A stretch of DNA of 64,000 bases, taken from contig JBEWZL010000202.1 of assembly GCA_045837725.1 (NCBI GenBank), positions 124,001-188,000 of the forward strand. Reading direction: 5' to 3'. The translations under genes and the position numbers were made by a program. The notes beneath the pieces were generated by a model. The model saw nothing but the letters and a program-made list of their open reading frames with translations. It made no database searches and had not been told where the DNA came from. The DNA comes from Vermamoeba vermiformis (lineage: Eukaryota). Numbering within the stretch: the first letter of the stretch is position 1; each line of letters begins with the position of its first letter. This document shows, piece after piece, positions 1 through 64,000 of this stretch.

Positions 1-1607
1 CGTAGCAGTTAAAATCATTAAGAAAGTTCCAGGCAAAGATCTGTCCTTGTTACATAGAGAAATCCATATCATGCGCCAATTGGTGCATCCGGCGATAGTC
101 TCGTTGATAGACGTATTCGAAGACGAGGAACATATATATATGGTCATAGAACTGGTCACTGGTGGCATGTTGTTCGATCATATCGTTGCGAAAGGATCTT
201 ACAGCGAACAAGATGCGGCCAACATTGTGCGACAGATAGTCTTAGCAGTTAATTATATGCACGACAATGGTATTGCTCATAGAGACTTGAAGCCCGAGAA
301 CTTATTGTGCTCCGGAGACAACCCGAATATCATCAAAGTAACAGATTTCGGATTAGCGAAAAATTTTGGCGAAGCGACGATGGTGACTAAATGCGGCACT
401 CCAGATTATGTTTGTAAGTAATATAGCAATAGCATATGATAGAAAACCGCCTATTAAGTATCAAATATTTGAATTTAAAGAATCATCTGGATGACGGTCC
501 CATATTATAATTTATTTGTGGATAATAATCGCTTAAAAATTAATTTTTTATCATAATATAGCACCGGAAGTCCTTACCGGCACAAAAAGTGCCTATAGCC
601 CTGCAGTGGATGTTTGGAGCATTGGTGTAGTAACCTACATTTTGTAAGTCATAATCTCAATTCAAAATCAATTATAATATGATATATATCGTGCTATACA
701 TTAGATTAATCGATGCCGATAATAACAACAACCACCGACAATATAAAACCGAATTGTTTTTAATTTTTCCTTTTTTGGAAATCTCGTTACACATTGTCGG
801 AGCCCACGCGACCAAGATACTAACGTCTATTTGTTATATTAGGTTGTGCGGTAGTCCTCCTTTCTTCGCGCCTAACCGACCTCAGTTGTTTGAGCGGATC
901 AGAAGCATTGATTATTGTTTCCATTCACCTGGTAAGTCGTCGACCCTGGAGCTGTTACATCCATCCACAACAGCATCGCATTCTTTAAATCTCGTTTTAT
1001 TAAGCACGATAAGAATTGATCGCTTGTTGTGGTGGCAAGGTTATAAACTTCGTGTACAAATTTTTTTTAATCAGATCTAGCTTTTTATAGAGGAATTTAA
1101 TACTAATATTGTCGTTTTTATTATAGAGTGGGATATTATTTCCGTAGATGGTAAGTCTTGTTTGATAATAGGCGAACCAAGCTCGCATCTGGTTAGCCGA
1201 TCTAGATCCAGCTTAGTTCGTTAAAAATTGCTAGATTTTTAAGCTATTTTCGTTATTACGGCTCATTCATTATAAATTATGATAATAATATCGCTAAAGA
1301 ACGCTAGGTAGTCTCATGTACCGGCCAACGAATTGCTTCTTAAAATCCAATTAGATTTTATAAAATAGTTATTTTAATTAGTGTTAGATGGTATATATGC
1401 CTATACCTACTAATTATATTCTTATTAATAGCTAAGGACTTCATTCGCCGAATTTTGGTAGCAGATCCAACTCTGCGGCTGACGACGAAGCAGTGCTTAG
1501 AGCATCCTTGGCTGACGAACAATAACAACGCAGAGCGCACCATCCCACGCATCGATTCGGGCAAGATGAAGATGTACTTGGAAGACAGACGCGGCAACAC
1601 AGTGTAA
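1..1607 (+). CDS. CAMK-group Ser/Thr kinase (CaMKI / Dictyostelium MLCK-A-like), 5' truncated by window
   Basis: VAVKII, HRDLKPEN, DFG, CGTPDYVSPE and DVWSIG motifs. Exons approx 1-413, 562-643, 843-931, 1127-1149 and 1432-1607 are joined by GT-AG introns. Ends ...EHPWL...RGNTV* (TAA 1605-1607). Confidence 0.9.
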
Positions 1608-1891
1608 TATATAACCTCAATTATATCGAAGCAACTGAAGGGTTGTTTTTGTGCAGTGTTAATTCTTATTTAAATAATCTATTATTACCCTCATAATTTC
1701 ATATTTTGAGTATTTGTCTTTTCCAAATTCCTTTACTTGATCCGAAACCTTTTAATTTTAATAGCAATATCGTTTAAATTGCGATAATTAATTTATGTCT
1801 ATTATGGCGAGTCTATTAGGAGTAACGGCGTTTTTATCAAAGCTAATGTACAAAAGATTTGTAACGGGGTAACCTCGATCCCGTAATCTGC

Positions 1892-2782
1892 TCAATTATG
1901 TCGATCTTGTCGCCTTGATTTGCTCCAGTCTTTCTCGTTTTGTTTTCTCAGTCGCTTTTTCTCCTTGTTAAGCTCTACTTCTCGTTCTTTTTCTTCAGCG
2001 AACTTGGCCTTTATGATCGGCTCTTGTTGTTCTTTAGCCTCTTGTTCTAAACATTATAATCGCATAAGTATGAATTTAATATATATTATATTATGTTATA
2101 AGCATTTTATTACCTCTATTAGCTTTTGTAATGAAGTGGTTGCGAGCTGCTTCCGGATCGTCGTTGGCAAGCTGAGGCGAAATTTCAAGCTCGTCATTAC
2201 CGCTCAAATTAATCTTCGATTGATGGTAGGTGCGATTGTAGAACATCCAACCATTGCGATAGGGGAACTCTTTTTGGTATGTAAACATGCTTTGGAAGGT
2301 TGACGGCAATGTCTTGAGCCTATTGCATGATGCATCGCATGACTCTAAATGTTGCAGTTCTCCTATAGCTGCAGGCAGTGTTTCTAAGTGGTTGTGGCTC
2401 ACGTCGATTTCTTTCAAATCTGGATTGTCTAAAAGCAAGAAAAAAATTAGATAAATTCGCGTTGAGTTGTATTTTCATATGTAACCTCAAAATTAATAAT
2501 ACCGAACATAAGAAATTTATTAAGATAAAGACCTTAACGATAAAAAAATAACGGCAATTTCCATTTCAATAAATTTGAATCAATTTAATTTGCAATGAGC
2601 TACTTACTCGTAATTAACTTATTAGGGATTTCTTTGATTTGATTATTGCTCAAAATTAATTTTTCTAAGTGATGCACGTTGACGACTTCTTCAGGCACTT
2701 CATCCAAATTTTGGTGGCTGAGATCGAGTCGCTTTGTCCTCTTGCTATCTTTAATAAGCAATTTTAGCGCGTCTGAATTCAT
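1892..2782 (-). CDS. Small LRR protein with charged coiled-coil C-terminus
   Basis: LxxLxLxxN repeats (RLDLSHQNL, LEKLILSNNQI, LKEIDVSHNHL) over 3 exons. The E/K/R-rich last exon ends ...RRQDRHN*. Confidence 0.8.
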
Positions 2783-2964
2783 GGTCTGTGTGTTGTTCTC
2801 GTAGGTTTGGTTGAAAAATGAATTTTTGCTTGCAAGTTATTTTTAAGCATCCAACTCGCGAATAACACAAGAATTCCAGTTTATTCTTGTTTATTTCTAA
2901 TATATGTAAATTCGTAGAATTATGAAGCAGATGATAAGTGACAGCTAGCAGCTCGAGACGGAGA

Positions 2965-3614
2965 ATGGAAAATTCTGAAAAACCTGCAGAAAAGAAGTTT
3001 GAATGCTTTCATGCAGATTGCAAAAAAAGGTAAAATTATATTAATATCATATCCGTATAGTAATGGCAGTATCAAATACTTCCACGCACTCCTAGCGTAA
3101 AACAATTTTCTGATCAATAATTATTCTAGTTTTCCGACCTACATGCAGCTAGTAACGCATTTAAGCCGTCATCGAGGTTCTAAATTATTTAAATGCGATA
3201 TTTGCAACAAAAAATTCTCCTCTCAGAGGAATCTGCAATTGCACGAGCTCGATCACACCGGTACGCCGTCAAGAATTAACCTTTATCTATAATACTTAAC
3301 TCTTACTTATTCGCTTATTAGGTGAACCACTTCCTTATAAGTGTTTCGTTCCAAGTTGCGGCAGATCTTTTAAAACAGTCGAGACATTTCAGTACCACAC
3401 CAGATCTGCGCACACAAGTAAGACTCTTACTAAGCCAGCCCCTAAACGACATTAATATTAATTATTTTTAACAGAAGTGTCTCCATTTGTGTGCTCGCAA
3501 TGTGGAAGATCCTTGAGTACCAAACAAAAGCTGCAGAAACACGTCGGCGGTACTTCGTGCGTCAAGAATAAGAGTGTGAATGAATTCCACAAAGCCATCT
3601 CAGAATTAAATTAG
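2965..3614 (+). CDS. C2H2 zinc-finger protein (4 fingers; absent from ORF track because of introns)
   Basis: Spliced translation MENSEKPAEKKFECFHADCKKSFPTYMQLVTHLSRH..FKCDICNKKFSSQRNLQLHELDHTGEPLPYKCFVPSCGRSF..YHTRSAH..FVCSQCGRSL..QKH. 4 exons with GT-AG sites. Confidence 0.85.
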
Positions 3615-3770
3615 CTATTCTCATGGTATGGTTCATTCATCTATTCTCTAGAATACCCGATTATCAATTCTGAAAGAATTAACCAGGTTTTTCCGCTTGA
3701 CACCTATTTAAGCGAGTCGTCGTGACTTTTTGCCTTCAATTTCTTGAAACGACGAGACAACAACAACACA

Positions 3771-4955
3771 ATGGCCGCCCATGCTACTATACGCTACCTT
3801 GATCGCGAGCTTCAGGTCGATCCGGGCGTAGCGATAGAAGAGAAAAGTTTGCGCGAATATTTCGGCCTGGATGCGGTCAATGAAAAGAACGAGTTCAAGT
3901 ATCCTATTTGGCTATATGACAACGGCGTATTAGTGCCTAACTGGAAAGTTAATGGAGTGCCCGCAGCACCACGATTTGGTGGCACCAATTTTTATCAATT
4001 AATTGCCCGAGTCCCGACAGCTGTCAATGTCAGTCACACATTCACCGGCACCAACAACAACAATATTATTCTTCATAATAATAACAACGCAAATGACGAC
4101 GATAACGATTATCGCGATGATGCTGATGGAGCAGTGGTCGAGAATGAGGCCGATGATGGAGGAGATGTTGAGAATGCAGCAGCTGTGAATAATAACAACC
4201 CAAAGCACCTCCTTCAAGCTGCCAAGCTCAAGCTGTCTGTGAGCACATTAGGCGCAGACACGCAGTTGGTCGTCGAAGCAAACTGCACTTCGTCAGTGCT
4301 CAACAAGAGACTTTTTCAGAAGTCCGTCACGTTCGGGATGGAACTCAATTCCCGCCCACGCGACAGAGTTCAAGGCGTTGCTAAGTGGAGCCCGCAACCC
4401 GAAGCGAAGACAATTACAGCTAGAAATGAGCAAGGTTGGAAGGTTGGTCTATCCGCAACTGGCGGTGCAACACCAACTGGTGGAATTACAGCGGAATATT
4501 CAAACACCAATCAACTCGATGACAGTCAGAGGAACTATTGGTCCACGCTAGTCTTGCTCCCTTCAGATGATAGAGACGCGAAAATTCGATGGACAATGTT
4601 GCACGATCACCACCTCTTTAACAAAGACTTCAAAGCTCTGAAGAACCCTGTCGTCGATCACTTTGATGATTTGTCGGTGTCCAGTATCACCAAAGATTTC
4701 AGCGCACAGTTCTCATTCAGGCCCGAGAACGAGGGTCGAGCCGCGGACTTTGTTCTGGTTATGGAGCACTCTGCTCAGTTAGCAAAGAAGGCAAAGAAAG
4801 GGTCGCTACACCACACGGAGCTACCTCCGGCCACTCATATTTGGAAAGTTCGCTTGAGAATTACGAAGCGACCACTGGGAGAATGGACGATCGAAGTGCG
4901 CCCCGCTCGAGTGCAACAACAGCGTTTCATGTATGCCCAAAATCGATTACAATAA
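3771..4955 (+). CDS. Intronless hypothetical protein; C-terminal domain with a beta-pore-forming-toxin-like hairpin
   Basis: 394-aa ORF from ATG 3771: an ~85-aa N-terminal domain, an N/D-rich linker, then a beta-rich domain containing WSPQPEAKTITARNEQGWKVGLSATGGATPTGGITAEYSNTN. The function is inferred. Confidence 0.75.
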   Translation: MAAHATIRYLDRELQVDPGVAIEEKSLREYFGLDAVNEKNEFKYPIWLYDNGVLVPNWKVNGVPAAPRFGGTNFYQLIARVPTAVNVSHTFTGTNNNNIILHNNNNANDDDNDYRDDADGAVVENEADDGGDVENAAAVNNNNPKHLLQAAKLKLSVSTLGADTQLVVEANCTSSVLNKRLFQKSVTFGMELNSRPRDRVQGVAKWSPQPEAKTITARNEQGWKVGLSATGGATPTGGITAEYSNTNQLDDSQRNYWSTLVLLPSDDRDAKIRWTMLHDHHLFNKDFKALKNPVVDHFDDLSVSSITKDFSAQFSFRPENEGRAADFVLVMEHSAQLAKKAKKGSLHHTELPPATHIWKVRLRITKRPLGEWTIEVRPARVQQQRFMYAQNRLQ

Positions 4956-5126
4956 ACGTTAGAAGACTACTACTGTTGGACTATACTTATAAATGAATCC
5001 TATGGTACTCTTAACGAACAATCAATGTTCTTTATCTTTCCCTTTGACACGTGTCAACACGAAATGTCAATGTTGATCCAACCTGGTTTTTATCCCCGTG
5101 ATCCGATTGCGCACCACAGTCCAAGC

Positions 5127-6789
5127 ATGTTTAAATTATTGCTAACGTTCGTGCTTGTTGTTTTGGCAATTAGCAATGTCTCTGCTGCCGAGATCAGATT
5201 CAACGAAGCTTTATTAAATCAAACTGATTGCAGCTTAAATACTTGCTCATTCGAATGGAACGATAAAAAGTCGTGGATTGGCGGTATTGTGCCAGGTAAA
5301 TGAATATAACGATAATAGAAAATTATGAGGAATATTTTTAATTTTTATTGCAAAAACGCTAAAAATATCTAGGCATTATTTAACCTTTAGTTTATAAATA
5401 GGACGTAAAGACGACGTGTATATTAGCGATTCTCCTTATCAAATTGAAATTCACTGCCCTTATTTCTGCGAGGCTAGATCGATCTCGGGAAACAACCTCT
5501 TGATCAACATGACTAAGATGAGTGCCCTCGTTAATGTTACTACTATCAATGTCAATACTCTTTCATTGGCCAATGGTGTTTTGCATTCGTCAAGTACGTC
5601 TAGATCCTTCGATCAGATCTTTTTGACTTACAATTTCGTACTTATTAACCCTTTGTATATAATAGGCATTATCAGTAATGGTACTGTCGAGTTAGACGGA
5701 GTTGTTACTGTCGGCGAATCAGCACTGTCAGTCACTGCAGACGAGTTCAGATTGACCGATTCTGACGTGGATCTCGTTGCTTTGAATGCCAACACTATAT
5801 ACGCCTATTCATCACGTATTACAATCGATCAGAACCTCGTTGTGGCCTCCCAATGGACTGTAGAAAACAGCACCATGATGATTTATGGCACGTGTCAATG
5901 CCCTACCAACGACGCTGGAGTCGACGAAAACTTGATTCGATTCTCGGAAATTCACATTAGAACGTCGTGCAGCTTCTGTTTGAACGATGACATTGTGATC
6001 AAGGACTCTTTTTGGTTGATTGAAAGTACCTCTGCTGCCAACGAGACCTACGAGCTGACACGCACCGAGTACGAGTTCCAACAGTCCACCGTTGCAGTGC
6101 CCACCAACGTCAAGCTCATTGTCAACGAGACAGTCACTTTGCACGCGTCATTGACCTCTACTCACGTGATTCACATCGCTGACTTTGGTACTCTTCAAGG
6201 CAGCGGCACCATCCACGCAAGCGTGACCGCCGAGAAGTCCTCGTTCCTTGCCACTAGCCACGGAGACCTCCATATTGAAGGCTTAGTCACGTTGAACGAA
6301 GGCAGTACTTTGCAGATTGAGAACGGTACTTTCTACGTCACGACACTTCAAATTTTTAACAACACAAAGTTGTCCATTGAAGAGGGCTCAACGAGCACTG
6401 AATTGGTCGTTGCGACTGATCTTATTGCTGGCAGCTTCAGTGAGCTTGATTTCTATGACCCGTCCATTCAGCTCGTGTACAACTACACGCACATTTACAT
6501 CGAACAACTCGGTGAAAACTCGCCTCAAACCTCTGCGGAACCAAGTGCCGATGCTCCTCAAGCGCAAGGGCCCCACGTACAACAACAAAGTCCCGTGTCA
6601 AGTGTCAATGCGCCGAGTGGCACTGAAGAGAGCACTGACGGCAAGCTCGTTGCGATTGTAATTTTGAGCATTTTGTTGGGCATGATGACTATTGCTGTAG
6701 CCGTGCTCGTGTTCAAGATGAGACAGATGCAAGCTGGTTACTTGCCTCTGAGCTCCAAGATCTTGCCTTTCAGCGATGACGACATGTAA
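5127..6789 (+). CDS. Type I membrane / cell-surface protein, probable beta-helix ectodomain
   Basis: Signal peptide MFKLLLTFVLVVLAISNVSA, a W-x5-W-x-GG-x-VP..D-V-x-I motif, a beta-strand-rich body, an S/P/Q stalk, TM LVAIVILSILLGMMTIAVAVLVF and a short tail with YLPL. Introns approx 5297-5401 and 5593-5665. Confidence 0.8.
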
Positions 6790-7060
6790 TAAAATAACTG
6801 CTTTTACTTTCAGTACCGATAGACTCCTATCCTATAGATCTTGAACAGAAATTATTGTTAAAACATTTTAAGGAACCAAAACGGAAAATACCTACAAATA
6901 GGAAAAAAACAATTCTTGAGAACTTTCGCAAATTCATACGGGCACATGTGAGTCCAAAAAAATATCACAAGTATCATATTAAAAATAAAAAAATCACGTT
7001 GAGTTTAGTGCTACAACACAAAAGCCGATCTTGTAGCATTTTTCATTGTAGCTCTTCGCA

Positions 7061-8057
7061 ATGAACCACAAATACTTGTTTTGCCTCGTAGTGCTTTCGC
7101 TGGCATTTTGCGCGGAGCTCAGAAAAGGTAAAATAAATCAATATAAACAGCGAAAGGCGTACGTTTTTTTTTTTATCTTTAATGCCAATTTTATTCCTAT
7201 TACTCTTTAAAATACAACGTTAATTTCTTCTTCTGTTTGTACAGAGTGTCGTCAGAAATTTTAAAATAGCTATATCGCCTATTTCTTTTCCACGACTCTG
7301 CAGCGTACGTTGTTTCGACTTTGTCAATTAATTAATTCCAAAGCGATCTGGTTGCTAATCTTCATATTAATTAATTAGGAAGCCTCCCTGACGGCTACTA
7401 TGACATTGAATTTCTTGGTCATTCGGATTGTGCCACTGAGCCTTCAAAATTCAGATACAAACCTTTGGATGTGTGCATGCTCGATGTGAACGAGCCTGAA
7501 TATTACCAAAGCACTACATGCACCAACGCAGGTTACAAGACTCAAACTTATTGCCTGAAAGATTGCACTCAATGCAGCGACACTGAATCTGGTCCGATCG
7601 GCTGCATTGCCGGTGGAAGTCCAGCAATCTACTCTATTCTTCGCACTTGCGGTCCTGCTCCCGATGTGTTATACGGACGAACTTGGTTGCTCGAGTACAA
7701 GTCAGCGGAGGGCAATTGCTCCTCTTCAGTGCTCAAATCTGGCACGATCGCCAGTACTTGCTACCCGTCAAAATTTAACGAGGCAGTTAAAGTCGAATGC
7801 ACTGCGTAAGTATCTCACGTAAGTACCTAATTAAGCATTCTAACTGTATTTCTCATTGTTTAGCACCACCCGAACTGAGATCACATACACGAACTGCGAT
7901 CTGTTCACTTGTGACAATTGCTCCGGCAAATCTCAAACCACTCATAAAGACGTCGGCGTGTGTCGTGATTCTAAGGTAAAGAAGCAACTTAAATATTAAC
8001 GACCGGCATCGCTAATCCTTGTTTTCTATTTAGACCTTTGAATGCGTTACTATTTGA
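7061..8057 (+). CDS. Secreted cysteine-rich protein
   Basis: Signal peptide MNHKYLFCLVVLSLAFCA. 4 exons with multiple C-x2-C motifs, ending TFECVTI*. Confidence 0.75.
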
Positions 8058-8127
8058 GCTCCTGTTCCGCTGCCTGGTAGATTAGATAACGTTTTAATAC
8101 TAAATAAATAAGCCCGCCACCAAAATA

Positions 8128-8287
8128 TTAAAGGCGCATAATCTGTGAGCTTTTAAAATTCAATATTTATAAAATAAAATGTTAAAGGCGCATAATCTGT
8201 GAGCTTTTAAAATTCAATATTTATAAAATATTAAAGGCGCATAATCTGTGAGCTTTTAAAATTCAATATTTAAAAAATAAAATGTTA
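8128..8287. repeat. Tandem repeat, 3 copies of an ~49-54 bp unit
   Basis: ttaaaggcgcataatctgtgagcttttaaaattcaatattta starts at 8128, 8182 and 8231, between two convergent genes. Confidence 0.95.
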
Positions 8288-8301
8288 CAACTGGCGCCTC
8301 G

Positions 8302-9655
8302 TTAAAAGAAGGTCATAGGAAATCCAAAGAACCCTCCTCCTTCACCGTCTGAATCCTCATCGCTGTTGTGCGAAGGAGGCTCAGTGCAGTTACTATTCGC
8401 GTCATCGTTGTCAACTTCGTCCTCGGCATCTGACACCTCGTCTTGGTTCATTTTCATCTTCTTATCACGAAAGGCCATTCGCAAGACCCAATCGCAAAAC
8501 TCTGATTCGCCGTGCGTGTCACATCCAGCAGCAGATCCGATAACTTTGAGCATTTTCAAAGAGCTGATTTTTCCTACCGTTCCAAATAAGGCATCTTCGT
8601 AATTTTTCAAGCAAATGGCTGATGGAATTGTTCGGTCAAATTTTCTTTTGCGGTCGTTGTGACTTTTGTCGAACAATTTCGTGCCCGTGCGCCTCAACTC
8701 CAGCTGCGGTTTGCCGAGCATGACAGGCGTTCTGACGGCTCCGTAAAGTGACACAAAGTACTCTATGAACGACATGCGGGGTCTGCAATGATAGTCGTAT
8801 TTGAATTGGACTGAGGAGCCGTTGCCTATGGGTGAATACAAGCGCATTTCTGTCGCAACTGTACGCGGATCGTCTTCGTCCTCCCAGTTCACATAATCAT
8901 TAATAACGTAAAGCCCGAATTACGATTAATAGATGCCTTTGGTATATTTATGTGAGCTATACTAACCATTTTCAAGGGTGTTCAGTAGAGTCTCCAAGTT
9001 GTCGAGGTGCTTGATCCCTTTAACGACTTTACGGAGATCTGCTCGAGATTGCTTACGAACCTTAGCAGAGCAATCAGTGCAATCCTCGTCATCGTCATCG
9101 CTGTCAGCTTCGGCCTTGGTCGCTGTAATCAAAAGATCAGATCAAGAATTCTCGGAAAAAAAGGGCGCGTACTTGATTTTACATCCAAAGCTATTCTTTC
9201 GTTGTAATAAGCCTCCCATTGAGTTTCTGATATCAGTGTCGTACGGGGCGAGCAAATTCCATTTTTTAATGCATTTCTGAGCCCAAACGCCCGTTGGCTG
9301 TTCGTCGCTCATCTTGGCAAGTCGAGCCTTTTTTGCTTCTGGAGAAATATAAAGATGAAATCGTAGTTAAAATAATTATTTTAGAATTAATTACCTCTTT
9401 CTTCTTCAGCAGAAGCTCTTTTTCTCTTTTTAGGAGGGATGGGTCTTCAGGATTCAGGTCGTGTTGCATTAGACGAGTCAATAATTGCATCTTATTACCG
9501 CCGCATAAAAGGCCACGTTGCTTGCAAAGCTCTTTTAATTCGTTGACATTCAGCTCGTTGATCTTCATCGTCGATCGCTGCTCTTTATCGTTGAACTTGT
9601 CGAGTACTTCTTGGCGGATAATTTTCTGCTTTGGTTTAGGCTTATAATTATTCAT
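8302..9655 (-). CDS. SAP-domain protein with acidic C-terminus
   Basis: LNVNELKELCKQRGLLCGGNKMQLLTRL is a typical SAP motif. Introns approx 9341-9393 and 8905-8966. Confidence 0.75.
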
Positions 9656-9950
9656 CGCAAATTGCTAAAAGAACTCATTAGCAAGGTCGATCGAGATTCA
9701 ATTTCGCAAATCCGCCTTACAAGCAAAGCCATGGTAGGAAAACTGCCAGCGAACATTTTTCAAATAATACAAAGAGTTGTTGTAACGATTTGAGATTTGC
9801 AAGTTAAAAAACTAAGGCCAAAAAGTTCTGGGAAAGAATAAAGTCACGTGCTCGATATCATGCATACTTTTCATAAATTGTCGGTATTTATTTACAAGGC
9901 GAATTTATATAGATACAAAATGTCGAGAAACTCAACAACGCAGATCAGGT

Positions 9951-12900
9951 TTACTCTTTGAAGTTCAGTTTCTTCGGTCCATTCGCATTACCAAATACTT
10001 TGTGCTCTCCTGATGTACTTCGTAAACCGAACTGACCGGCTTTCAAATTATTAATAACATCGTCGAGAGCTCCCTTAGACTTCAGTCTGCCGATCGACGT
10101 CGATGGAGATCCGGATACGCTATTCGTCAAGGACGGTGTAGTCACTGATGTTCCAGTCGATGCCCTCTTAGACTATAAATAAACATTAACTATTTAGTCC
10201 ATGTACTTAAGATAAATAACGAACCTTCAACTGTTCTCGCTCCATCTCTCGTTGACGTGCCATCTCTTCTTTCAAGGCCAACTGACGGTTTCGTATAATA
10301 TCCTGTTGCGCTTTCTATAATAATAATACATTAGATCGTCGGTCTAACAGTAGGTAATATCAAAAGGACTTACTTCGAAGCTAGCAACAAAAGTTGCAAT
10401 GTTGCCAAAGAAGGTCTCGGCATCAGTCGCAGGAGGCTCGCCGTAGAACTTTAAGCACTCTTTGAAGTTGTTGTCAATTTCCGTAGAAGACTTCTCCAAG
10501 TCCTGAATGATCTTGCCGATCTTGTTGACAAATCCTTCCAGCGCTCCTTTGAACTTGATGTCGGCATCCGGTGCTTTCAACTCACGATCAAGTTGCTCAT
10601 AGCCTGTTTTCAGCTCCGTAATGCGACCAGCCGTTTCCTTAAGGTTAACTATACACGCATTAGATATCATTATTATACTAGCGATAATAATATCGTACCT
10701 CGAGCGGCATTCTGGACGCTCTTCAAGTCTTCGACAAATGACAGCAACGATTTGTCTCGCTTTTCAATGAATTCAGCGAGGTAGTGCATCAAAGTATCTC
10801 GACCGTTTTGAGACTTGACTTCACCCAACTTCGGCAAGGATCCCAAGCGGAAGCCGTAGGCGCCTCCTCGATTTGTTCCTCCGTTGAGGTAGTTACCGAT
10901 GGCTAGAATGTATTCCAACACCTTCAAAAACTTGTCGTTGCCCTTGAGGCACTTGAGAGCTGTCTTCAGGATCGTGGTCTCTTCAATCAGCGACTGCGAT
11001 TTTTCTTCAAAATTTGATTTGTAGACCAGCGCATTGATTCGCTGGACTAACTTCGGGACTTCCATGATCTAATAATAGACGATTAATATGAATCATTTTG
11101 ACTGGTAGAACTACATACTTGTAAGTAATATTGCTCCGCATTGCCTAGCTCGGACTTGTTTCCGTAGTCTTGCAATAACTTGACTTCTTCCGCGTTCGGT
11201 ACGAAGTCTTTCATTGCCTTCAGTCTGTCGGCGGTCAAAACAGACTCGTCTAGTGATAATACGGCCAATTTGATCTCCACAGGCGACATCTTTGTGCCCT
11301 TGAGCATAATTTCTGCAAAGTATCGTTAATACCGACTCAGACAATTTTTAATAATGAAATTCGTACCGATATTGTTGACTTTGCGAGGATCCAAAATATG
11401 AACAACTTGAGGCTTCTTTGGCGCAGCAGCGCTACCAGCAGGGGTCCCTGAATCCCCGGAAGCACCGTCGGCTTTCGGTGGAGGACCAGCGGCTGCAAAT
11501 AAATCTTCTAATTCTTTGACATCGAGTTTAATCTTTTCGTCCGTTAGTTTCTCCCTATTGACATATGCCATCGTTAGTTAAATTTCTGGAAACATGATTC
11601 TCGCACGTACCACACGGTGTCCGTAATTTTACTATCGGCAATTTGAGTCCAAACAAATCCTCGCATTTTCTTGCCGGGTTGTATTTTCTTCTTAGGTGGC
11701 AGTCTGTTAGCAGCTGGTGCGCCAGGTGGAGGTGGCGGGCCCGGTGGGCCGCCGCCAGGAGGAGGTGGGGGTGGGGGTGGTCCTCCTGCACCTCCTGGTG
11801 GTGGAGGCGGTGGCGGTGGTCCACCATCATCAGTCGCACCGCCTGGAGGTGGAGGCGGAGGTGGTGGTCCCGAGGAATCACCGCCAGGAGGAGGTGGTGG
11901 TGGTGGAGGTCCCGAGGCATTGCCTGCGTCTGTGTTTGTTGCTACTTCACTTGAAGTGCTTTCTGTGGCGGAACCTAAACAGGTCAATTACTCACAATCA
12001 CGAGGCAAAGCATATCCCAATAAACGTACTTGCGTTTGAAGCCAACGATTCGATGCCAACTGCTTTAGATGGTCCTAATAGAGGTTAATCGCTCGCTCAA
12101 TACTACACTGTGATTATGGTACTGACCTGCTTTCATCGCTTTGTCTAACTCAATCTTCAATCGATCGTTCTCAAATGTCAGCTCTTTGACTTTCTGCTCG
12201 AGCGCGTCAATTCGCTTCAGATACTCCTTGTCACTAGTGCCAACTGTTAGACGAGCCGTGTGCGCGTGTAGTTCAATAACTTACTTGCTCTCCTTGGGCC
12301 TGTACAACTCCATGCCATCGGCGTCACCTTGCAGTGACTCATCGAAGACTAGCACTTGGGTGAGTAGTGTATCGTTTTTGGTCTGTTTGACGAACTAAAA
12401 CGAAAGAGTTAGTTTCAAGAACGGAAGGAAAGTCGGTTTGGTATTACCTTCATGACATCCGCCAAGCCATGCCTCATAAATTCAGCTCGTAATTTACATC
12501 GAGAACTTGAGTCCTCAGCACCTCGTAGTAAGGAATTGATAAAAGTCAAAGCACCGATCTATACAAAGGTCAGAAAAGCTGTCGTTAGATCCACTATTAG
12601 AACGTACCTTCAGATCTTCGTCTTTTGTTCGCATAAAATTTACAATGGTTGCGAATCTATTGTTGCCTCGAATATCATCTACAATTCTAGTTTGGGCGCT
12701 TCGTGACACTACGCAAACTGCGGCTAATACCATCAACACGCTTGATTGCGAGACCATGTTAATGTAGTCCATGCTCAGTAGTAGCAGATTCATGGAATCA
12801 TCTATTTCTAAAATACGCGAAAATCCTTCTTTCTGTACGAGCGTGTTAGTATCAATAAATTTGGAATTGTACCAGAATGTAAAGCCACCAGAAGAACACT

Positions 12901-13600
12901 TACGAAGTTCATGAGGGCCTTTACAGCACGACAGCACTCGGCGATCATATCATCTTCTTCCAAAGCGTTTGTTCTAGATCTATTTTAAAATTAGCACAAG
13001 TTGTCGGCAATTACAAAAATATAAATTATTGGCTAAAATTTCCTTAAAGTATTTTTTGAACGGGCCATGATCGCACAAAATCTTCCGTACGCGCAAATTC
13101 TTTGAAATGGTACTTACTTTGGAGATTTGGTTCGCTGAGCCGCAGAACGGAACATTTCGAATAAATAAATATGACCTTTCTTGCTAAGAAAATTTCTGAC
13201 CCATCCCACTGGTTGTGAATTTAATAAAGTCCTAATCCTAATCATCTCCTTTAAATTGACTTTTCCTTTCGATAATTTTTTAACGATCTCGGCTACTTCT
13301 GAATCTCCTTCTTTTTCCCTCGATTGACAAACTAATAGCCATTTTTGATCCAATGGCAGTGCTGCTAATCTCTCTGCTGATAGGCCTAACTCAGACTAAT
13401 AAAATATAAATTTCAGATTTCGGTCGATCGGAGAAGAAAATTTGAATTCCAGCACTTACAGCAAGAGACTCCATTTCTGATTCTACCACAGATGCCGCCG
13501 GCATAGGTGGCATATTCATAAGGGACACAGGAGTGTCCGACTTGCTCCGTTTCTTTCTGTCGGAGTCTTTGATCCCGGTTGATAACCTCTTTTTCATCAT
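9951..13600 (-). CDS. Diaphanous-related formin (GBD/FH3-FH1-FH2-DAD)
   Basis: GBD (QKWLLVCQ, PVGWVRNF), poly-proline FH1 at about 11700-11910, FH2 GNYLNGGTNRGGAYGFRL and DAD GALDDVINNLKAG. Confidence 0.93.
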
Positions 13601-13883
13601 TTATCTATATTGTTATAATATGTACACGTGTGGTCTTCATACCGTATCTGTTTTGTTTTATTCGGCTAACAACGCGGCAGGGCAAAGACCGAAAAAAGAA
13701 ACGAGCAGCACGGGAAAATCTCCCGCGAGATACAAATTTCGTACCGGATTACATGTCACTGAAATATCATGTAGAACCTTACGTTAAAGAGTACATCTCA
13801 GATTGAAAACGATAAATGTAACTGATATTAACGGTTGTACATTTCGCATCCGAGACGCGGTTTATTATTGTGAGCCGATATAC

Positions 13884-16108
13884 TCACTTTGTCTCGAGCT
13901 TCTTGCGGTGTTGAAGCACACATTGGGTAGTACAATATTTGTATATTAGTCGCTCAAATGGCACGAGGCCAGTTAAAGGTTTGCCGCAGTTCGCGCAGTT
14001 CTCGATTCCCTTCAACCGGTTCTCAGCAGCAAGAGCTCGCTTTTCTCTATCCGTCATGTTCTTCAACTTCTCTTGTCTAGCCCTCTCGACAGCAGCTGCC
14101 TCTTTTTCGGCAGCTTCTTTCTCTCGCTTGATCCTGAGCTCTTCCTCCTCTTTCTTTTTCTTCTCCTCTTCTTCCTGCTTCTTTTGCTTAGCTCGTTGTT
14201 GTTGCTGCTTTTTCTTTTGCTTCTTCTTCTCAGCACGCTTTTGTTCAAGCTCACGCTCTTCCTCGTCCGTCAAGGGTGGCACACCAAGGCTGTGCCAGTT
14301 CCACATCTCCGGATTCGCACCTAAAAAGGACATCTGAGTAAAATGCATGGTATAAGGACAGTATAATAACATACCTGCGAACTTTCTAAATACTGCTCGC
14401 GTGTTTTTGTCCTTCGAAACGTCGTATGGAGATTTCGAGTCGATACCTTTGAGTGATGGATCCGCACCATGATGCAACAAGTACTCCACAATATCATTAT
14501 GACCATTAAGTGATGCAACGTGCAAAGCGGTGTGCAGCTTGTGCTTGGGTATCTGAATGTTCACATTGACGTGAGCACTCTCACACAAGTACTGTACGAC
14601 GGGCATATGGCCTGCTTGCGAGGCAACATAAAGCGGTGTGATGAGATCTCTAGCTTCATATACTGGTGCTTGATAGTCAGAGTCGTAGAGTTCTTGCAGT
14701 TTTGCAACATCGCCCGATCGAGCAGCTTCTACGAGGAGATTGACGAGATCTACCGGGTTTGTTGAAGGTTTCTTTGATTCGACAACAAACGTTGGATCAG
14801 GTTGTACTTGCACGGGTTTCTTTTCAACGACTTCTATAGGCTGTGCTTGTTCAATAGGTTGCTCCTCCACCTTGCCGAACTCTACAGTGCTCAAGATACT
14901 GTGGATCCGCTTGATCTCTACAAGTGTTGGACGACGAGTAGTAAACGGCACACTATGTATTCTAGGGTCTTGCTTATCGAGAAGTCCAGGTAATGCTCCA
15001 TCCAAGTTAACAAAGTAAGTCTTGTTGGATCCGGGTGCAAACATGAAGATCAAGTTGCACGCCTGCAGCATGGTCTTCCAATCCACAGTCATAATCTCGT
15101 GAATTTCTTCGCGCAACTTCTTCTCGTTGGCACGACGAATCATCGCACCAGCACTTTGAATGTTCTTGCCTTGCTTGTCCTTTGAGCTTTGACTTCCTCC
15201 TTGCTTCCTTCGTGTCGTGTATCTTCGGATAGTTTTATGCGCGAGGTTCTTGTGCCCTTCAAAAATAGAACCTGCAAAGTAACCGCCGCTGATCATCAAA
15301 ATAGCCCAAGTTTTGTTCTGCTTCATTGTTCGCAACTTCTGGATGTAGTAGCTTTGGTCGGCTGTTTCATTAGGACCTAACTTCTTAACGCCAGGTGCGA
15401 CGTAGTCTAGTACGTAACGCCATATGATAAATTGAGTGCCATCGGGCGTTGTAAATGTAACTTTCGGCGATTTATGGCCTTGTGTCGCAAGTTCAACCTC
15501 TTGCTCGGCTTCTTTTTTCAATTCGATGGCTTCCTTCTCGAGGTCCTTCTTGTAGTCCTCATCGTCGCTGCTTTCATCGCTGCTGGAGATATCTACAAAT
15601 AAGTCTCGTTAACAAAGCTCGCCAAACGTTCTGGATGTCGGGTGTAACGTTACCTCCTGAATTTCGTAACTCTGTAAATTCTTGAAATGAGACTGCCTTC
15701 AGGTTGTTCATTTTAAGTCGTAGATTAAATCTATGCCAATCGCTCTTGAAGTGCTGGTGTTGCTGGTCGATGGAAGTAAACTCGATCCCGCAATTTCGGC
15801 ACGTCATGCCGGGCTGTATAACCTTGTTTGGTGCAACTCCGACCTTTTTTTCTGAATTATCTACGATTTGTTCTTCTTCACTGGACTCGTCATCGAGCTC
15901 CTCTGTCGGTTTATCTGCACTAATTACGAAAATTGGGTAATTAATTTAGAAAAATTATACAACGCGATCAAACGTACGCTGGTAATACTACTTTTGCGTT
16001 TTGAGTGTCTGTTACTGAAATAATTTTTGTATTCGCATAAAAGTCTTCTGACAGATCAAACAGAATCTTGTTCTTCTGTTCTTTTGACTGTTTACTTTTC
16101 TTTTCCAT
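13884..16108 (-). CDS. ANKZF1: ANKZF1/Vms1 ribosome-quality-control factor
   Basis: Zinc finger CRNC..HFKSDWHRFNL, VLRF1 motif RYTTRRKQGGSQ, ankyrin repeats, coiled coil and C-terminal CANC..YCTTQC. Confidence 0.92.
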
Positions 16109-16291
16109 AACGGATGAATTTATCTACAAATATATAATACAAAAATGGAACGTGGTTGTCGATCAAAAAATTGAGAATAAATGCTAAACGAGAATTCTCA
16201 AGCTTTATTTTGGATCCGTTCTTGATAAAATAACAAAACAAGAAACCGGTTGACCACTATTCGCACGTCACGTCAACTTCCGTATGTCACT

Positions 16292-16985
16292 ATGTCAGCC
16301 GTACGAAGCAAGTGAACCGAATGTTCAGATGGAGTCCTGGAAAACAGAGTTCTCGCGCTTTACATCGTAGCTAAACTCATTTTGTGATGCAAAGCTAAAA
16401 TTAACTTCCTGCAGTTTATTTGTGGCTGCAAATTGACGCTCGTGAGCTTCTCGTACGCGTGAACTTAAGGTAAATTCCGCTGCTGGAGGTAAGTTGCGAG
16501 CTCTTACTGAAATATCTCGCCAACATGCTGCAGAATATTAGAAAATTAATTCTTTAATCTTCTCAGCTGCCATGTACTTGATTAAGCCACCACTCCCAGT
16601 TGGAACCACCGATTCGACCATTATGCGAGTAAGTTTTGTTCGAAAAGCTTTGATTTATGCACACGCGTGTGCAGTTAATTTAGATATTGCTCAGCAAACT
16701 TACTAACGATTTCTTTAGGGACTTGGATGGACCATCGGTATCATCAGCTACCTCGCCTTCACTGCTTCTCGTGAAAAGAAGAACAGCAAGTTGAAGAAGG
16801 CTCTTGCTTGCAGCATCTTTAGTGGCGATCTTTACGTGATCGGCACACGTCTGTACGCCTTCTCGCAAGGATGGATCTCATCGAGCGACAAAACCTTCGA
16901 AATTGTTAAGATTGGCTTGGCTTTGCTCGAAGCCGCCGGTATGACTTATTGCTACTTGGAAGCTAGCGAAGAGAAGGACGAGTAA
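16292..16985 (+). CDS. Small multi-pass membrane protein (5' exons uncertain)
   Basis: 3' exons translate to AAMYLIKPPLPVGTTDSTIMR / GLGWTIGIISYLAF...IVKIGLALLEAAGMTYCY..EEKDE*. The start codon was not resolved. Confidence 0.55.
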
Positions 16986-17510
16986 GCACGCAGTAACGCG
17001 AGCCCGCCCTCCAGATGCCTAACAGGCGAATCTCACTTGTAAATAATTTTAAAAAGAAACCGGTGCGTAGTCTTTGACATGAATGATGGCGCATTGACAT
17101 TGTATAAATCCTAAAATAAATAAAAAATGATTAATCAAATGACCGTTACAAGATGCAGAAAATCAAAATAAATCAATAATAGTTGGTGATAACTCAGAGG
17201 AGTCCCTTATTACTCCGTTATCTTAATCTTCATTATGATCCGCGGAGGGCAAGATACAATTTCATCAACGTAATCACCAAGCTAATAAGCAGTTTGCATC
17301 TGCTGATGATCTTCCATCAACCAACACTTACCAACTTAATTACGGTACGTCATGTGTCTATTCATTTGCAACGAGGCAGGGCAATGACAGGGCGATGTTA
17401 GAGGCCAAAACAAGCCCCTAAAAAGACTCCCTAATTATCGGGAGGCAGTCGCCAGAAGCGACATTTTCTGTTGAAATTTATTGTGCGCTATTCGATTCAA
17501 TACCTGCGAC

Positions 17511-18815
17511 ATGGATAATATAACAGTATCTCTCAACGGCGATAGTTTATCAATCGTTGGACAGGGCTTGGAGCATATTCCACCAGAACTAGGAACGAAG
17601 TATGGTCACATCGTCAAACGACTGGATCTGACCGAAAATTCACTCAAGTAAGATTTATAATATCTGTATAAATTATTTGCACGATGGTGTAATTGTCAGT
17701 GCGCTTTAAAATTATGTTACATTGTAGATTGAATATTTTCGATTATATTATTATTCCAGCAATATTAAGCCTTAACTTTCGATAGGACCGTGGAAAATAT
17801 TCATTTGTTTGCCAGTCTTAGCTCGTTAGTCATCGATAATAATAGTTTGGTCAGCCAACAAGAATTTCCTCGGATTGACTCGCTAGAAACTCTTTGGGTC
17901 AACGGAAATAATATATCCTTATACTACCATTTATTACGATATTTATACTATTTTTCCTGATCGTTGTTCTCCTTAACACTTTCATACATTGATAATTTAG
18001 ATATATTTTTGAACGCTATTCACGACAAATTTCCAAACTTGAAGTATCTCAGCATGCTGAAGAACCCATGCTGTCCTAATTATTTCGTCGGCAAAGACAG
18101 TCAAGCATATCAACGATACAGGTACGATTTAATACATATTGACAACATGTCACGATGATCCGATCCAGCCGAAATGCACCAAACGAGCAAAAATTCAGAA
18201 GAAAATAATATATAGATATACTAATACTCGTAGAATTATTATATATACAGGCACACAACAATAAGAATTTGTTATGAATTTTTCGACCCCGTGTGAACCT
18301 TTCATTAGCGTGCACAAAAGATTCGTTAGCACAATACTGACGGTCTTATTATTACACAGATACACAGTGCTTGCCCGTATGAAGTCATTAAAGTTTTTGG
18401 ACTCAAATCAAGTTACACCTGCTGAACGTGTCGAGGCCGAGAAGTATTACAGTCGCGTCGCTCGTGTCGATGCCTCTCAGGTACGTCTTAGTACTATTAC
18501 CGATTTGTAGTACTATATATTATAAGAGATTATTGTAACATATAGTCCTTATCATCCATGTCCTAATGTTTGGTATTGTAGTACGAAAAGAAGGTTGCAG
18601 ATGGACCTGTTGTTGATGAAACTAAGGGTCTCGATGCAGTTGGTAAGTTAAATATACACATATATAGCATCTCTATAACAATGTATTCATATGAATCGCA
18701 TTATATAGAAACAAATGATCAATCGGGAGTTCGAGCGGCTTTTGGTGTGACTCGTTACGTGTACACTGGTCGTCAGTCTGAAGGCAATAGATTTATTGTT
18801 GATCAGCAACTATAG
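17511..18815 (+). CDS. LRMDA: LRMDA/C10orf11-like leucine-rich repeat protein
   Basis: U2A'-type LRRs with an LRR cap (LKNPCCP..YRYTVL..LKFLD) and the characteristic C-terminus RYVYTGRQSEGNRFIVDQQL*. 6 exons. Confidence 0.85.
17913..17987 (+). other. U12-type (minor spliceosome) AT-AC intron
   Basis: 5' site ATATCCTT, branch point TCCTTAAC at 17970-17977, and terminal AC 10 nt later. It contains an in-frame TGA. Removal gives LETLWVNGNN|IDNLDIFL. Confidence 0.93.
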
Positions 18816-19103
18816 TCTACGAAGTTAAGAAATAAGACTACGGAAGACGAAGAAACTTTTGCAAGCCTTGTTTAAATTTTGTATAAAGAACGTGAAGTTA
18901 CATGTGATATATTGAATAAATTAACCCTTTTGTGCTCGAAGTGGCGTCATAGTCTATTTATCATTCAGTTCTCTTAATGTCGTGTACTGGCTCAGTTAAG
19001 TCATGATTTTTAATTCGCAGTTAAGTCACGAGTTGTTATTAGTGTTTTTTGCGATAGCGATTGTTTTATTGTATATTTTCTCACGAGTAATAGCTTATTT
19101 AAT

Positions 19104-20842
19104 ATGCTTTCGTTATTATCTAAGCAATTTGCAAGCTTGTCTTGCGGATCCTCGAGGCAGTTGATCTCATCTGTCCAGAAGACACGGGCGGCAACGAGTG
19201 TTTTTGGATCTATTAATTCAACCAAAAATAATTATCACACATCATCTATTTATCAAACCGGACGCGATCCCAACGTTCTGACAAAAGAAGATTCATATGA
19301 CTGGACACAATTGAAGCAGGACGTTTTCAAAGATTTTAATTACGGAATTAAAAAAGCACCGCCAGTGAAGAAGGTAATAATGCGCATTATTTAGTTATTA
19401 AATGAATTTTTGCACGCAAAATAAAATTATTGGATGTGGAATATTTGACTAATTATTGTATGAAGGTTACATTCATTCCTGAGGCTGAAGAAGACGAAAA
19501 AGTAGTCCCTAGGTAATTATTTTAATTTTTATAATAAATATTGGTTTCTTAGAGGCAAAATAATCGATCCACCAACAAATCCAGATTTCACGGATCAGTT
19601 TCAAAAGCCTCAATATCCTACATAATCGATACAATACTAATGTATATTATAGGGGAGAAGATGCGGCTGCTCAACCTCCAGCTTTTGAATTGCCGTCAGC
19701 TGGTGCTGTATGGAATTCACCAGTCCCGCCAGCTCCTCGCCCAGTTCGAGTTTATGAAGATGGAAGCACTATCGCTGTTGGCCGAAGGAAGCGCGCTACT
19801 GCTAAGGTAAGATTATCATATGATTATTTCTAAGAGATCCAGAGGTTGTCAAACATGTCGATGAACACGCACTTTTTATGACAATTATACAATACTACAA
19901 GAATTTAAGTTAATGAAAACGCGACACACATATTTGCAGCGTCTACTAGTATATAATCAAGAAGTCTCATATTTAGAATTGACGTTCTGACATGAAGATC
20001 TGTTGCTGGATCCACTGTCAAAAAACGTCATGTTTACTACCATTTTTACACCTAAAATCAATATTCTATAGTGCGATTGTTACATAGGCCTCAAGTAGAT
20101 GTTAAAGACAGGGACTTTAGTCCCACAATATTTGCGTGTTCGTCACATGAGTACGAACAAAACCTGTTTTGGATCTCTTACTTTACGTTACATTCTAGAA
20201 TTTCCTAGGAGATTGCCTGCGCGCACGCGTGGGGCGGTAAAATTGTTTAATGATGAAATTAGGAGGCTTAATTTATGATTATCAGTGATCAGAGCATAAA
20301 CCTCCTGAAAACAATTTTATTTTTTGTCATCGGATCTGCAGCTCTCGCACTTTCGCGCATTGAACTCACACATGTTGTATTTCATAGGTGCACTTAAAGA
20401 AGGGTACCGGCAATATTACTATTAATGGTAAACACTGGATGTATTATTTCCCTGTAAGTATTGTTAATGGCTTTTGGCACTCGTCAACGGATCCACGATC
20501 TGTTGCCTCAATAGTGCAAATACCAATAATCATTTTTTTGCGAACATTTGCTGATATTTTGGTTGTTAGCTGCCTTACGTGCGTGATCACATGATTCAAC
20601 CTTTGATGGTCACTGAGCGACTGAACACATACGACCTCGAAATCACTGCTTCAGGCGGTGGTCCATCAGGCCAAGCTGGCGCTATTCGCCTTGCTATTGC
20701 CCGTGCTTTGTTGAACGTAGACCCAGAACTTTACCCGCCATTGAAGCTCGGCAACTACTTGACTAGAGATGCACGCGAAGTTGAAAGAAAGAAGCCTGGT
20801 CGCAGAAAGGCTCGTCGTGCCTTCCAATGGGTCAAGCGTTAA
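19104..20842 (+). CDS. MRPS9: Mitochondrial ribosomal protein uS9m
   Basis: Presequence-like N-terminus, AVGRRKRATAK, GGGPSGQAGAIR and REVERKKPGRRKARRAFQWVKR*. Confidence 0.92.
20239..20318 (+). ncRNA. Candidate intronic box C/D snoRNA-like or hairpin RNA
   Basis: C box ATGATGA 20250-20256 and D box CTGA 20305-20308 are closed by a perfect 10-bp stem (aaaattgttt / aaacaatttt). It lies inside the unusually long intron of the uS9m gene. Confidence 0.45.
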
Positions 20843-21346
20843 GTGCACATTTGTGTTACTGTTAACGTGTTACTATTCAGTTTTAATAAAGCGGATTTGT
20901 GAATTTTCTGTGTTGGTGTCAAATTTACGAAAACAGGTTTCAGTCAGAACAAGGCATTACTGGCGTGCACCAGATAAGAAGTTTAGGGCATCTCCCTTAT
21001 GACCTTTTTGGTAAGCAATATTTATGCGAATCTAGCTCAGAAAGTATTCAGCTAACATCATGATAATTTGGGTTGAGCACTATAAATGAAATATAAGAAT
21101 AAATTAATTTTTAATTTTTTACTAATTTTACGGCTGATTTCATTTCTTTCGTTTTTCAACCTGCCCAAGAAAATACGTAAATTATTTAGAATTTCAAATT
21201 CGAAGTGTATGACTGAGTGACCTATGCGCATCTAAACTATAACGTCAATTTTTTTTAAATATCGGGTGTAACTCAAAATTTAATTGACAGATCAAGTGCC
21301 AGGTCTGTTTAGTATTCAAGAACTTACCTTCAACACAACACCACAA

Positions 21347-23025
21347 ATGTCTAACTACACTGATGCCGATATCCAAAAATGTCTCGATGACATGTACGAT
21401 CAGGTCATTGCCATCCAATCGGTTCGCAAACTGAAGCTGGGCTGGAAGATTTACGGCAGACGTAAGAAGACCTTGTGCAAAGTTTATGGCAGGCTCGTCG
21501 CGTTGCTTGGTGATGCCAACGCTGGTAAAACTTTCCTGATCCGAAAGTTCAATAGAGATCAGATCAAACTTCCAGGCAGTCATATTGTCCACACTCCTGG
21601 CCTTTGCATGATTTTGCCTGAAGACGCCGCTCTAGAAGAGTCTACAGACCCGAGAGTTGAGCAAAAGCAGGAGATCGACAAAAGCCAGTTGAGCGAGCGA
21701 GAATTGCTGGAGCTTCTTGAACAAGAAGAATTGAACCAAGAGATTGTCCCTGACGCTCCTAAAAACGTTATTAACGGCGTTATCTATCTGGATACTCAAG
21801 GAACTAACTATCCTTGTTCAGGTAAGATCTTTCAAATTCAATTCTTAAACGGATTCGTTAATTCTTTACCTTGTTATAGACGCTGATTTGACTGATGTGC
21901 GTGCCACTGAATTCCTGTTGCGTCAATTGACCTTGGAGATTGCTACTCGAGTCATCTACGTTACTCCCAAGTTCACTCGCGACACTCAAGTTCAGATCGG
22001 CAACTTAATCCGTCAGTTGGACAATACTGAAAAGCCAGTTACTCCCACCAATCGCCTTCTGATCGTGCATAACTGGGCTCATGTCAACACTCTTGAAGAA
22101 TTAGCCAAGCTCATTGAAGAAGTCAAGCGAACTTACACCTTCGAAGCGCCCGAGCAAGATGAGCGTTTTAAGAGGATGATCTCGTGGTTGCCTGAGCCCT
22201 TCATGGGTACTACTATCTACAACGGTCGACGTACTATCCATTTCTTCCTTGGCAATGATGCCTCTATGAGCGAGCACAACGAAGAAGTTATTGCGGTAAG
22301 CGTTGCACGTTGGATCCGAATCCAATTTTCCTATTCTTTAGAGAATTAGTATTAATTTAAATATATTAGGCGATCGAAGCTAAAATGTACGAGAACAATC
22401 TCCCTAAGGAGATTAATTTAATCCAACAAGTCATGGATCGAGCGAACAGATTGGTAGAACGAATGATTAAGGATTGGGATCATAGTCTCGTACTTGATGA
22501 AGAGGACGGCAAGCCTCTTATTATCTTGCCCAAGCCAAATAACCCAGGTCAAGGACCGAAGGGTCACTTCACTTTGCACAACATGCAGTTCTTGGGCTAT
22601 ACCATCGTTAGCGAAGGTATTAGCAACTTATTTGTACGTATATTCTAATACTTATTATGTAGAGTACTTACAATACTATTTAGGGCCGAGTTGACATTAA
22701 AGATGGTGAGATGAGAGTTCAAATCCACTGTGCTGGAATAACCCAAGAATACATTGCTAAAAATCACATCCAGTGTGAATGGGATATCAACAATCAGTAC
22801 GTCATCATTAAAGTTCAAATTCCTCCAGAAGAAGGTATGGATGGCTGGGAACAACTCCAGAACACTGTTAAAGTTGGCACTGGCATGTTCATTGCTCAAC
22901 TCCCCGAGGACCAGCGATTATTGCGCTTTGTGCGTCCTCGCAGAGATGAAATTCCAACATTGTTCTTGGTGAAGGATGGTGTCTTGGAGTTCAAGCTTCA
23001 GCTGGCAGACAATATTAACGACTGA
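21347..23025 (+). CDS. P-loop GTPase-like protein with C-terminal Hsp20/alpha-crystallin-like domain, copy 1
   Basis: G1 GDANAGKT, G2 HTPG, G3 DTQG and G4-position VHNW. The last exon reads GRVDIKDGEMRVQIHCAGI...GMFIAQLP...KDGVLEFKL. A 2-nt deletion relative to copy 2 shortens the C-terminus. Confidence 0.8.
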
Positions 23026-23126
23026 ACCAGTAACTTATGGAAAAAAGTAAGGTTAGTACTTTGGTTATTGTAAGAACTGTTTTCGTAGTAAATTTTGACA
23101 TATGTATGTTGAGAAGCGGAAAGAGA

Positions 23127-23260
23127 CAACTTCAGAACACAACCTGGAACTGGTATTTTTGTTGCTGAGCTTCCTGGTGACCAATTTCATTCCACCTCAT
23201 AGGGGCAAGTATTCACTGCAAAGGATGGCATATTGGAGTTCTCATTGCAATTGGCAAAAT
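23127..23260 (+). pseudogene. Decayed fragment of the GTPase-ACD last exon
   Basis: Pieces translate to QLQNT..GTGIFVAELPGDQ..AKDGILEFSLQLA, matching the paralogs' QLQNT..GTGMFVAQLPDDQ..AKDGVLEFKLQLA with deletions. Confidence 0.7.
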
Positions 23261-23385
23261 TTCTGTGGTTTTTTTCTAATGGCCATAAGCTGTAGAAATT
23301 TGTTAGTTCAGTGGACTCTTCAATTTTAAAAAGTATTTATTGCAACTAGTTTTGGTTGAACAGTACAGAGCAATTTTTTGCAGTT

Positions 23386-26300
23386 TTATTTGTCCTTGAT
23401 TTTTAATTCCTTCAATCTTGTAACACAGTCACTAGCAGTTGGTCGGCTTTTTGGGTCTTGTTTGCAACACGCTAGAATCAATTGCTTCAGATCATCATTA
23501 CTTGGATCAATATTATTGTTAATCTTGGTTTCTCTTTTTGCCTCATCTGCAATAGGTATACGTTGTCGTGTTAGCATTGAGAAAAGAACAATTCCAAATC
23601 TAAACACAGAGGTCAGTATTTGCCTAATGTACATAGTTCACATAAGCAATGGAAGCATACGAATAGATATCAGCCTTTTCATCATAGCGTTCTTCAGCCA
23701 GAATTTCAGGTGCCATGTAAACAAGTGATCCAGCAACAGTTTCAGCTAGAGAATTTGGATTAAGCCAACGAGCACATCCAAAGTCAGATATCTTTGCACG
23801 TTTTCCTTTGTTATACAACTATAGTACAGATTAATAATTAGATGTTAAATAAAAAGATCATTTGTACCAAAATATTCTGGTCTTTGAGATCTCGGTGAAT
23901 AATTTTTGGACTCAAGCTGTGCAAGTAATGAAGTCCTTTAGCAACATCCAATGCAATTTGAATAACTTCATTTCTTGAGAGTGTGACTTTTCTTGTGTAT
24001 AGCAGATCATGAAGTGATCCTTGCTTCATGTACTCCATCACAATCACAAGTTCATGGGTATTGGGATCTACCACAGTGGCCATGGCTATTATCAAGTGTT
24101 TGTGACGTACATGTCTTTTGCATTAGTTTCATTAAATTAATATGCTAAAATACCTACAATAAAGTGTCAACTTCCTTTGATATATTCTCCCTGTTAGTTG
24201 CAATAGCCATCTTCTTGATAGCTAAAAGTTGGCAATGCCATTTTGCTTTAAAGACTTTTCCTACTGCTCCTTCACCAATCTTTGAGATTACAATGATTTC
24301 TTTGAATAAAATTCCTGCAAAGCTGGTCAGAACAATTTCAATCTCTAATGTGGAAAATACCTGGAATGCTTTGTTGATTTTTTCCTTCTAATTGTTTAAG
24401 CTGTGTTTGAACTCTATGTCCCATTTGTGCTGTAGATTCTTGCTGGGTCTATTGAATGTTCGTAAGTTGACTAACAAATATTATGCATACCTGCTTAGCA
24501 GAAGTGTTAATCTGAGTTTCTATCAGTTGAGGTTTCCCAAGCTTCAAGCCATCACATGTGACCACCAAGTAATTCACTGTAATATGATTTGGAGTATTTG
24601 CAGTGGACTCAACTTGATTGCGTATTTCTGAATGGAAAATTTCGTTCAATTTGCCAAAATCAATTTCTGATCCTATTGGTTGTTGATTGAAGCAAATGGC
24701 ATGAAATTGCTTGTTATGCAATGAAATGTTGAAGTGGTGACTTATGTTTTGGTCTGTCAGAATTGATTTCAAGCTCTTTGGTTCACCTCTGTTGAATGTT
24801 GTCTTGTTCAAAGCACTGTCTACATTTGCAAGTCTAATGCAATGGGTGTTTGAATTGGATTGAAGTGCCATGATAGATGCTTGTGATATTATCATACTAA
24901 TATCTGCTGGAGAAAGAGATGCACCGTGCTTTGAATAACCTGGACATTATTAATTTACAGCTCCAATCTGCAGTGCAAGTAACTTTCCCTACCTGCTAGC
25001 TTCTCAGCAAGTACTTGAACCTCATGTTTTGTCAATGTATGATTGAATCCACGAAGAAGTATTATGAGGTATTCATGTACCATTACAACATCATCACAAG
25101 TGACTTCAATCACACCATTAAAGGGATAAGTTATATCAATAGCTCCTGAGCTTGTACCTGAAATAATAATAATTACCAATTTAAACACAAAACAAAGGTA
25201 AGCATACATAAAATAGTCAGAGCTGCAGGGTTGACAGCAGAATGCAATTGTGCAAACTGTTCATTCCCAATGCACATCACATCCATTAGCAGTACTAATT
25301 GGATTTTTGTTTCTTTGTAAATACGGTTGATAAGGTTTGCTAGGCATATCAAATCTTCCCTCTGTTGTTAGTCAGTAAGTTGTAAAATGTAAAAAAACTA
25401 ATACAGATGCTTTCATACACAGGTTTCAGCAAGATCAACATATGACAAAGAGATTAATGGTCGTTTAAGATCCTTCACTGAAAAAAGGAATTAAAGTTGG
25501 TTGTTGAACTGGTGAACTTACGAATGGCTTGTATGACCAGTGAACTCTGTTAGGGTAATATTTTAGTAAGTTAAGGAGAATTAATAAGTGCTTACTGCTC
25601 CACATAGCAAGATGCTGACTGGTGATTTGGATGGACGGGAAGTAAGTTCAATAATCTCAATCTGTTTGTGAATTTGGGATCGAAGAGATGAGAGACCAAA
25701 AATATCACTGTCATTCAAAACAGTCATTTGTCTAAACCATTTCTGCTCTGCCTCTGATATGACCAAAGATTGAATATGATCTAGTAGGCTTGTAGCACTG
25801 AGTGTTAACGCAGCAACTATTTTGCTTGATTCGTTTGTGTATGAGTATGAAGTAAAGAAGCACCTCCTGAGTACAACATTAAATTCCATTGCTTGCTGTA
25901 ACATTTCATTGCTGTGTGGTGTTAGAATATTGTCTGAAATAATGTTAGTTTGACTTTGTAGAAAGCAGACGCTTTGATTACCACTAATATCGATTTCTGT
26001 AAGACTTCGATTCTCCCATATCATTTCAGCAAGATGTAGTGCTCCTTGGTCACTTATTCGATTGCCTTTTTGTGTAATAATTATTAAATTTGGCTGAGTG
26101 TTGTAAACTTACACTTCAAGCTGAGTTTCTTCAGGGAAGCATTTGATTTTAGAGATTCCGATATTATTCGTGCACCTTCGTCACTGATATTGTTCCCTTG
26201 TGTCCTTTTTAGTTAATCATGCAAGCTAGTCAATGCATTTATTACCATTCAAATCTAAGCTTGTTAATTGCGTAGCTTGCTTGAGGCTGTCTACTAAATA

Positions 26301-27162
26301 GTGCGCACCTTCATCAGCAATGTCATTACCTAAAATTGTTAAAATTACTGTCGGTAGAGATTTCACATCCTGACATACGTCCAATTATTAGAGTCTTTAG
26401 CGAGGTGGATCGTTGAATACTCTGTGCAATTTGTTGTGCACCTTTGGGGCCGATCCGATTATCTGCGCAAATCACTATTATAAAATTGCAGCTGTTAAAA
26501 GAACGTACCCCATAGACTAAGCTTTGTTAGAGTTACGTTTTTTTCTATCAACATTGCCACAGCTGTATAATTAGGGAAGGGATATCGGTTGTCGACTATG
26601 AGAGCTTTAGTAACTTGATTCACCACCTAAATTGTTCATACCCGAAAAAACAAGCTCTGTTATTGACGTATTATTCTCCAGTGATGCAGTTATAGCCGCT
26701 ATGAACGACTCAGTAAATCTGCAGTCTTTAAAGGGTCAGCTGATTGTTCGGTAAAGACGACGTTGGAGTACATACACCAAAACTCGAGCGTTTTCAACGC
26801 ACTGCTATTCTTTACCAATGCATCCAGAGGTGAAGTTCCTTCTTTGCCAATAATGCACCGTTTTAACGAAAGCTTTGCAATTGTGTTTGCGTCGCTTTGT
26901 CCGGACAATTGTTTGATCCATTGGGTTTCTTCCTTCCAATCACATTTAACTAGACGATATTAATGCCACTTTTTATCATTTATTTCAAAAAAAGTCTTAC
27001 TATCTAATTCTTTTAATTTTGAGGGCGGATTTGAAATCTGAAAAAATAAATAAATTAGTAAACATTAAAAATAATACAATGGTGTACAATACCGTAAATA
27101 TATTAATATTGGGTTAATAATTACTTATTTAAATAAAAAAGACATGTCATACATACATCCAT
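23386..27162 (-). CDS. LRR (RI-like) + degenerate AAA+-like + TKL kinase protein; start uncertain
   Basis: 28-aa LRRs on 84-nt exons, a central region resembling an AAA+ fold without Walker A, and kinase motifs GEGAVG, HRDLKDQN, DFG and YMAPE. Exons checked from the LRR block to the stop join in frame. Confidence 0.8.
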
Positions 27163-27389
27163 GGATTAATCACGTCTACAAGCCAGCCGGCTATGCTGAA
27201 AGCATCAAGTTAGATATTAGTTAATTATTTAACCAAGACTGGAATAATGTCTGGTGTTGTGGTGCGTAAATAAACAAAATAAGGTGCACAATTTAGTCGC
27301 CGTCCCTTCGTGTGCATCTGTTTGTTTCCGTGTCAAAATAGCATATTTAATGGCTTGCGCGCAAATAGCAAAAAATAACGAGCTTGATT

Positions 27390-28801
27390 TTATTCCCAAA
27401 AGGAAATGGGTTCTGTAGTTGCAACGAGAATTCGATCCTGCGCCGTGAATAAGAGGGCAGTTCGTCTCCGCGAGTAGTAACCATAGACATCGTTGGTCGT
27501 CTGGCAGTTCAACAAAGAAGACCCCAGGCTGAGGGTTGAGTTTTTAAGTGTCTCCCAATTGTCGGGATCTGCTTGGCAATCTCAACAGCTACATATCGAT
27601 TATTTACATCCCAGTTACATCGAACGTGTCCTTGACTGATTCTTAGTTGATTCCGGCACAAAGAATCCGAACTCGCATTCTGCCGTCTTTTATAGGAAGG
27701 TCCCAAATGCAAAGTGAAGTGCCTAGAAATATTCGTACGAGTGTTCATTCGCGGTAAAATTATTGGTGGCTTGCCCTTCTCCGTATAAGGACAAGCTCGT
27801 GGATCAATAACGGATTTCACAGCGTTTATCTTCGTTGGACTGCTTTCGTGCATCTTCGCTTCATCGCCTAAAAATAGGCTTAAGACAATCTCTTGTTACG
27901 ACAGAGAACTCGTTTACTTACCGGGAGCACTTTTTCGTTATGCTCTGCCATTGTAAGGTCATTGCCCAGGAAGAAATGAATGGTCCGTCGACCGTTGTAG
28001 ATTGTCGTGCCCTTGAAGGGCTCAGGCCGCCAACCTAAGCGCTCATCTTGCTCGCCTTTAGTGTAGGTCTGTTTCGCTTTTTCAACGTGCGTAGTTAATT
28101 CTATAGCCGTATTCATGCGAGTGCACATGTGCACAATAATCAAGCGATTAGTTGGCGTCACGCGCTTCTCTGTAGTATTGTCTAGTTGTCGAAGTAACTG
28201 AGAGATTTGTGTTTGTGTGTGGCGAGTGAAGTCAGATGTAACGTAAACGATGCGGGAGGCAGCCTTGATAGTCAATAGACGTATCAGAAATTCAGTGGCG
28301 CGAACGTCTGCTAAATCGGCGTCTGTTTTAATCCTTAATAATGAGCGTCCAGAATTGAAGTAATAAGTACCTGAGCACGGGGAATTAGCTCCTGCGGTGT
28401 CCAAAAAGATTCATCCGTTATTGAAGGGCTTTTCAGCAATTTTTTTGTCTTCCTGTAGTTGAAAGAGCTCCATCAACTCTCTATCGCTCAGCTCTCTGTA
28501 ATCGATCGGCTCTTGGTTTGGTTGCATCTGATCTGCTCGTGATTCCTCGATATTCGCATCTGGAAGGAGCATACAAATACCAGAAGTGCCAGGCGGGATT
28601 TTAACCCTTTTGTTTAGCTTTGAAAGCAAAGAAGTTTTTTGGGCATTAATACCCACCAAGCTGGCCGATTACTTTTCCAGTTGTTTCGAATAAAGGGTGA
28701 TTACGCCTTACGCCGTGTAATTTCCAGCCTAGCCGTAATTTCTTTACCGACGAAATGTCAATGGCAAGATCAAAAGCGTCCAAACGGGAAGTCACATCCA
28801 T
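27390..28801 (-). pseudogene. Divergent GTPase-ACD paralog, pseudogene
   Basis: KKLRLGWK, DTAG, DVRATEFLIR, PEPFKGTTIYNGRRTIHFFLGND and CNWDVNNRYV match the family. There is a frameshift in the P-loop (about 28650), an in-frame TGA at 28411-28413 and further 3' frameshifts. Confidence 0.8.
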
Positions 28802-29742
28802 TTTTCTAAAATCGAATATTAATTTTAATTTAATATCAATATCAAATAATAATAATAGTACTATTTGCATCGCAGATCTTGAATTTATATTTGTTTTTTT
28901 AAATTAATGACACTCGTATATTGTCAAGGCATTCTTACAACCGATTGGCTTACGGTTCAGCGAACACAATAATGTAGACTTGGGACGAGATAACAGTAAC
29001 AGTTTGTGACGTGGTGTTGGATTTAAAAACGCCGCAATTCTTTGCTAGCACAGGAGGGGCATCTGGCTATTCCAACCGTTGCGTGACGGAGTTATTAATT
29101 GACAGTCGTGATTATCAGCAGGATTTATGGGGAGGGGTTGGGCTTTGTAGGTTTCGGGCAAAAAGGCGGCGTTTTTTTTTCGGCCAACAACCTCAAAAGA
29201 AAAGTTTTCGATTTTTTCGATCTTCTCTACCACGTTGTCAACACGAATCATACCTTATGCTAGTGGCGCAATCAGCTCATTGGTTATTTGGGTTAACTTA
29301 TCTAGGTATATATTGTGCGAGGTGTTGATCATTGTATCCTGAATGAGATGCAACTCCAGATCAAATCTGATTGTTTTGGTCTTTTTGTACGCGAATATAT
29401 TCTAGCATTAATTGACACCAATCGGATTGATTATTTCGATAGACCGATAAAATATTAATATTAATATTATCATTTTTTGCACAGTGATTTTGCGGCACCA
29501 AGCTTACGTCGGGCAATGTTCATAATACACGATACCTTTGATAATATGAATCTGACCAGCAGCTAGTGGACGAAGACGGGACGATTATTCGATATTGTGC
29601 TCCGGGTGAGTCTTTTTGTGATGACAAAGTCACTCACAGGCGAAAGTTTGTTTTTCAATCGCAACCTTAGGAATGATGCGGCAAATTACTTCACAAGCTT
29701 AAACTTTATAAGTATACGTTTACAATTATAATACAACATAAA

Positions 29743-32017
29743 TTAGACAACAACGGTGGGAGTTTCAGCAACTTGCGTGAGATCCGTTCTTGAAGTTGAA
29801 CGAGTGCCAAGTTTAGCTGATAAGATCCCATGATTAGAAACTGCAAATAGTAAAAAGATGAGAATAGGACATACTTGAACTGCTATTGGACGTCCAAGAC
29901 TTGGAAGGTCTTCGTTTCTGGATCGTCAAAAGTTGCGCGATCGAGACAATCGCGAGGGAACCAAAGATTATGATGTTTTGGCCGAATAACCGTTCTATAT
30001 ACGTCAAACTATATAATGAGCACATTAGAATATGGTTTTAAAAAGGTTCAACAACTTACGATTTGATTTTCGGGTACGAAGGGTAAATGCTTAACAATAA
30101 AATCATTCCTAATGCAACAAAAACTAATTTGACTGTCATCTAGCACATAATATTCTATCAGTATCACATTACTGTATTTTAGAGTCTTGTTACGTACGAT
30201 TCTGACGGTTAAATTTCGTCCCGTGGCTTTGCCCACGCTTTTTGACAATTTAACCGAAACTGATAAAACTTTGGCGCCTAGATCCAAATTTCACATTAAT
30301 ATGGTATTGTTCGATTAAATGGATGGGGCGTTCATACCAACTACGATCAAAACAATAGCAGCGCATCCGAACAAAACGAAAATGACAGTAACGACATCAT
30401 CAGCGTTGTCATTTCCTAAATATGCCATTGTCAAGAATGCGATGTATAGCGCTGCTACGAGACCCAGAAAGACGTAGAACGGTGCTGACATTTTGCCCAG
30501 CCATTTCGCCGTCGGTTTTGATGAAAGGTAATCAGAGACAGATTCGAGCCAATACAATGAAACTAGCATCGAAGCAATGACTATATCCAGAAATATTAGT
30601 ACGTCAATAATAGCTAGAGTTTGTGCTCTAAAAATGGCAAGTTTTGCTGCATCCGACATTTACTTACAAGTCAAGGGCATGTGAAGCGTCTCCAATAAGA
30701 AAGACGCGATGATATTGTATACGCCTCTGCTTCTGAATGGGTCGAAGAAGTATACAGTGCGCACTAGCAAAATTTCAGTCTGCATCCGGATTTGGCGTTA
30801 ATTTGTCATTGACACTTACTTGCGTTGTTGACGATTTCTACCCATATAAATACTTGCAATATGGAGAATTGACATTTTGAGTGTCGCACGACCTCAACCA
30901 ACTTCCAAATCGCAACACCGAGCGTACCGGCAAAGATGGCCAGGAAAATTGCTTGATAGGCTATGAAACCCGGCGAATCGTAGAATATTACCCACTGATT
31001 AGGACCTATAGTAAATGATTCATATTAATCACGGATCAATCTGCGCAGTTGAATTCTAAATTTTTGAGGCTATTTTTAAACGGACTTACTGGGCGTCAAG
31101 TTGATTACAACAGTGGAATTTAGCAATAGACTGCTTATATAGGTACCGTCTCCTCCGATCTGAGGTTGACAATAGCAATTAGATACATTGATTCAATTTC
31201 ACAAACCATGATCCAGATTTACATAAACCGCTGGAAGCTCAAACGGTCCAATTTCATCTTCTTGTGGCATGCGAGCATCTTGGCCAGGTATAGACTTCCC
31301 AGTAAGAAATATGACGGCTAAAGCGTTGCCTTAAATAATACAAAAAGTTAACTAATTTTATTCGCTAATTTAACTAAATAAGGAAAGAAGTCTTTTAGTG
31401 TATATAATTTATTTACTGGATAAATTACCTTCACGAGCTCGAATTACTCGTCGTCCGTAGCTGCATCCGTTTTTCTCTGTGATTGCTACAATTTTACCTT
31501 CGATGTCATAGCCATCGTAGCCATTGCAACCAGATCCATTCTAGAATCAGTACGTTAATATAAGCGGCAATAACATAATAAAATAGGAGTTTGGTAAACG
31601 ACTTCTCAAAAAGGCAAAAAAAAAAGCGGATGTTGGCCGCTTTTAACTTACCACAAGCACTAGTTCTGCAGTAATATTAAAACTTGTAACTGCCCATAGT
31701 CCAGGTGGTGCTTGTACAATCGGGTAAGACGAATTGTCGCTGTAATTAATTAGCTGTCATGAATCATGAACTAAAAATAAGCGCGCGACACTAGTTAATT
31801 ATATTACTAGCCGTTGTAAACATCCTATGTAATTATTAAGGGCAATCTATTTACCATTCTATTAATTGGAGTAAATTTCGAGTTTGAGAATAAAATTTGT
31901 GTTTGTAGGTTTGACTTACGGTCTGGATGGAGACAGAATCACCAAGTCGCATCGAACACCAGTCGTCATTAGCACCAATACTAACTTTAATATCAACGAT
32001 ATATATAATTGCTTCAT
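29743..32017 (-). CDS. PA-domain multi-pass (7TM-like) receptor
   Basis: Signal peptide MKQLYISLILKLVLVLMTTGVRC, PA-domain signature DIEGKIVAI..GCSYGRRVIRAREGNALAVIF..LPAVYV, several TM helices and an S/T-rich tail. Confidence 0.7.
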
Positions 32018-32416
32018 TTGCTGCAGTAGTACTGTGATCTGTTGTTTTAAGGTGCCGAGCAGATGACGCCACTGAGTTTTTGTTAGAACTATAATAAACA
32101 CTAATCGATTAAGGCTGCTGTTGTTGCTTTCGTATTGAATCAAAAGCTCCTTTGCGCAACGCGTGAAACATTTTGTGTCAAATCTTTGACTGACAGGTTA
32201 AGCACGTGCTACAAGATATACTTCTGTATACATCTTTGAATATCTGCAGACTTCGAGGTTAACTAGCGCCGCTGGCCTCTATCCTTATAGGATCTTGGTA
32301 TTATTCCGCAGATTTTGACCGCATACATAAACGAAAATTTTATTGAAAGCAAACAAAAAGAAATAAAAGCTTGAATTGTGCGTATGCTATCGTAGCATAT
32401 GAACTGCAATAATACC

Positions 32417-35400
32417 TTAAAAGTTCAAGGCAATGTTGTGGTCGTGATCAGCAAGGTTCTTAATGGCTGTTTGAGCTGCTTTGATCAATCGATCGACCAC
32501 TGCGGCGTCTTTTCCGCATTGTTCGGCCTTCTTCAAATATTCTTCTTTAAGTTCGCGCAGATCCACGAGATCATTGTTGTTTTCATTCAACAACGGCATG
32601 ATCTTATCGTCAAGATACGCGTAAAGCATGCGATCTTTGGCTACAGTCGTATCCCTAAAAGGAAATATTAACAATGAGGCTTGCATAAATATCAAGATAT
32701 TTTGACGTACAATTCTTTTGTGATGTTACTTTCGACTGACATCACGATGAAGAGCGTGACGAGCGACTTTAAGGCCTCAAATTGAGCGAGAATGTGCTCG
32801 TAAAGTTGATCTTCTTCCTCTGGAGCAACTTCGTGGCTGGTAGATCCAGTCATCGCTTTGAAAGCTTCTTTGATCGTCTTGGCAAACTAGAAAAAAATAT
32901 TAAATGCAATTCCAGGAAATTAAATGGCATTGTTTTTACCTTTCTCTTGCGTGCGGCCTTGAAGACTTTCTTCACGAGTTTGTCAAAGTCAACGCCGACT
33001 AATTGGTCCTTGAAGGGAGTCAAGATCTCAGAGACCTGGTCGATCAATTGAAGCACGTCTTTCTTCTTGTTGTCCTCTTCGTCTTGCTTGGTGCTCATAA
33101 ACTCCGAAGTCAACGTCATTAATTCTTCGGGCAAGTTCCATCTGTGAGACTTGACGACATCTTCGATGTGGCCCAAGCCTTACGAACAATAAGATACTGA
33201 TATAATACTAATAATATAGACTTACATTTTGCAATGGTGTCTTCACCGCGCTTGAGCAAATATTCGTAAAAAACTTTGTCGAAGTAATTCATGAACTGCT
33301 GATTGTCGATCAAAAGCGGGTAACTTTCACGAAGCTCATGAAGTGCGAGCTGTTTCATATAATGTAAGGTGTATACTACTCGCCAGACACAATAAGGTAC
33401 ACCGGTAGCCAATCGTTTTTCTGCTTCTGTGCGGAGGATGGGACCGGCCTAAGTATCAGGTGTTAACAACTTATTTTTTTTCTCAGAAAAAGCTAAAATC
33501 AACTTACCGCGGACATCTTTACAGAAACATCGCCTTGAAGTTTCATTGCGGCCAAAAGACGCGTTTTGGACACTTCATCAAGGTTAACCGCTGCGTATCT
33601 TTGCTTGATCTCGACTTTAAGTCGTTCAAGAATAAGTTTTGTGATCAAGTGCTGATCGGCATTCTCAATTGAGACTATAATAAATAAATAATAACGTATC
33701 TGATCAAAACTATTTTTCGGCACGTACCAAGAGTTGTAGCGTCAAATTGGGGCGGCCATTCTTCAACAGGCTTCGGAAGCGATTGCAAGAATTCATCTAA
33801 TTAAGGTTTAGTATTAATGTATCTATATGTAAGTAAAGCTTACGCGATTCATCAAGGTCTCGTTGGAGCGTTACACCAAAGACATTCAGATCTGCATCCG
33901 CATGGTCGCTTTGGCCAAAAATGTCGCGCATGGAGTCGACGAAGGATTCTGTAGTATAAAATAATTAATATTGTAATGATAGGAAAATATATTATGATTT
34001 TCATACGAATAAAGTTGCGCATGTAGCTGCTGATCTCAGGCGTTTGTTTGTACAACTTCTCAAACTCTTCTTTAGATTGCGTTAATTTTCTATATTCTCG
34101 CATGAAGATGTCGATGATAGAGGAAGCTTTCTTAATGAAGTCGTTGTTGACCATCTTAACGAATTCTTTCTCGAACGCGGCAAAACCAATGCGATTTTTC
34201 CAGTCAGCCCGCGCGCTAACAATTACAATTAATTAATTTAATATTATATAGCACGAGTTTAGCTATTATCACTGAGGAAAAAGGAAGTTAGGTATGATAC
34301 GTACTGGTCTGAAAGCTGATAGTATTTTTTCTCGTCAGCTTCCTGATTGACTCGTTGCTGCTTTTCAATCTCCGTTTTGAGATCCTCCCTATTTATAAAC
34401 GCAATTAGAGCACGCCAAATGAAATCTATTCTAAGAAAAACTCGTTACCATCTTGCCGTGCTACGAGAGAGCTCTCCTCTGTTGGCAGACATTGGAATCG
34501 AGTGAAGAGTCATAACGAAGGGGTAAACAGGCGTAGTACCGACATTATGAATTTTTCGGTTCAAGTTGATCTCAAGATCCGACTTAATCATGTCGAAGTG
34601 CGTCATGACGAGAGTCGTTCTCTTGAGTTTAGGGTCCCACGGGTTCGGATATTCTTTAGACTGTAAATAGAATTGATTAGAATTTCAATCTGGATCAGAT
34701 CAATTTACTTTTCGGAACTTACTCCGAGAACCATATGCGGAGCTTTAACCGTAGTTCCGTCGTCGTTCATGCGTTGAATGAGCAGAATTCTGTCATGAGG
34801 ACGCTCAAGGACCCACTTAGCAACGAGTTTGTCGATGTCGTCAGCAGAGATGTTGGGGTTCTTCTTGGATGAGGCAACAAAAATGCCCGGCAAATCGATC
34901 AAGGTGATCGTACGTGCCTTAGCGTATTCAATCGTAATCTCGATATACGCGTCCATATCGATTTTATCAACTTTATCGTTGATGTCGTTCACTTCCCTAA
35001 TTAACTGGCCGGGATCAGCGCAGTTAAATTGCTGGCCCTTCCAATAATAGGAGATCTTGGGCTGCTGGCATTGTCGATTGCATCGCATGCGAATGATCTG
35101 TGGGATCTTCGTAGCCATTTCTAGAAAATGTTGTTTGATGAGAAACCAGGTCGCATATATACATAAAATTTGGTCCGAGACAATAAATATTAAAAGAAGG
35201 TTGTTTCCGTTTTCAGAAGGTTTTTTTTAGCGGATGCGAATCTAATTCTTACCTGGTCGAGGTGTGCCGATCGGGAGACGCAAAAGAGCTTCGAAAAGGC
35301 TGGTCTTGCCTCCGCTCTGCTGGCCGACCACTAGAGTCCTTGGTAAGATATCATTCATACCCAAGCTTAAGTCAAAAAGTTAGTCATGTGCATCCGGATC

Positions 35401-35927
35401 AAAAGATCATGTGGGACTTACACAGTGAAGGCTTCATCCAACAATGAGTAGAGCATTGATATGGCATCGTCTCTCTTAATACGATGCGAGTCGTTGAGTT
35501 GAGCAACGATGGCTTCAAGCTCGTGGCAGATCCCGTGAAGACGACCAAGTTCAACTGAAGAAGCCTGATGCTCTTCGTGTCCGTTCGTGAACTTACGAGA
35601 ATTGAACCTGGGCTTAGGTTTAGTTCCACTACTATCGGACTTTGATTCTTCTTCTGAAGTTTCCTCAGCTGAGTCCGCATCCGAGCCTTCAGGCGAGTCC
35701 TCAGGCAAAGGTTCAACAACGGGCTTTTTCTTTTGATCTTCTTCTGCTTTTGTCTTAGCAGCACCATTAGTGGTGCCGTTGTTATTGTTGTTAGGCGCAG
35801 TCGGAGCAACTACAGGATTGGGCTTTGAGGGAGTGGATGGCGTCGGGGATGCAGATGGAGCAGGAGTTCTATTATTGGGAGTGTTAGAACCACTAGTGAT
35901 CGAGTAGAATTTGGCTGGGCTATTCAT
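32417..35927 (-). CDS. Divergent dynamin-superfamily GTPase (DRP5/ARC5/Dlp-like)
   Basis: VVGQQSGGKTSLFEAL, ATKIPQIIRM, IEYAKARTITLIDLPG and DPKLKRTTLVMTHFD, with a P/S/E-rich N-terminal extension and a helical C-terminal half. Confidence 0.8.
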
Positions 35928-36244
35928 ATTGTTGTGTTGTTGAAAACAAATAAATGAATTAATAATGGCGTCGCAAATTTTTCTAATTAGAAGGACATTA
36001 GCAATTCTTACAAGAATACACGCACGTGATATAATTTGAGATTTCAACATTCCTGGCGTATCCTGCGTTCAAAATCACGTGAGCTGTCCGTCGAATGTCA
36101 AAGAATAAGAATACTGCCTAAAGTGGAAAAAAATTTTCCATTACACGTGAGCGATTTGTGATTTCAATCAATTCTTAAGCAGATAAATACGAATGTCAGG
36201 GTCTGTTAAGCATTCAACGACTTACCTTCAAAGCAACACCACAA
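35928..36244. promoter_or_regulatory. Putative bidirectional promoter with three CACGTG boxes
   Basis: 317 bp separate the head-to-head ATGs. CACGTG occurs at 36023, 36076 and 36144. Confidence 0.5.
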
Positions 36245-37951
36245 ATGTCTAACTATACTGATGCCGATATCCAAAAATGTCTCGATGACATGTACGATCA
36301 GGTCATCGCCATCCAATCAGTCCGCAAACTGAGACTGGGCTGGAAGATATACGGAAGACGTAAGAAGGCCTTGTGCAAAGTTTTTGGCCGGCTCGTCACG
36401 TTGCTTGGTGATGCCAACGCTGGTAAAACTTTCTTGATCCGAAAGCTCAAAAAGGATCAGATCAACCTTCCAAGCGGTCATACGGTCCACACTCCTGGCC
36501 TTTGCATGATTTTGCCCGAAGGTGCCACTCTAGAAGAGTCTACAGACCCGAGAGTTGAGCAAAAGCAGGAGATCGACAAAAGCCAGTTGAGCGAGCGAGA
36601 ATTGATGGAGCTTCTAGAACAAGAAGAATTGAACCAAGAGATTGTCCCTGACGCTCCTAAAAACGTTATTAACGACGTTATCTATTTGGATACTCAAGGA
36701 ACTAACTATCCTTGTTCAAGTAAGATCTTTCCAGTTCAATTCTTGATACGGATTCGTTAATTCTTTACCTTTTTAAAGACGCTGATTTGACTGATGTGCG
36801 TGCCACTGAATTCCTGTTGCGTCAATTGACCTTGGAGATTGCTACTCGTGTCATCTACGTTACTCCCAAGTTCACTCGCGACACTCAAGTTCAGATCGGC
36901 AACTTAATCCGTCAATTGGACAATACTGAAAAGCCAATTACGCCCACCAATCGCCTTCTGATCGTGCATAACTGGGCTCATGTCAACACTCCCGAAGAAT
37001 TAGCCAAGCTCATTGAAGAAGTCAAGCGAACTTACGCATTCGAAGAGCCCGAGCAAGATGAGCGTTTTAAGAAGATGGTCTCGTGGTTGCCTGAGCCCTT
37101 CATGGGTACTACTATCTACAACGGTCGACGTACTATCCATTTCTTCCTTGGCAATGATGCCTCTATGAGCGAGCATAACGAGAAAGTTATTGCGGTAAGC
37201 AGATCCGAATACAATTTTCTTCCCTATAATTTAGAAAATCAGTATTGATTTAAATATGCATTAGGCCATTGAGTCTAAAATGTACGAGAACAATCTCCCT
37301 AAGGAGATTAATTTGATCCAACAAGTCATGGATCGAGCGAACAGATTGGTAGAACGAATGATTAAGGATTGGGATCATAGTCTCGTACTTGACGAAGAGG
37401 ACGGCAAGCCTCCTATTATCTTGCCCAAGGCTAATAACCCAGGTCAAGCACCGAAGGGTCACTTCACTATGCACAACATGCAGTTCTTGGGCTATACCAT
37501 CGTTAGCGAAGGATTTAGCGACTTATTCGTACGTATATATTCATATGAATATTGTATATAGAGTACTTACAAAACTGTTTAGGGCCGAGTTGACATTAAA
37601 AACGGCGAGATGAGAGTTCGAATCCGCTGTGCTGGCATCAACCAAGACTATATTACAAAGCGACCTATCAAGTGCGATTGGGACATCAATAACCAGTACG
37701 TGGTCGTCAAAGTCGATATTCCTCCTGAAGAGGATGTGGATGGCTGGGAACAGCTCCAGAACACCGTCAAATTCGGCACTGGCATGTTCGTTGCTCAACT
37801 CCCCGATGACCAGCGATTATTGCGCTTTGTGCCTCCTCGCAGAGACGACATTCCAAAGTTGTTCTCGGCAAAGGACGGCGTCTTGGAGTTCAAGCTTCAG
37901 CTGGCGGACAATATTAACGAACCTGAACCGGTAACTAACGGAAAAAAGTAA
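36245..37951 (+). CDS. P-loop GTPase-like protein with C-terminal Hsp20/ACD-like domain, copy 2
   Basis: Near-identical to copy 1 over the first three exons with the same intron positions. The last exon is more divergent and ends ..EPEPVTNGKK*. Confidence 0.82.
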
Positions 37952-38476
37952 GGTTAGTACTTTGGTTATTGTAAGAACTGGTTTCGTAGTAAATTTTGAC
38001 ATACCTATGTTGCAGAAGCAGAACGAGATCTGGATTTAGTTTCCCTTGGAAATTAGCCGGCGTGGTAATATTATTTGCGGGCCTTAGATTAATGACAATG
38101 CCTTTGTGGCATAAAGTTAATTCTATCTGGCAATTTGTTTAAAATAAATAATTTTTGTAATAATTAAAAAAGCGCCATAAAATTTAATTGAGGAACCTCA
38201 ATTCAAAGGGGTCATGTGAATAATATTTGAATTTTTGCAAGCTAGAATCTGAGGGATCTATTACATTGCCAATCAATCGATCTCGTGCTGATTTTTGCTG
38301 CTGTTTGTCCAAAGTATCGCATGAGGAACAATTAATTTGCGCGAGTGAAATTATCAATAATAAGTTGCTATGATCTCGTTTGTTGTACATTTCACTAAAA
38401 TTAATAAAATATGAAAAAACTGGCACGATCGAGCAACCAAGTGGATTAATTTATATATATTACAAACTGCGTACAT

Positions 38477-40483
38477 TTACACAGTGCCGTTCGAGGATTT
38501 TACAGGTAAGTAGCACGAAAAGCACGTTGATTGCTTCGGGTACTTTGTCTTCCAATGCGTTGTCAATCGGTAGCCCACCAGTCCCACCAAAATTGTCACG
38601 AGGCCGATAATGATAAATGAATCAATAGGCGAGCATCCTAGTAACGGCCACTTGAAGTAGAACAACAACACTGATACGGGCAACACGGCTGTGCTGGCCA
38701 TGAACGTTTGAAGCGCACTCGCAACTTTGAGCAACCACAACAAAGCGATGTTGTAGCCGATATTCATAGCGATGTAGACCAAATATGGATACGGATCTGG
38801 TGAGCAGGTGCCAGCCGGAAGAGTATCTGGAGTAATTCCGACGAAACAGCTGCAAAGATAATCAGTAAAAGTTCGGGCAACAAGTGAGTCAAACAATTGT
38901 TCACAGTCGTAATGTCACCGTACCTAAATCCGCCTTTAATGTACTCGAGTAATCCTTGTGTGCCCGTTTGATGCAATAACACGCTGATTGGCACGAAGAG
39001 CGGGTAAAATAATAGCTGGAAGATGGCTGTGTGCGTGCTCAAGACGAAGACGTCCAAACCTGGCTTTTCTTTAAAAACGAGCTCTTTGATACTATAAATT
39101 GATAAAATTAGCACCATAAAATATAACTGAATAGATTTTGACTAACTGAAGCCGACATTTTTAGTTAACTTACGTGTATGACATTGCGAAGGGAAATCCC
39201 GAAATCGCAAGCACTATACTAAACAACAAACTATTCTCTCCCTTGAGCTTGCCGACTACATCAGGAATCAACGAGACAAAAGTTCCAACTACGACTACTA
39301 GGACGGTAAAACATTGCCAATACGTGTACCTAAAAACAGATCCGGCATTAGTTTATGTCGCTAATAAACGCTTTTAATTGCAATTGTTGCGTAGTTTTCA
39401 CATATTATTATCGTTTACCTTGTTTTCAAAATGATCAAGGCGCAAATCATCAAAAATAAAATGATCGTTTGACCAAGCAGCGGTGTCAATGGTCCCAACA
39501 CATGCGGAGTGCTAGTGAGAATAGGGTTAGCAAATAGTAGAAGACATAAGAAGCCGCGGAAGGTTAATTACGAAGCTTCCAGACTGGTCTCAAAGTTCGG
39601 AAGGATCCTTTTATGGAAACGAAGAAACAATTTTTTGACACGACACCAGCTTCGCTTGGGTCGTAATTGCATTATTGTATTAAATTACCAATTTGAAGTC
39701 AAATCGCGCAACGAGGATTGTAAAGATTAATGTTTACGAAAGTACTTACGCGAGCAGTTGAAGAATGGATCCGAGACCGTCGAGCAGGCCAGTCAAAGCG
39801 AAGTATTTCAAAGGCGGTATCTTAGACCACCATGAAGTCTTTACGGCTGGTCTATGATGAAGTGCGATTAGTTTAAATGCGTAGATCTACAGGCAAGTTC
39901 GTTGTGATCTCGGGTAAGTTCAAAATAGTTTAATTATTAAAATTATTATTCATAATATTTAAATATTTTATAGATGAAAAGGTATCGGAACTTTTGGAAG
40001 TATGACATTTCGCTTACTTTTTCCAAGGCCAAAGGATCGACTCTTTTGGGACAATATTCATTTTATAGCGCACAAATAAGATTATCGGGTATAATATTAA
40101 ATAGCTATAATTGAAAATAAATTAAAATTTTGAATATAAAATCATAATTTGACGGTTACTTACGCAACTCCGTTAAACAGCGCTAAAAAAAATGAATAAT
40201 TGCCCATAGGCACGGTCATGATCTATATTAAACATAATATATTAAGATCGTGACTAAAATCAAGGGTCTATATTTTCTAAATTTGATACGATATTTAGCA
40301 AATGATCAGATCCAAGATTACCTTCCGTGCAACAGTATTTAACGAACCAAATGCTACCACAGCGACCATGAGCAAGATTACAGTAAGTTCACTTTTCTTT
40401 TTCTCCTCGTGCTGGTTGATCTCCTTTTTGTCTTTCTCATCCTGATTAATCAGCAATGGAACTCGTTCTCCTCTAGTATCCAT
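38477..40483 (-). CDS. CRT-like (chloroquine-resistance-transporter family, DMT superfamily) transporter
   Basis: About 10 TMs with PMGNYSFF, GLLDGLG, KELVF..LDVFV, G-F-x-CF and YNIALLWLLKVASA, plus an N-terminal ERVPLL dileucine signal. Confidence 0.85.
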
Positions 40484-40653
40484 TTAATATAAATATCAAT
40501 TAATTCAATGATTGCTGTTCATCAGTTTAGTATGCAGATCCAAACCAAAAACAGAATCGAAGAAAAAAATATCCGTCTAAATTTGGACAAAATTGCTATT
40601 TTCATCTTCGTAATAATATTATTCACCTGATGATCGCATTTATTTTACAATTT

Positions 40654-42420
40654 TTATTTATTGGCGTGGTAGATCTCTACAACACGAGAAATGTATTTGC
40701 GACAAAGAGGGCAATGCTGCACTTTAACTGAACACTCCATGCAACACGCTAAATGGCCGCACTCTAAGAACACGCATTTGATGTGCCTGTCTTGGCAAAT
40801 AACGCAAATGTCTTTGTCTTCCGATCCAACTTTCTCATCTGATCCAAACAAAGTTAGTTCCAAATCCAAATGCAAAAGCGAAAATAAGGCTAGATATGTC
40901 ACTATAAACTTACTATAGGGCACGTTATTAACATTGTTATTGGTGTTATTGCTCGCCGGTTTCTTATCAGCATCGCTCGTTTTCTTCATGATCTTGTCCT
41001 GGATCTTCTGAATCAGATCTGACTTCTCAAAACAGTCTTTGAAATCAACGCGATGTCTCTTCAATATTTCTTTCAATTGCGCCACACTCAACTCGTTCAG
41101 ATCAAAATTCTCGGGAATTACAACCTCACCGACAGGTGCCTATAAAATAACGCGTATGTTAGTATAATGCTATGTGTACACTATAAATATGTAATATAAG
41201 GAGGCAGTTGAAATTTCAAGCCTGTTTTGGCTTTGGATCTGGCTACGTATTGGCACTTACTTGAGGTTGTGGATGCGCTCGAGGAGGTACTTGTTGTTGA
41301 GGCTGTGATGGGCCGTTCGAGCGATTATTATTGCTGCTATTACTATAATTGGCATTGCTATTTACATTTGGTTGTGGGTACGATGAACTAGACTGTTGTT
41401 GGTGAGGATTTGAATACGGTGCTGATGACCCGTTATTGTTATAAGGGTTATTATGGTAATGTACATTTGTATTTGCATTTGCAGATTGATGTTGTTGAGG
41501 CGGTGGGTTGTGCGGATGTGCACCGGAGTTAGCTCCGAAAAACGTATTGAATACATCATCAAAAAATCCACCGAAGCCACCACTAGTGTTATTTTGATTA
41601 AAATTCGTATTAGTAGCTCTATTTTGTGCTTGTTGCTGATTATTTGTCACATGAGGAGCTCCGCCGTTGAAAAATCCTTCAAAATTATCGAAGAAATTAT
41701 CCGAGTAAGTTCGATGAGGTTCCGGCTGCGGTCTACTATGATGGTTGCTATTGGTATTGTTATAATGGTTCGTATTAACGTTGCCGGGATATTCCGCTGT
41801 TGAAGGTTTTGAATGCTTCTTTTTTTGTTTTTTTTCTCGGTCTTTTAAGGCTCGTTCATGCGTTTTATCCTGATTAGGATCGTAATATTTTAATAGACCC
41901 GCTATAATATCACTCTTTTCTAAAGCATTGGTGAGCGCTGCAGGAATATTGTAATCGAGCGCAAATTGTTTTAGCATTTTGACAGGAAACTGTTCGAGAT
42001 CTGCTGTATTCTTTAGAGCCACTAAAATAATAAAATATGAGTATAATATATAAAGAATATGAGACTTGTTTGGGCTTACGATTTAAGGCTATGTAACACA
42101 GATCGCAAACCCTTTCTGGTTTCGTGATCCCAAGTTTAGGAATGGGCATTTTATGCGAGGAACAATCGTGGCATCGCACGGCATTGCATCTATGACATTG
42201 GTGCTATTTAAATTGATAAGAGAAAGGCAATAATTAATTAAAAAAATAATAAAAATTTTATGCTTTTGTCAATTCTCTACGTCATAGCAGAGAATACGAT
42301 TTACATAGAGTATAATTATGGAATAATTATTTATGTAATATTGCAATAATTTCTTACCTTCCATTTAAATGTTGAGAATTTGGTCCCGCATCCAGGGCAG
42401 GTTGTATTGTTATCGGTCAT
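40654..42420 (-). CDS. RNF34/RFFL (CARP)-like E3 ligase: FYVE-like, two SAP-like EKxDL motifs, RING
   Basis: CPGCGTKF..KHQCHRC..CHDCS..RVCDLC, ALEKSDI, CFEKSDL, and C-terminal CVICQD..FLECGHLACCMECS..CPLCR. Confidence 0.85.
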
Positions 42421-42901
42421 TTTAATATTAATTAGCTTCTTATTGTTATGTACATCTCATTTAGATGAGGGAAAAAGTAAAAGTCCAAGTCAGTCGTGGT
42501 GTTCCTTTTAATTACTAATTTTCGTATTTTTCGTCTTCAATTCCCAAATTTCTAATGATTTTTGATTATGAATAGGCGACTTCGTTACTATAGTGTACGA
42601 TAATTGGTCATTTTTTCGTAACAATGAATTTCAGCGGAAGGGATCCGAAAGCGCACAAGAAACTTCCTCCGAACTTACATAGAAGCGACTAGAACCACCA
42701 ATACGAAAGCTAATAGCGTAATTAGGCTTTCTTCGTATCATTTTTCACCTCGCAATATAATTATACGCCTATTTTTGGACGCCGGAAGTGCCGAGTGGTT
42801 CCGTCAGGCCGCTTTTCCATTCTTTACGTTGCAATTGAACACAATACGAACAAAATTGATGTGCAGCATTGCTAGAGCATAAAAGACAGCATTAGCCTAA
42901 T

Positions 42902-44059
42902 ATGGAGTGGAGCAATTTTCCTGAGGAATTGAAATTGTACATCTTCGATTTTATGGGGTCCAAGGATCTCCTAGCCTGCTCGCCAATTTCGAAAGAATGG
43001 TAATTAATTATAATAATTATAATTCTTTTGTTAGTTGCGACGAATATCCCGAAAGATTCGTGCTGAGTCACGCGTAACAATTGGATCCCGAAATTAATTT
43101 TAATATTAAATTACAATGAGCTCACTTTTAAAATATTTAGCGAGCTTCATATCTAATCATGAATAATTTAGAATATTTAAAATGTTTTTCGGTTCACCTT
43201 GCATTAACAGAACGTTTCAAAATTTAGGCGAGTTTTGGCTAACCGCGAAGATATTTGGCGAGCATTATTCCGACGAGTAAGCTGAATATAATTAAATGGT
43301 CATTATTTAATAGCATTCTTACTAAAATACTCTGCTCGTCAAGGTTTGGAAATGGGATTTACCCCGAGACTTACCGATAAGTGCTAAAGAAGCATTCTAT
43401 CAATACAAAAAAACGCGGAACGTAGTTTGGTACGATTATAGCAAGGTAATATAACAAAATATTGAGCAAAAATGTTTCGGGTGCTGATCTCGGGTAATTA
43501 GGACGACTATCAAAAAGATCTGCAGTTCTTATTGCTATTATGGATGCCTATGCTCACATTATTACTATTCAAATTGTCTACACCGCTGTTGTTCATCGGA
43601 TTAGGCCTATTTTTGCTTCAGATCTACGATTTCGCAGGAGATTCGACGCTGCATACAAAAGAAGGCATGACGCTCACTTTCTACGCGGCATTTTCGTTCT
43701 TAATATACACCTTCATTACATCATGGCAAATTCTACTATTCTCTCAATGGCCTTTGGTGGTTCCGTCGCTGTGTTACAGCTATTACTCGCTACTCGTCTT
43801 CAATTACAGCGTGAATCCGCCAAGTAAGTCAAATTTTCAGTTTAAAATGCTTCTTAAAGTTACTCATAGAATATTATAATATTTGTGGCAATTTTGTTAA
43901 GCATTTTTGCTTTCGTGTAGCGGATGTGCTAAATCTTTTATTTCCTTTTTAGGAAGTTGGTACATGCGGCAGCTGCGAAATAATATAACAATAGGATTTG
44001 GACCAGCAATATTTTACTACTTGGTTAGTACCTCGTTGCATTTTGTTGGAGTTTGGTAA
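42902..44059 (+). CDS. F-box protein with C-terminal transmembrane helices
   Basis: MEWSNFPEELKLYIFDFMGSKDLLACSPISKEWRVLANREDIW is an F-box, followed by 4-5 hydrophobic helices. 5 exons join in frame. Confidence 0.75.
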
Positions 44060-44335
44060 GCGCGTAATTCTTTGAAATTTCAACTTGTACATGGATGCGA
44101 TTGTAAATAATAAAACAACAATGAATATATTCATATGAAGTATTGTTTTGCTTAATAAATCTAATATTTCGAAAAGAACACATTTGAGGCTCGAATCCGC
44201 AACGGTTCATTTGTACGTTCTGTTTGAACAGATTTCTCGAGTTACTTCCAATACAAATATATGCGAGTAAGTTTTTCTGTGAGATCAAAAGTTTCAAGTA
44301 AAATTACGCAAATTGAACAATTATTTTTTGACCAG

Positions 44336-46097
44336 ATGGAGTACGAGACCACAAATGAACCGACCAGCGCGCCACAAAGCAATGAACCTAATCCTATAAT
44401 TACCATCAAATATATACTAGCTGCGGGCTATCTTTTGGTGCGTAATCTAAATCATAAAGCGGACATCCGAATTTTACGGACTTAAATTTCGCTTACAAAA
44501 TATTTAAAATATATTCTAATACACAAACTGACTATTTTACGTTAGGTATGCGTGCTTTCAGTAATTAGTTTCTTTTTAAGAGCGACCCTTAACAAAACAA
44601 GGGAAGGATTTGATTCGAACAGATTGATTTTCGTGCTTGTTTTTGTCTTCAGTGCAAGTAAGTCATTGATACAGAATTAATTATATTACGATGTTTCATT
44701 GGTTAGTCGTTTCGATGCGTATCAAAATCGGCAAGAGATCCGGATCAAAAAAATAACGGTCAAAAATCATCATAGCGGATTCTAACGCTTTAAAATCGAA
44801 ATATAGTATCTAAATATTATGTGCATATGGATTTTAATGACTCGCCACAATTCTAGAATATTCCACGCGATCTGTCGATTTGTTTATTTTTGCGTTCATG
44901 AACTAACGCTTCATTTTATAGTTCGCAGCGTCTATTCATTTATTCCTATTAAAATATGGACGGATATGTATAATAGCAATGATAGTGCTCGCCAGTTCTT
45001 TTTTGACGTACTTCCCGAGATCGTATTTCTTTCAATTTCAACTCTTTTGCTTTGTTTATGGTAAGAATACGCAAATATTAATATATATACATTTGTTAAT
45101 AAAATACTCTTAGGGCGCGAATTTATTTCAAGACGCAATCGAGCCAAGGCATGACACAACGAAAATTTTGGATCATGTTTGCTTCGTTGATTTCAGCCTT
45201 AATATTGACAGCCTTGGCTATTATAGTCTATATGTACGTAGAATATGTTCCTATTGCCAGAGAATCAGCTTATGAAGGTAAGATCCAAGATTGCTATGAT
45301 CTGATCCCGTTTCAATACTACGATCAAACCTTATTATACCTACCTTATGACAACTAGTCGAACGTGTTCAATATAATATATTTGCAAAGCCAGCGAAATT
45401 ACATTGCAAATGCTGGAACGATGAAATTTCGTACTCGCGTATCGGCACTTTCCATTTGTTAGCAACTTTGGAGGTTATTTTCAATATTAATATCAATGTT
45501 ATATATAGGCTTCTATTTGGGAGCTATGGCGGGACTATTGGCCCTCGGTGTGCTGATCTTCGGTATCAGTTTGATGAGCTCGTTCAGAAAGATGCGTGTC
45601 TTGTCCAAGAACTTGACTTCACGATTGAGACGAGTAAGTAGCACTAGTAGTACTTATCATAAAAGGAAACATAGCTTTTCCATATTTGGATCAGATCTGG
45701 AGAGATCATCGTTGACTAGTTCATATTTTTGTACATCCGGATCTGAATGTTCCGCTGCACTTATTTCAAGATCGTTGATTTTGGTACTGATTTGCTAATC
45801 ATTATTACATAGACTGTGGCGCTAGTGGTTACAGACGAAGTAACGAGCTGTCGTTGCAAGAGTTTGCAGTGATTTGGTTCTTCTATTTCTTCGTCACGGA
45901 AATATTCCCAACTTTGTTGATATTGTACATCTTCTTGACTTGGCCGTATAAGGTAGGAGATTCTCTAGTCTGCAGACTAGATAATCCTAAAACTTTTTGC
46001 AATGCTATTGATAGTTACATTTTCTAACTGTTATCACCAATAGCGACACGACCGAGAAATGCACCGACCTTTGATGAATGAGAGTGGATCTATGTAA
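44336..46097 (+). CDS. THH1/TOM1/GPR137-like multi-pass membrane protein
   Basis: LPEIVFLSISTLLLCLWARIY and YFFVTEIFPTLLILY motifs. The exon structure around 45640-45850 could not be joined cleanly. Confidence 0.7.
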
Positions 46098-46470
46098 AGA
46101 TCGAGAGCAAATAGAGAAATGAGACTCCTTGTATTCTAAATTTTGTATTTAGTAATTGTTAATAATAATTTATTACTCATCTCTTTGGAGCATTTTGCGC
46201 GTGGTCCTTAAAATTCACAACGTGTGGTTCGTCCGAACGAAGACTGTTGGAAACAAGGTCCGGCCTGCAGTCAATCCGTCGTCGAGCGACTATCATCGTT
46301 CTTGTAATAATAGACTTCAATATCGATCATATGCGCCGATTGATATTTGAACTTTTGGCTCAACTTCAGTGACACGTGTCTACTGGAGTTGTGCTCTCGA
46401 AAAGTGAGCTTCTGTCAGAATAACTTCGTTCATCGATGCGTATACATGATACGCATTAATTTTTTAATCA

Positions 46471-49400
46471 ATGAATAGGCAGGGTAAGTTCGCAATTTTT
46501 TTTTGTTTATGTGACAAGATCAAAGTCTCATTATTTATTAACTTTAGACCAGCTATATTTATGGCTATTATCACTACTACTTGCGCACGGAGTATCAGGT
46601 AAATGATTTAAATTTAAAATTATTTAGGATAAAATCGGATTCCGGTAGCCACCGATAAACTGTGAACATAAACTGATAGTTTATAATAAATACTATTTTT
46701 ATTTTATTTTTTTACTAATTATTTATCCGAAGGATGTTATTATCCAATGCAGCTTCGCAATCCACGCTCAGGAGCGTCAATTGCAGCTCTAAATGACAAG
46801 ATATATTTTATTGGCTCAAATGTAGTTAGATACACGCATATTATTGACGTATTTGACACGACGTCCAACACTTGGTCCGAAAGATCCGTCATGCAACTTG
46901 ATCCGCCAAGAATTGGAGAAAGACCGCTTGGAATTGGCTCTAAATATCTTGTAATAGTCGGCGGAATATTTCCAGATCATGAACGGTACAAATTTGTCGA
47001 TATCACAGATATTACAACCAACGAGCAAACCTCGATCCCGTTTCCAAGCAGTTGGGATCCGTATGCTAATGCAGTAGTACTCGATATTTATATGCTACAG
47101 AAAGTAGTAGTATTCATACAAGCTGGAGCCCTGAGCGATAATGTCGTTCTTCTAATCGACCTCTCAACCAAATCCGCAACAGAGATCCTCTCTCCTGGCA
47201 TACGACGAGCTACGACAAATGGAACGCATTTATTTGCCTCAACGAGAATAGGGCCGCAAGTTCTTGACGTCGATCAGATGGCTTGGAGCGCCCTTCCTAA
47301 TTTTCCACTGACGTTGCCAAGCACTCATCAGAACAGTTGGATCTACCTTCGTGCAATCGACGCTATTGCACTAATACCGAGCCTTGGTCCCCTTACCTTC
47401 AAATTTTACGCACTGAACGGGACTGAAATTAGATCTTTACCAGGTAACATTATTTGATCGTTTTTTTATTAGGAGACTAACCAAATGATATGCAGGACGA
47501 AGATTCAGTCTTTTGACGTATACCGACTCGGAAATGTACCTTGCTGAATCAGGCTCATTGACAGTAGTCAGAGTTGAAGACTTTGAACAAATTCAGTACC
47601 TCTTGCCTCAAACGTTCTTCGAAACCGGAATTTTCAGTTTGGTCCACAACGGCGTTATTTATGCAACGTCTACACGCCACGATAGTATATTAACCATCAA
47701 CACCAACGTGCTCTTCACACGGGCTCAATTTAACGTGCCAGCAGACCGCATTCTTGTGACAGTTGGCGACACCATCATTGCCATCACGCAAAATATCTCC
47801 TGGTTCGATATGAACACGCAAAAATATCACACGTGGGACTGGCCCACCAGGCGCAGACTAAGGCCGATCCCAGTTGTTGGACAGTTCGTCGTTCTTGCGT
47901 CTGGAAATGACCTCATCACTGACGAACTATCGAATGCACTTGACATCTTTGACGCAACAACGCAAACATGGGCATCGTACACAATGCCTTATGCATTTCG
48001 TGCAGGAAGAGTTTATGGTACCGGCGACCACGCATTCTTTTTTGTCGGTCAAGATCAGCTTTATGTTCTCAACGTTAAGACGATAACCTGGCAAGAGTAT
48101 ACAATGGCGCAGCCATTCGCGTTTCATGTCCTTCACAACAAAGTGTTTTCGAGCTACGTGCTCCGGTTCGAGATTTTTGATTTGACGACAGGCAGTGCAA
48201 GAAGAACAAATCTGACGAATGTTATTGGCACCCCTATTGGATCAGATCTTTATTTTGGCATTGAAACGACAACTAATGCTGTTATCTTGTACGACGTTGT
48301 GGCTGATACCGAACGAAGAGACAGCCTCAGCGTTGCAAGAGCCAACTTCGCGCTGGAAGTGGTGCAAGAGAGATTCGTCATTGTTGCTGGTGGAACTCCG
48401 AGAAATCGTATTGACGTCTATGACATTCTGACGTCAACGTGGAAGAACACGCAGTTGTCAGAGTACGCCAGGAACAACGAGATTTTGATGACAGTTGTCA
48501 ATGATGTCGTCATTTTTGCGAGACACAGACGGATCGAGCAGCTTAATCCTGCCACCATGGAGCTCTCAGAGATCGTTCTCGAAGTAGATGATATAACCAA
48601 AGTAGAAACAAGAGGCAGCAAAGTGATCTTCATCAGCGACAGGTCCCTAACAATCTACGAGACTTCAACGAGCGAGTACTTCACTGCACGATTTGACACT
48701 TTCATTGTCAATAACCCGCTCGAAAACTTTGTCTTTGCGTCATCAGGCAACAAGATCGAGTTCAGACCAATCACAACGATGACAGGTGTCATGAACAGTG
48801 TGTCACTCTTCGAAGGAGACTCAACCACCTTCTCAACGAGCGCTCAAGGACCCTTTGCAACTGTAAGATGGTCGCATAATGACGAAGAGATGGCCAATAT
48901 GAACGGCAGATTTGCACTTCTGTTGAGCAACGTGGAGCAGTCTAATAGCGGCACTTATCGCATTGAAGTTCGAGACATGTGTAACCAACGAATGCAACAA
49001 CAAGCACAACTCACTGTTCACGGAAGGCCTTTGTTTGTCGAGCCTCTTCAGGACACGATTAATCTTTGTGACGAACCTGCGGTGATCGAAACGCACGTGA
49101 CAGGCAAGAACGTGACACTCGAATGGCGAATCAACGATGAAATTCAACCATCATTTTTGAGTGAAAATATCACAATAGCGCCAAGTACGCTTCACTGTGA
49201 CACAACGTACTCACTTTGCTTGACTGCAACGAATCCATCAGGACCAAACACAACATGTGCATCACTCAAACTTGTCAAAGTCGACTCTCTGTTTGCAGGT
49301 CCACGACCGCTATCAAATCAACCACAATGGTTCACAGACACGCAAGTTGATCTCGAAGTGATTATATTGGACTCGGATTGCACAAGTCACACGTGGCTCA

Positions 49401-51029
49401 TGGACAACCAAACCGTCAGTCAGCACGCGTCATTACACAGCACTCATCGTGTGAATGTGTCACTTCTGGTTAAACACAGAGAGTTCACAGTCGTTGCTCG
49501 ATGCGGCAACAGTGAGGTTCGATCTCGAGCCTTCATTTTCACGAACGTGTCATCGCTCAAAGTTGGCGAGGTGGTCGCAATAGTTATCATTCCAATTTTG
49601 ATCACGGTGGCGGCGGTCGTAACAGCAATCTTCGTCCGTCGAAGATTCGTGAAGAGTCAAAGCCATGAAGTGGAGCTGCAAACACTTCTTACTCAAGCCA
49701 AGTCCGACTCACTGCGAAGAGATGGAGTGTCAGTCATTCCAGCAACAAAATGGGAATGGACTCCGAGCGACGATTTCACTTACCGACCCGTTGATGCACT
49801 TCCTTTCAAAATCGACTTGTCAATGATTCAAATGAAGACTGAACCAATGAGAATTGATGTGTGGATGCAAAATGAAATGATTTTCTCACTCGGATCAAAG
49901 GACAAGAACTTGGGTACAAAAGAACGACTTCTTGACGGCCTTCACGTTGACATTTACAGTCCTCAATCACCAAAGTACGAGATTAGAGTCGATCCATCAT
50001 CATTTGTGATCAAAGAAGGCAAGTCAGTCCACGTGACAGTTTCGTCGATGATGCGAATGACAGCCAAATGCAAGATCAGTCTCGTGCTTGTGATTGACCA
50101 GCAGAAGATCTATTCGGCAATAGAGTACAAGATTGAAAGTGTCATGTCAACGTGGATCGATCTTGATGAGATTCAACAAACAGGCGAGTATCTCGGAGGT
50201 GGAGGGTAAGTGTCAAAATAACTGATGACACATGACACGTGTCAAAATACTGACATGATTTATTCGTTCTAGATTTGGTTCAGTTGTTAGAGGAGTGTAT
50301 CGAGGTCAACAAGTCGCGGTCAAACGGTTGTTGAGTCAATATCTGACACCTGAGATGAAGACCGAGTTTGAACGTGAAGTGACCCTCATGAAGGACTTGA
50401 GACACCCGAACATTGTATCGTTCATTGGTGCCTCTAATGTTACTGACAACTTGGCATTGGTCATCGAATACGCACCTCTTGGAAGTCTCTCAAGTGTCAT
50501 GCAAAAGATGAAACTCTCAACTTCGATGAAACTCACAATGCTCTACGAGACAGCGAAGGCGATTCAGTTCTTGCACATGAACAGTGTCATTCATCGCGAC
50601 ATCAAACCACAAAACATCTTGGTGTTCTCACTCGAACCAAAGTCACCAGTGCACATCAAACTCACTGACTTTGGCACGTCAAGATTCATCTCGGACGATA
50701 AAATGACAGTCACCAAGAACGTCGGAACAATCAGCTACATGGCACCAGAGGCACTTGGACGCAATCCACGCATTGACAAGAGTGCAGATGTTTACAGTTT
50801 TGCGATTCTGATGTGGGAAGTGATGTTCGAACAACAACCATTCAGCGAATTTCAATGGGACTCAGCGATCGAACAACACGTCAAGGAAGGGAAAAGACTG
50901 CCGTTAGACACAAACACGAGTATTAATTCGTCACTAGTCAGGCTGATTGAAGACTGTTGGAAACAAGATCCGTCTTCTCGGCCACAGATCAATTCAGTCG
51001 TCGAGCGATTGTCTTCGTTATTGCAATAA
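46471..51029 (+). CDS. Receptor TKL kinase with Kelch-like and Ig-like ectodomain (Entamoeba TMK-like intracellular part)
   Basis: Signal peptide, Kelch-like repeats (VIVAGG..RIDVYDILTSTW), an Ig strand pattern (VRWSHN..LLLSNV..SGTY), TM VVAIVIIPILITVAAVVTAIFV, and kinase HRDIKPQNILVFSL..KLTDFG..YMAPE. Confidence 0.88.
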
Positions 51030-51109
51030 TAAATCACTATTAGCGCGTAAATTAGCTCCAGATTGAAAAAACTAACGCGTTTTAGGTGTTTTGGATCGAA
51101 CAGAAAAGT

Positions 51110-51622
51110 TTAGTTTGCCAGAGGAGACTGATAGAATACATTATATATCATATATATTAATATAGGACCATCGACTATTGCCAATGAGGCTAATGAAGCT
51201 GGAATTATGACTGTCAAGTTAGATTTGACAAGAGATGCGGTCCAGAGGATATGAAGCGGAATAGCACTGAGAGCAAGACTATGAAATGCTAATAAGGTCC
51301 ATACTAAAGGTAAAATAATTACTATCTATCTATCTAAGGCATTGAAGGCCTAATAATTAATTCATAATATTTTGAAATATTTTTCACGGGCTTACTTACT
51401 GTGCTGCGGCGCTATAAAATACATTAACAAGACTTTAATTATGCCAAAAATAGCAGTAAATTTAATGAGCGTGTTTTGGCTAATCTGGGATACTCCGCCC
51501 TTCAACTTATTGACTCGATCTGTCGTGTAAATGAACAATACTGCCGAAAGTATTGCAATGGGGTCTGCTAATATAGCGGCAGGCGTTCCTACGGATACGA
51601 GCAGCCAATACAGGAAGCCCAT
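51110..51622 (-). CDS. Small multi-pass membrane protein
   Basis: Two hydrophobic exons joined by a GTAAGT..AG intron: MGFLYWLLVSVG...YQSPLAN*. Confidence 0.55.
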
Positions 51623-51913
51623 TGCGATCTCTTCGAACAACAAAAATAAACAAAAATGATCGTTCGCAAGACATGAAACGCTCAGTAACTGAGCATGAAT
51701 ATTGATGATACTATTTCTTCTTTCTTAATTGGTTCTAAACAACCTTCTTTCTTATTTGTACGGATCCTGTAGTCTAATTTCGGATCATCAGAAAATAATC
51801 GGTAAATTCTGCTAATAGCGCCAAAGTAACTACATAAAAATGCAAAATGCAATCAAGTAATTATTCCGAGTCTATTCTAAATAACGACAATAAGCAACAA
51901 ATCGAATCTAAAA

Positions 51914-52470
51914 ATGGCCGAAGCTAAGATCACCCTTGCTCACAAGAAGAACTTGCGAGACTTCGAAGCTAAGCGTGTAGAGTACCTCAACAAGATTAAG
52001 GAACTCACTGGCATCGAGTTTGAGTTCTCTGCTGAGCCCTCTTTGGACGACTACTTGATGGCTTTGATCAACGAGAGCGAATTCCACCACGAAGTTGGTG
52101 AAGGCTTGTATGGCGACAATGGATACCTCCACCACGTTTTGAAGTTGTAAGCAATTCAATCGATATGAAACGGGACCAAATCTCGCAGAATTTTTGACCG
52201 ATCTACGGATTTAGTCGCCCCACAAAGAATTATTTCGATTAAAATACTAACCGAGTTATAATATATAGTTTCGAGAAGCAATGGAGCGATGAGCTCGTTC
52301 GTGAAGCCTTGCAGGAAGCCACCAAGAACAAGAAGATCTTCATTCGCAGCCTCCGCGTCGAAAATGACGTGGCCTTTGAGAACGGCAATATGTACCTCAA
52401 TATTCCCGCCTTCAAATTCAACATGTACAAGCACTACGTGTCAGACTTCGATCCCTCGAATGTTCTGTAA
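51914..52470 (+). CDS. Small soluble hypothetical protein (~145 aa)
   Basis: Two exons, MAEAKITLAHKKNLRDF..HVLK / FEKQWSDEL..DPSNVL*. Strong C/G-ending codon bias suggests high expression. Confidence 0.8.
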
Positions 52471-52982
52471 AGTCGACGTCACGAACGGTACGTTCAAGCC
52501 TGCCACCCATTGTACATTGCATCATAAAACCCTAATTTATTTACTACACTAAAGTTGTCCATTCAATTTTTCGCAGTCTGACTGACAAGGTGTGAATCGT
52601 ACTTGGTACTAGTACGCCCATCGAAATTTGCAGCGGAGTTCTCTCGACTATACCACCTCATTGTGCTGTTATCTCCTTTTAAGTCAATGAGCAATCATTT
52701 CTATGTGCTCGACTTCGATAACGGAGCCAAGTTAGCACAGAGTGGTTCCGAAATTTTTCCGCTGGTACGTCGTTTTGCTTTATCAATTCGGCCATCTTCA
52801 ACCATTCCGCCGATTGTTACTGAACATTTTCGCTCGCTTCTGCTACAATAAGAAAACCCGAATTCCACATCTTTGCTGCGCGGAGATCCGTCGCGATTGG
52901 ATCGACCGTTAACCCAACACAAGATCCGCCGACTACGTACAAAGAAACAACTACGAATAGCTTCGGCACAATCTTAGATCGT

Positions 52983-54672
52983 TTATTGATCAGCGTAATA
53001 TTTTATCAGTTTCCAAAAGAGTCTATCAAATTCTGTCAGAATCCCTGGATGTCGGATCCATTTAAATATTACAGCCCAGATGTCGAGCGGCAACAAGGCC
53101 TCGAACTGATTCGGCCGCATAGCTATTATATTTACAATTAATATGGCGTTTCTAAGCACGCGTGATCGTTCAGCTTTGTTGTTCTCGAGCAGATCGTGAA
53201 CTTCGATCGAAACTTTTTCGTTCTGAAATGTCATTTCGCAGAGTGACTTATTGACGCTGAGCACATCGAGCAAGATTTCATTGAGATTTCCCATTGGGAG
53301 ATTGAAATCTGAAAAGCCTGTCCAACACGGGCCCATGTTAAGTTCTGTCAACGTGTCATTATTTTTCAGATCCAGCATTTGCACGTAAGCGCCGTATTGT
53401 TCCGACTTTGGCACATCAAATGTCAATTTTTGCAGGTTATATCCGGGCATTAATAAGGGGGAAATTTTGAGCACATCTCGTTGCGTCAGTTGGTAGCCTT
53501 TCAAATTTAACGCTCGAAGTGCATAATTCTCTTTCAACATTCCAAGAACTGGCTGAAAATTGACAATTTTCTTCCTATTAGTCTTTATACTTAATTTCTT
53601 CAATGTCTTGTTGATCTTCGTTATCATCGGGATCAGACTGTCATACAGATCTTCCAAGACTAACGACTCTAGCGCTGAATTAGCCTCTAAGCCTTCTTGT
53701 ATGAAGCTCCAATTAGGATTACAGTCAATTAATAATAATTCTCGTAAATTCTTGCTGGTTTTCAGGAGATCTGACACCAACGAACTTTCGGGATCCGTCA
53801 AGCTGAATTTATCCAGTTTAAGCGATGTAATATTGTTCATTGATATTATAGCTGGTCTAATTATATCTTGTTTATACGGTGGTAATCGTTGAATTGCTGT
53901 CAACTCTAGATGCGTCAAAAATTTGGATCCGCTCAAAATTTTCTCTAAACTGTCAATATGTGATTGGTTGAAAGGAATGCCTTGTAATAACAGCTTGATT
54001 ATAGTACTGTTTTCTAGTCCTTCGCTTAATATTTGAAATCCAGGGTCGAGATAACTTTCGAGATCTCGATTGTTCCAAACGATTGTAAATTTCTTTAATG
54101 TTGAATTTGTTCTTAGAATTTCTGATAATATTTTTGCAGTATCATTCTTCAATAATTGATGGACTATAGTGATCTTCTTGATAGTCTTGTTAATTTGCAT
54201 CATCGATCTGAAAAGATCTAGATCTCGTTCACTCATCTCGCAATAAAATTCTATCGATGTGATATTCTTATTATCTTTCAATGCGTGCATTAAATTTTCG
54301 ATGTAATTTCCGCGTCGTGCAGCTTGGTTCAGTGAAATAAAGTTGCGATTGTAATGGAAGAAACGGAACGGAGCATTTTTCTCTCGTGCAGCCCACAGCT
54401 GGTTCTCGTTCGATACATTTATGACCTAAGAATAGGAAATAATATTAAAAATGGATGAAGAAAGCTGTGCAAAAAATTTATGGCGGATCCAATAATTGCA
54501 GTAAATTTTTTCGACTCCAAAAATTCTGAAAATATCGTCTGTGATGATAAATTATTATTATATATGACCAAATAATTTTTAAAATTAAAAGTAGATTATT
54601 GTAATTAATGCAGGTCCGACTTACATCGGATGGCGGTTTCTTCTCCTCTTCTACTCCGAATAATTCTTCCAT
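52983..54672 (-). CDS. RNI-like leucine-rich repeat protein
   Basis: Exon 1 MEELFGVEEEKKPPSD splices in phase 0 to a long exon with N-x-T-L-x-x-L repeats. The C-terminal LPLDIWAVIFKWI is an F-box-like motif. Confidence 0.82.
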
Positions 54673-55078
54673 AGTAGTCTGATGTCATTAAATAACGAAG
54701 GTATTACGTCTTTGTTGGTTTCAGCTTCTGTGCGCCGTACAAAACGCGTTATCTGAAACCTGTGCATTTTTGTTGCTTATCTCGCGCGACCAAAACAAAA
54801 GAAATAAAACTGATAAGAGAGAAATGCGCGTGACGATTGCTTTAGGGTGTAATTACTCAAAGACGAAGTCTGGGTAGCCTCGGACTTGAGTATGAAGCCA
54901 ATGATGACTAGAGCCACAAAAATAAAATGATTTGTGGTCATTTTGAAGTATTTTAATGATGAAATAAGATACGACTTAAATTTTTCTGTTGTTGCTGTTT
55001 GGCCGTTAATACGAACTTTAATTGAAGCACGTGCGCAACGAATTAAGCAAATTGCAACAATTGATTTATCTTAAGAAC

Positions 55079-57500
55079 TTAACCAAGGATAATATTTGCC
55101 AATAGTAAAGCCATTCCTAAGCACGATAACTGACTTGCGCTTGAAACAGTAGCAGATCCGGGAGTTTTCGTTGATGGAGAGTTGGGTAACCTTCCCGAAG
55201 CATCAGGCACTATTATAGCAGTGTTAATATCAAACTTATTGAGTATAAGCGGGCGCCTTAATATTAAGGGCTCAAACTTACCTGCGAAAGTGACAGTGAC
55301 ACGTGTCACAGTGTCAAAAGTGTCAACGGCTGTGAATGTCACTTGGTTGCTCGAGCCGTCAGCGACAGTGGGCGTAGCTTCGATCATCAGTTCAGTGCCC
55401 GAAAGTTCAGTAATGGTCATGAACGACGGAACATTGGTCACATTCAATGAGACGCACACATCGAAGGACTCAACGGCTAACATTTATCAGTTAGTTATAC
55501 TCCGACAAAGTGGTATTGATGTGATGAACACTTACATGAACAAGACACGTTGAGCGAGAGTGTTTGATTGACGGTCAAATCGTAACTTGTACCGACGGAG
55601 ATGACAGGCGGTTGATTCAACAGCACTACAAACCAGTCAGAATTACCTCATTAGTTGAATTAACTTATTAATTTAATATTCATTACCTTTAGCGGCTTTA
55701 AGTGGATTGACTCGTCCGTAACCATATTCATTGTCCTAGAGATCAATCGCGGAATTAGAGAAATTTCAGTTGATCAAAGCGATAATCAATATACCCTGCC
55801 GGGAGTTCCAATGTCAGTAGCAGTGTTCTGCAACAGATTTCTAATGTCGTCAGCGGTAACGCCAGGCTTGGCAGACATCAACAGCGCCGAGATTGCAGCG
55901 ATGCAAGGTGTGGCCATGGAAGTGCCCGTCAAATAGTTGTAAGAGCCTTGAAACAAAGGCACTGTGTTGTAAATGTACGTTCCTACATAAAGAAAAACCA
56001 AATCAGTATTACGTTGCGTATCGTCAAAAAATTTCAATTCGATAATGAAACATAGATCCGGCAAAAGTGATTTATTTTAAGGCTGGATACTAGCTCCATA
56101 GTAATTAATGAGCTGAAACAATGTTTCGCATTGCTAGCAAAAGATATTTTATGAAAATAAAATTCATCGTGAAAAATTGGTGTCACAGATATTTTTTTTG
56201 AACGCGAACTTACCAGGCGCAGAAATATCAACAAAACTGTTCGTAGTTGAAGACGGAGAACGAGTGCCGTCTTGTTGCAGATTGGCCACGGTGAATGAAT
56301 TGACGAAAGCACCAGGATAGTTCGGTGCGTTGTTATTATTTTGGTAACTGTTGCCAGCTGCTACGACGACTAATACGCCCTTTTGAACGGCGTAATTTAC
56401 AGCGGCTTCTAATGACGAAGAATTCGTCAAGCCCTGAAATTTGATTGGTCAGATCCGAATCTGATTTTTTTTGCGGTTTCATTTTTAGACTTACGCCGAC
56501 ACTTAAATTGATGATGTTAGCTCCTGCATTCGTAGTATCGGTGATACACTTCATCCAATCATCATAATAACCGGATCCAGTGCTGTCAAGTACTTTTCCG
56601 ACCATCAAATTAACTCCGTAAGCAATACCAGCAACGCCTAATGATTACAAATACTGGTCAAATAACGGGATTATTATAGTCAATATAATACCATACCAAC
56701 AGCGTTATTTGTTGTTGCAGCAGCAATTCCAGAGACGTGTGTTCCTAAACGGAAATTAAAAATCTATTTTTGAATCTATTACTTTAATAATCGAGTCCTT
56801 ACCATGAATATAATCATCGGTAATATTAGTATTACCACTGACGTAATTATATCCCCAAATAATGTGAGACGTGTCAACATCTTCGTGGTCCAATGCAATT
56901 CCAGAATCACAGACAGCGATAGTCTTGATAATCAAAATTAATCTTGTCCTTCTTAATCAGACTTTGTATCTTTACTTACGATGTTTTTCAATCGTGTCTG
57001 ATCCCAAGGGATAAGATTCCAAACTTGATCCATTTGAATGTCAGGCAAACTCCATTGATTACTCCAACCAGGATCATTAGGAACAACTAATGCGTGGCCT
57101 ACGGTGCGAATCAAAAATCGTAAATAAAGTGAATTGAAGCCGATCTTTTCGGCTTACCTTGTGGAACCTCTTCAACATGAGCAAATCTCGGGTCCCCTCG
57201 TAGAGACGTAATATCTAAATCATCGGGGACCTAAAAAATAATAAATAAATCATTAATTGAACGGCCTGACCTTAACGGAATTCTACCATAAACAAATCTA
57301 ATTGAACCTACCTCAATAGAAGCGCCACCGAACTCTGGAAATTCATGCACGATGGATCCAATATTAGATGCAATATCTTTGACTCGTTGTCCTTCAGCTG
57401 CAGAACTACCAGACTGCTTGACATAGATCCTCTTTGCTGAGGCCTGCAAGATCAAGCCAACGAGGGCAATAGCAACAAAAATATTATGTTTTGTGGTCAT
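55079..57500 (-). CDS. Secreted, probably GPI-anchored subtilisin (S8, thermitase-like), copy A
   Basis: Signal peptide, I9-like propeptide, PNDP..NQW, triad motifs DSG / HGTHV / GTSMA, oxyanion AAGN, a C-terminal beta domain and a hydrophobic GPI-like tail. Confidence 0.9.
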
Positions 57501-57639
57501 CGTGGTCGTGGTATCTGCAGTTGACTTAAATTGCGCGTATCTTGCGAGCTTGACATTTCAGAATTACCTTAAATGGATCCTAGATCTGATTTTCGATTAT
57601 GTGCACACAAAATGATTTTTAATCTTTATATCCGATAAT

Positions 57640-59245
57640 AGAAAAGAAGTACTCACAAGGCTTGCCAAAGGATCGTAATCAATGTACCTTCGTTCATCAC
57701 AAAAACGACAGTCTCTGCTACTCAATTGACGTTGAGTGCTAATCCTACGAGTGCTGATATTGGTAGCTACGTGGTGACATTTGACGGTCAATGAAGCGCA
57801 CGTGTCAAATTCAGCTGTCGACAAGAATACAAGTTATTACGTTAAAATAATACGGTTTGAATATTATAATAAAGTAGTATTCTACTATAAGAGCTATATC
57901 GTTCTGTGAATTACTTACATGAACAAGTGACATCCAGTTTGAACGGCTGATCAACAATCAAATCATAACCAGTATCCGCTGATATTACTGGCGGCCCACT
58001 AGATATACTCGCTAATGCTATAAACCATATGAGACCTCCTGAAATAGAACCGATAATACTATACGGTAGTACATACTCATGGCAGCTTCGAGCGGATTAA
58101 TTTTTCCGTAGCCGTACTCGTTGTCCTTGCCAGGCTCGCCAAGATCAATCGCAGTGCTTTGCAACGGATCAGTGAGCTCTTGCACGGTGATATCAGGCGA
58201 TCGCCATCATCAGCGCTGCGACACCTGCGACAACTGGAGCTGCTTGTGAAGTGCCAGTAAACAACGCGTATCCCGATGTTGATGGCACTGTGCCTTCAAT
58301 TAGCGTGCCTAAAACGATCGTATTTCAGAAATCCCACGGAGAAATATAGTAGTCTAGCGATATTGACTTGAAAGTTGAACGCTTGCACTCAAATTGATAA
58401 TGAATAAATTGTCTTAATATAGCAGCAGCTATTGTACTTATTTGTCGTTCGTTCAAAAAGCAGTGAAAATAGCCCATAAAGAAGGCTTGTTACGAACTTA
58501 CCAGGCGCAGAAATATCGACAAAACTGTTCGACGTGGAAGTAGGATGCCTAGTATCGTCTTGTTTTATATTGGCCACTGTGAATGAGTTAGCAAAAGCTC
58601 CCGGAAAAAGCGCTGCATTGCCGTCTGCTCCCGTGTTGCCAGCTGCTGCCACCACTTACACTCCTGCAAACCCAATTAATCATTTGACAGCCGGTATATT
58701 TGCATTATATACCATGATCTACTGCGTAATTAACTGCGTCTTCAAATGGTGCGTAGTAACCAAGGCCCTGAAATTTCGGCAGAAAGATCTAGATCCGTGA
58801 ATGGATTTGGTGCTTACTCCCAGGCTCAAGTTAATAATATTAGCGCCATTGTTCGTAGCGTCAATAATACATTTCATGAACGCATCATAGTGGCCAAGAC
58901 CTTTCGAGTCAAGGACTTTTCCAATTATTAAATTAACTCCGTACGCTATTCCCGCCATTCCTGCAGCGAATTATAACTTAAATATTAGTTATAAGATTAT
59001 TTATGCATACCAATAGTATTATCTGTTGTCGCTGCAAGGATCCCAGTAACATGAGTTCCTAAAAAGGAAATTTGGTTTAAGTGGGTAACTTCGAAGATAC
59101 GCATCTCTATCTATCGGATCTTACCATGCTCGTAATCGTCAGTAGCATCCGTGTCATTATTTACGTAATCGAATTGCCAGATTACGCGAGAGGCGTCGAG
59201 ATCCGGATGTGTGAAGTTGAATCCACTGTCGCAGACCGCTACTGT
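57640..59245 (-). pseudogene. Divergent subtilisin paralog B, pseudogene
   Basis: DSG, HGTHV and GTSQA are present, but the signal and propeptide exons are missing. In-frame TAA at 58656-58658, frameshift near 58200 and an inverted 3' segment. Confidence 0.82.
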
Positions 59246-59528
59246 CTATGCCCACAGCTGGTTTTCATTTGATACACTAAAGACCTAAGAATAGTAAATA
59301 ATATTAAAAATGGACGAAGAAAGCTGTGCTGAGAATTTGATGGCGGATCCAAAAATTGCATTAAATTTTTTCGAAAAAATTCTGAAAATATTGTATGCGC
59401 TATTAAATTATTATTGTTTATGACTAAATAATTTTTTCAAATAATATTAGATTATTTTAATTAATACAGGCTCGACTTACATCGGATGGCGGTTTCTTCT
59501 CCTCTTCTACGCCGAATAATTCTTCCAT
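59246..59528 (-). pseudogene. Duplicated 5' fragment of the RNI-LRR gene fused to subtilisin B
   Basis: Exon 1 MEELFGVEEEKKPPSD, the intron and 12 codons of exon 2 (VFSVSNENQLWA*) abut the subtilisin DSG exon. Confidence 0.85.
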
Positions 59529-59972
59529 AGTAGTCTGATATCATTAAATAACTAATATATCACGTTTTGTTGGTTTCAGCTTCTGTGCGCCGTACAAAAC
59601 GCGTTATCTGAAACGCGTGCATTTTTGTTGCTTTTCTCGCGACCGAAACAAAAGAAATAAAACTGCTATGAAAGAAATGGGCGTGACGATTGCTTTAGGG
59701 TGTAATTACTCAAAGACGAAGTCTGGATAGCTCTACTGCGCAAGCAAAAACTTGGCCTCGGACTTGAGTGATGAAGCCAATGCTGACGATAAATCCAACG
59801 ATGCCTAGAGCGACAAAAATGAAATGGTTTGTGGTCATTTTGAAGCATTTTAATGATGAAATAAGATACGACTTAAATTTTTCTGTTGTTGCTGTTTGGC
59901 CGTTACTACGAACTTTCGAAGCACGTGCGCAATGAATTAAGCAAATTGCAACGATTGATTTATCTTAAGAAC

Positions 59973-62422
59973 TTAACCAAGGATAATATTTGCCAATAAG
60001 AAAGCCATTCCTAACCACGATAACTGACTTGCGCTTGAAACAGAAGCAGAGCCGGGAGTTTTCGTTACTGGAGAGTTGGGTAAACTTCCCGAAGCATCAG
60101 GCACTGTTATAGCAGTGTTAATATCAAAGTTATTGAGTATAAGCGACGCCTTAATTCTTAAGGGGCTCTTACCTGCGAAAGTAACGGTGACACGTGTCAC
60201 GGTGTCAAAAGTGTCAACGGCGGTGAATGTCACTTGATTGCTTGAGCCATCAGCGACAGTCGGCGTAGCTTCGATCATCAGTTCAGTGCCCGAAAGTTCA
60301 GTGACAGTCATGAACGACGGAACATTGGTCACATTCAATGAGACGCACACATCGAAGGACTCAACGGCTAACATTTATCGGTTAGTCATACTTGTATACT
60401 GTGGACTTAAAGTGATGAATACGTACATGAACAAGACACGTTGAGCGAGAGTGTTTGATTGACGGTCAAATCGTAACTTGTACCGACGGAGATGACAGGC
60501 GGTTGATTCAACAGCACTACAAACCGAGTCAGAATTAACTGAATTAACTTATTCATTGAATTCCTACCTTTAGCGGCTTTAAGTGGATTGACCCTTCCGT
60601 AACCATATTCATCGTCCTAGAGATCAATCGCGGAATTAGGTGATAAGTTATTGAGGGAAATTTCAGTTGATCAAAGCGAGGAATAATATACCTTGCCGGG
60701 AGTTCCAATGTCAGTGGCAGTGTTCTGCAACAGATTTCTAATGTCGTCAGCGGTAACGCCAGGCTTGGCAGACATCAACAGCGCCGAGATTGCAGCAATG
60801 CAAGGTGTGGCCATGGAAGTGCCGGTCAAATAGCTGTAAGAGCCTTTAAACAAAGGCACTGTGTTGTAAATAGCCGTTCCTACAAAAAACCAAATCAGAA
60901 TAATGCAAATAATGTTAACATAGATCTCGATAACGAAAAATAGATCCGGCTTAGTGATTTATTTTAAGGCTGGATTCTAGCTCCATGGTCAATAATGAGA
61001 AGTAATGTTTCGCATTGCGAGTAAACGATATTTTACGAAATTCACTGTTATTGTGTCCTATCGGTCACTTGTGAAAAATTGGTCCAATCACAGATATTTT
61101 TTTTGATAGCGAACATACCAGGCGCGGATATATCAACAAAACTGTTCGTAGTTGAAGATGGCGAACGAGTGCCGTCTTGTTGCAGATTGGCCACGGTGAA
61201 TGAATTGACAAAAGCACCAGGATAGTGCGGTGCGTTGTTATTACTTTGGTAGGTGTTGCCAGCCGCTACTACGACTAACACACCCTTTTGAACGGCGTAA
61301 TTTACAGCGGCTTCTAAATCCGAAGAATTCGTCAAGCCCTGAAATTTGATTGGTCAGATCCGAATCTGATTTTTTTGAGGATATACCCATTTTCAGACTT
61401 ACGCCGAAACTTAAATTGATGATGTTAGCTCCTGCATTCGTAGTATCGGTGATACACTTCATCCAGTCGTCATAATAACCGTATCCAGTGCTGTCAAGTA
61501 CTTTTCCGACCATCAAATTAACTCCGTACGCAATACCAGCGACGCCTAATGATTACAAATAATGGTCAAATAACGGGATTATTATAATCAATAAATACCA
61601 TACCAACAGCGTTATTTGTTGTTGCAGCAGCAATTCCAGAGACGTGTGTTCCTAAACGGAAATGTTATTTTTAACATTTTGATCTATTTTGAATCTATTC
61701 TAATCAAGCCCTTACCATGAAAATGATCATCGGTAATATTGGTATTACCACTGACGTAATTATATCTCCAAATAATGTGAGACGTGTCAAGATCTTCGTG
61801 ATCCAAAGCAATTCCTGAATCGCAGACAGCGATAGTCTTGATAATCAAAATTAATATTGTCCTTCATAACCAGACTTTGTATCTTTACTTACGATGTTTT
61901 TCAATCGCGTCTGATTCCAAGGAATAAGATTCCAAACTTGATCCATTAACAGACTTTTTGGACCCCATTGATTGCTCCAACTAGGATCGTTAGGAACAAC
62001 TAATGCGTGGCCTACGGTGCGAATCAAAAATTGCAAATATTAACTTAACGCTGATCTATTTAGACTTACCCTGTGGAACCTCTTCAACATGAGCAAATCT
62101 CGGGTCCCCTCGTAGAGACCTAATATCTAAATCATCTGGGACCTAAATGTAATAAGTTACCGCATTAGTTGAACGGTCTGACCTTAACGGAATTCTAGCA
62201 TAAAACAAATAAAACAAATCGGATTAAACCTACCTCGATAGAAGCGCTACCGAACTCTGGAAATTCATGCACGATGGATCCAATGTTAGATGCAATATCT
62301 TTGACTCGCTGTCCTTCAGCTGCAGAACTTCCAGACTGCTTGACGTAGATCCTCTTTGCCGAGGCCTGCAAGATGAAGCCAACGAGGACAATAGCAACAA
62401 AAAGATTATGTTTTGTGGCCAT
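59973..62422 (-). CDS. Secreted, probably GPI-anchored subtilisin (S8), copy C
   Basis: Close paralog of copy A with the same exon structure and intact triad motifs. Confidence 0.9.
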
Positions 62423-62679
62423 CGTGCGGTGTTCAAGCGGTTAAAAGAAAAGTCAACTTTTGATGCTTCCAAGAATAAATTGCCTCCCTCCTCTAGTGCT
62501 TTCTTTGTCCCGTCACAATAGTAGCCAACGGTCAACTCCAGAGGCAAGAACTGGGTAGCTTTTTTGCGAAAGGGAAAGGTATCAACCGTTTGATTAATTT
62601 ACGCATCTTTGCGAGCCTGACATTGACATGTTCAGAATTACCGTTAATAGATTTACGATTATGCGCACACAAATGATTT

Positions 62680-63072
62680 TTTAATCTTTATATTCGATAA
62701 TAGAAAAGAAGTACTCACAAGTCTTGACAAAGATTGTAATAATAGTTCCAAACCATGACGTTAACTGACTGGCATCCGACGTTGCAGATCTAGGCTTTGA
62801 AGGTGACTCCAGGGGCAAAGTATGCAGTGCCAACTATACTAATATCAATATCATGCTTAAAATCAAGACAAACGTTACCGTTAAAAGCGACATGTAGAAC
62901 CGTTCCAAGTTGAAAACGTCACCACGTGGTGCTACCAATATTCGCACTCGTAGCAGTCAATCTCAATTAAGTCGCAGAAACTGATGAACGAAGGCATATT
63001 GAAGACGGTCAATGGCGCGCATTAATTTTGCCGTAACCGTACTCGTTGTCCTTGCCAGGCTCGCCAAGATCA
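62680..63072 (-). pseudogene. Remnant of a B-type subtilisin (3' end)
   Basis: DLGEPGKDNEYGYGKIN (nearly identical to about 58100-58147), LTVFNMPSFI and the GPI-tail-like ATSDASQLTSWFG, with deletions. Confidence 0.75.
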
Positions 63073-63465
63073 GAAATTTGAATGTAGGTAGGATCAGATT
63101 CCATTTTGGCTTTGTGGCGCCAAAAGAACCTTATATTTGAATATCTAATCCGACCGTAATAATTGCACGCCCAAGTGATAAATGAAATAAATACGTATTT
63201 CAATAACAAGAGCCAGCAGATCTGAACCAGCTCTGAATTTCCTGAACACGAAGGATTAGATTTCAGTATTGGTCGAGCATTCCATTGTACATTGGATAAT
63301 TTATTCACAGAACCAACCACAAAAACATAATAGACAAAAGTCAAATCCATCCGAAATTTCTTAAAATTCTTTTCGAGTTTCGCAACCCCCAACAAAAATA
63401 TTTGGATAATTTCAGAACATTAGTCCAGTCTAAATTTGAACGCGTAACCACAAAAAACAGAGAAA

Positions 63466-64000
63466 ATGAACAAAAATATTCAGTTGTGCTTACTCATCCT
63501 GGGTGGATTTGCTTTACTAGCTTCTTGTACGTGGCTTCTGAAGCAAGATGTGGCCCCTCTAACATTATCCTATAGGCGAAGAATATATCTTAGAATGGAA
63601 CTCATACGTTAATTATAAAAACACAATCAACATTGGGTACGTGTTACCTCGATCCAGAATTCCTGTAGTCACTCGGTCTAATGTTCATCGCAGGGATACC
63701 ATTACTTGGATTACGTGGGATGGAGAAACTCATTCAGTCCAAACTATTGACGGAACTGGCGAGCTAGATTCAGGATTTTTTACTGGATCGCTAAATCGTA
63801 AGAAAATTATTGACCTATAAAGATAATATGATATTCTAACGTGGCTTAAATGTAACAGAAAATGCTTCGTTTAGCCATACCTTCAATAAGGCTGGCACTT
63901 TCAAGTACTATTGCTCGTTGCACGCATCTATGATGATGGGCGAAGTCACTGTTATTGACCCTAATGGTAATTTTCCTAGCGTTACTTTCATAATGTAATT
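63466..64000 (+). CDS. Secreted cupredoxin (plastocyanin/amicyanin-like type-1 copper protein), 3' truncated by window
   Basis: Signal peptide MNKNIQLCLLILGGFALLAS, then GDTITW..ETHSV..LDSG..FSHTFNKAGTFKYYCSLHASMMMGEVTV with His, Cys, His and Met ligands. Four short exons, not in the ORF track. Confidence 0.85.

Follow-up and report, generated by a model that had tools for sequence, protein, structure and literature searches.

A copy-specific CpG-depleted tract on an accessory kinase gene of Vermamoeba vermiformis, probably left by local CpG methylation

The kinase locus and its CpG-depleted domain

The window analyzed here is a stretch of 64,000 nucleotides from contig JBEWZL010000202.1 of V. 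vermiformis, in which an intron-rich kinase gene lies among GTPase-family sequences. The features of the locus are as follows:

19104..20842, + strand: gene that we take to be ribosomal protein S9-like, an expressed housekeeping neighbor with normal CpG
20843..29742: 8.9 kb block with GTPase copy 1, the kinase gene, and a distant GTPase paralog, missing from the collinear haplotype C49, where 256 bp stand in its place
21347..23025, + strand: GBP/RHD3-like GTPase copy 1 (atlas, 0.90-0.93)
22650..26350: domain depleted in CpG and enriched in TpG/CpA, its shoulders at an o/e of about 0.45-0.5, from counts and a change-point fit
23126..23256, + strand: degenerate GTPase C-terminus fragment, intergenic and CpG-free
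23386..27320, - strand: intron-rich gene with N-terminal LRRs, an AAA-lid-like middle (a lead only), and a C-terminal TKL kinase, from Pfam, the atlas (0.86-0.88), a three-frame reading by eye, and four introns spliced in run X5
23900..25450: domain core, CpG o/e 0.14, with all four NCG contexts depleted and CHG not
27410..28410, - strand, ends approximate: more distant GTPase paralog (69% nucleotide identity), upstream of the kinase and not depleted
36200..38028, + strand: GTPase copy 2, the internal control, with normal CpG; its C49 allele is 96% identical

The kinase gene has its stop at 23386 and an uncertain start at about 26960-27320. Its TKL domain keeps the GxGxxG, HRD, DFG, and APE motifs when read by eye; the first-pass annotation had called the gene under the tract apparently intact. 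Its expression is seen in one run, X5, which the tool guesses to be RNA; the listed pieces of this run cross the four spliced introns without mismatches. Two raw RNA runs from a diverged strain gave no match on the kinase body except partial kinase-domain matches. A PP2C identity for the middle exon was rejected: Pfam returned nothing, a homolog search gave 0 of 311 candidates, and the atlas pointed to an AAA lid.

The genome is CpG-rich (o/e 1.15), as is the window (1.14). The counts that first drew attention to the locus were reproduced exactly: positions 23941-25320 contain 6 CpGs against ~50.8 expected (o/e 0.135, Poisson p 2e-15), whereas a reference gene at 14401-14760 contains 20 (o/e 1.02). 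When the CpG-free gaps of the window are ranked by length, the top five (213-355 nt) are all inside the tract. The tract had been described as sharply bounded at 22480..26100; it exists, but a change-point fit gave graded edges, with o/e passing from 1.04 to 0.44 (22650-23900), 0.14 (23900-25450), 0.51 (25450-26350), and 1.20. The domain runs from the kinase body into the last exon of the convergent GTPase copy 1, where it tapers ~0.7 kb past the kinase stop, and the 5' 0.6-1 kb of the kinase gene is not depleted.

Relative to background, CpG in the core was 0.14x, TpG/CpA 1.40x, and GpC 1.04x, so that the TpG/CpA excess proposed as a check is present at 1.4-fold with GpC unchanged. The NCG trinucleotides fell to 0.05-0.22x, and CAG/CTG rose to 1.40x. 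The loss affects both strands, and in this footprint-level test it is confined to the CpG context, as NCG is lost and CHG and GpC are kept. Noncoding DNA is affected too, with 0 CpG in 23118-23443 and 1 CpG in the 194 nt of the four RNA-supported kinase introns. Among the 20 CpGs surviving in 23386-25700, 14 lie in Arg codons, where the first-pass annotation had already placed several, and 2 at splice donors (both read by eye).

An origin without methylation, through CpG-poor foreign DNA, codon bias, or an assembly join, would fit a block that is specific to one haplotype. However, introns and intergenic DNA are depleted, the depletion cuts through two native genes and takes up less than half of the 8.9 kb block, a native paralog that shares the architecture of the kinase gene (C28/C36) has a normal o/e of 1.05-1.09, and the same kinase and S9 alleles are present in an independent run. 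We consider this origin highly improbable, and the earlier judgment that a CpG-poor foreign donor is unlikely stands.

Directional decay in GTPase copy 1 and the haplotype-specific block

The six examples given earlier of CpGs in copy 2 that read TpG or CpA in copy 1 are all present. Within the last exon of copy 1 (22684-23025) and its 3' flank, 15 CpGs common to copy 2 and its allele have become TpG/CpA, 1 shows the reverse, and 8 are kept (p 5e-4), against 4 vs 1 with 14 kept in the GpC control. In the 5' part the CpG changes are 3 vs 4 with 46 kept, and of the shared CpGs in 22481-22683, five persist and one has disappeared. The decay is thus directional, as claimed, but in the last exon only, with its onset at 22684 rather than 22480. 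Because the C49 copy is an allele of copy 2, the polarity rests on this asymmetry and not on an outgroup; of two metagenome scans for outgroup DNA, one yielded 0 of 398 stretches and the other 1 of 414, which stopped short of the block. A weaker bias of the same kind had been suggested between subtilisins A and C. We could not sustain it, since the counts are 15 vs 24 (p 0.20), the GpC control is skewed likewise (6 vs 12), and both genes have an o/e of about 1.2.

The first-pass annotation had read these patterns as a local CpG-methylation footprint, possibly arising from duplication-triggered silencing. The footprint itself is supported by the CpG-specific loss on both strands, its direction in copy 1, and the enzymes described below. 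For methylation or mutation triggered by duplication, as in MIP or RIP, one may cite the three GTPase-family pieces of the block, two of them inverted around the kinase, and a local C-to-T excess near duplicated genes, which the fungal systems also show. Those systems require duplication and hit the duplicated sequence, and in them CpA is lost, whereas here it is gained. Here the core is single-copy; CpGs are retained in the 1.3 kb duplicated 5' part of copy 1, in copy 2 and its C49 allele, in the subtilisin pair, and in near-identical retroelements; and the kinase is spliced. The duplication-triggered reading is already largely refuted, and we give it very little credence.

A search of the 8.9 kb block for terminal repeats or transposon ends found none. 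Run X24 contains C49-like sequence after the S9 stop, a piece of this UTR is retained in C202 (by eye), and the divergence of copies 1 and 2 (about 10%) exceeds that between haplotypes (4-6%); together these observations are compatible with either gain or loss of the block.

Methylation enzymes and other depleted islands

The search for DNA methyltransferases that had been recommended found a DNMT1 with RFTS and BAH domains, a DNMT3-like enzyme, and a third enzyme on contig C11; the genome also contains four SRA loci and two untyped MT-A70 loci. The C11 enzyme shows BAH, motif I, chromodomains, and motif IV in this order (exon order by eye), which is the chromomethylase layout of a BAH plus a chromodomain between motifs I and IV. 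Its Pfam hits to BAH and Chromo are mostly just under the cut-off, one of its exons scores 41-45 bits across DNMT1-family structures, and no CHG loss is seen in the islands.

We surveyed 663 kb of the 43.3 Mb genome in 500-bp windows, scoring an o/e below 0.5 as depleted, and found 23 of 1326 windows (1.7%) depleted. From 13 low stretches, four were set aside (two single borderline windows and two of low complexity at C202:435-438 kb). In this sample the islands sit on accessory gene bodies and beside transposons, and the kinase tract is the longest of several. Several islands occur per contig, which rules against a centromere reading. Four of the five gene islands read leave 0.4-1 kb at the 5' end undepleted; in the C267 paralog island this effect is weak. 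A depleted aspartic protease has a comparable tract in none of its seven paralog loci. Two P-loop NTPase paralogs, which are presumably 'Crinkler-like' and gave only weak AAA_22/STAND hits in Pfam, are both depleted although only 36% alike. Allele-specific marking is not strict: the kinase block is missing from C49, and a second island is present on both haplotypes. In this second island the haplotypes differ by transitions at 6 of the 10 remaining CpG sites, compared with 445/3388 in the background (p 7e-4) and 18/91 for local GpC (p 0.011).

A Tc1/IS630-type element at C202:568-577 kb has depleted zones on its flanks, as do some retroelement and DDE loci, and a piggyBac-like element on C11 itself has an o/e of 0.3-0.6. 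The tract could accordingly be the scar of a lost transposon, from which methylation spread and then outlasted the element, once in or beside the kinase gene; the rough symmetry of the domain about 24.6 kb would suit this. However, no remnant was found in the block among the loci compared, the only dispersed bits, one of 65 bp at 29129 and another of 50 bp at 21065, lie outside the tract, and chance insertions explain poorly why both P-loop NTPase paralogs are depleted. We regard a lost transposon as unlikely. Such an origin would alter the seed and not the chemistry. Of the best 25 reverse-transcriptase loci, 23 have an o/e of at least 1.0 (young copies need not show decay), and copy pairs resemble the background, with CpG transitions at 5.0% vs 3.2% for GpC, compared with 13.1 vs 9.7%; therefore, transposon methylation is not evident from the sequence.

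Three gene islands (the kinase tract, C202:118.5 kb, and C267) end at convergent neighbors, and two of them taper about 0.6-0.7 kb into the neighbor. Antisense read-through at convergent 3' ends could generate double-stranded RNA that directs methylation. By contrast, the core is found not at the junction but 1-2 kb into the kinase gene, and the neighbor of the protease island is in tandem. RNA-directed methylation in plants gives CHH and CHG marks, of which the core bears no trace. An antisense origin thus appears improbable.

Origin of the tract and comparison with known systems

CpG loss through deamination of 5mC is textbook knowledge. We propose that the tract is probably a mutational scar, left on an accessory kinase gene by a long-standing, symmetric mCpG domain, specific to this copy and ~3.5 kb in width, over the gene body. 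An enzyme that acts de novo or reads chromatin, either the DNMT3-like or the BAH and chromodomain DNMT, would have seeded methylation once on this kinase copy, and DNMT1 with an SRA partner would copy it at each division; the mark may still be present today. Promoter chromatin would exclude methylation from the first 0.6-1 kb of the gene, and methylation would taper beyond the stop into the convergent GTPase copy. Deamination would then strip almost all CpGs not maintained by selection, without ending transcription of the gene.

In Acanthamoeba castellanii, CpG methylation is mosaic and repressive, covering 3.4% of the genome and 2.4% of genes; most genes that carry the mark are silent and have it across the promoter as well, and viral genes are numerous among them (PMC12344493; PMC12210455). 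Methylated young transposons and 5mC accompanied by H3K9me3/H3K27me3 also belong to this type. V. vermiformis resembles it in having DNMT1 and DNMT3, a similar genome size, the CG context, a small marked share, and enrichment of non-conserved and of allele-specific regions. It differs in that the kinase gene is spliced and its 5' end undepleted, introns and paralogs are native, and methylation would have persisted until about 90% of CpGs were gone. In Cyanophora paradoxa, the methylation of expressed genes is biased toward the 3' end (PMC12344493), and in Amoebidium and chlorophytes gene bodies are methylated downstream of a 6mA zone at the 5' end (PMC12695648, PMC11244446). These systems would share with the kinase tract the methylation of expressed genes behind an unmethylated 5' zone, but they are broadly and heavily methylated, whereas here a few isolated copies are affected in a genome with a CpG o/e of 1.15. 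The tract pattern differs from the protist methylomes compared here. In our best reading, it would work like mosaic 5mC of the Acanthamoeba type, yet spare the 5' end and allow transcription.

A plant-like gene-body system, in which a chromomethylase-like enzyme seeds CG methylation in transcribed bodies and DNMT1 maintains it with no silencing role, would agree with the CG-only footprint, the spared 5' ends, the copy specificity, the transcribed gene, and the domain layout of the C11 enzyme. Angiosperm gene-body methylation is reportedly maintained by MET1 with a CMT3-linked origin, a view ascribed to Bewick in 2016. However, targets here are accessory and not conserved, constitutively expressed genes, the kinase itself being haplotype-specific, whereas the housekeeping and long genes of the window (S9-like, formin-like, ANKZF1-like, and Kelch-Ig-kinase) have normal CpG; depletion is far rarer; and no CHG footprint is seen. 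Body-methylated genes of plants and animals are highly conserved, according to PMC12344493. We therefore doubt this explanation in its plain form. A protist version of it is speculative and rather unlikely: a chromomethylase-like DNMT would seed CG methylation on individual copies of immune-like genes that are transcribed and evolve fast, DNMT1 would carry the epiallele through strain divergence, and the mark would raise the mutation rate without silencing. Our literature searches listed no description of islands like these, nor of an amoebal DNMT with a chromodomain, although paywalled papers or the DNMT tables in the supplement to PMC12344493 could contain one.

The CpG-rich genome of V. vermiformis makes long-lived methylation visible gene by gene from sequence alone. 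The probable targets, expressed accessory genes with spared 5' ends, fall between the silent, promoter-methylated protist pattern and body methylation of the plant type. With DNMT1, DNMT3-like, and CMT-like enzymes in one compact genome, this amoeba would allow a direct test of the onset of body methylation and of epiallele lifetime.

CpG loss in and around the kinase gene

The depleted tract (22650–26350) lies in and around one gene:

23386 (stop) to a start at about 26960–27320, minus strand: leucine-rich repeats, an AAA-lid-like middle (a lead) and a TKL kinase domain, assigned from domain matches

Within this gene, the tract extends from 0.6 to 1 kb behind the start down to the stop, and beyond it covers the intergenic gap, which holds a degenerate GTPase fragment, as well as the final exon of a GBP/RHD3-like GTPase gene in convergent orientation (copy 1). 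The first-pass annotation had counted about 6 CpGs in the core at 23941–25320 and about 20 in a comparison stretch at 14401–14760, and both counts were correct on recount (6, with an observed/expected ratio, o/e, of 0.135, and 20); the core would be expected to hold approximately 51 (p = 2 × 10−15), and the o/e of the whole window was 1.14. Relative to the background, CpG in the core was 0.14×, GpC was 1.04×, and TpG/CpA showed the anticipated excess (1.40×). All four NCG contexts were down to 0.05–0.22× and CAG/CTG was up to 1.40×, indicating that the loss is restricted to CpG. The edges had been described as sharp, but the profile is graded instead, with o/e stepping from 1.04 to 0.44 (22650–23900), 0.14 (23900–25450), 0.51 (25450–26350), and 1.20. 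Several surviving CpGs had been assigned to Arg codons before; read by eye, Arg codons hold 14 of the 20 CpGs in 23386–25700 and splice donors another 2, and selection thus accounts for part of the left shoulder.

In sequencing run X5, whose RNA status is a guess, four kinase introns were spliced out and the listed pieces had no mismatches; the depth, a poor measure, was ~5–13 for the kinase versus 52 for an S9-like neighbour. The raw RNA runs X21 and X23 came from a diverged strain and were uninformative for the kinase body.

Asymmetric decay and the haplotype-specific block

A third GTPase copy, on contig C49, is an allele of copy 2 of the window (96% identity). In 22684–23130, 15 CpGs common to these two were TpG/CpA in copy 1, against 1 in reverse and 8 kept (p = 5 × 10−4), and the GpC control gave 4 versus 1 with 14 kept; because copy 2 and the C49 copy are sisters, this is a test of asymmetry rather than outgroup polarisation, and two metagenome scans for an outgroup sequence yielded none. 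Both strands were affected in 22481–23130 (11 C>T, 7 G>A). CpG changes in the 5′ part of copy 1 went both ways (3 versus 4, 46 kept). The first-pass annotation had claimed this very pattern, directional in the last exon and two-way upstream, and it stands; the weaker bias claimed between subtilisins A and C did not hold up (15 versus 24, p = 0.20; GpC control, 6 versus 12).

54391–62426: subtilisin-like genes in tandem (a pair of 87% copies plus a partial third one) with normal CpG

At ~92–96% identity, C49 is collinear with C202, which carries the window at 124001–188000, and as a haplotype ~4–8% diverged it shows that separate homologs are present in the assembly. It lacks one block:

20843–29742: 8.9 kb with copy 1, the kinase, and a distant GTPase paralog; 256 bp on C49 (63127–63383, locus L082)

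This places the kinase among the accessory genes. The gene content of the block is immune-like (GBP-like GTPases, LRR/AAA-like/kinase), and no terminal repeats were found at it. A foreign origin of the tract is poorly supported, since the tract fills less than half of the block, which is thus not simply CpG-poor foreign DNA. A 65 bp dispersed repeat (29129–29193) is 97% identical to a piece of contig C300 and partly also present on C13. Reads from the diverged strain link copy 1-like with distant-paralog-like sequence on opposite strands (21804–22369 and 27968), a pattern that suggests an intermediate GTPase paralog.

Depleted islands elsewhere in the genome

The assembly (43.3 Mb, 309 contigs, short introns) is eukaryotic and, judging by its gene content, probably amoebozoan. 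We scanned 573 kb from C202 together with 90 kb from contig C11, 1.5% of the genome. An o/e below 0.5 was found in 23 of 1326 500-bp windows, merging into 13 stretches (4 set aside), the longest of which was the kinase tract. The islands included the following (L, locus on a contig):

C202:118.5 kb (118.1–120.2 kb; L024:4100–6200): P-loop NTPase gene body
C202:416.2–417.1 kb (L047:8200–9100): aspartic protease, depleted 3′ body
C202:568–577 kb (L063): gene of secreted type, and flanks close to a Tc1/IS630-type element
C11:463.7–466.6 kb (L070:3700–6650): piggyBac-like element and flank, partly depleted; the transposase immediately follows a ubiquitin-specific protease ORF
75 kb: weak island

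On C202, GC rises toward the left contig end (4–40 kb, L013–L016; up to 0.52 versus 0.40 elsewhere) with normal CpG, and a homopolymer-rich, low-complexity stretch at 434–438 kb (L049) resembles uncorrected long-read sequence.

The 5′ end was spared over 0.4–1 kb in four of the five gene islands read, weakly in a paralog on C267. The depleted state is copy-specific for the kinase, whose paralog on C28/C36 had an o/e of 1.05–1.09, and for the aspartic protease, whose paralogs showed a comparable tract at none of 7 loci (8 of 11 matches examined); no near-identical second copy of the protease was found in the assembly. Two distant P-loop NTPase paralogs (36% alike), possibly Crinkler-like, were both depleted; with L077 and L078 beside L024, the depleted bodies span both haplotypes and the paralog. 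Silencing triggered by duplication, as suggested earlier, is poorly supported. The 118.5 kb island is present on both haplotypes; its alleles are 8% diverged, twice the background, with transition differences at 6 of 10 remaining CpG sites versus 445 of 3388 in the background, small numbers which suggest that mutational pressure continued past the haplotype split.

A rival, less probable reading has the methylation seeded by a transposon since lost. The Tc1/IS630-type element, near the contig end, has normal CpG itself and depletion on both flanks. The o/e was at least 1.0 in 23 of the best 25 of 55 reverse-transcriptase loci, and copy pairs lacked a strong CpG excess, which counts against simple transposon silencing; young copies may have had too little time for decay.

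Enzymes and proposed mechanism

The genome encodes a DNMT1 carrying RFTS and BAH domains and a DNMT3-like protein, enzyme types that the first-pass annotation had proposed to look for, together with a DNMT2-like gene (identified by eye), four SRA loci, and a further enzyme:

C11 ~559–563 kb (L141:4150–8020): DNMT whose motifs I and IV are separated by BAH and two to three chromodomains

The latter shares the domain layout of plant chromomethylases, here in a non-plant protist; CMT-related enzymes are reported from both haptophytes and green algae, and DNMT4s with chromodomains from diatoms (PMC9998398).

CpG loss through deamination is established chemistry. We consider it probable that a symmetric mCpG domain was seeded on this one kinase copy and maintained by DNMT1; it would have stayed clear of the 5′ end and thinned out into the neighbouring GTPase, and deamination would have stripped every CpG without a selective hold. 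We infer present-day 5mC, a seeding enzyme, and a 5′ barrier. The rivals differ mainly in the seed, which could also be antisense RNA or plant-like body methylation. Body methylation (PMC12695648, PMC11244446) resembles the tract in 5′ sparing and transcription, but the conserved housekeeping targets of body methylation are not seen here. In its working the tract is like the mosaic CpG methylation of Acanthamoeba (2.4% of genes, 3.4% of the genome; PMC12344493), in which non-conserved regions are enriched (PMC12210455), but the silent, promoter-included character of that type is not seen here. The tract is assigned to neither type. A literature search found no account of such islands in an amoeba; supplementary tables beyond its reach might bear on the enzyme. 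The CpG-specific loss, the directional decay of copy 1, and the DNMT1, DNMT3-like, and SRA genes support the original proposal of local CpG methylation: the tract is real and well controlled, a probable methylation footprint and one of a few of its kind in the genome.
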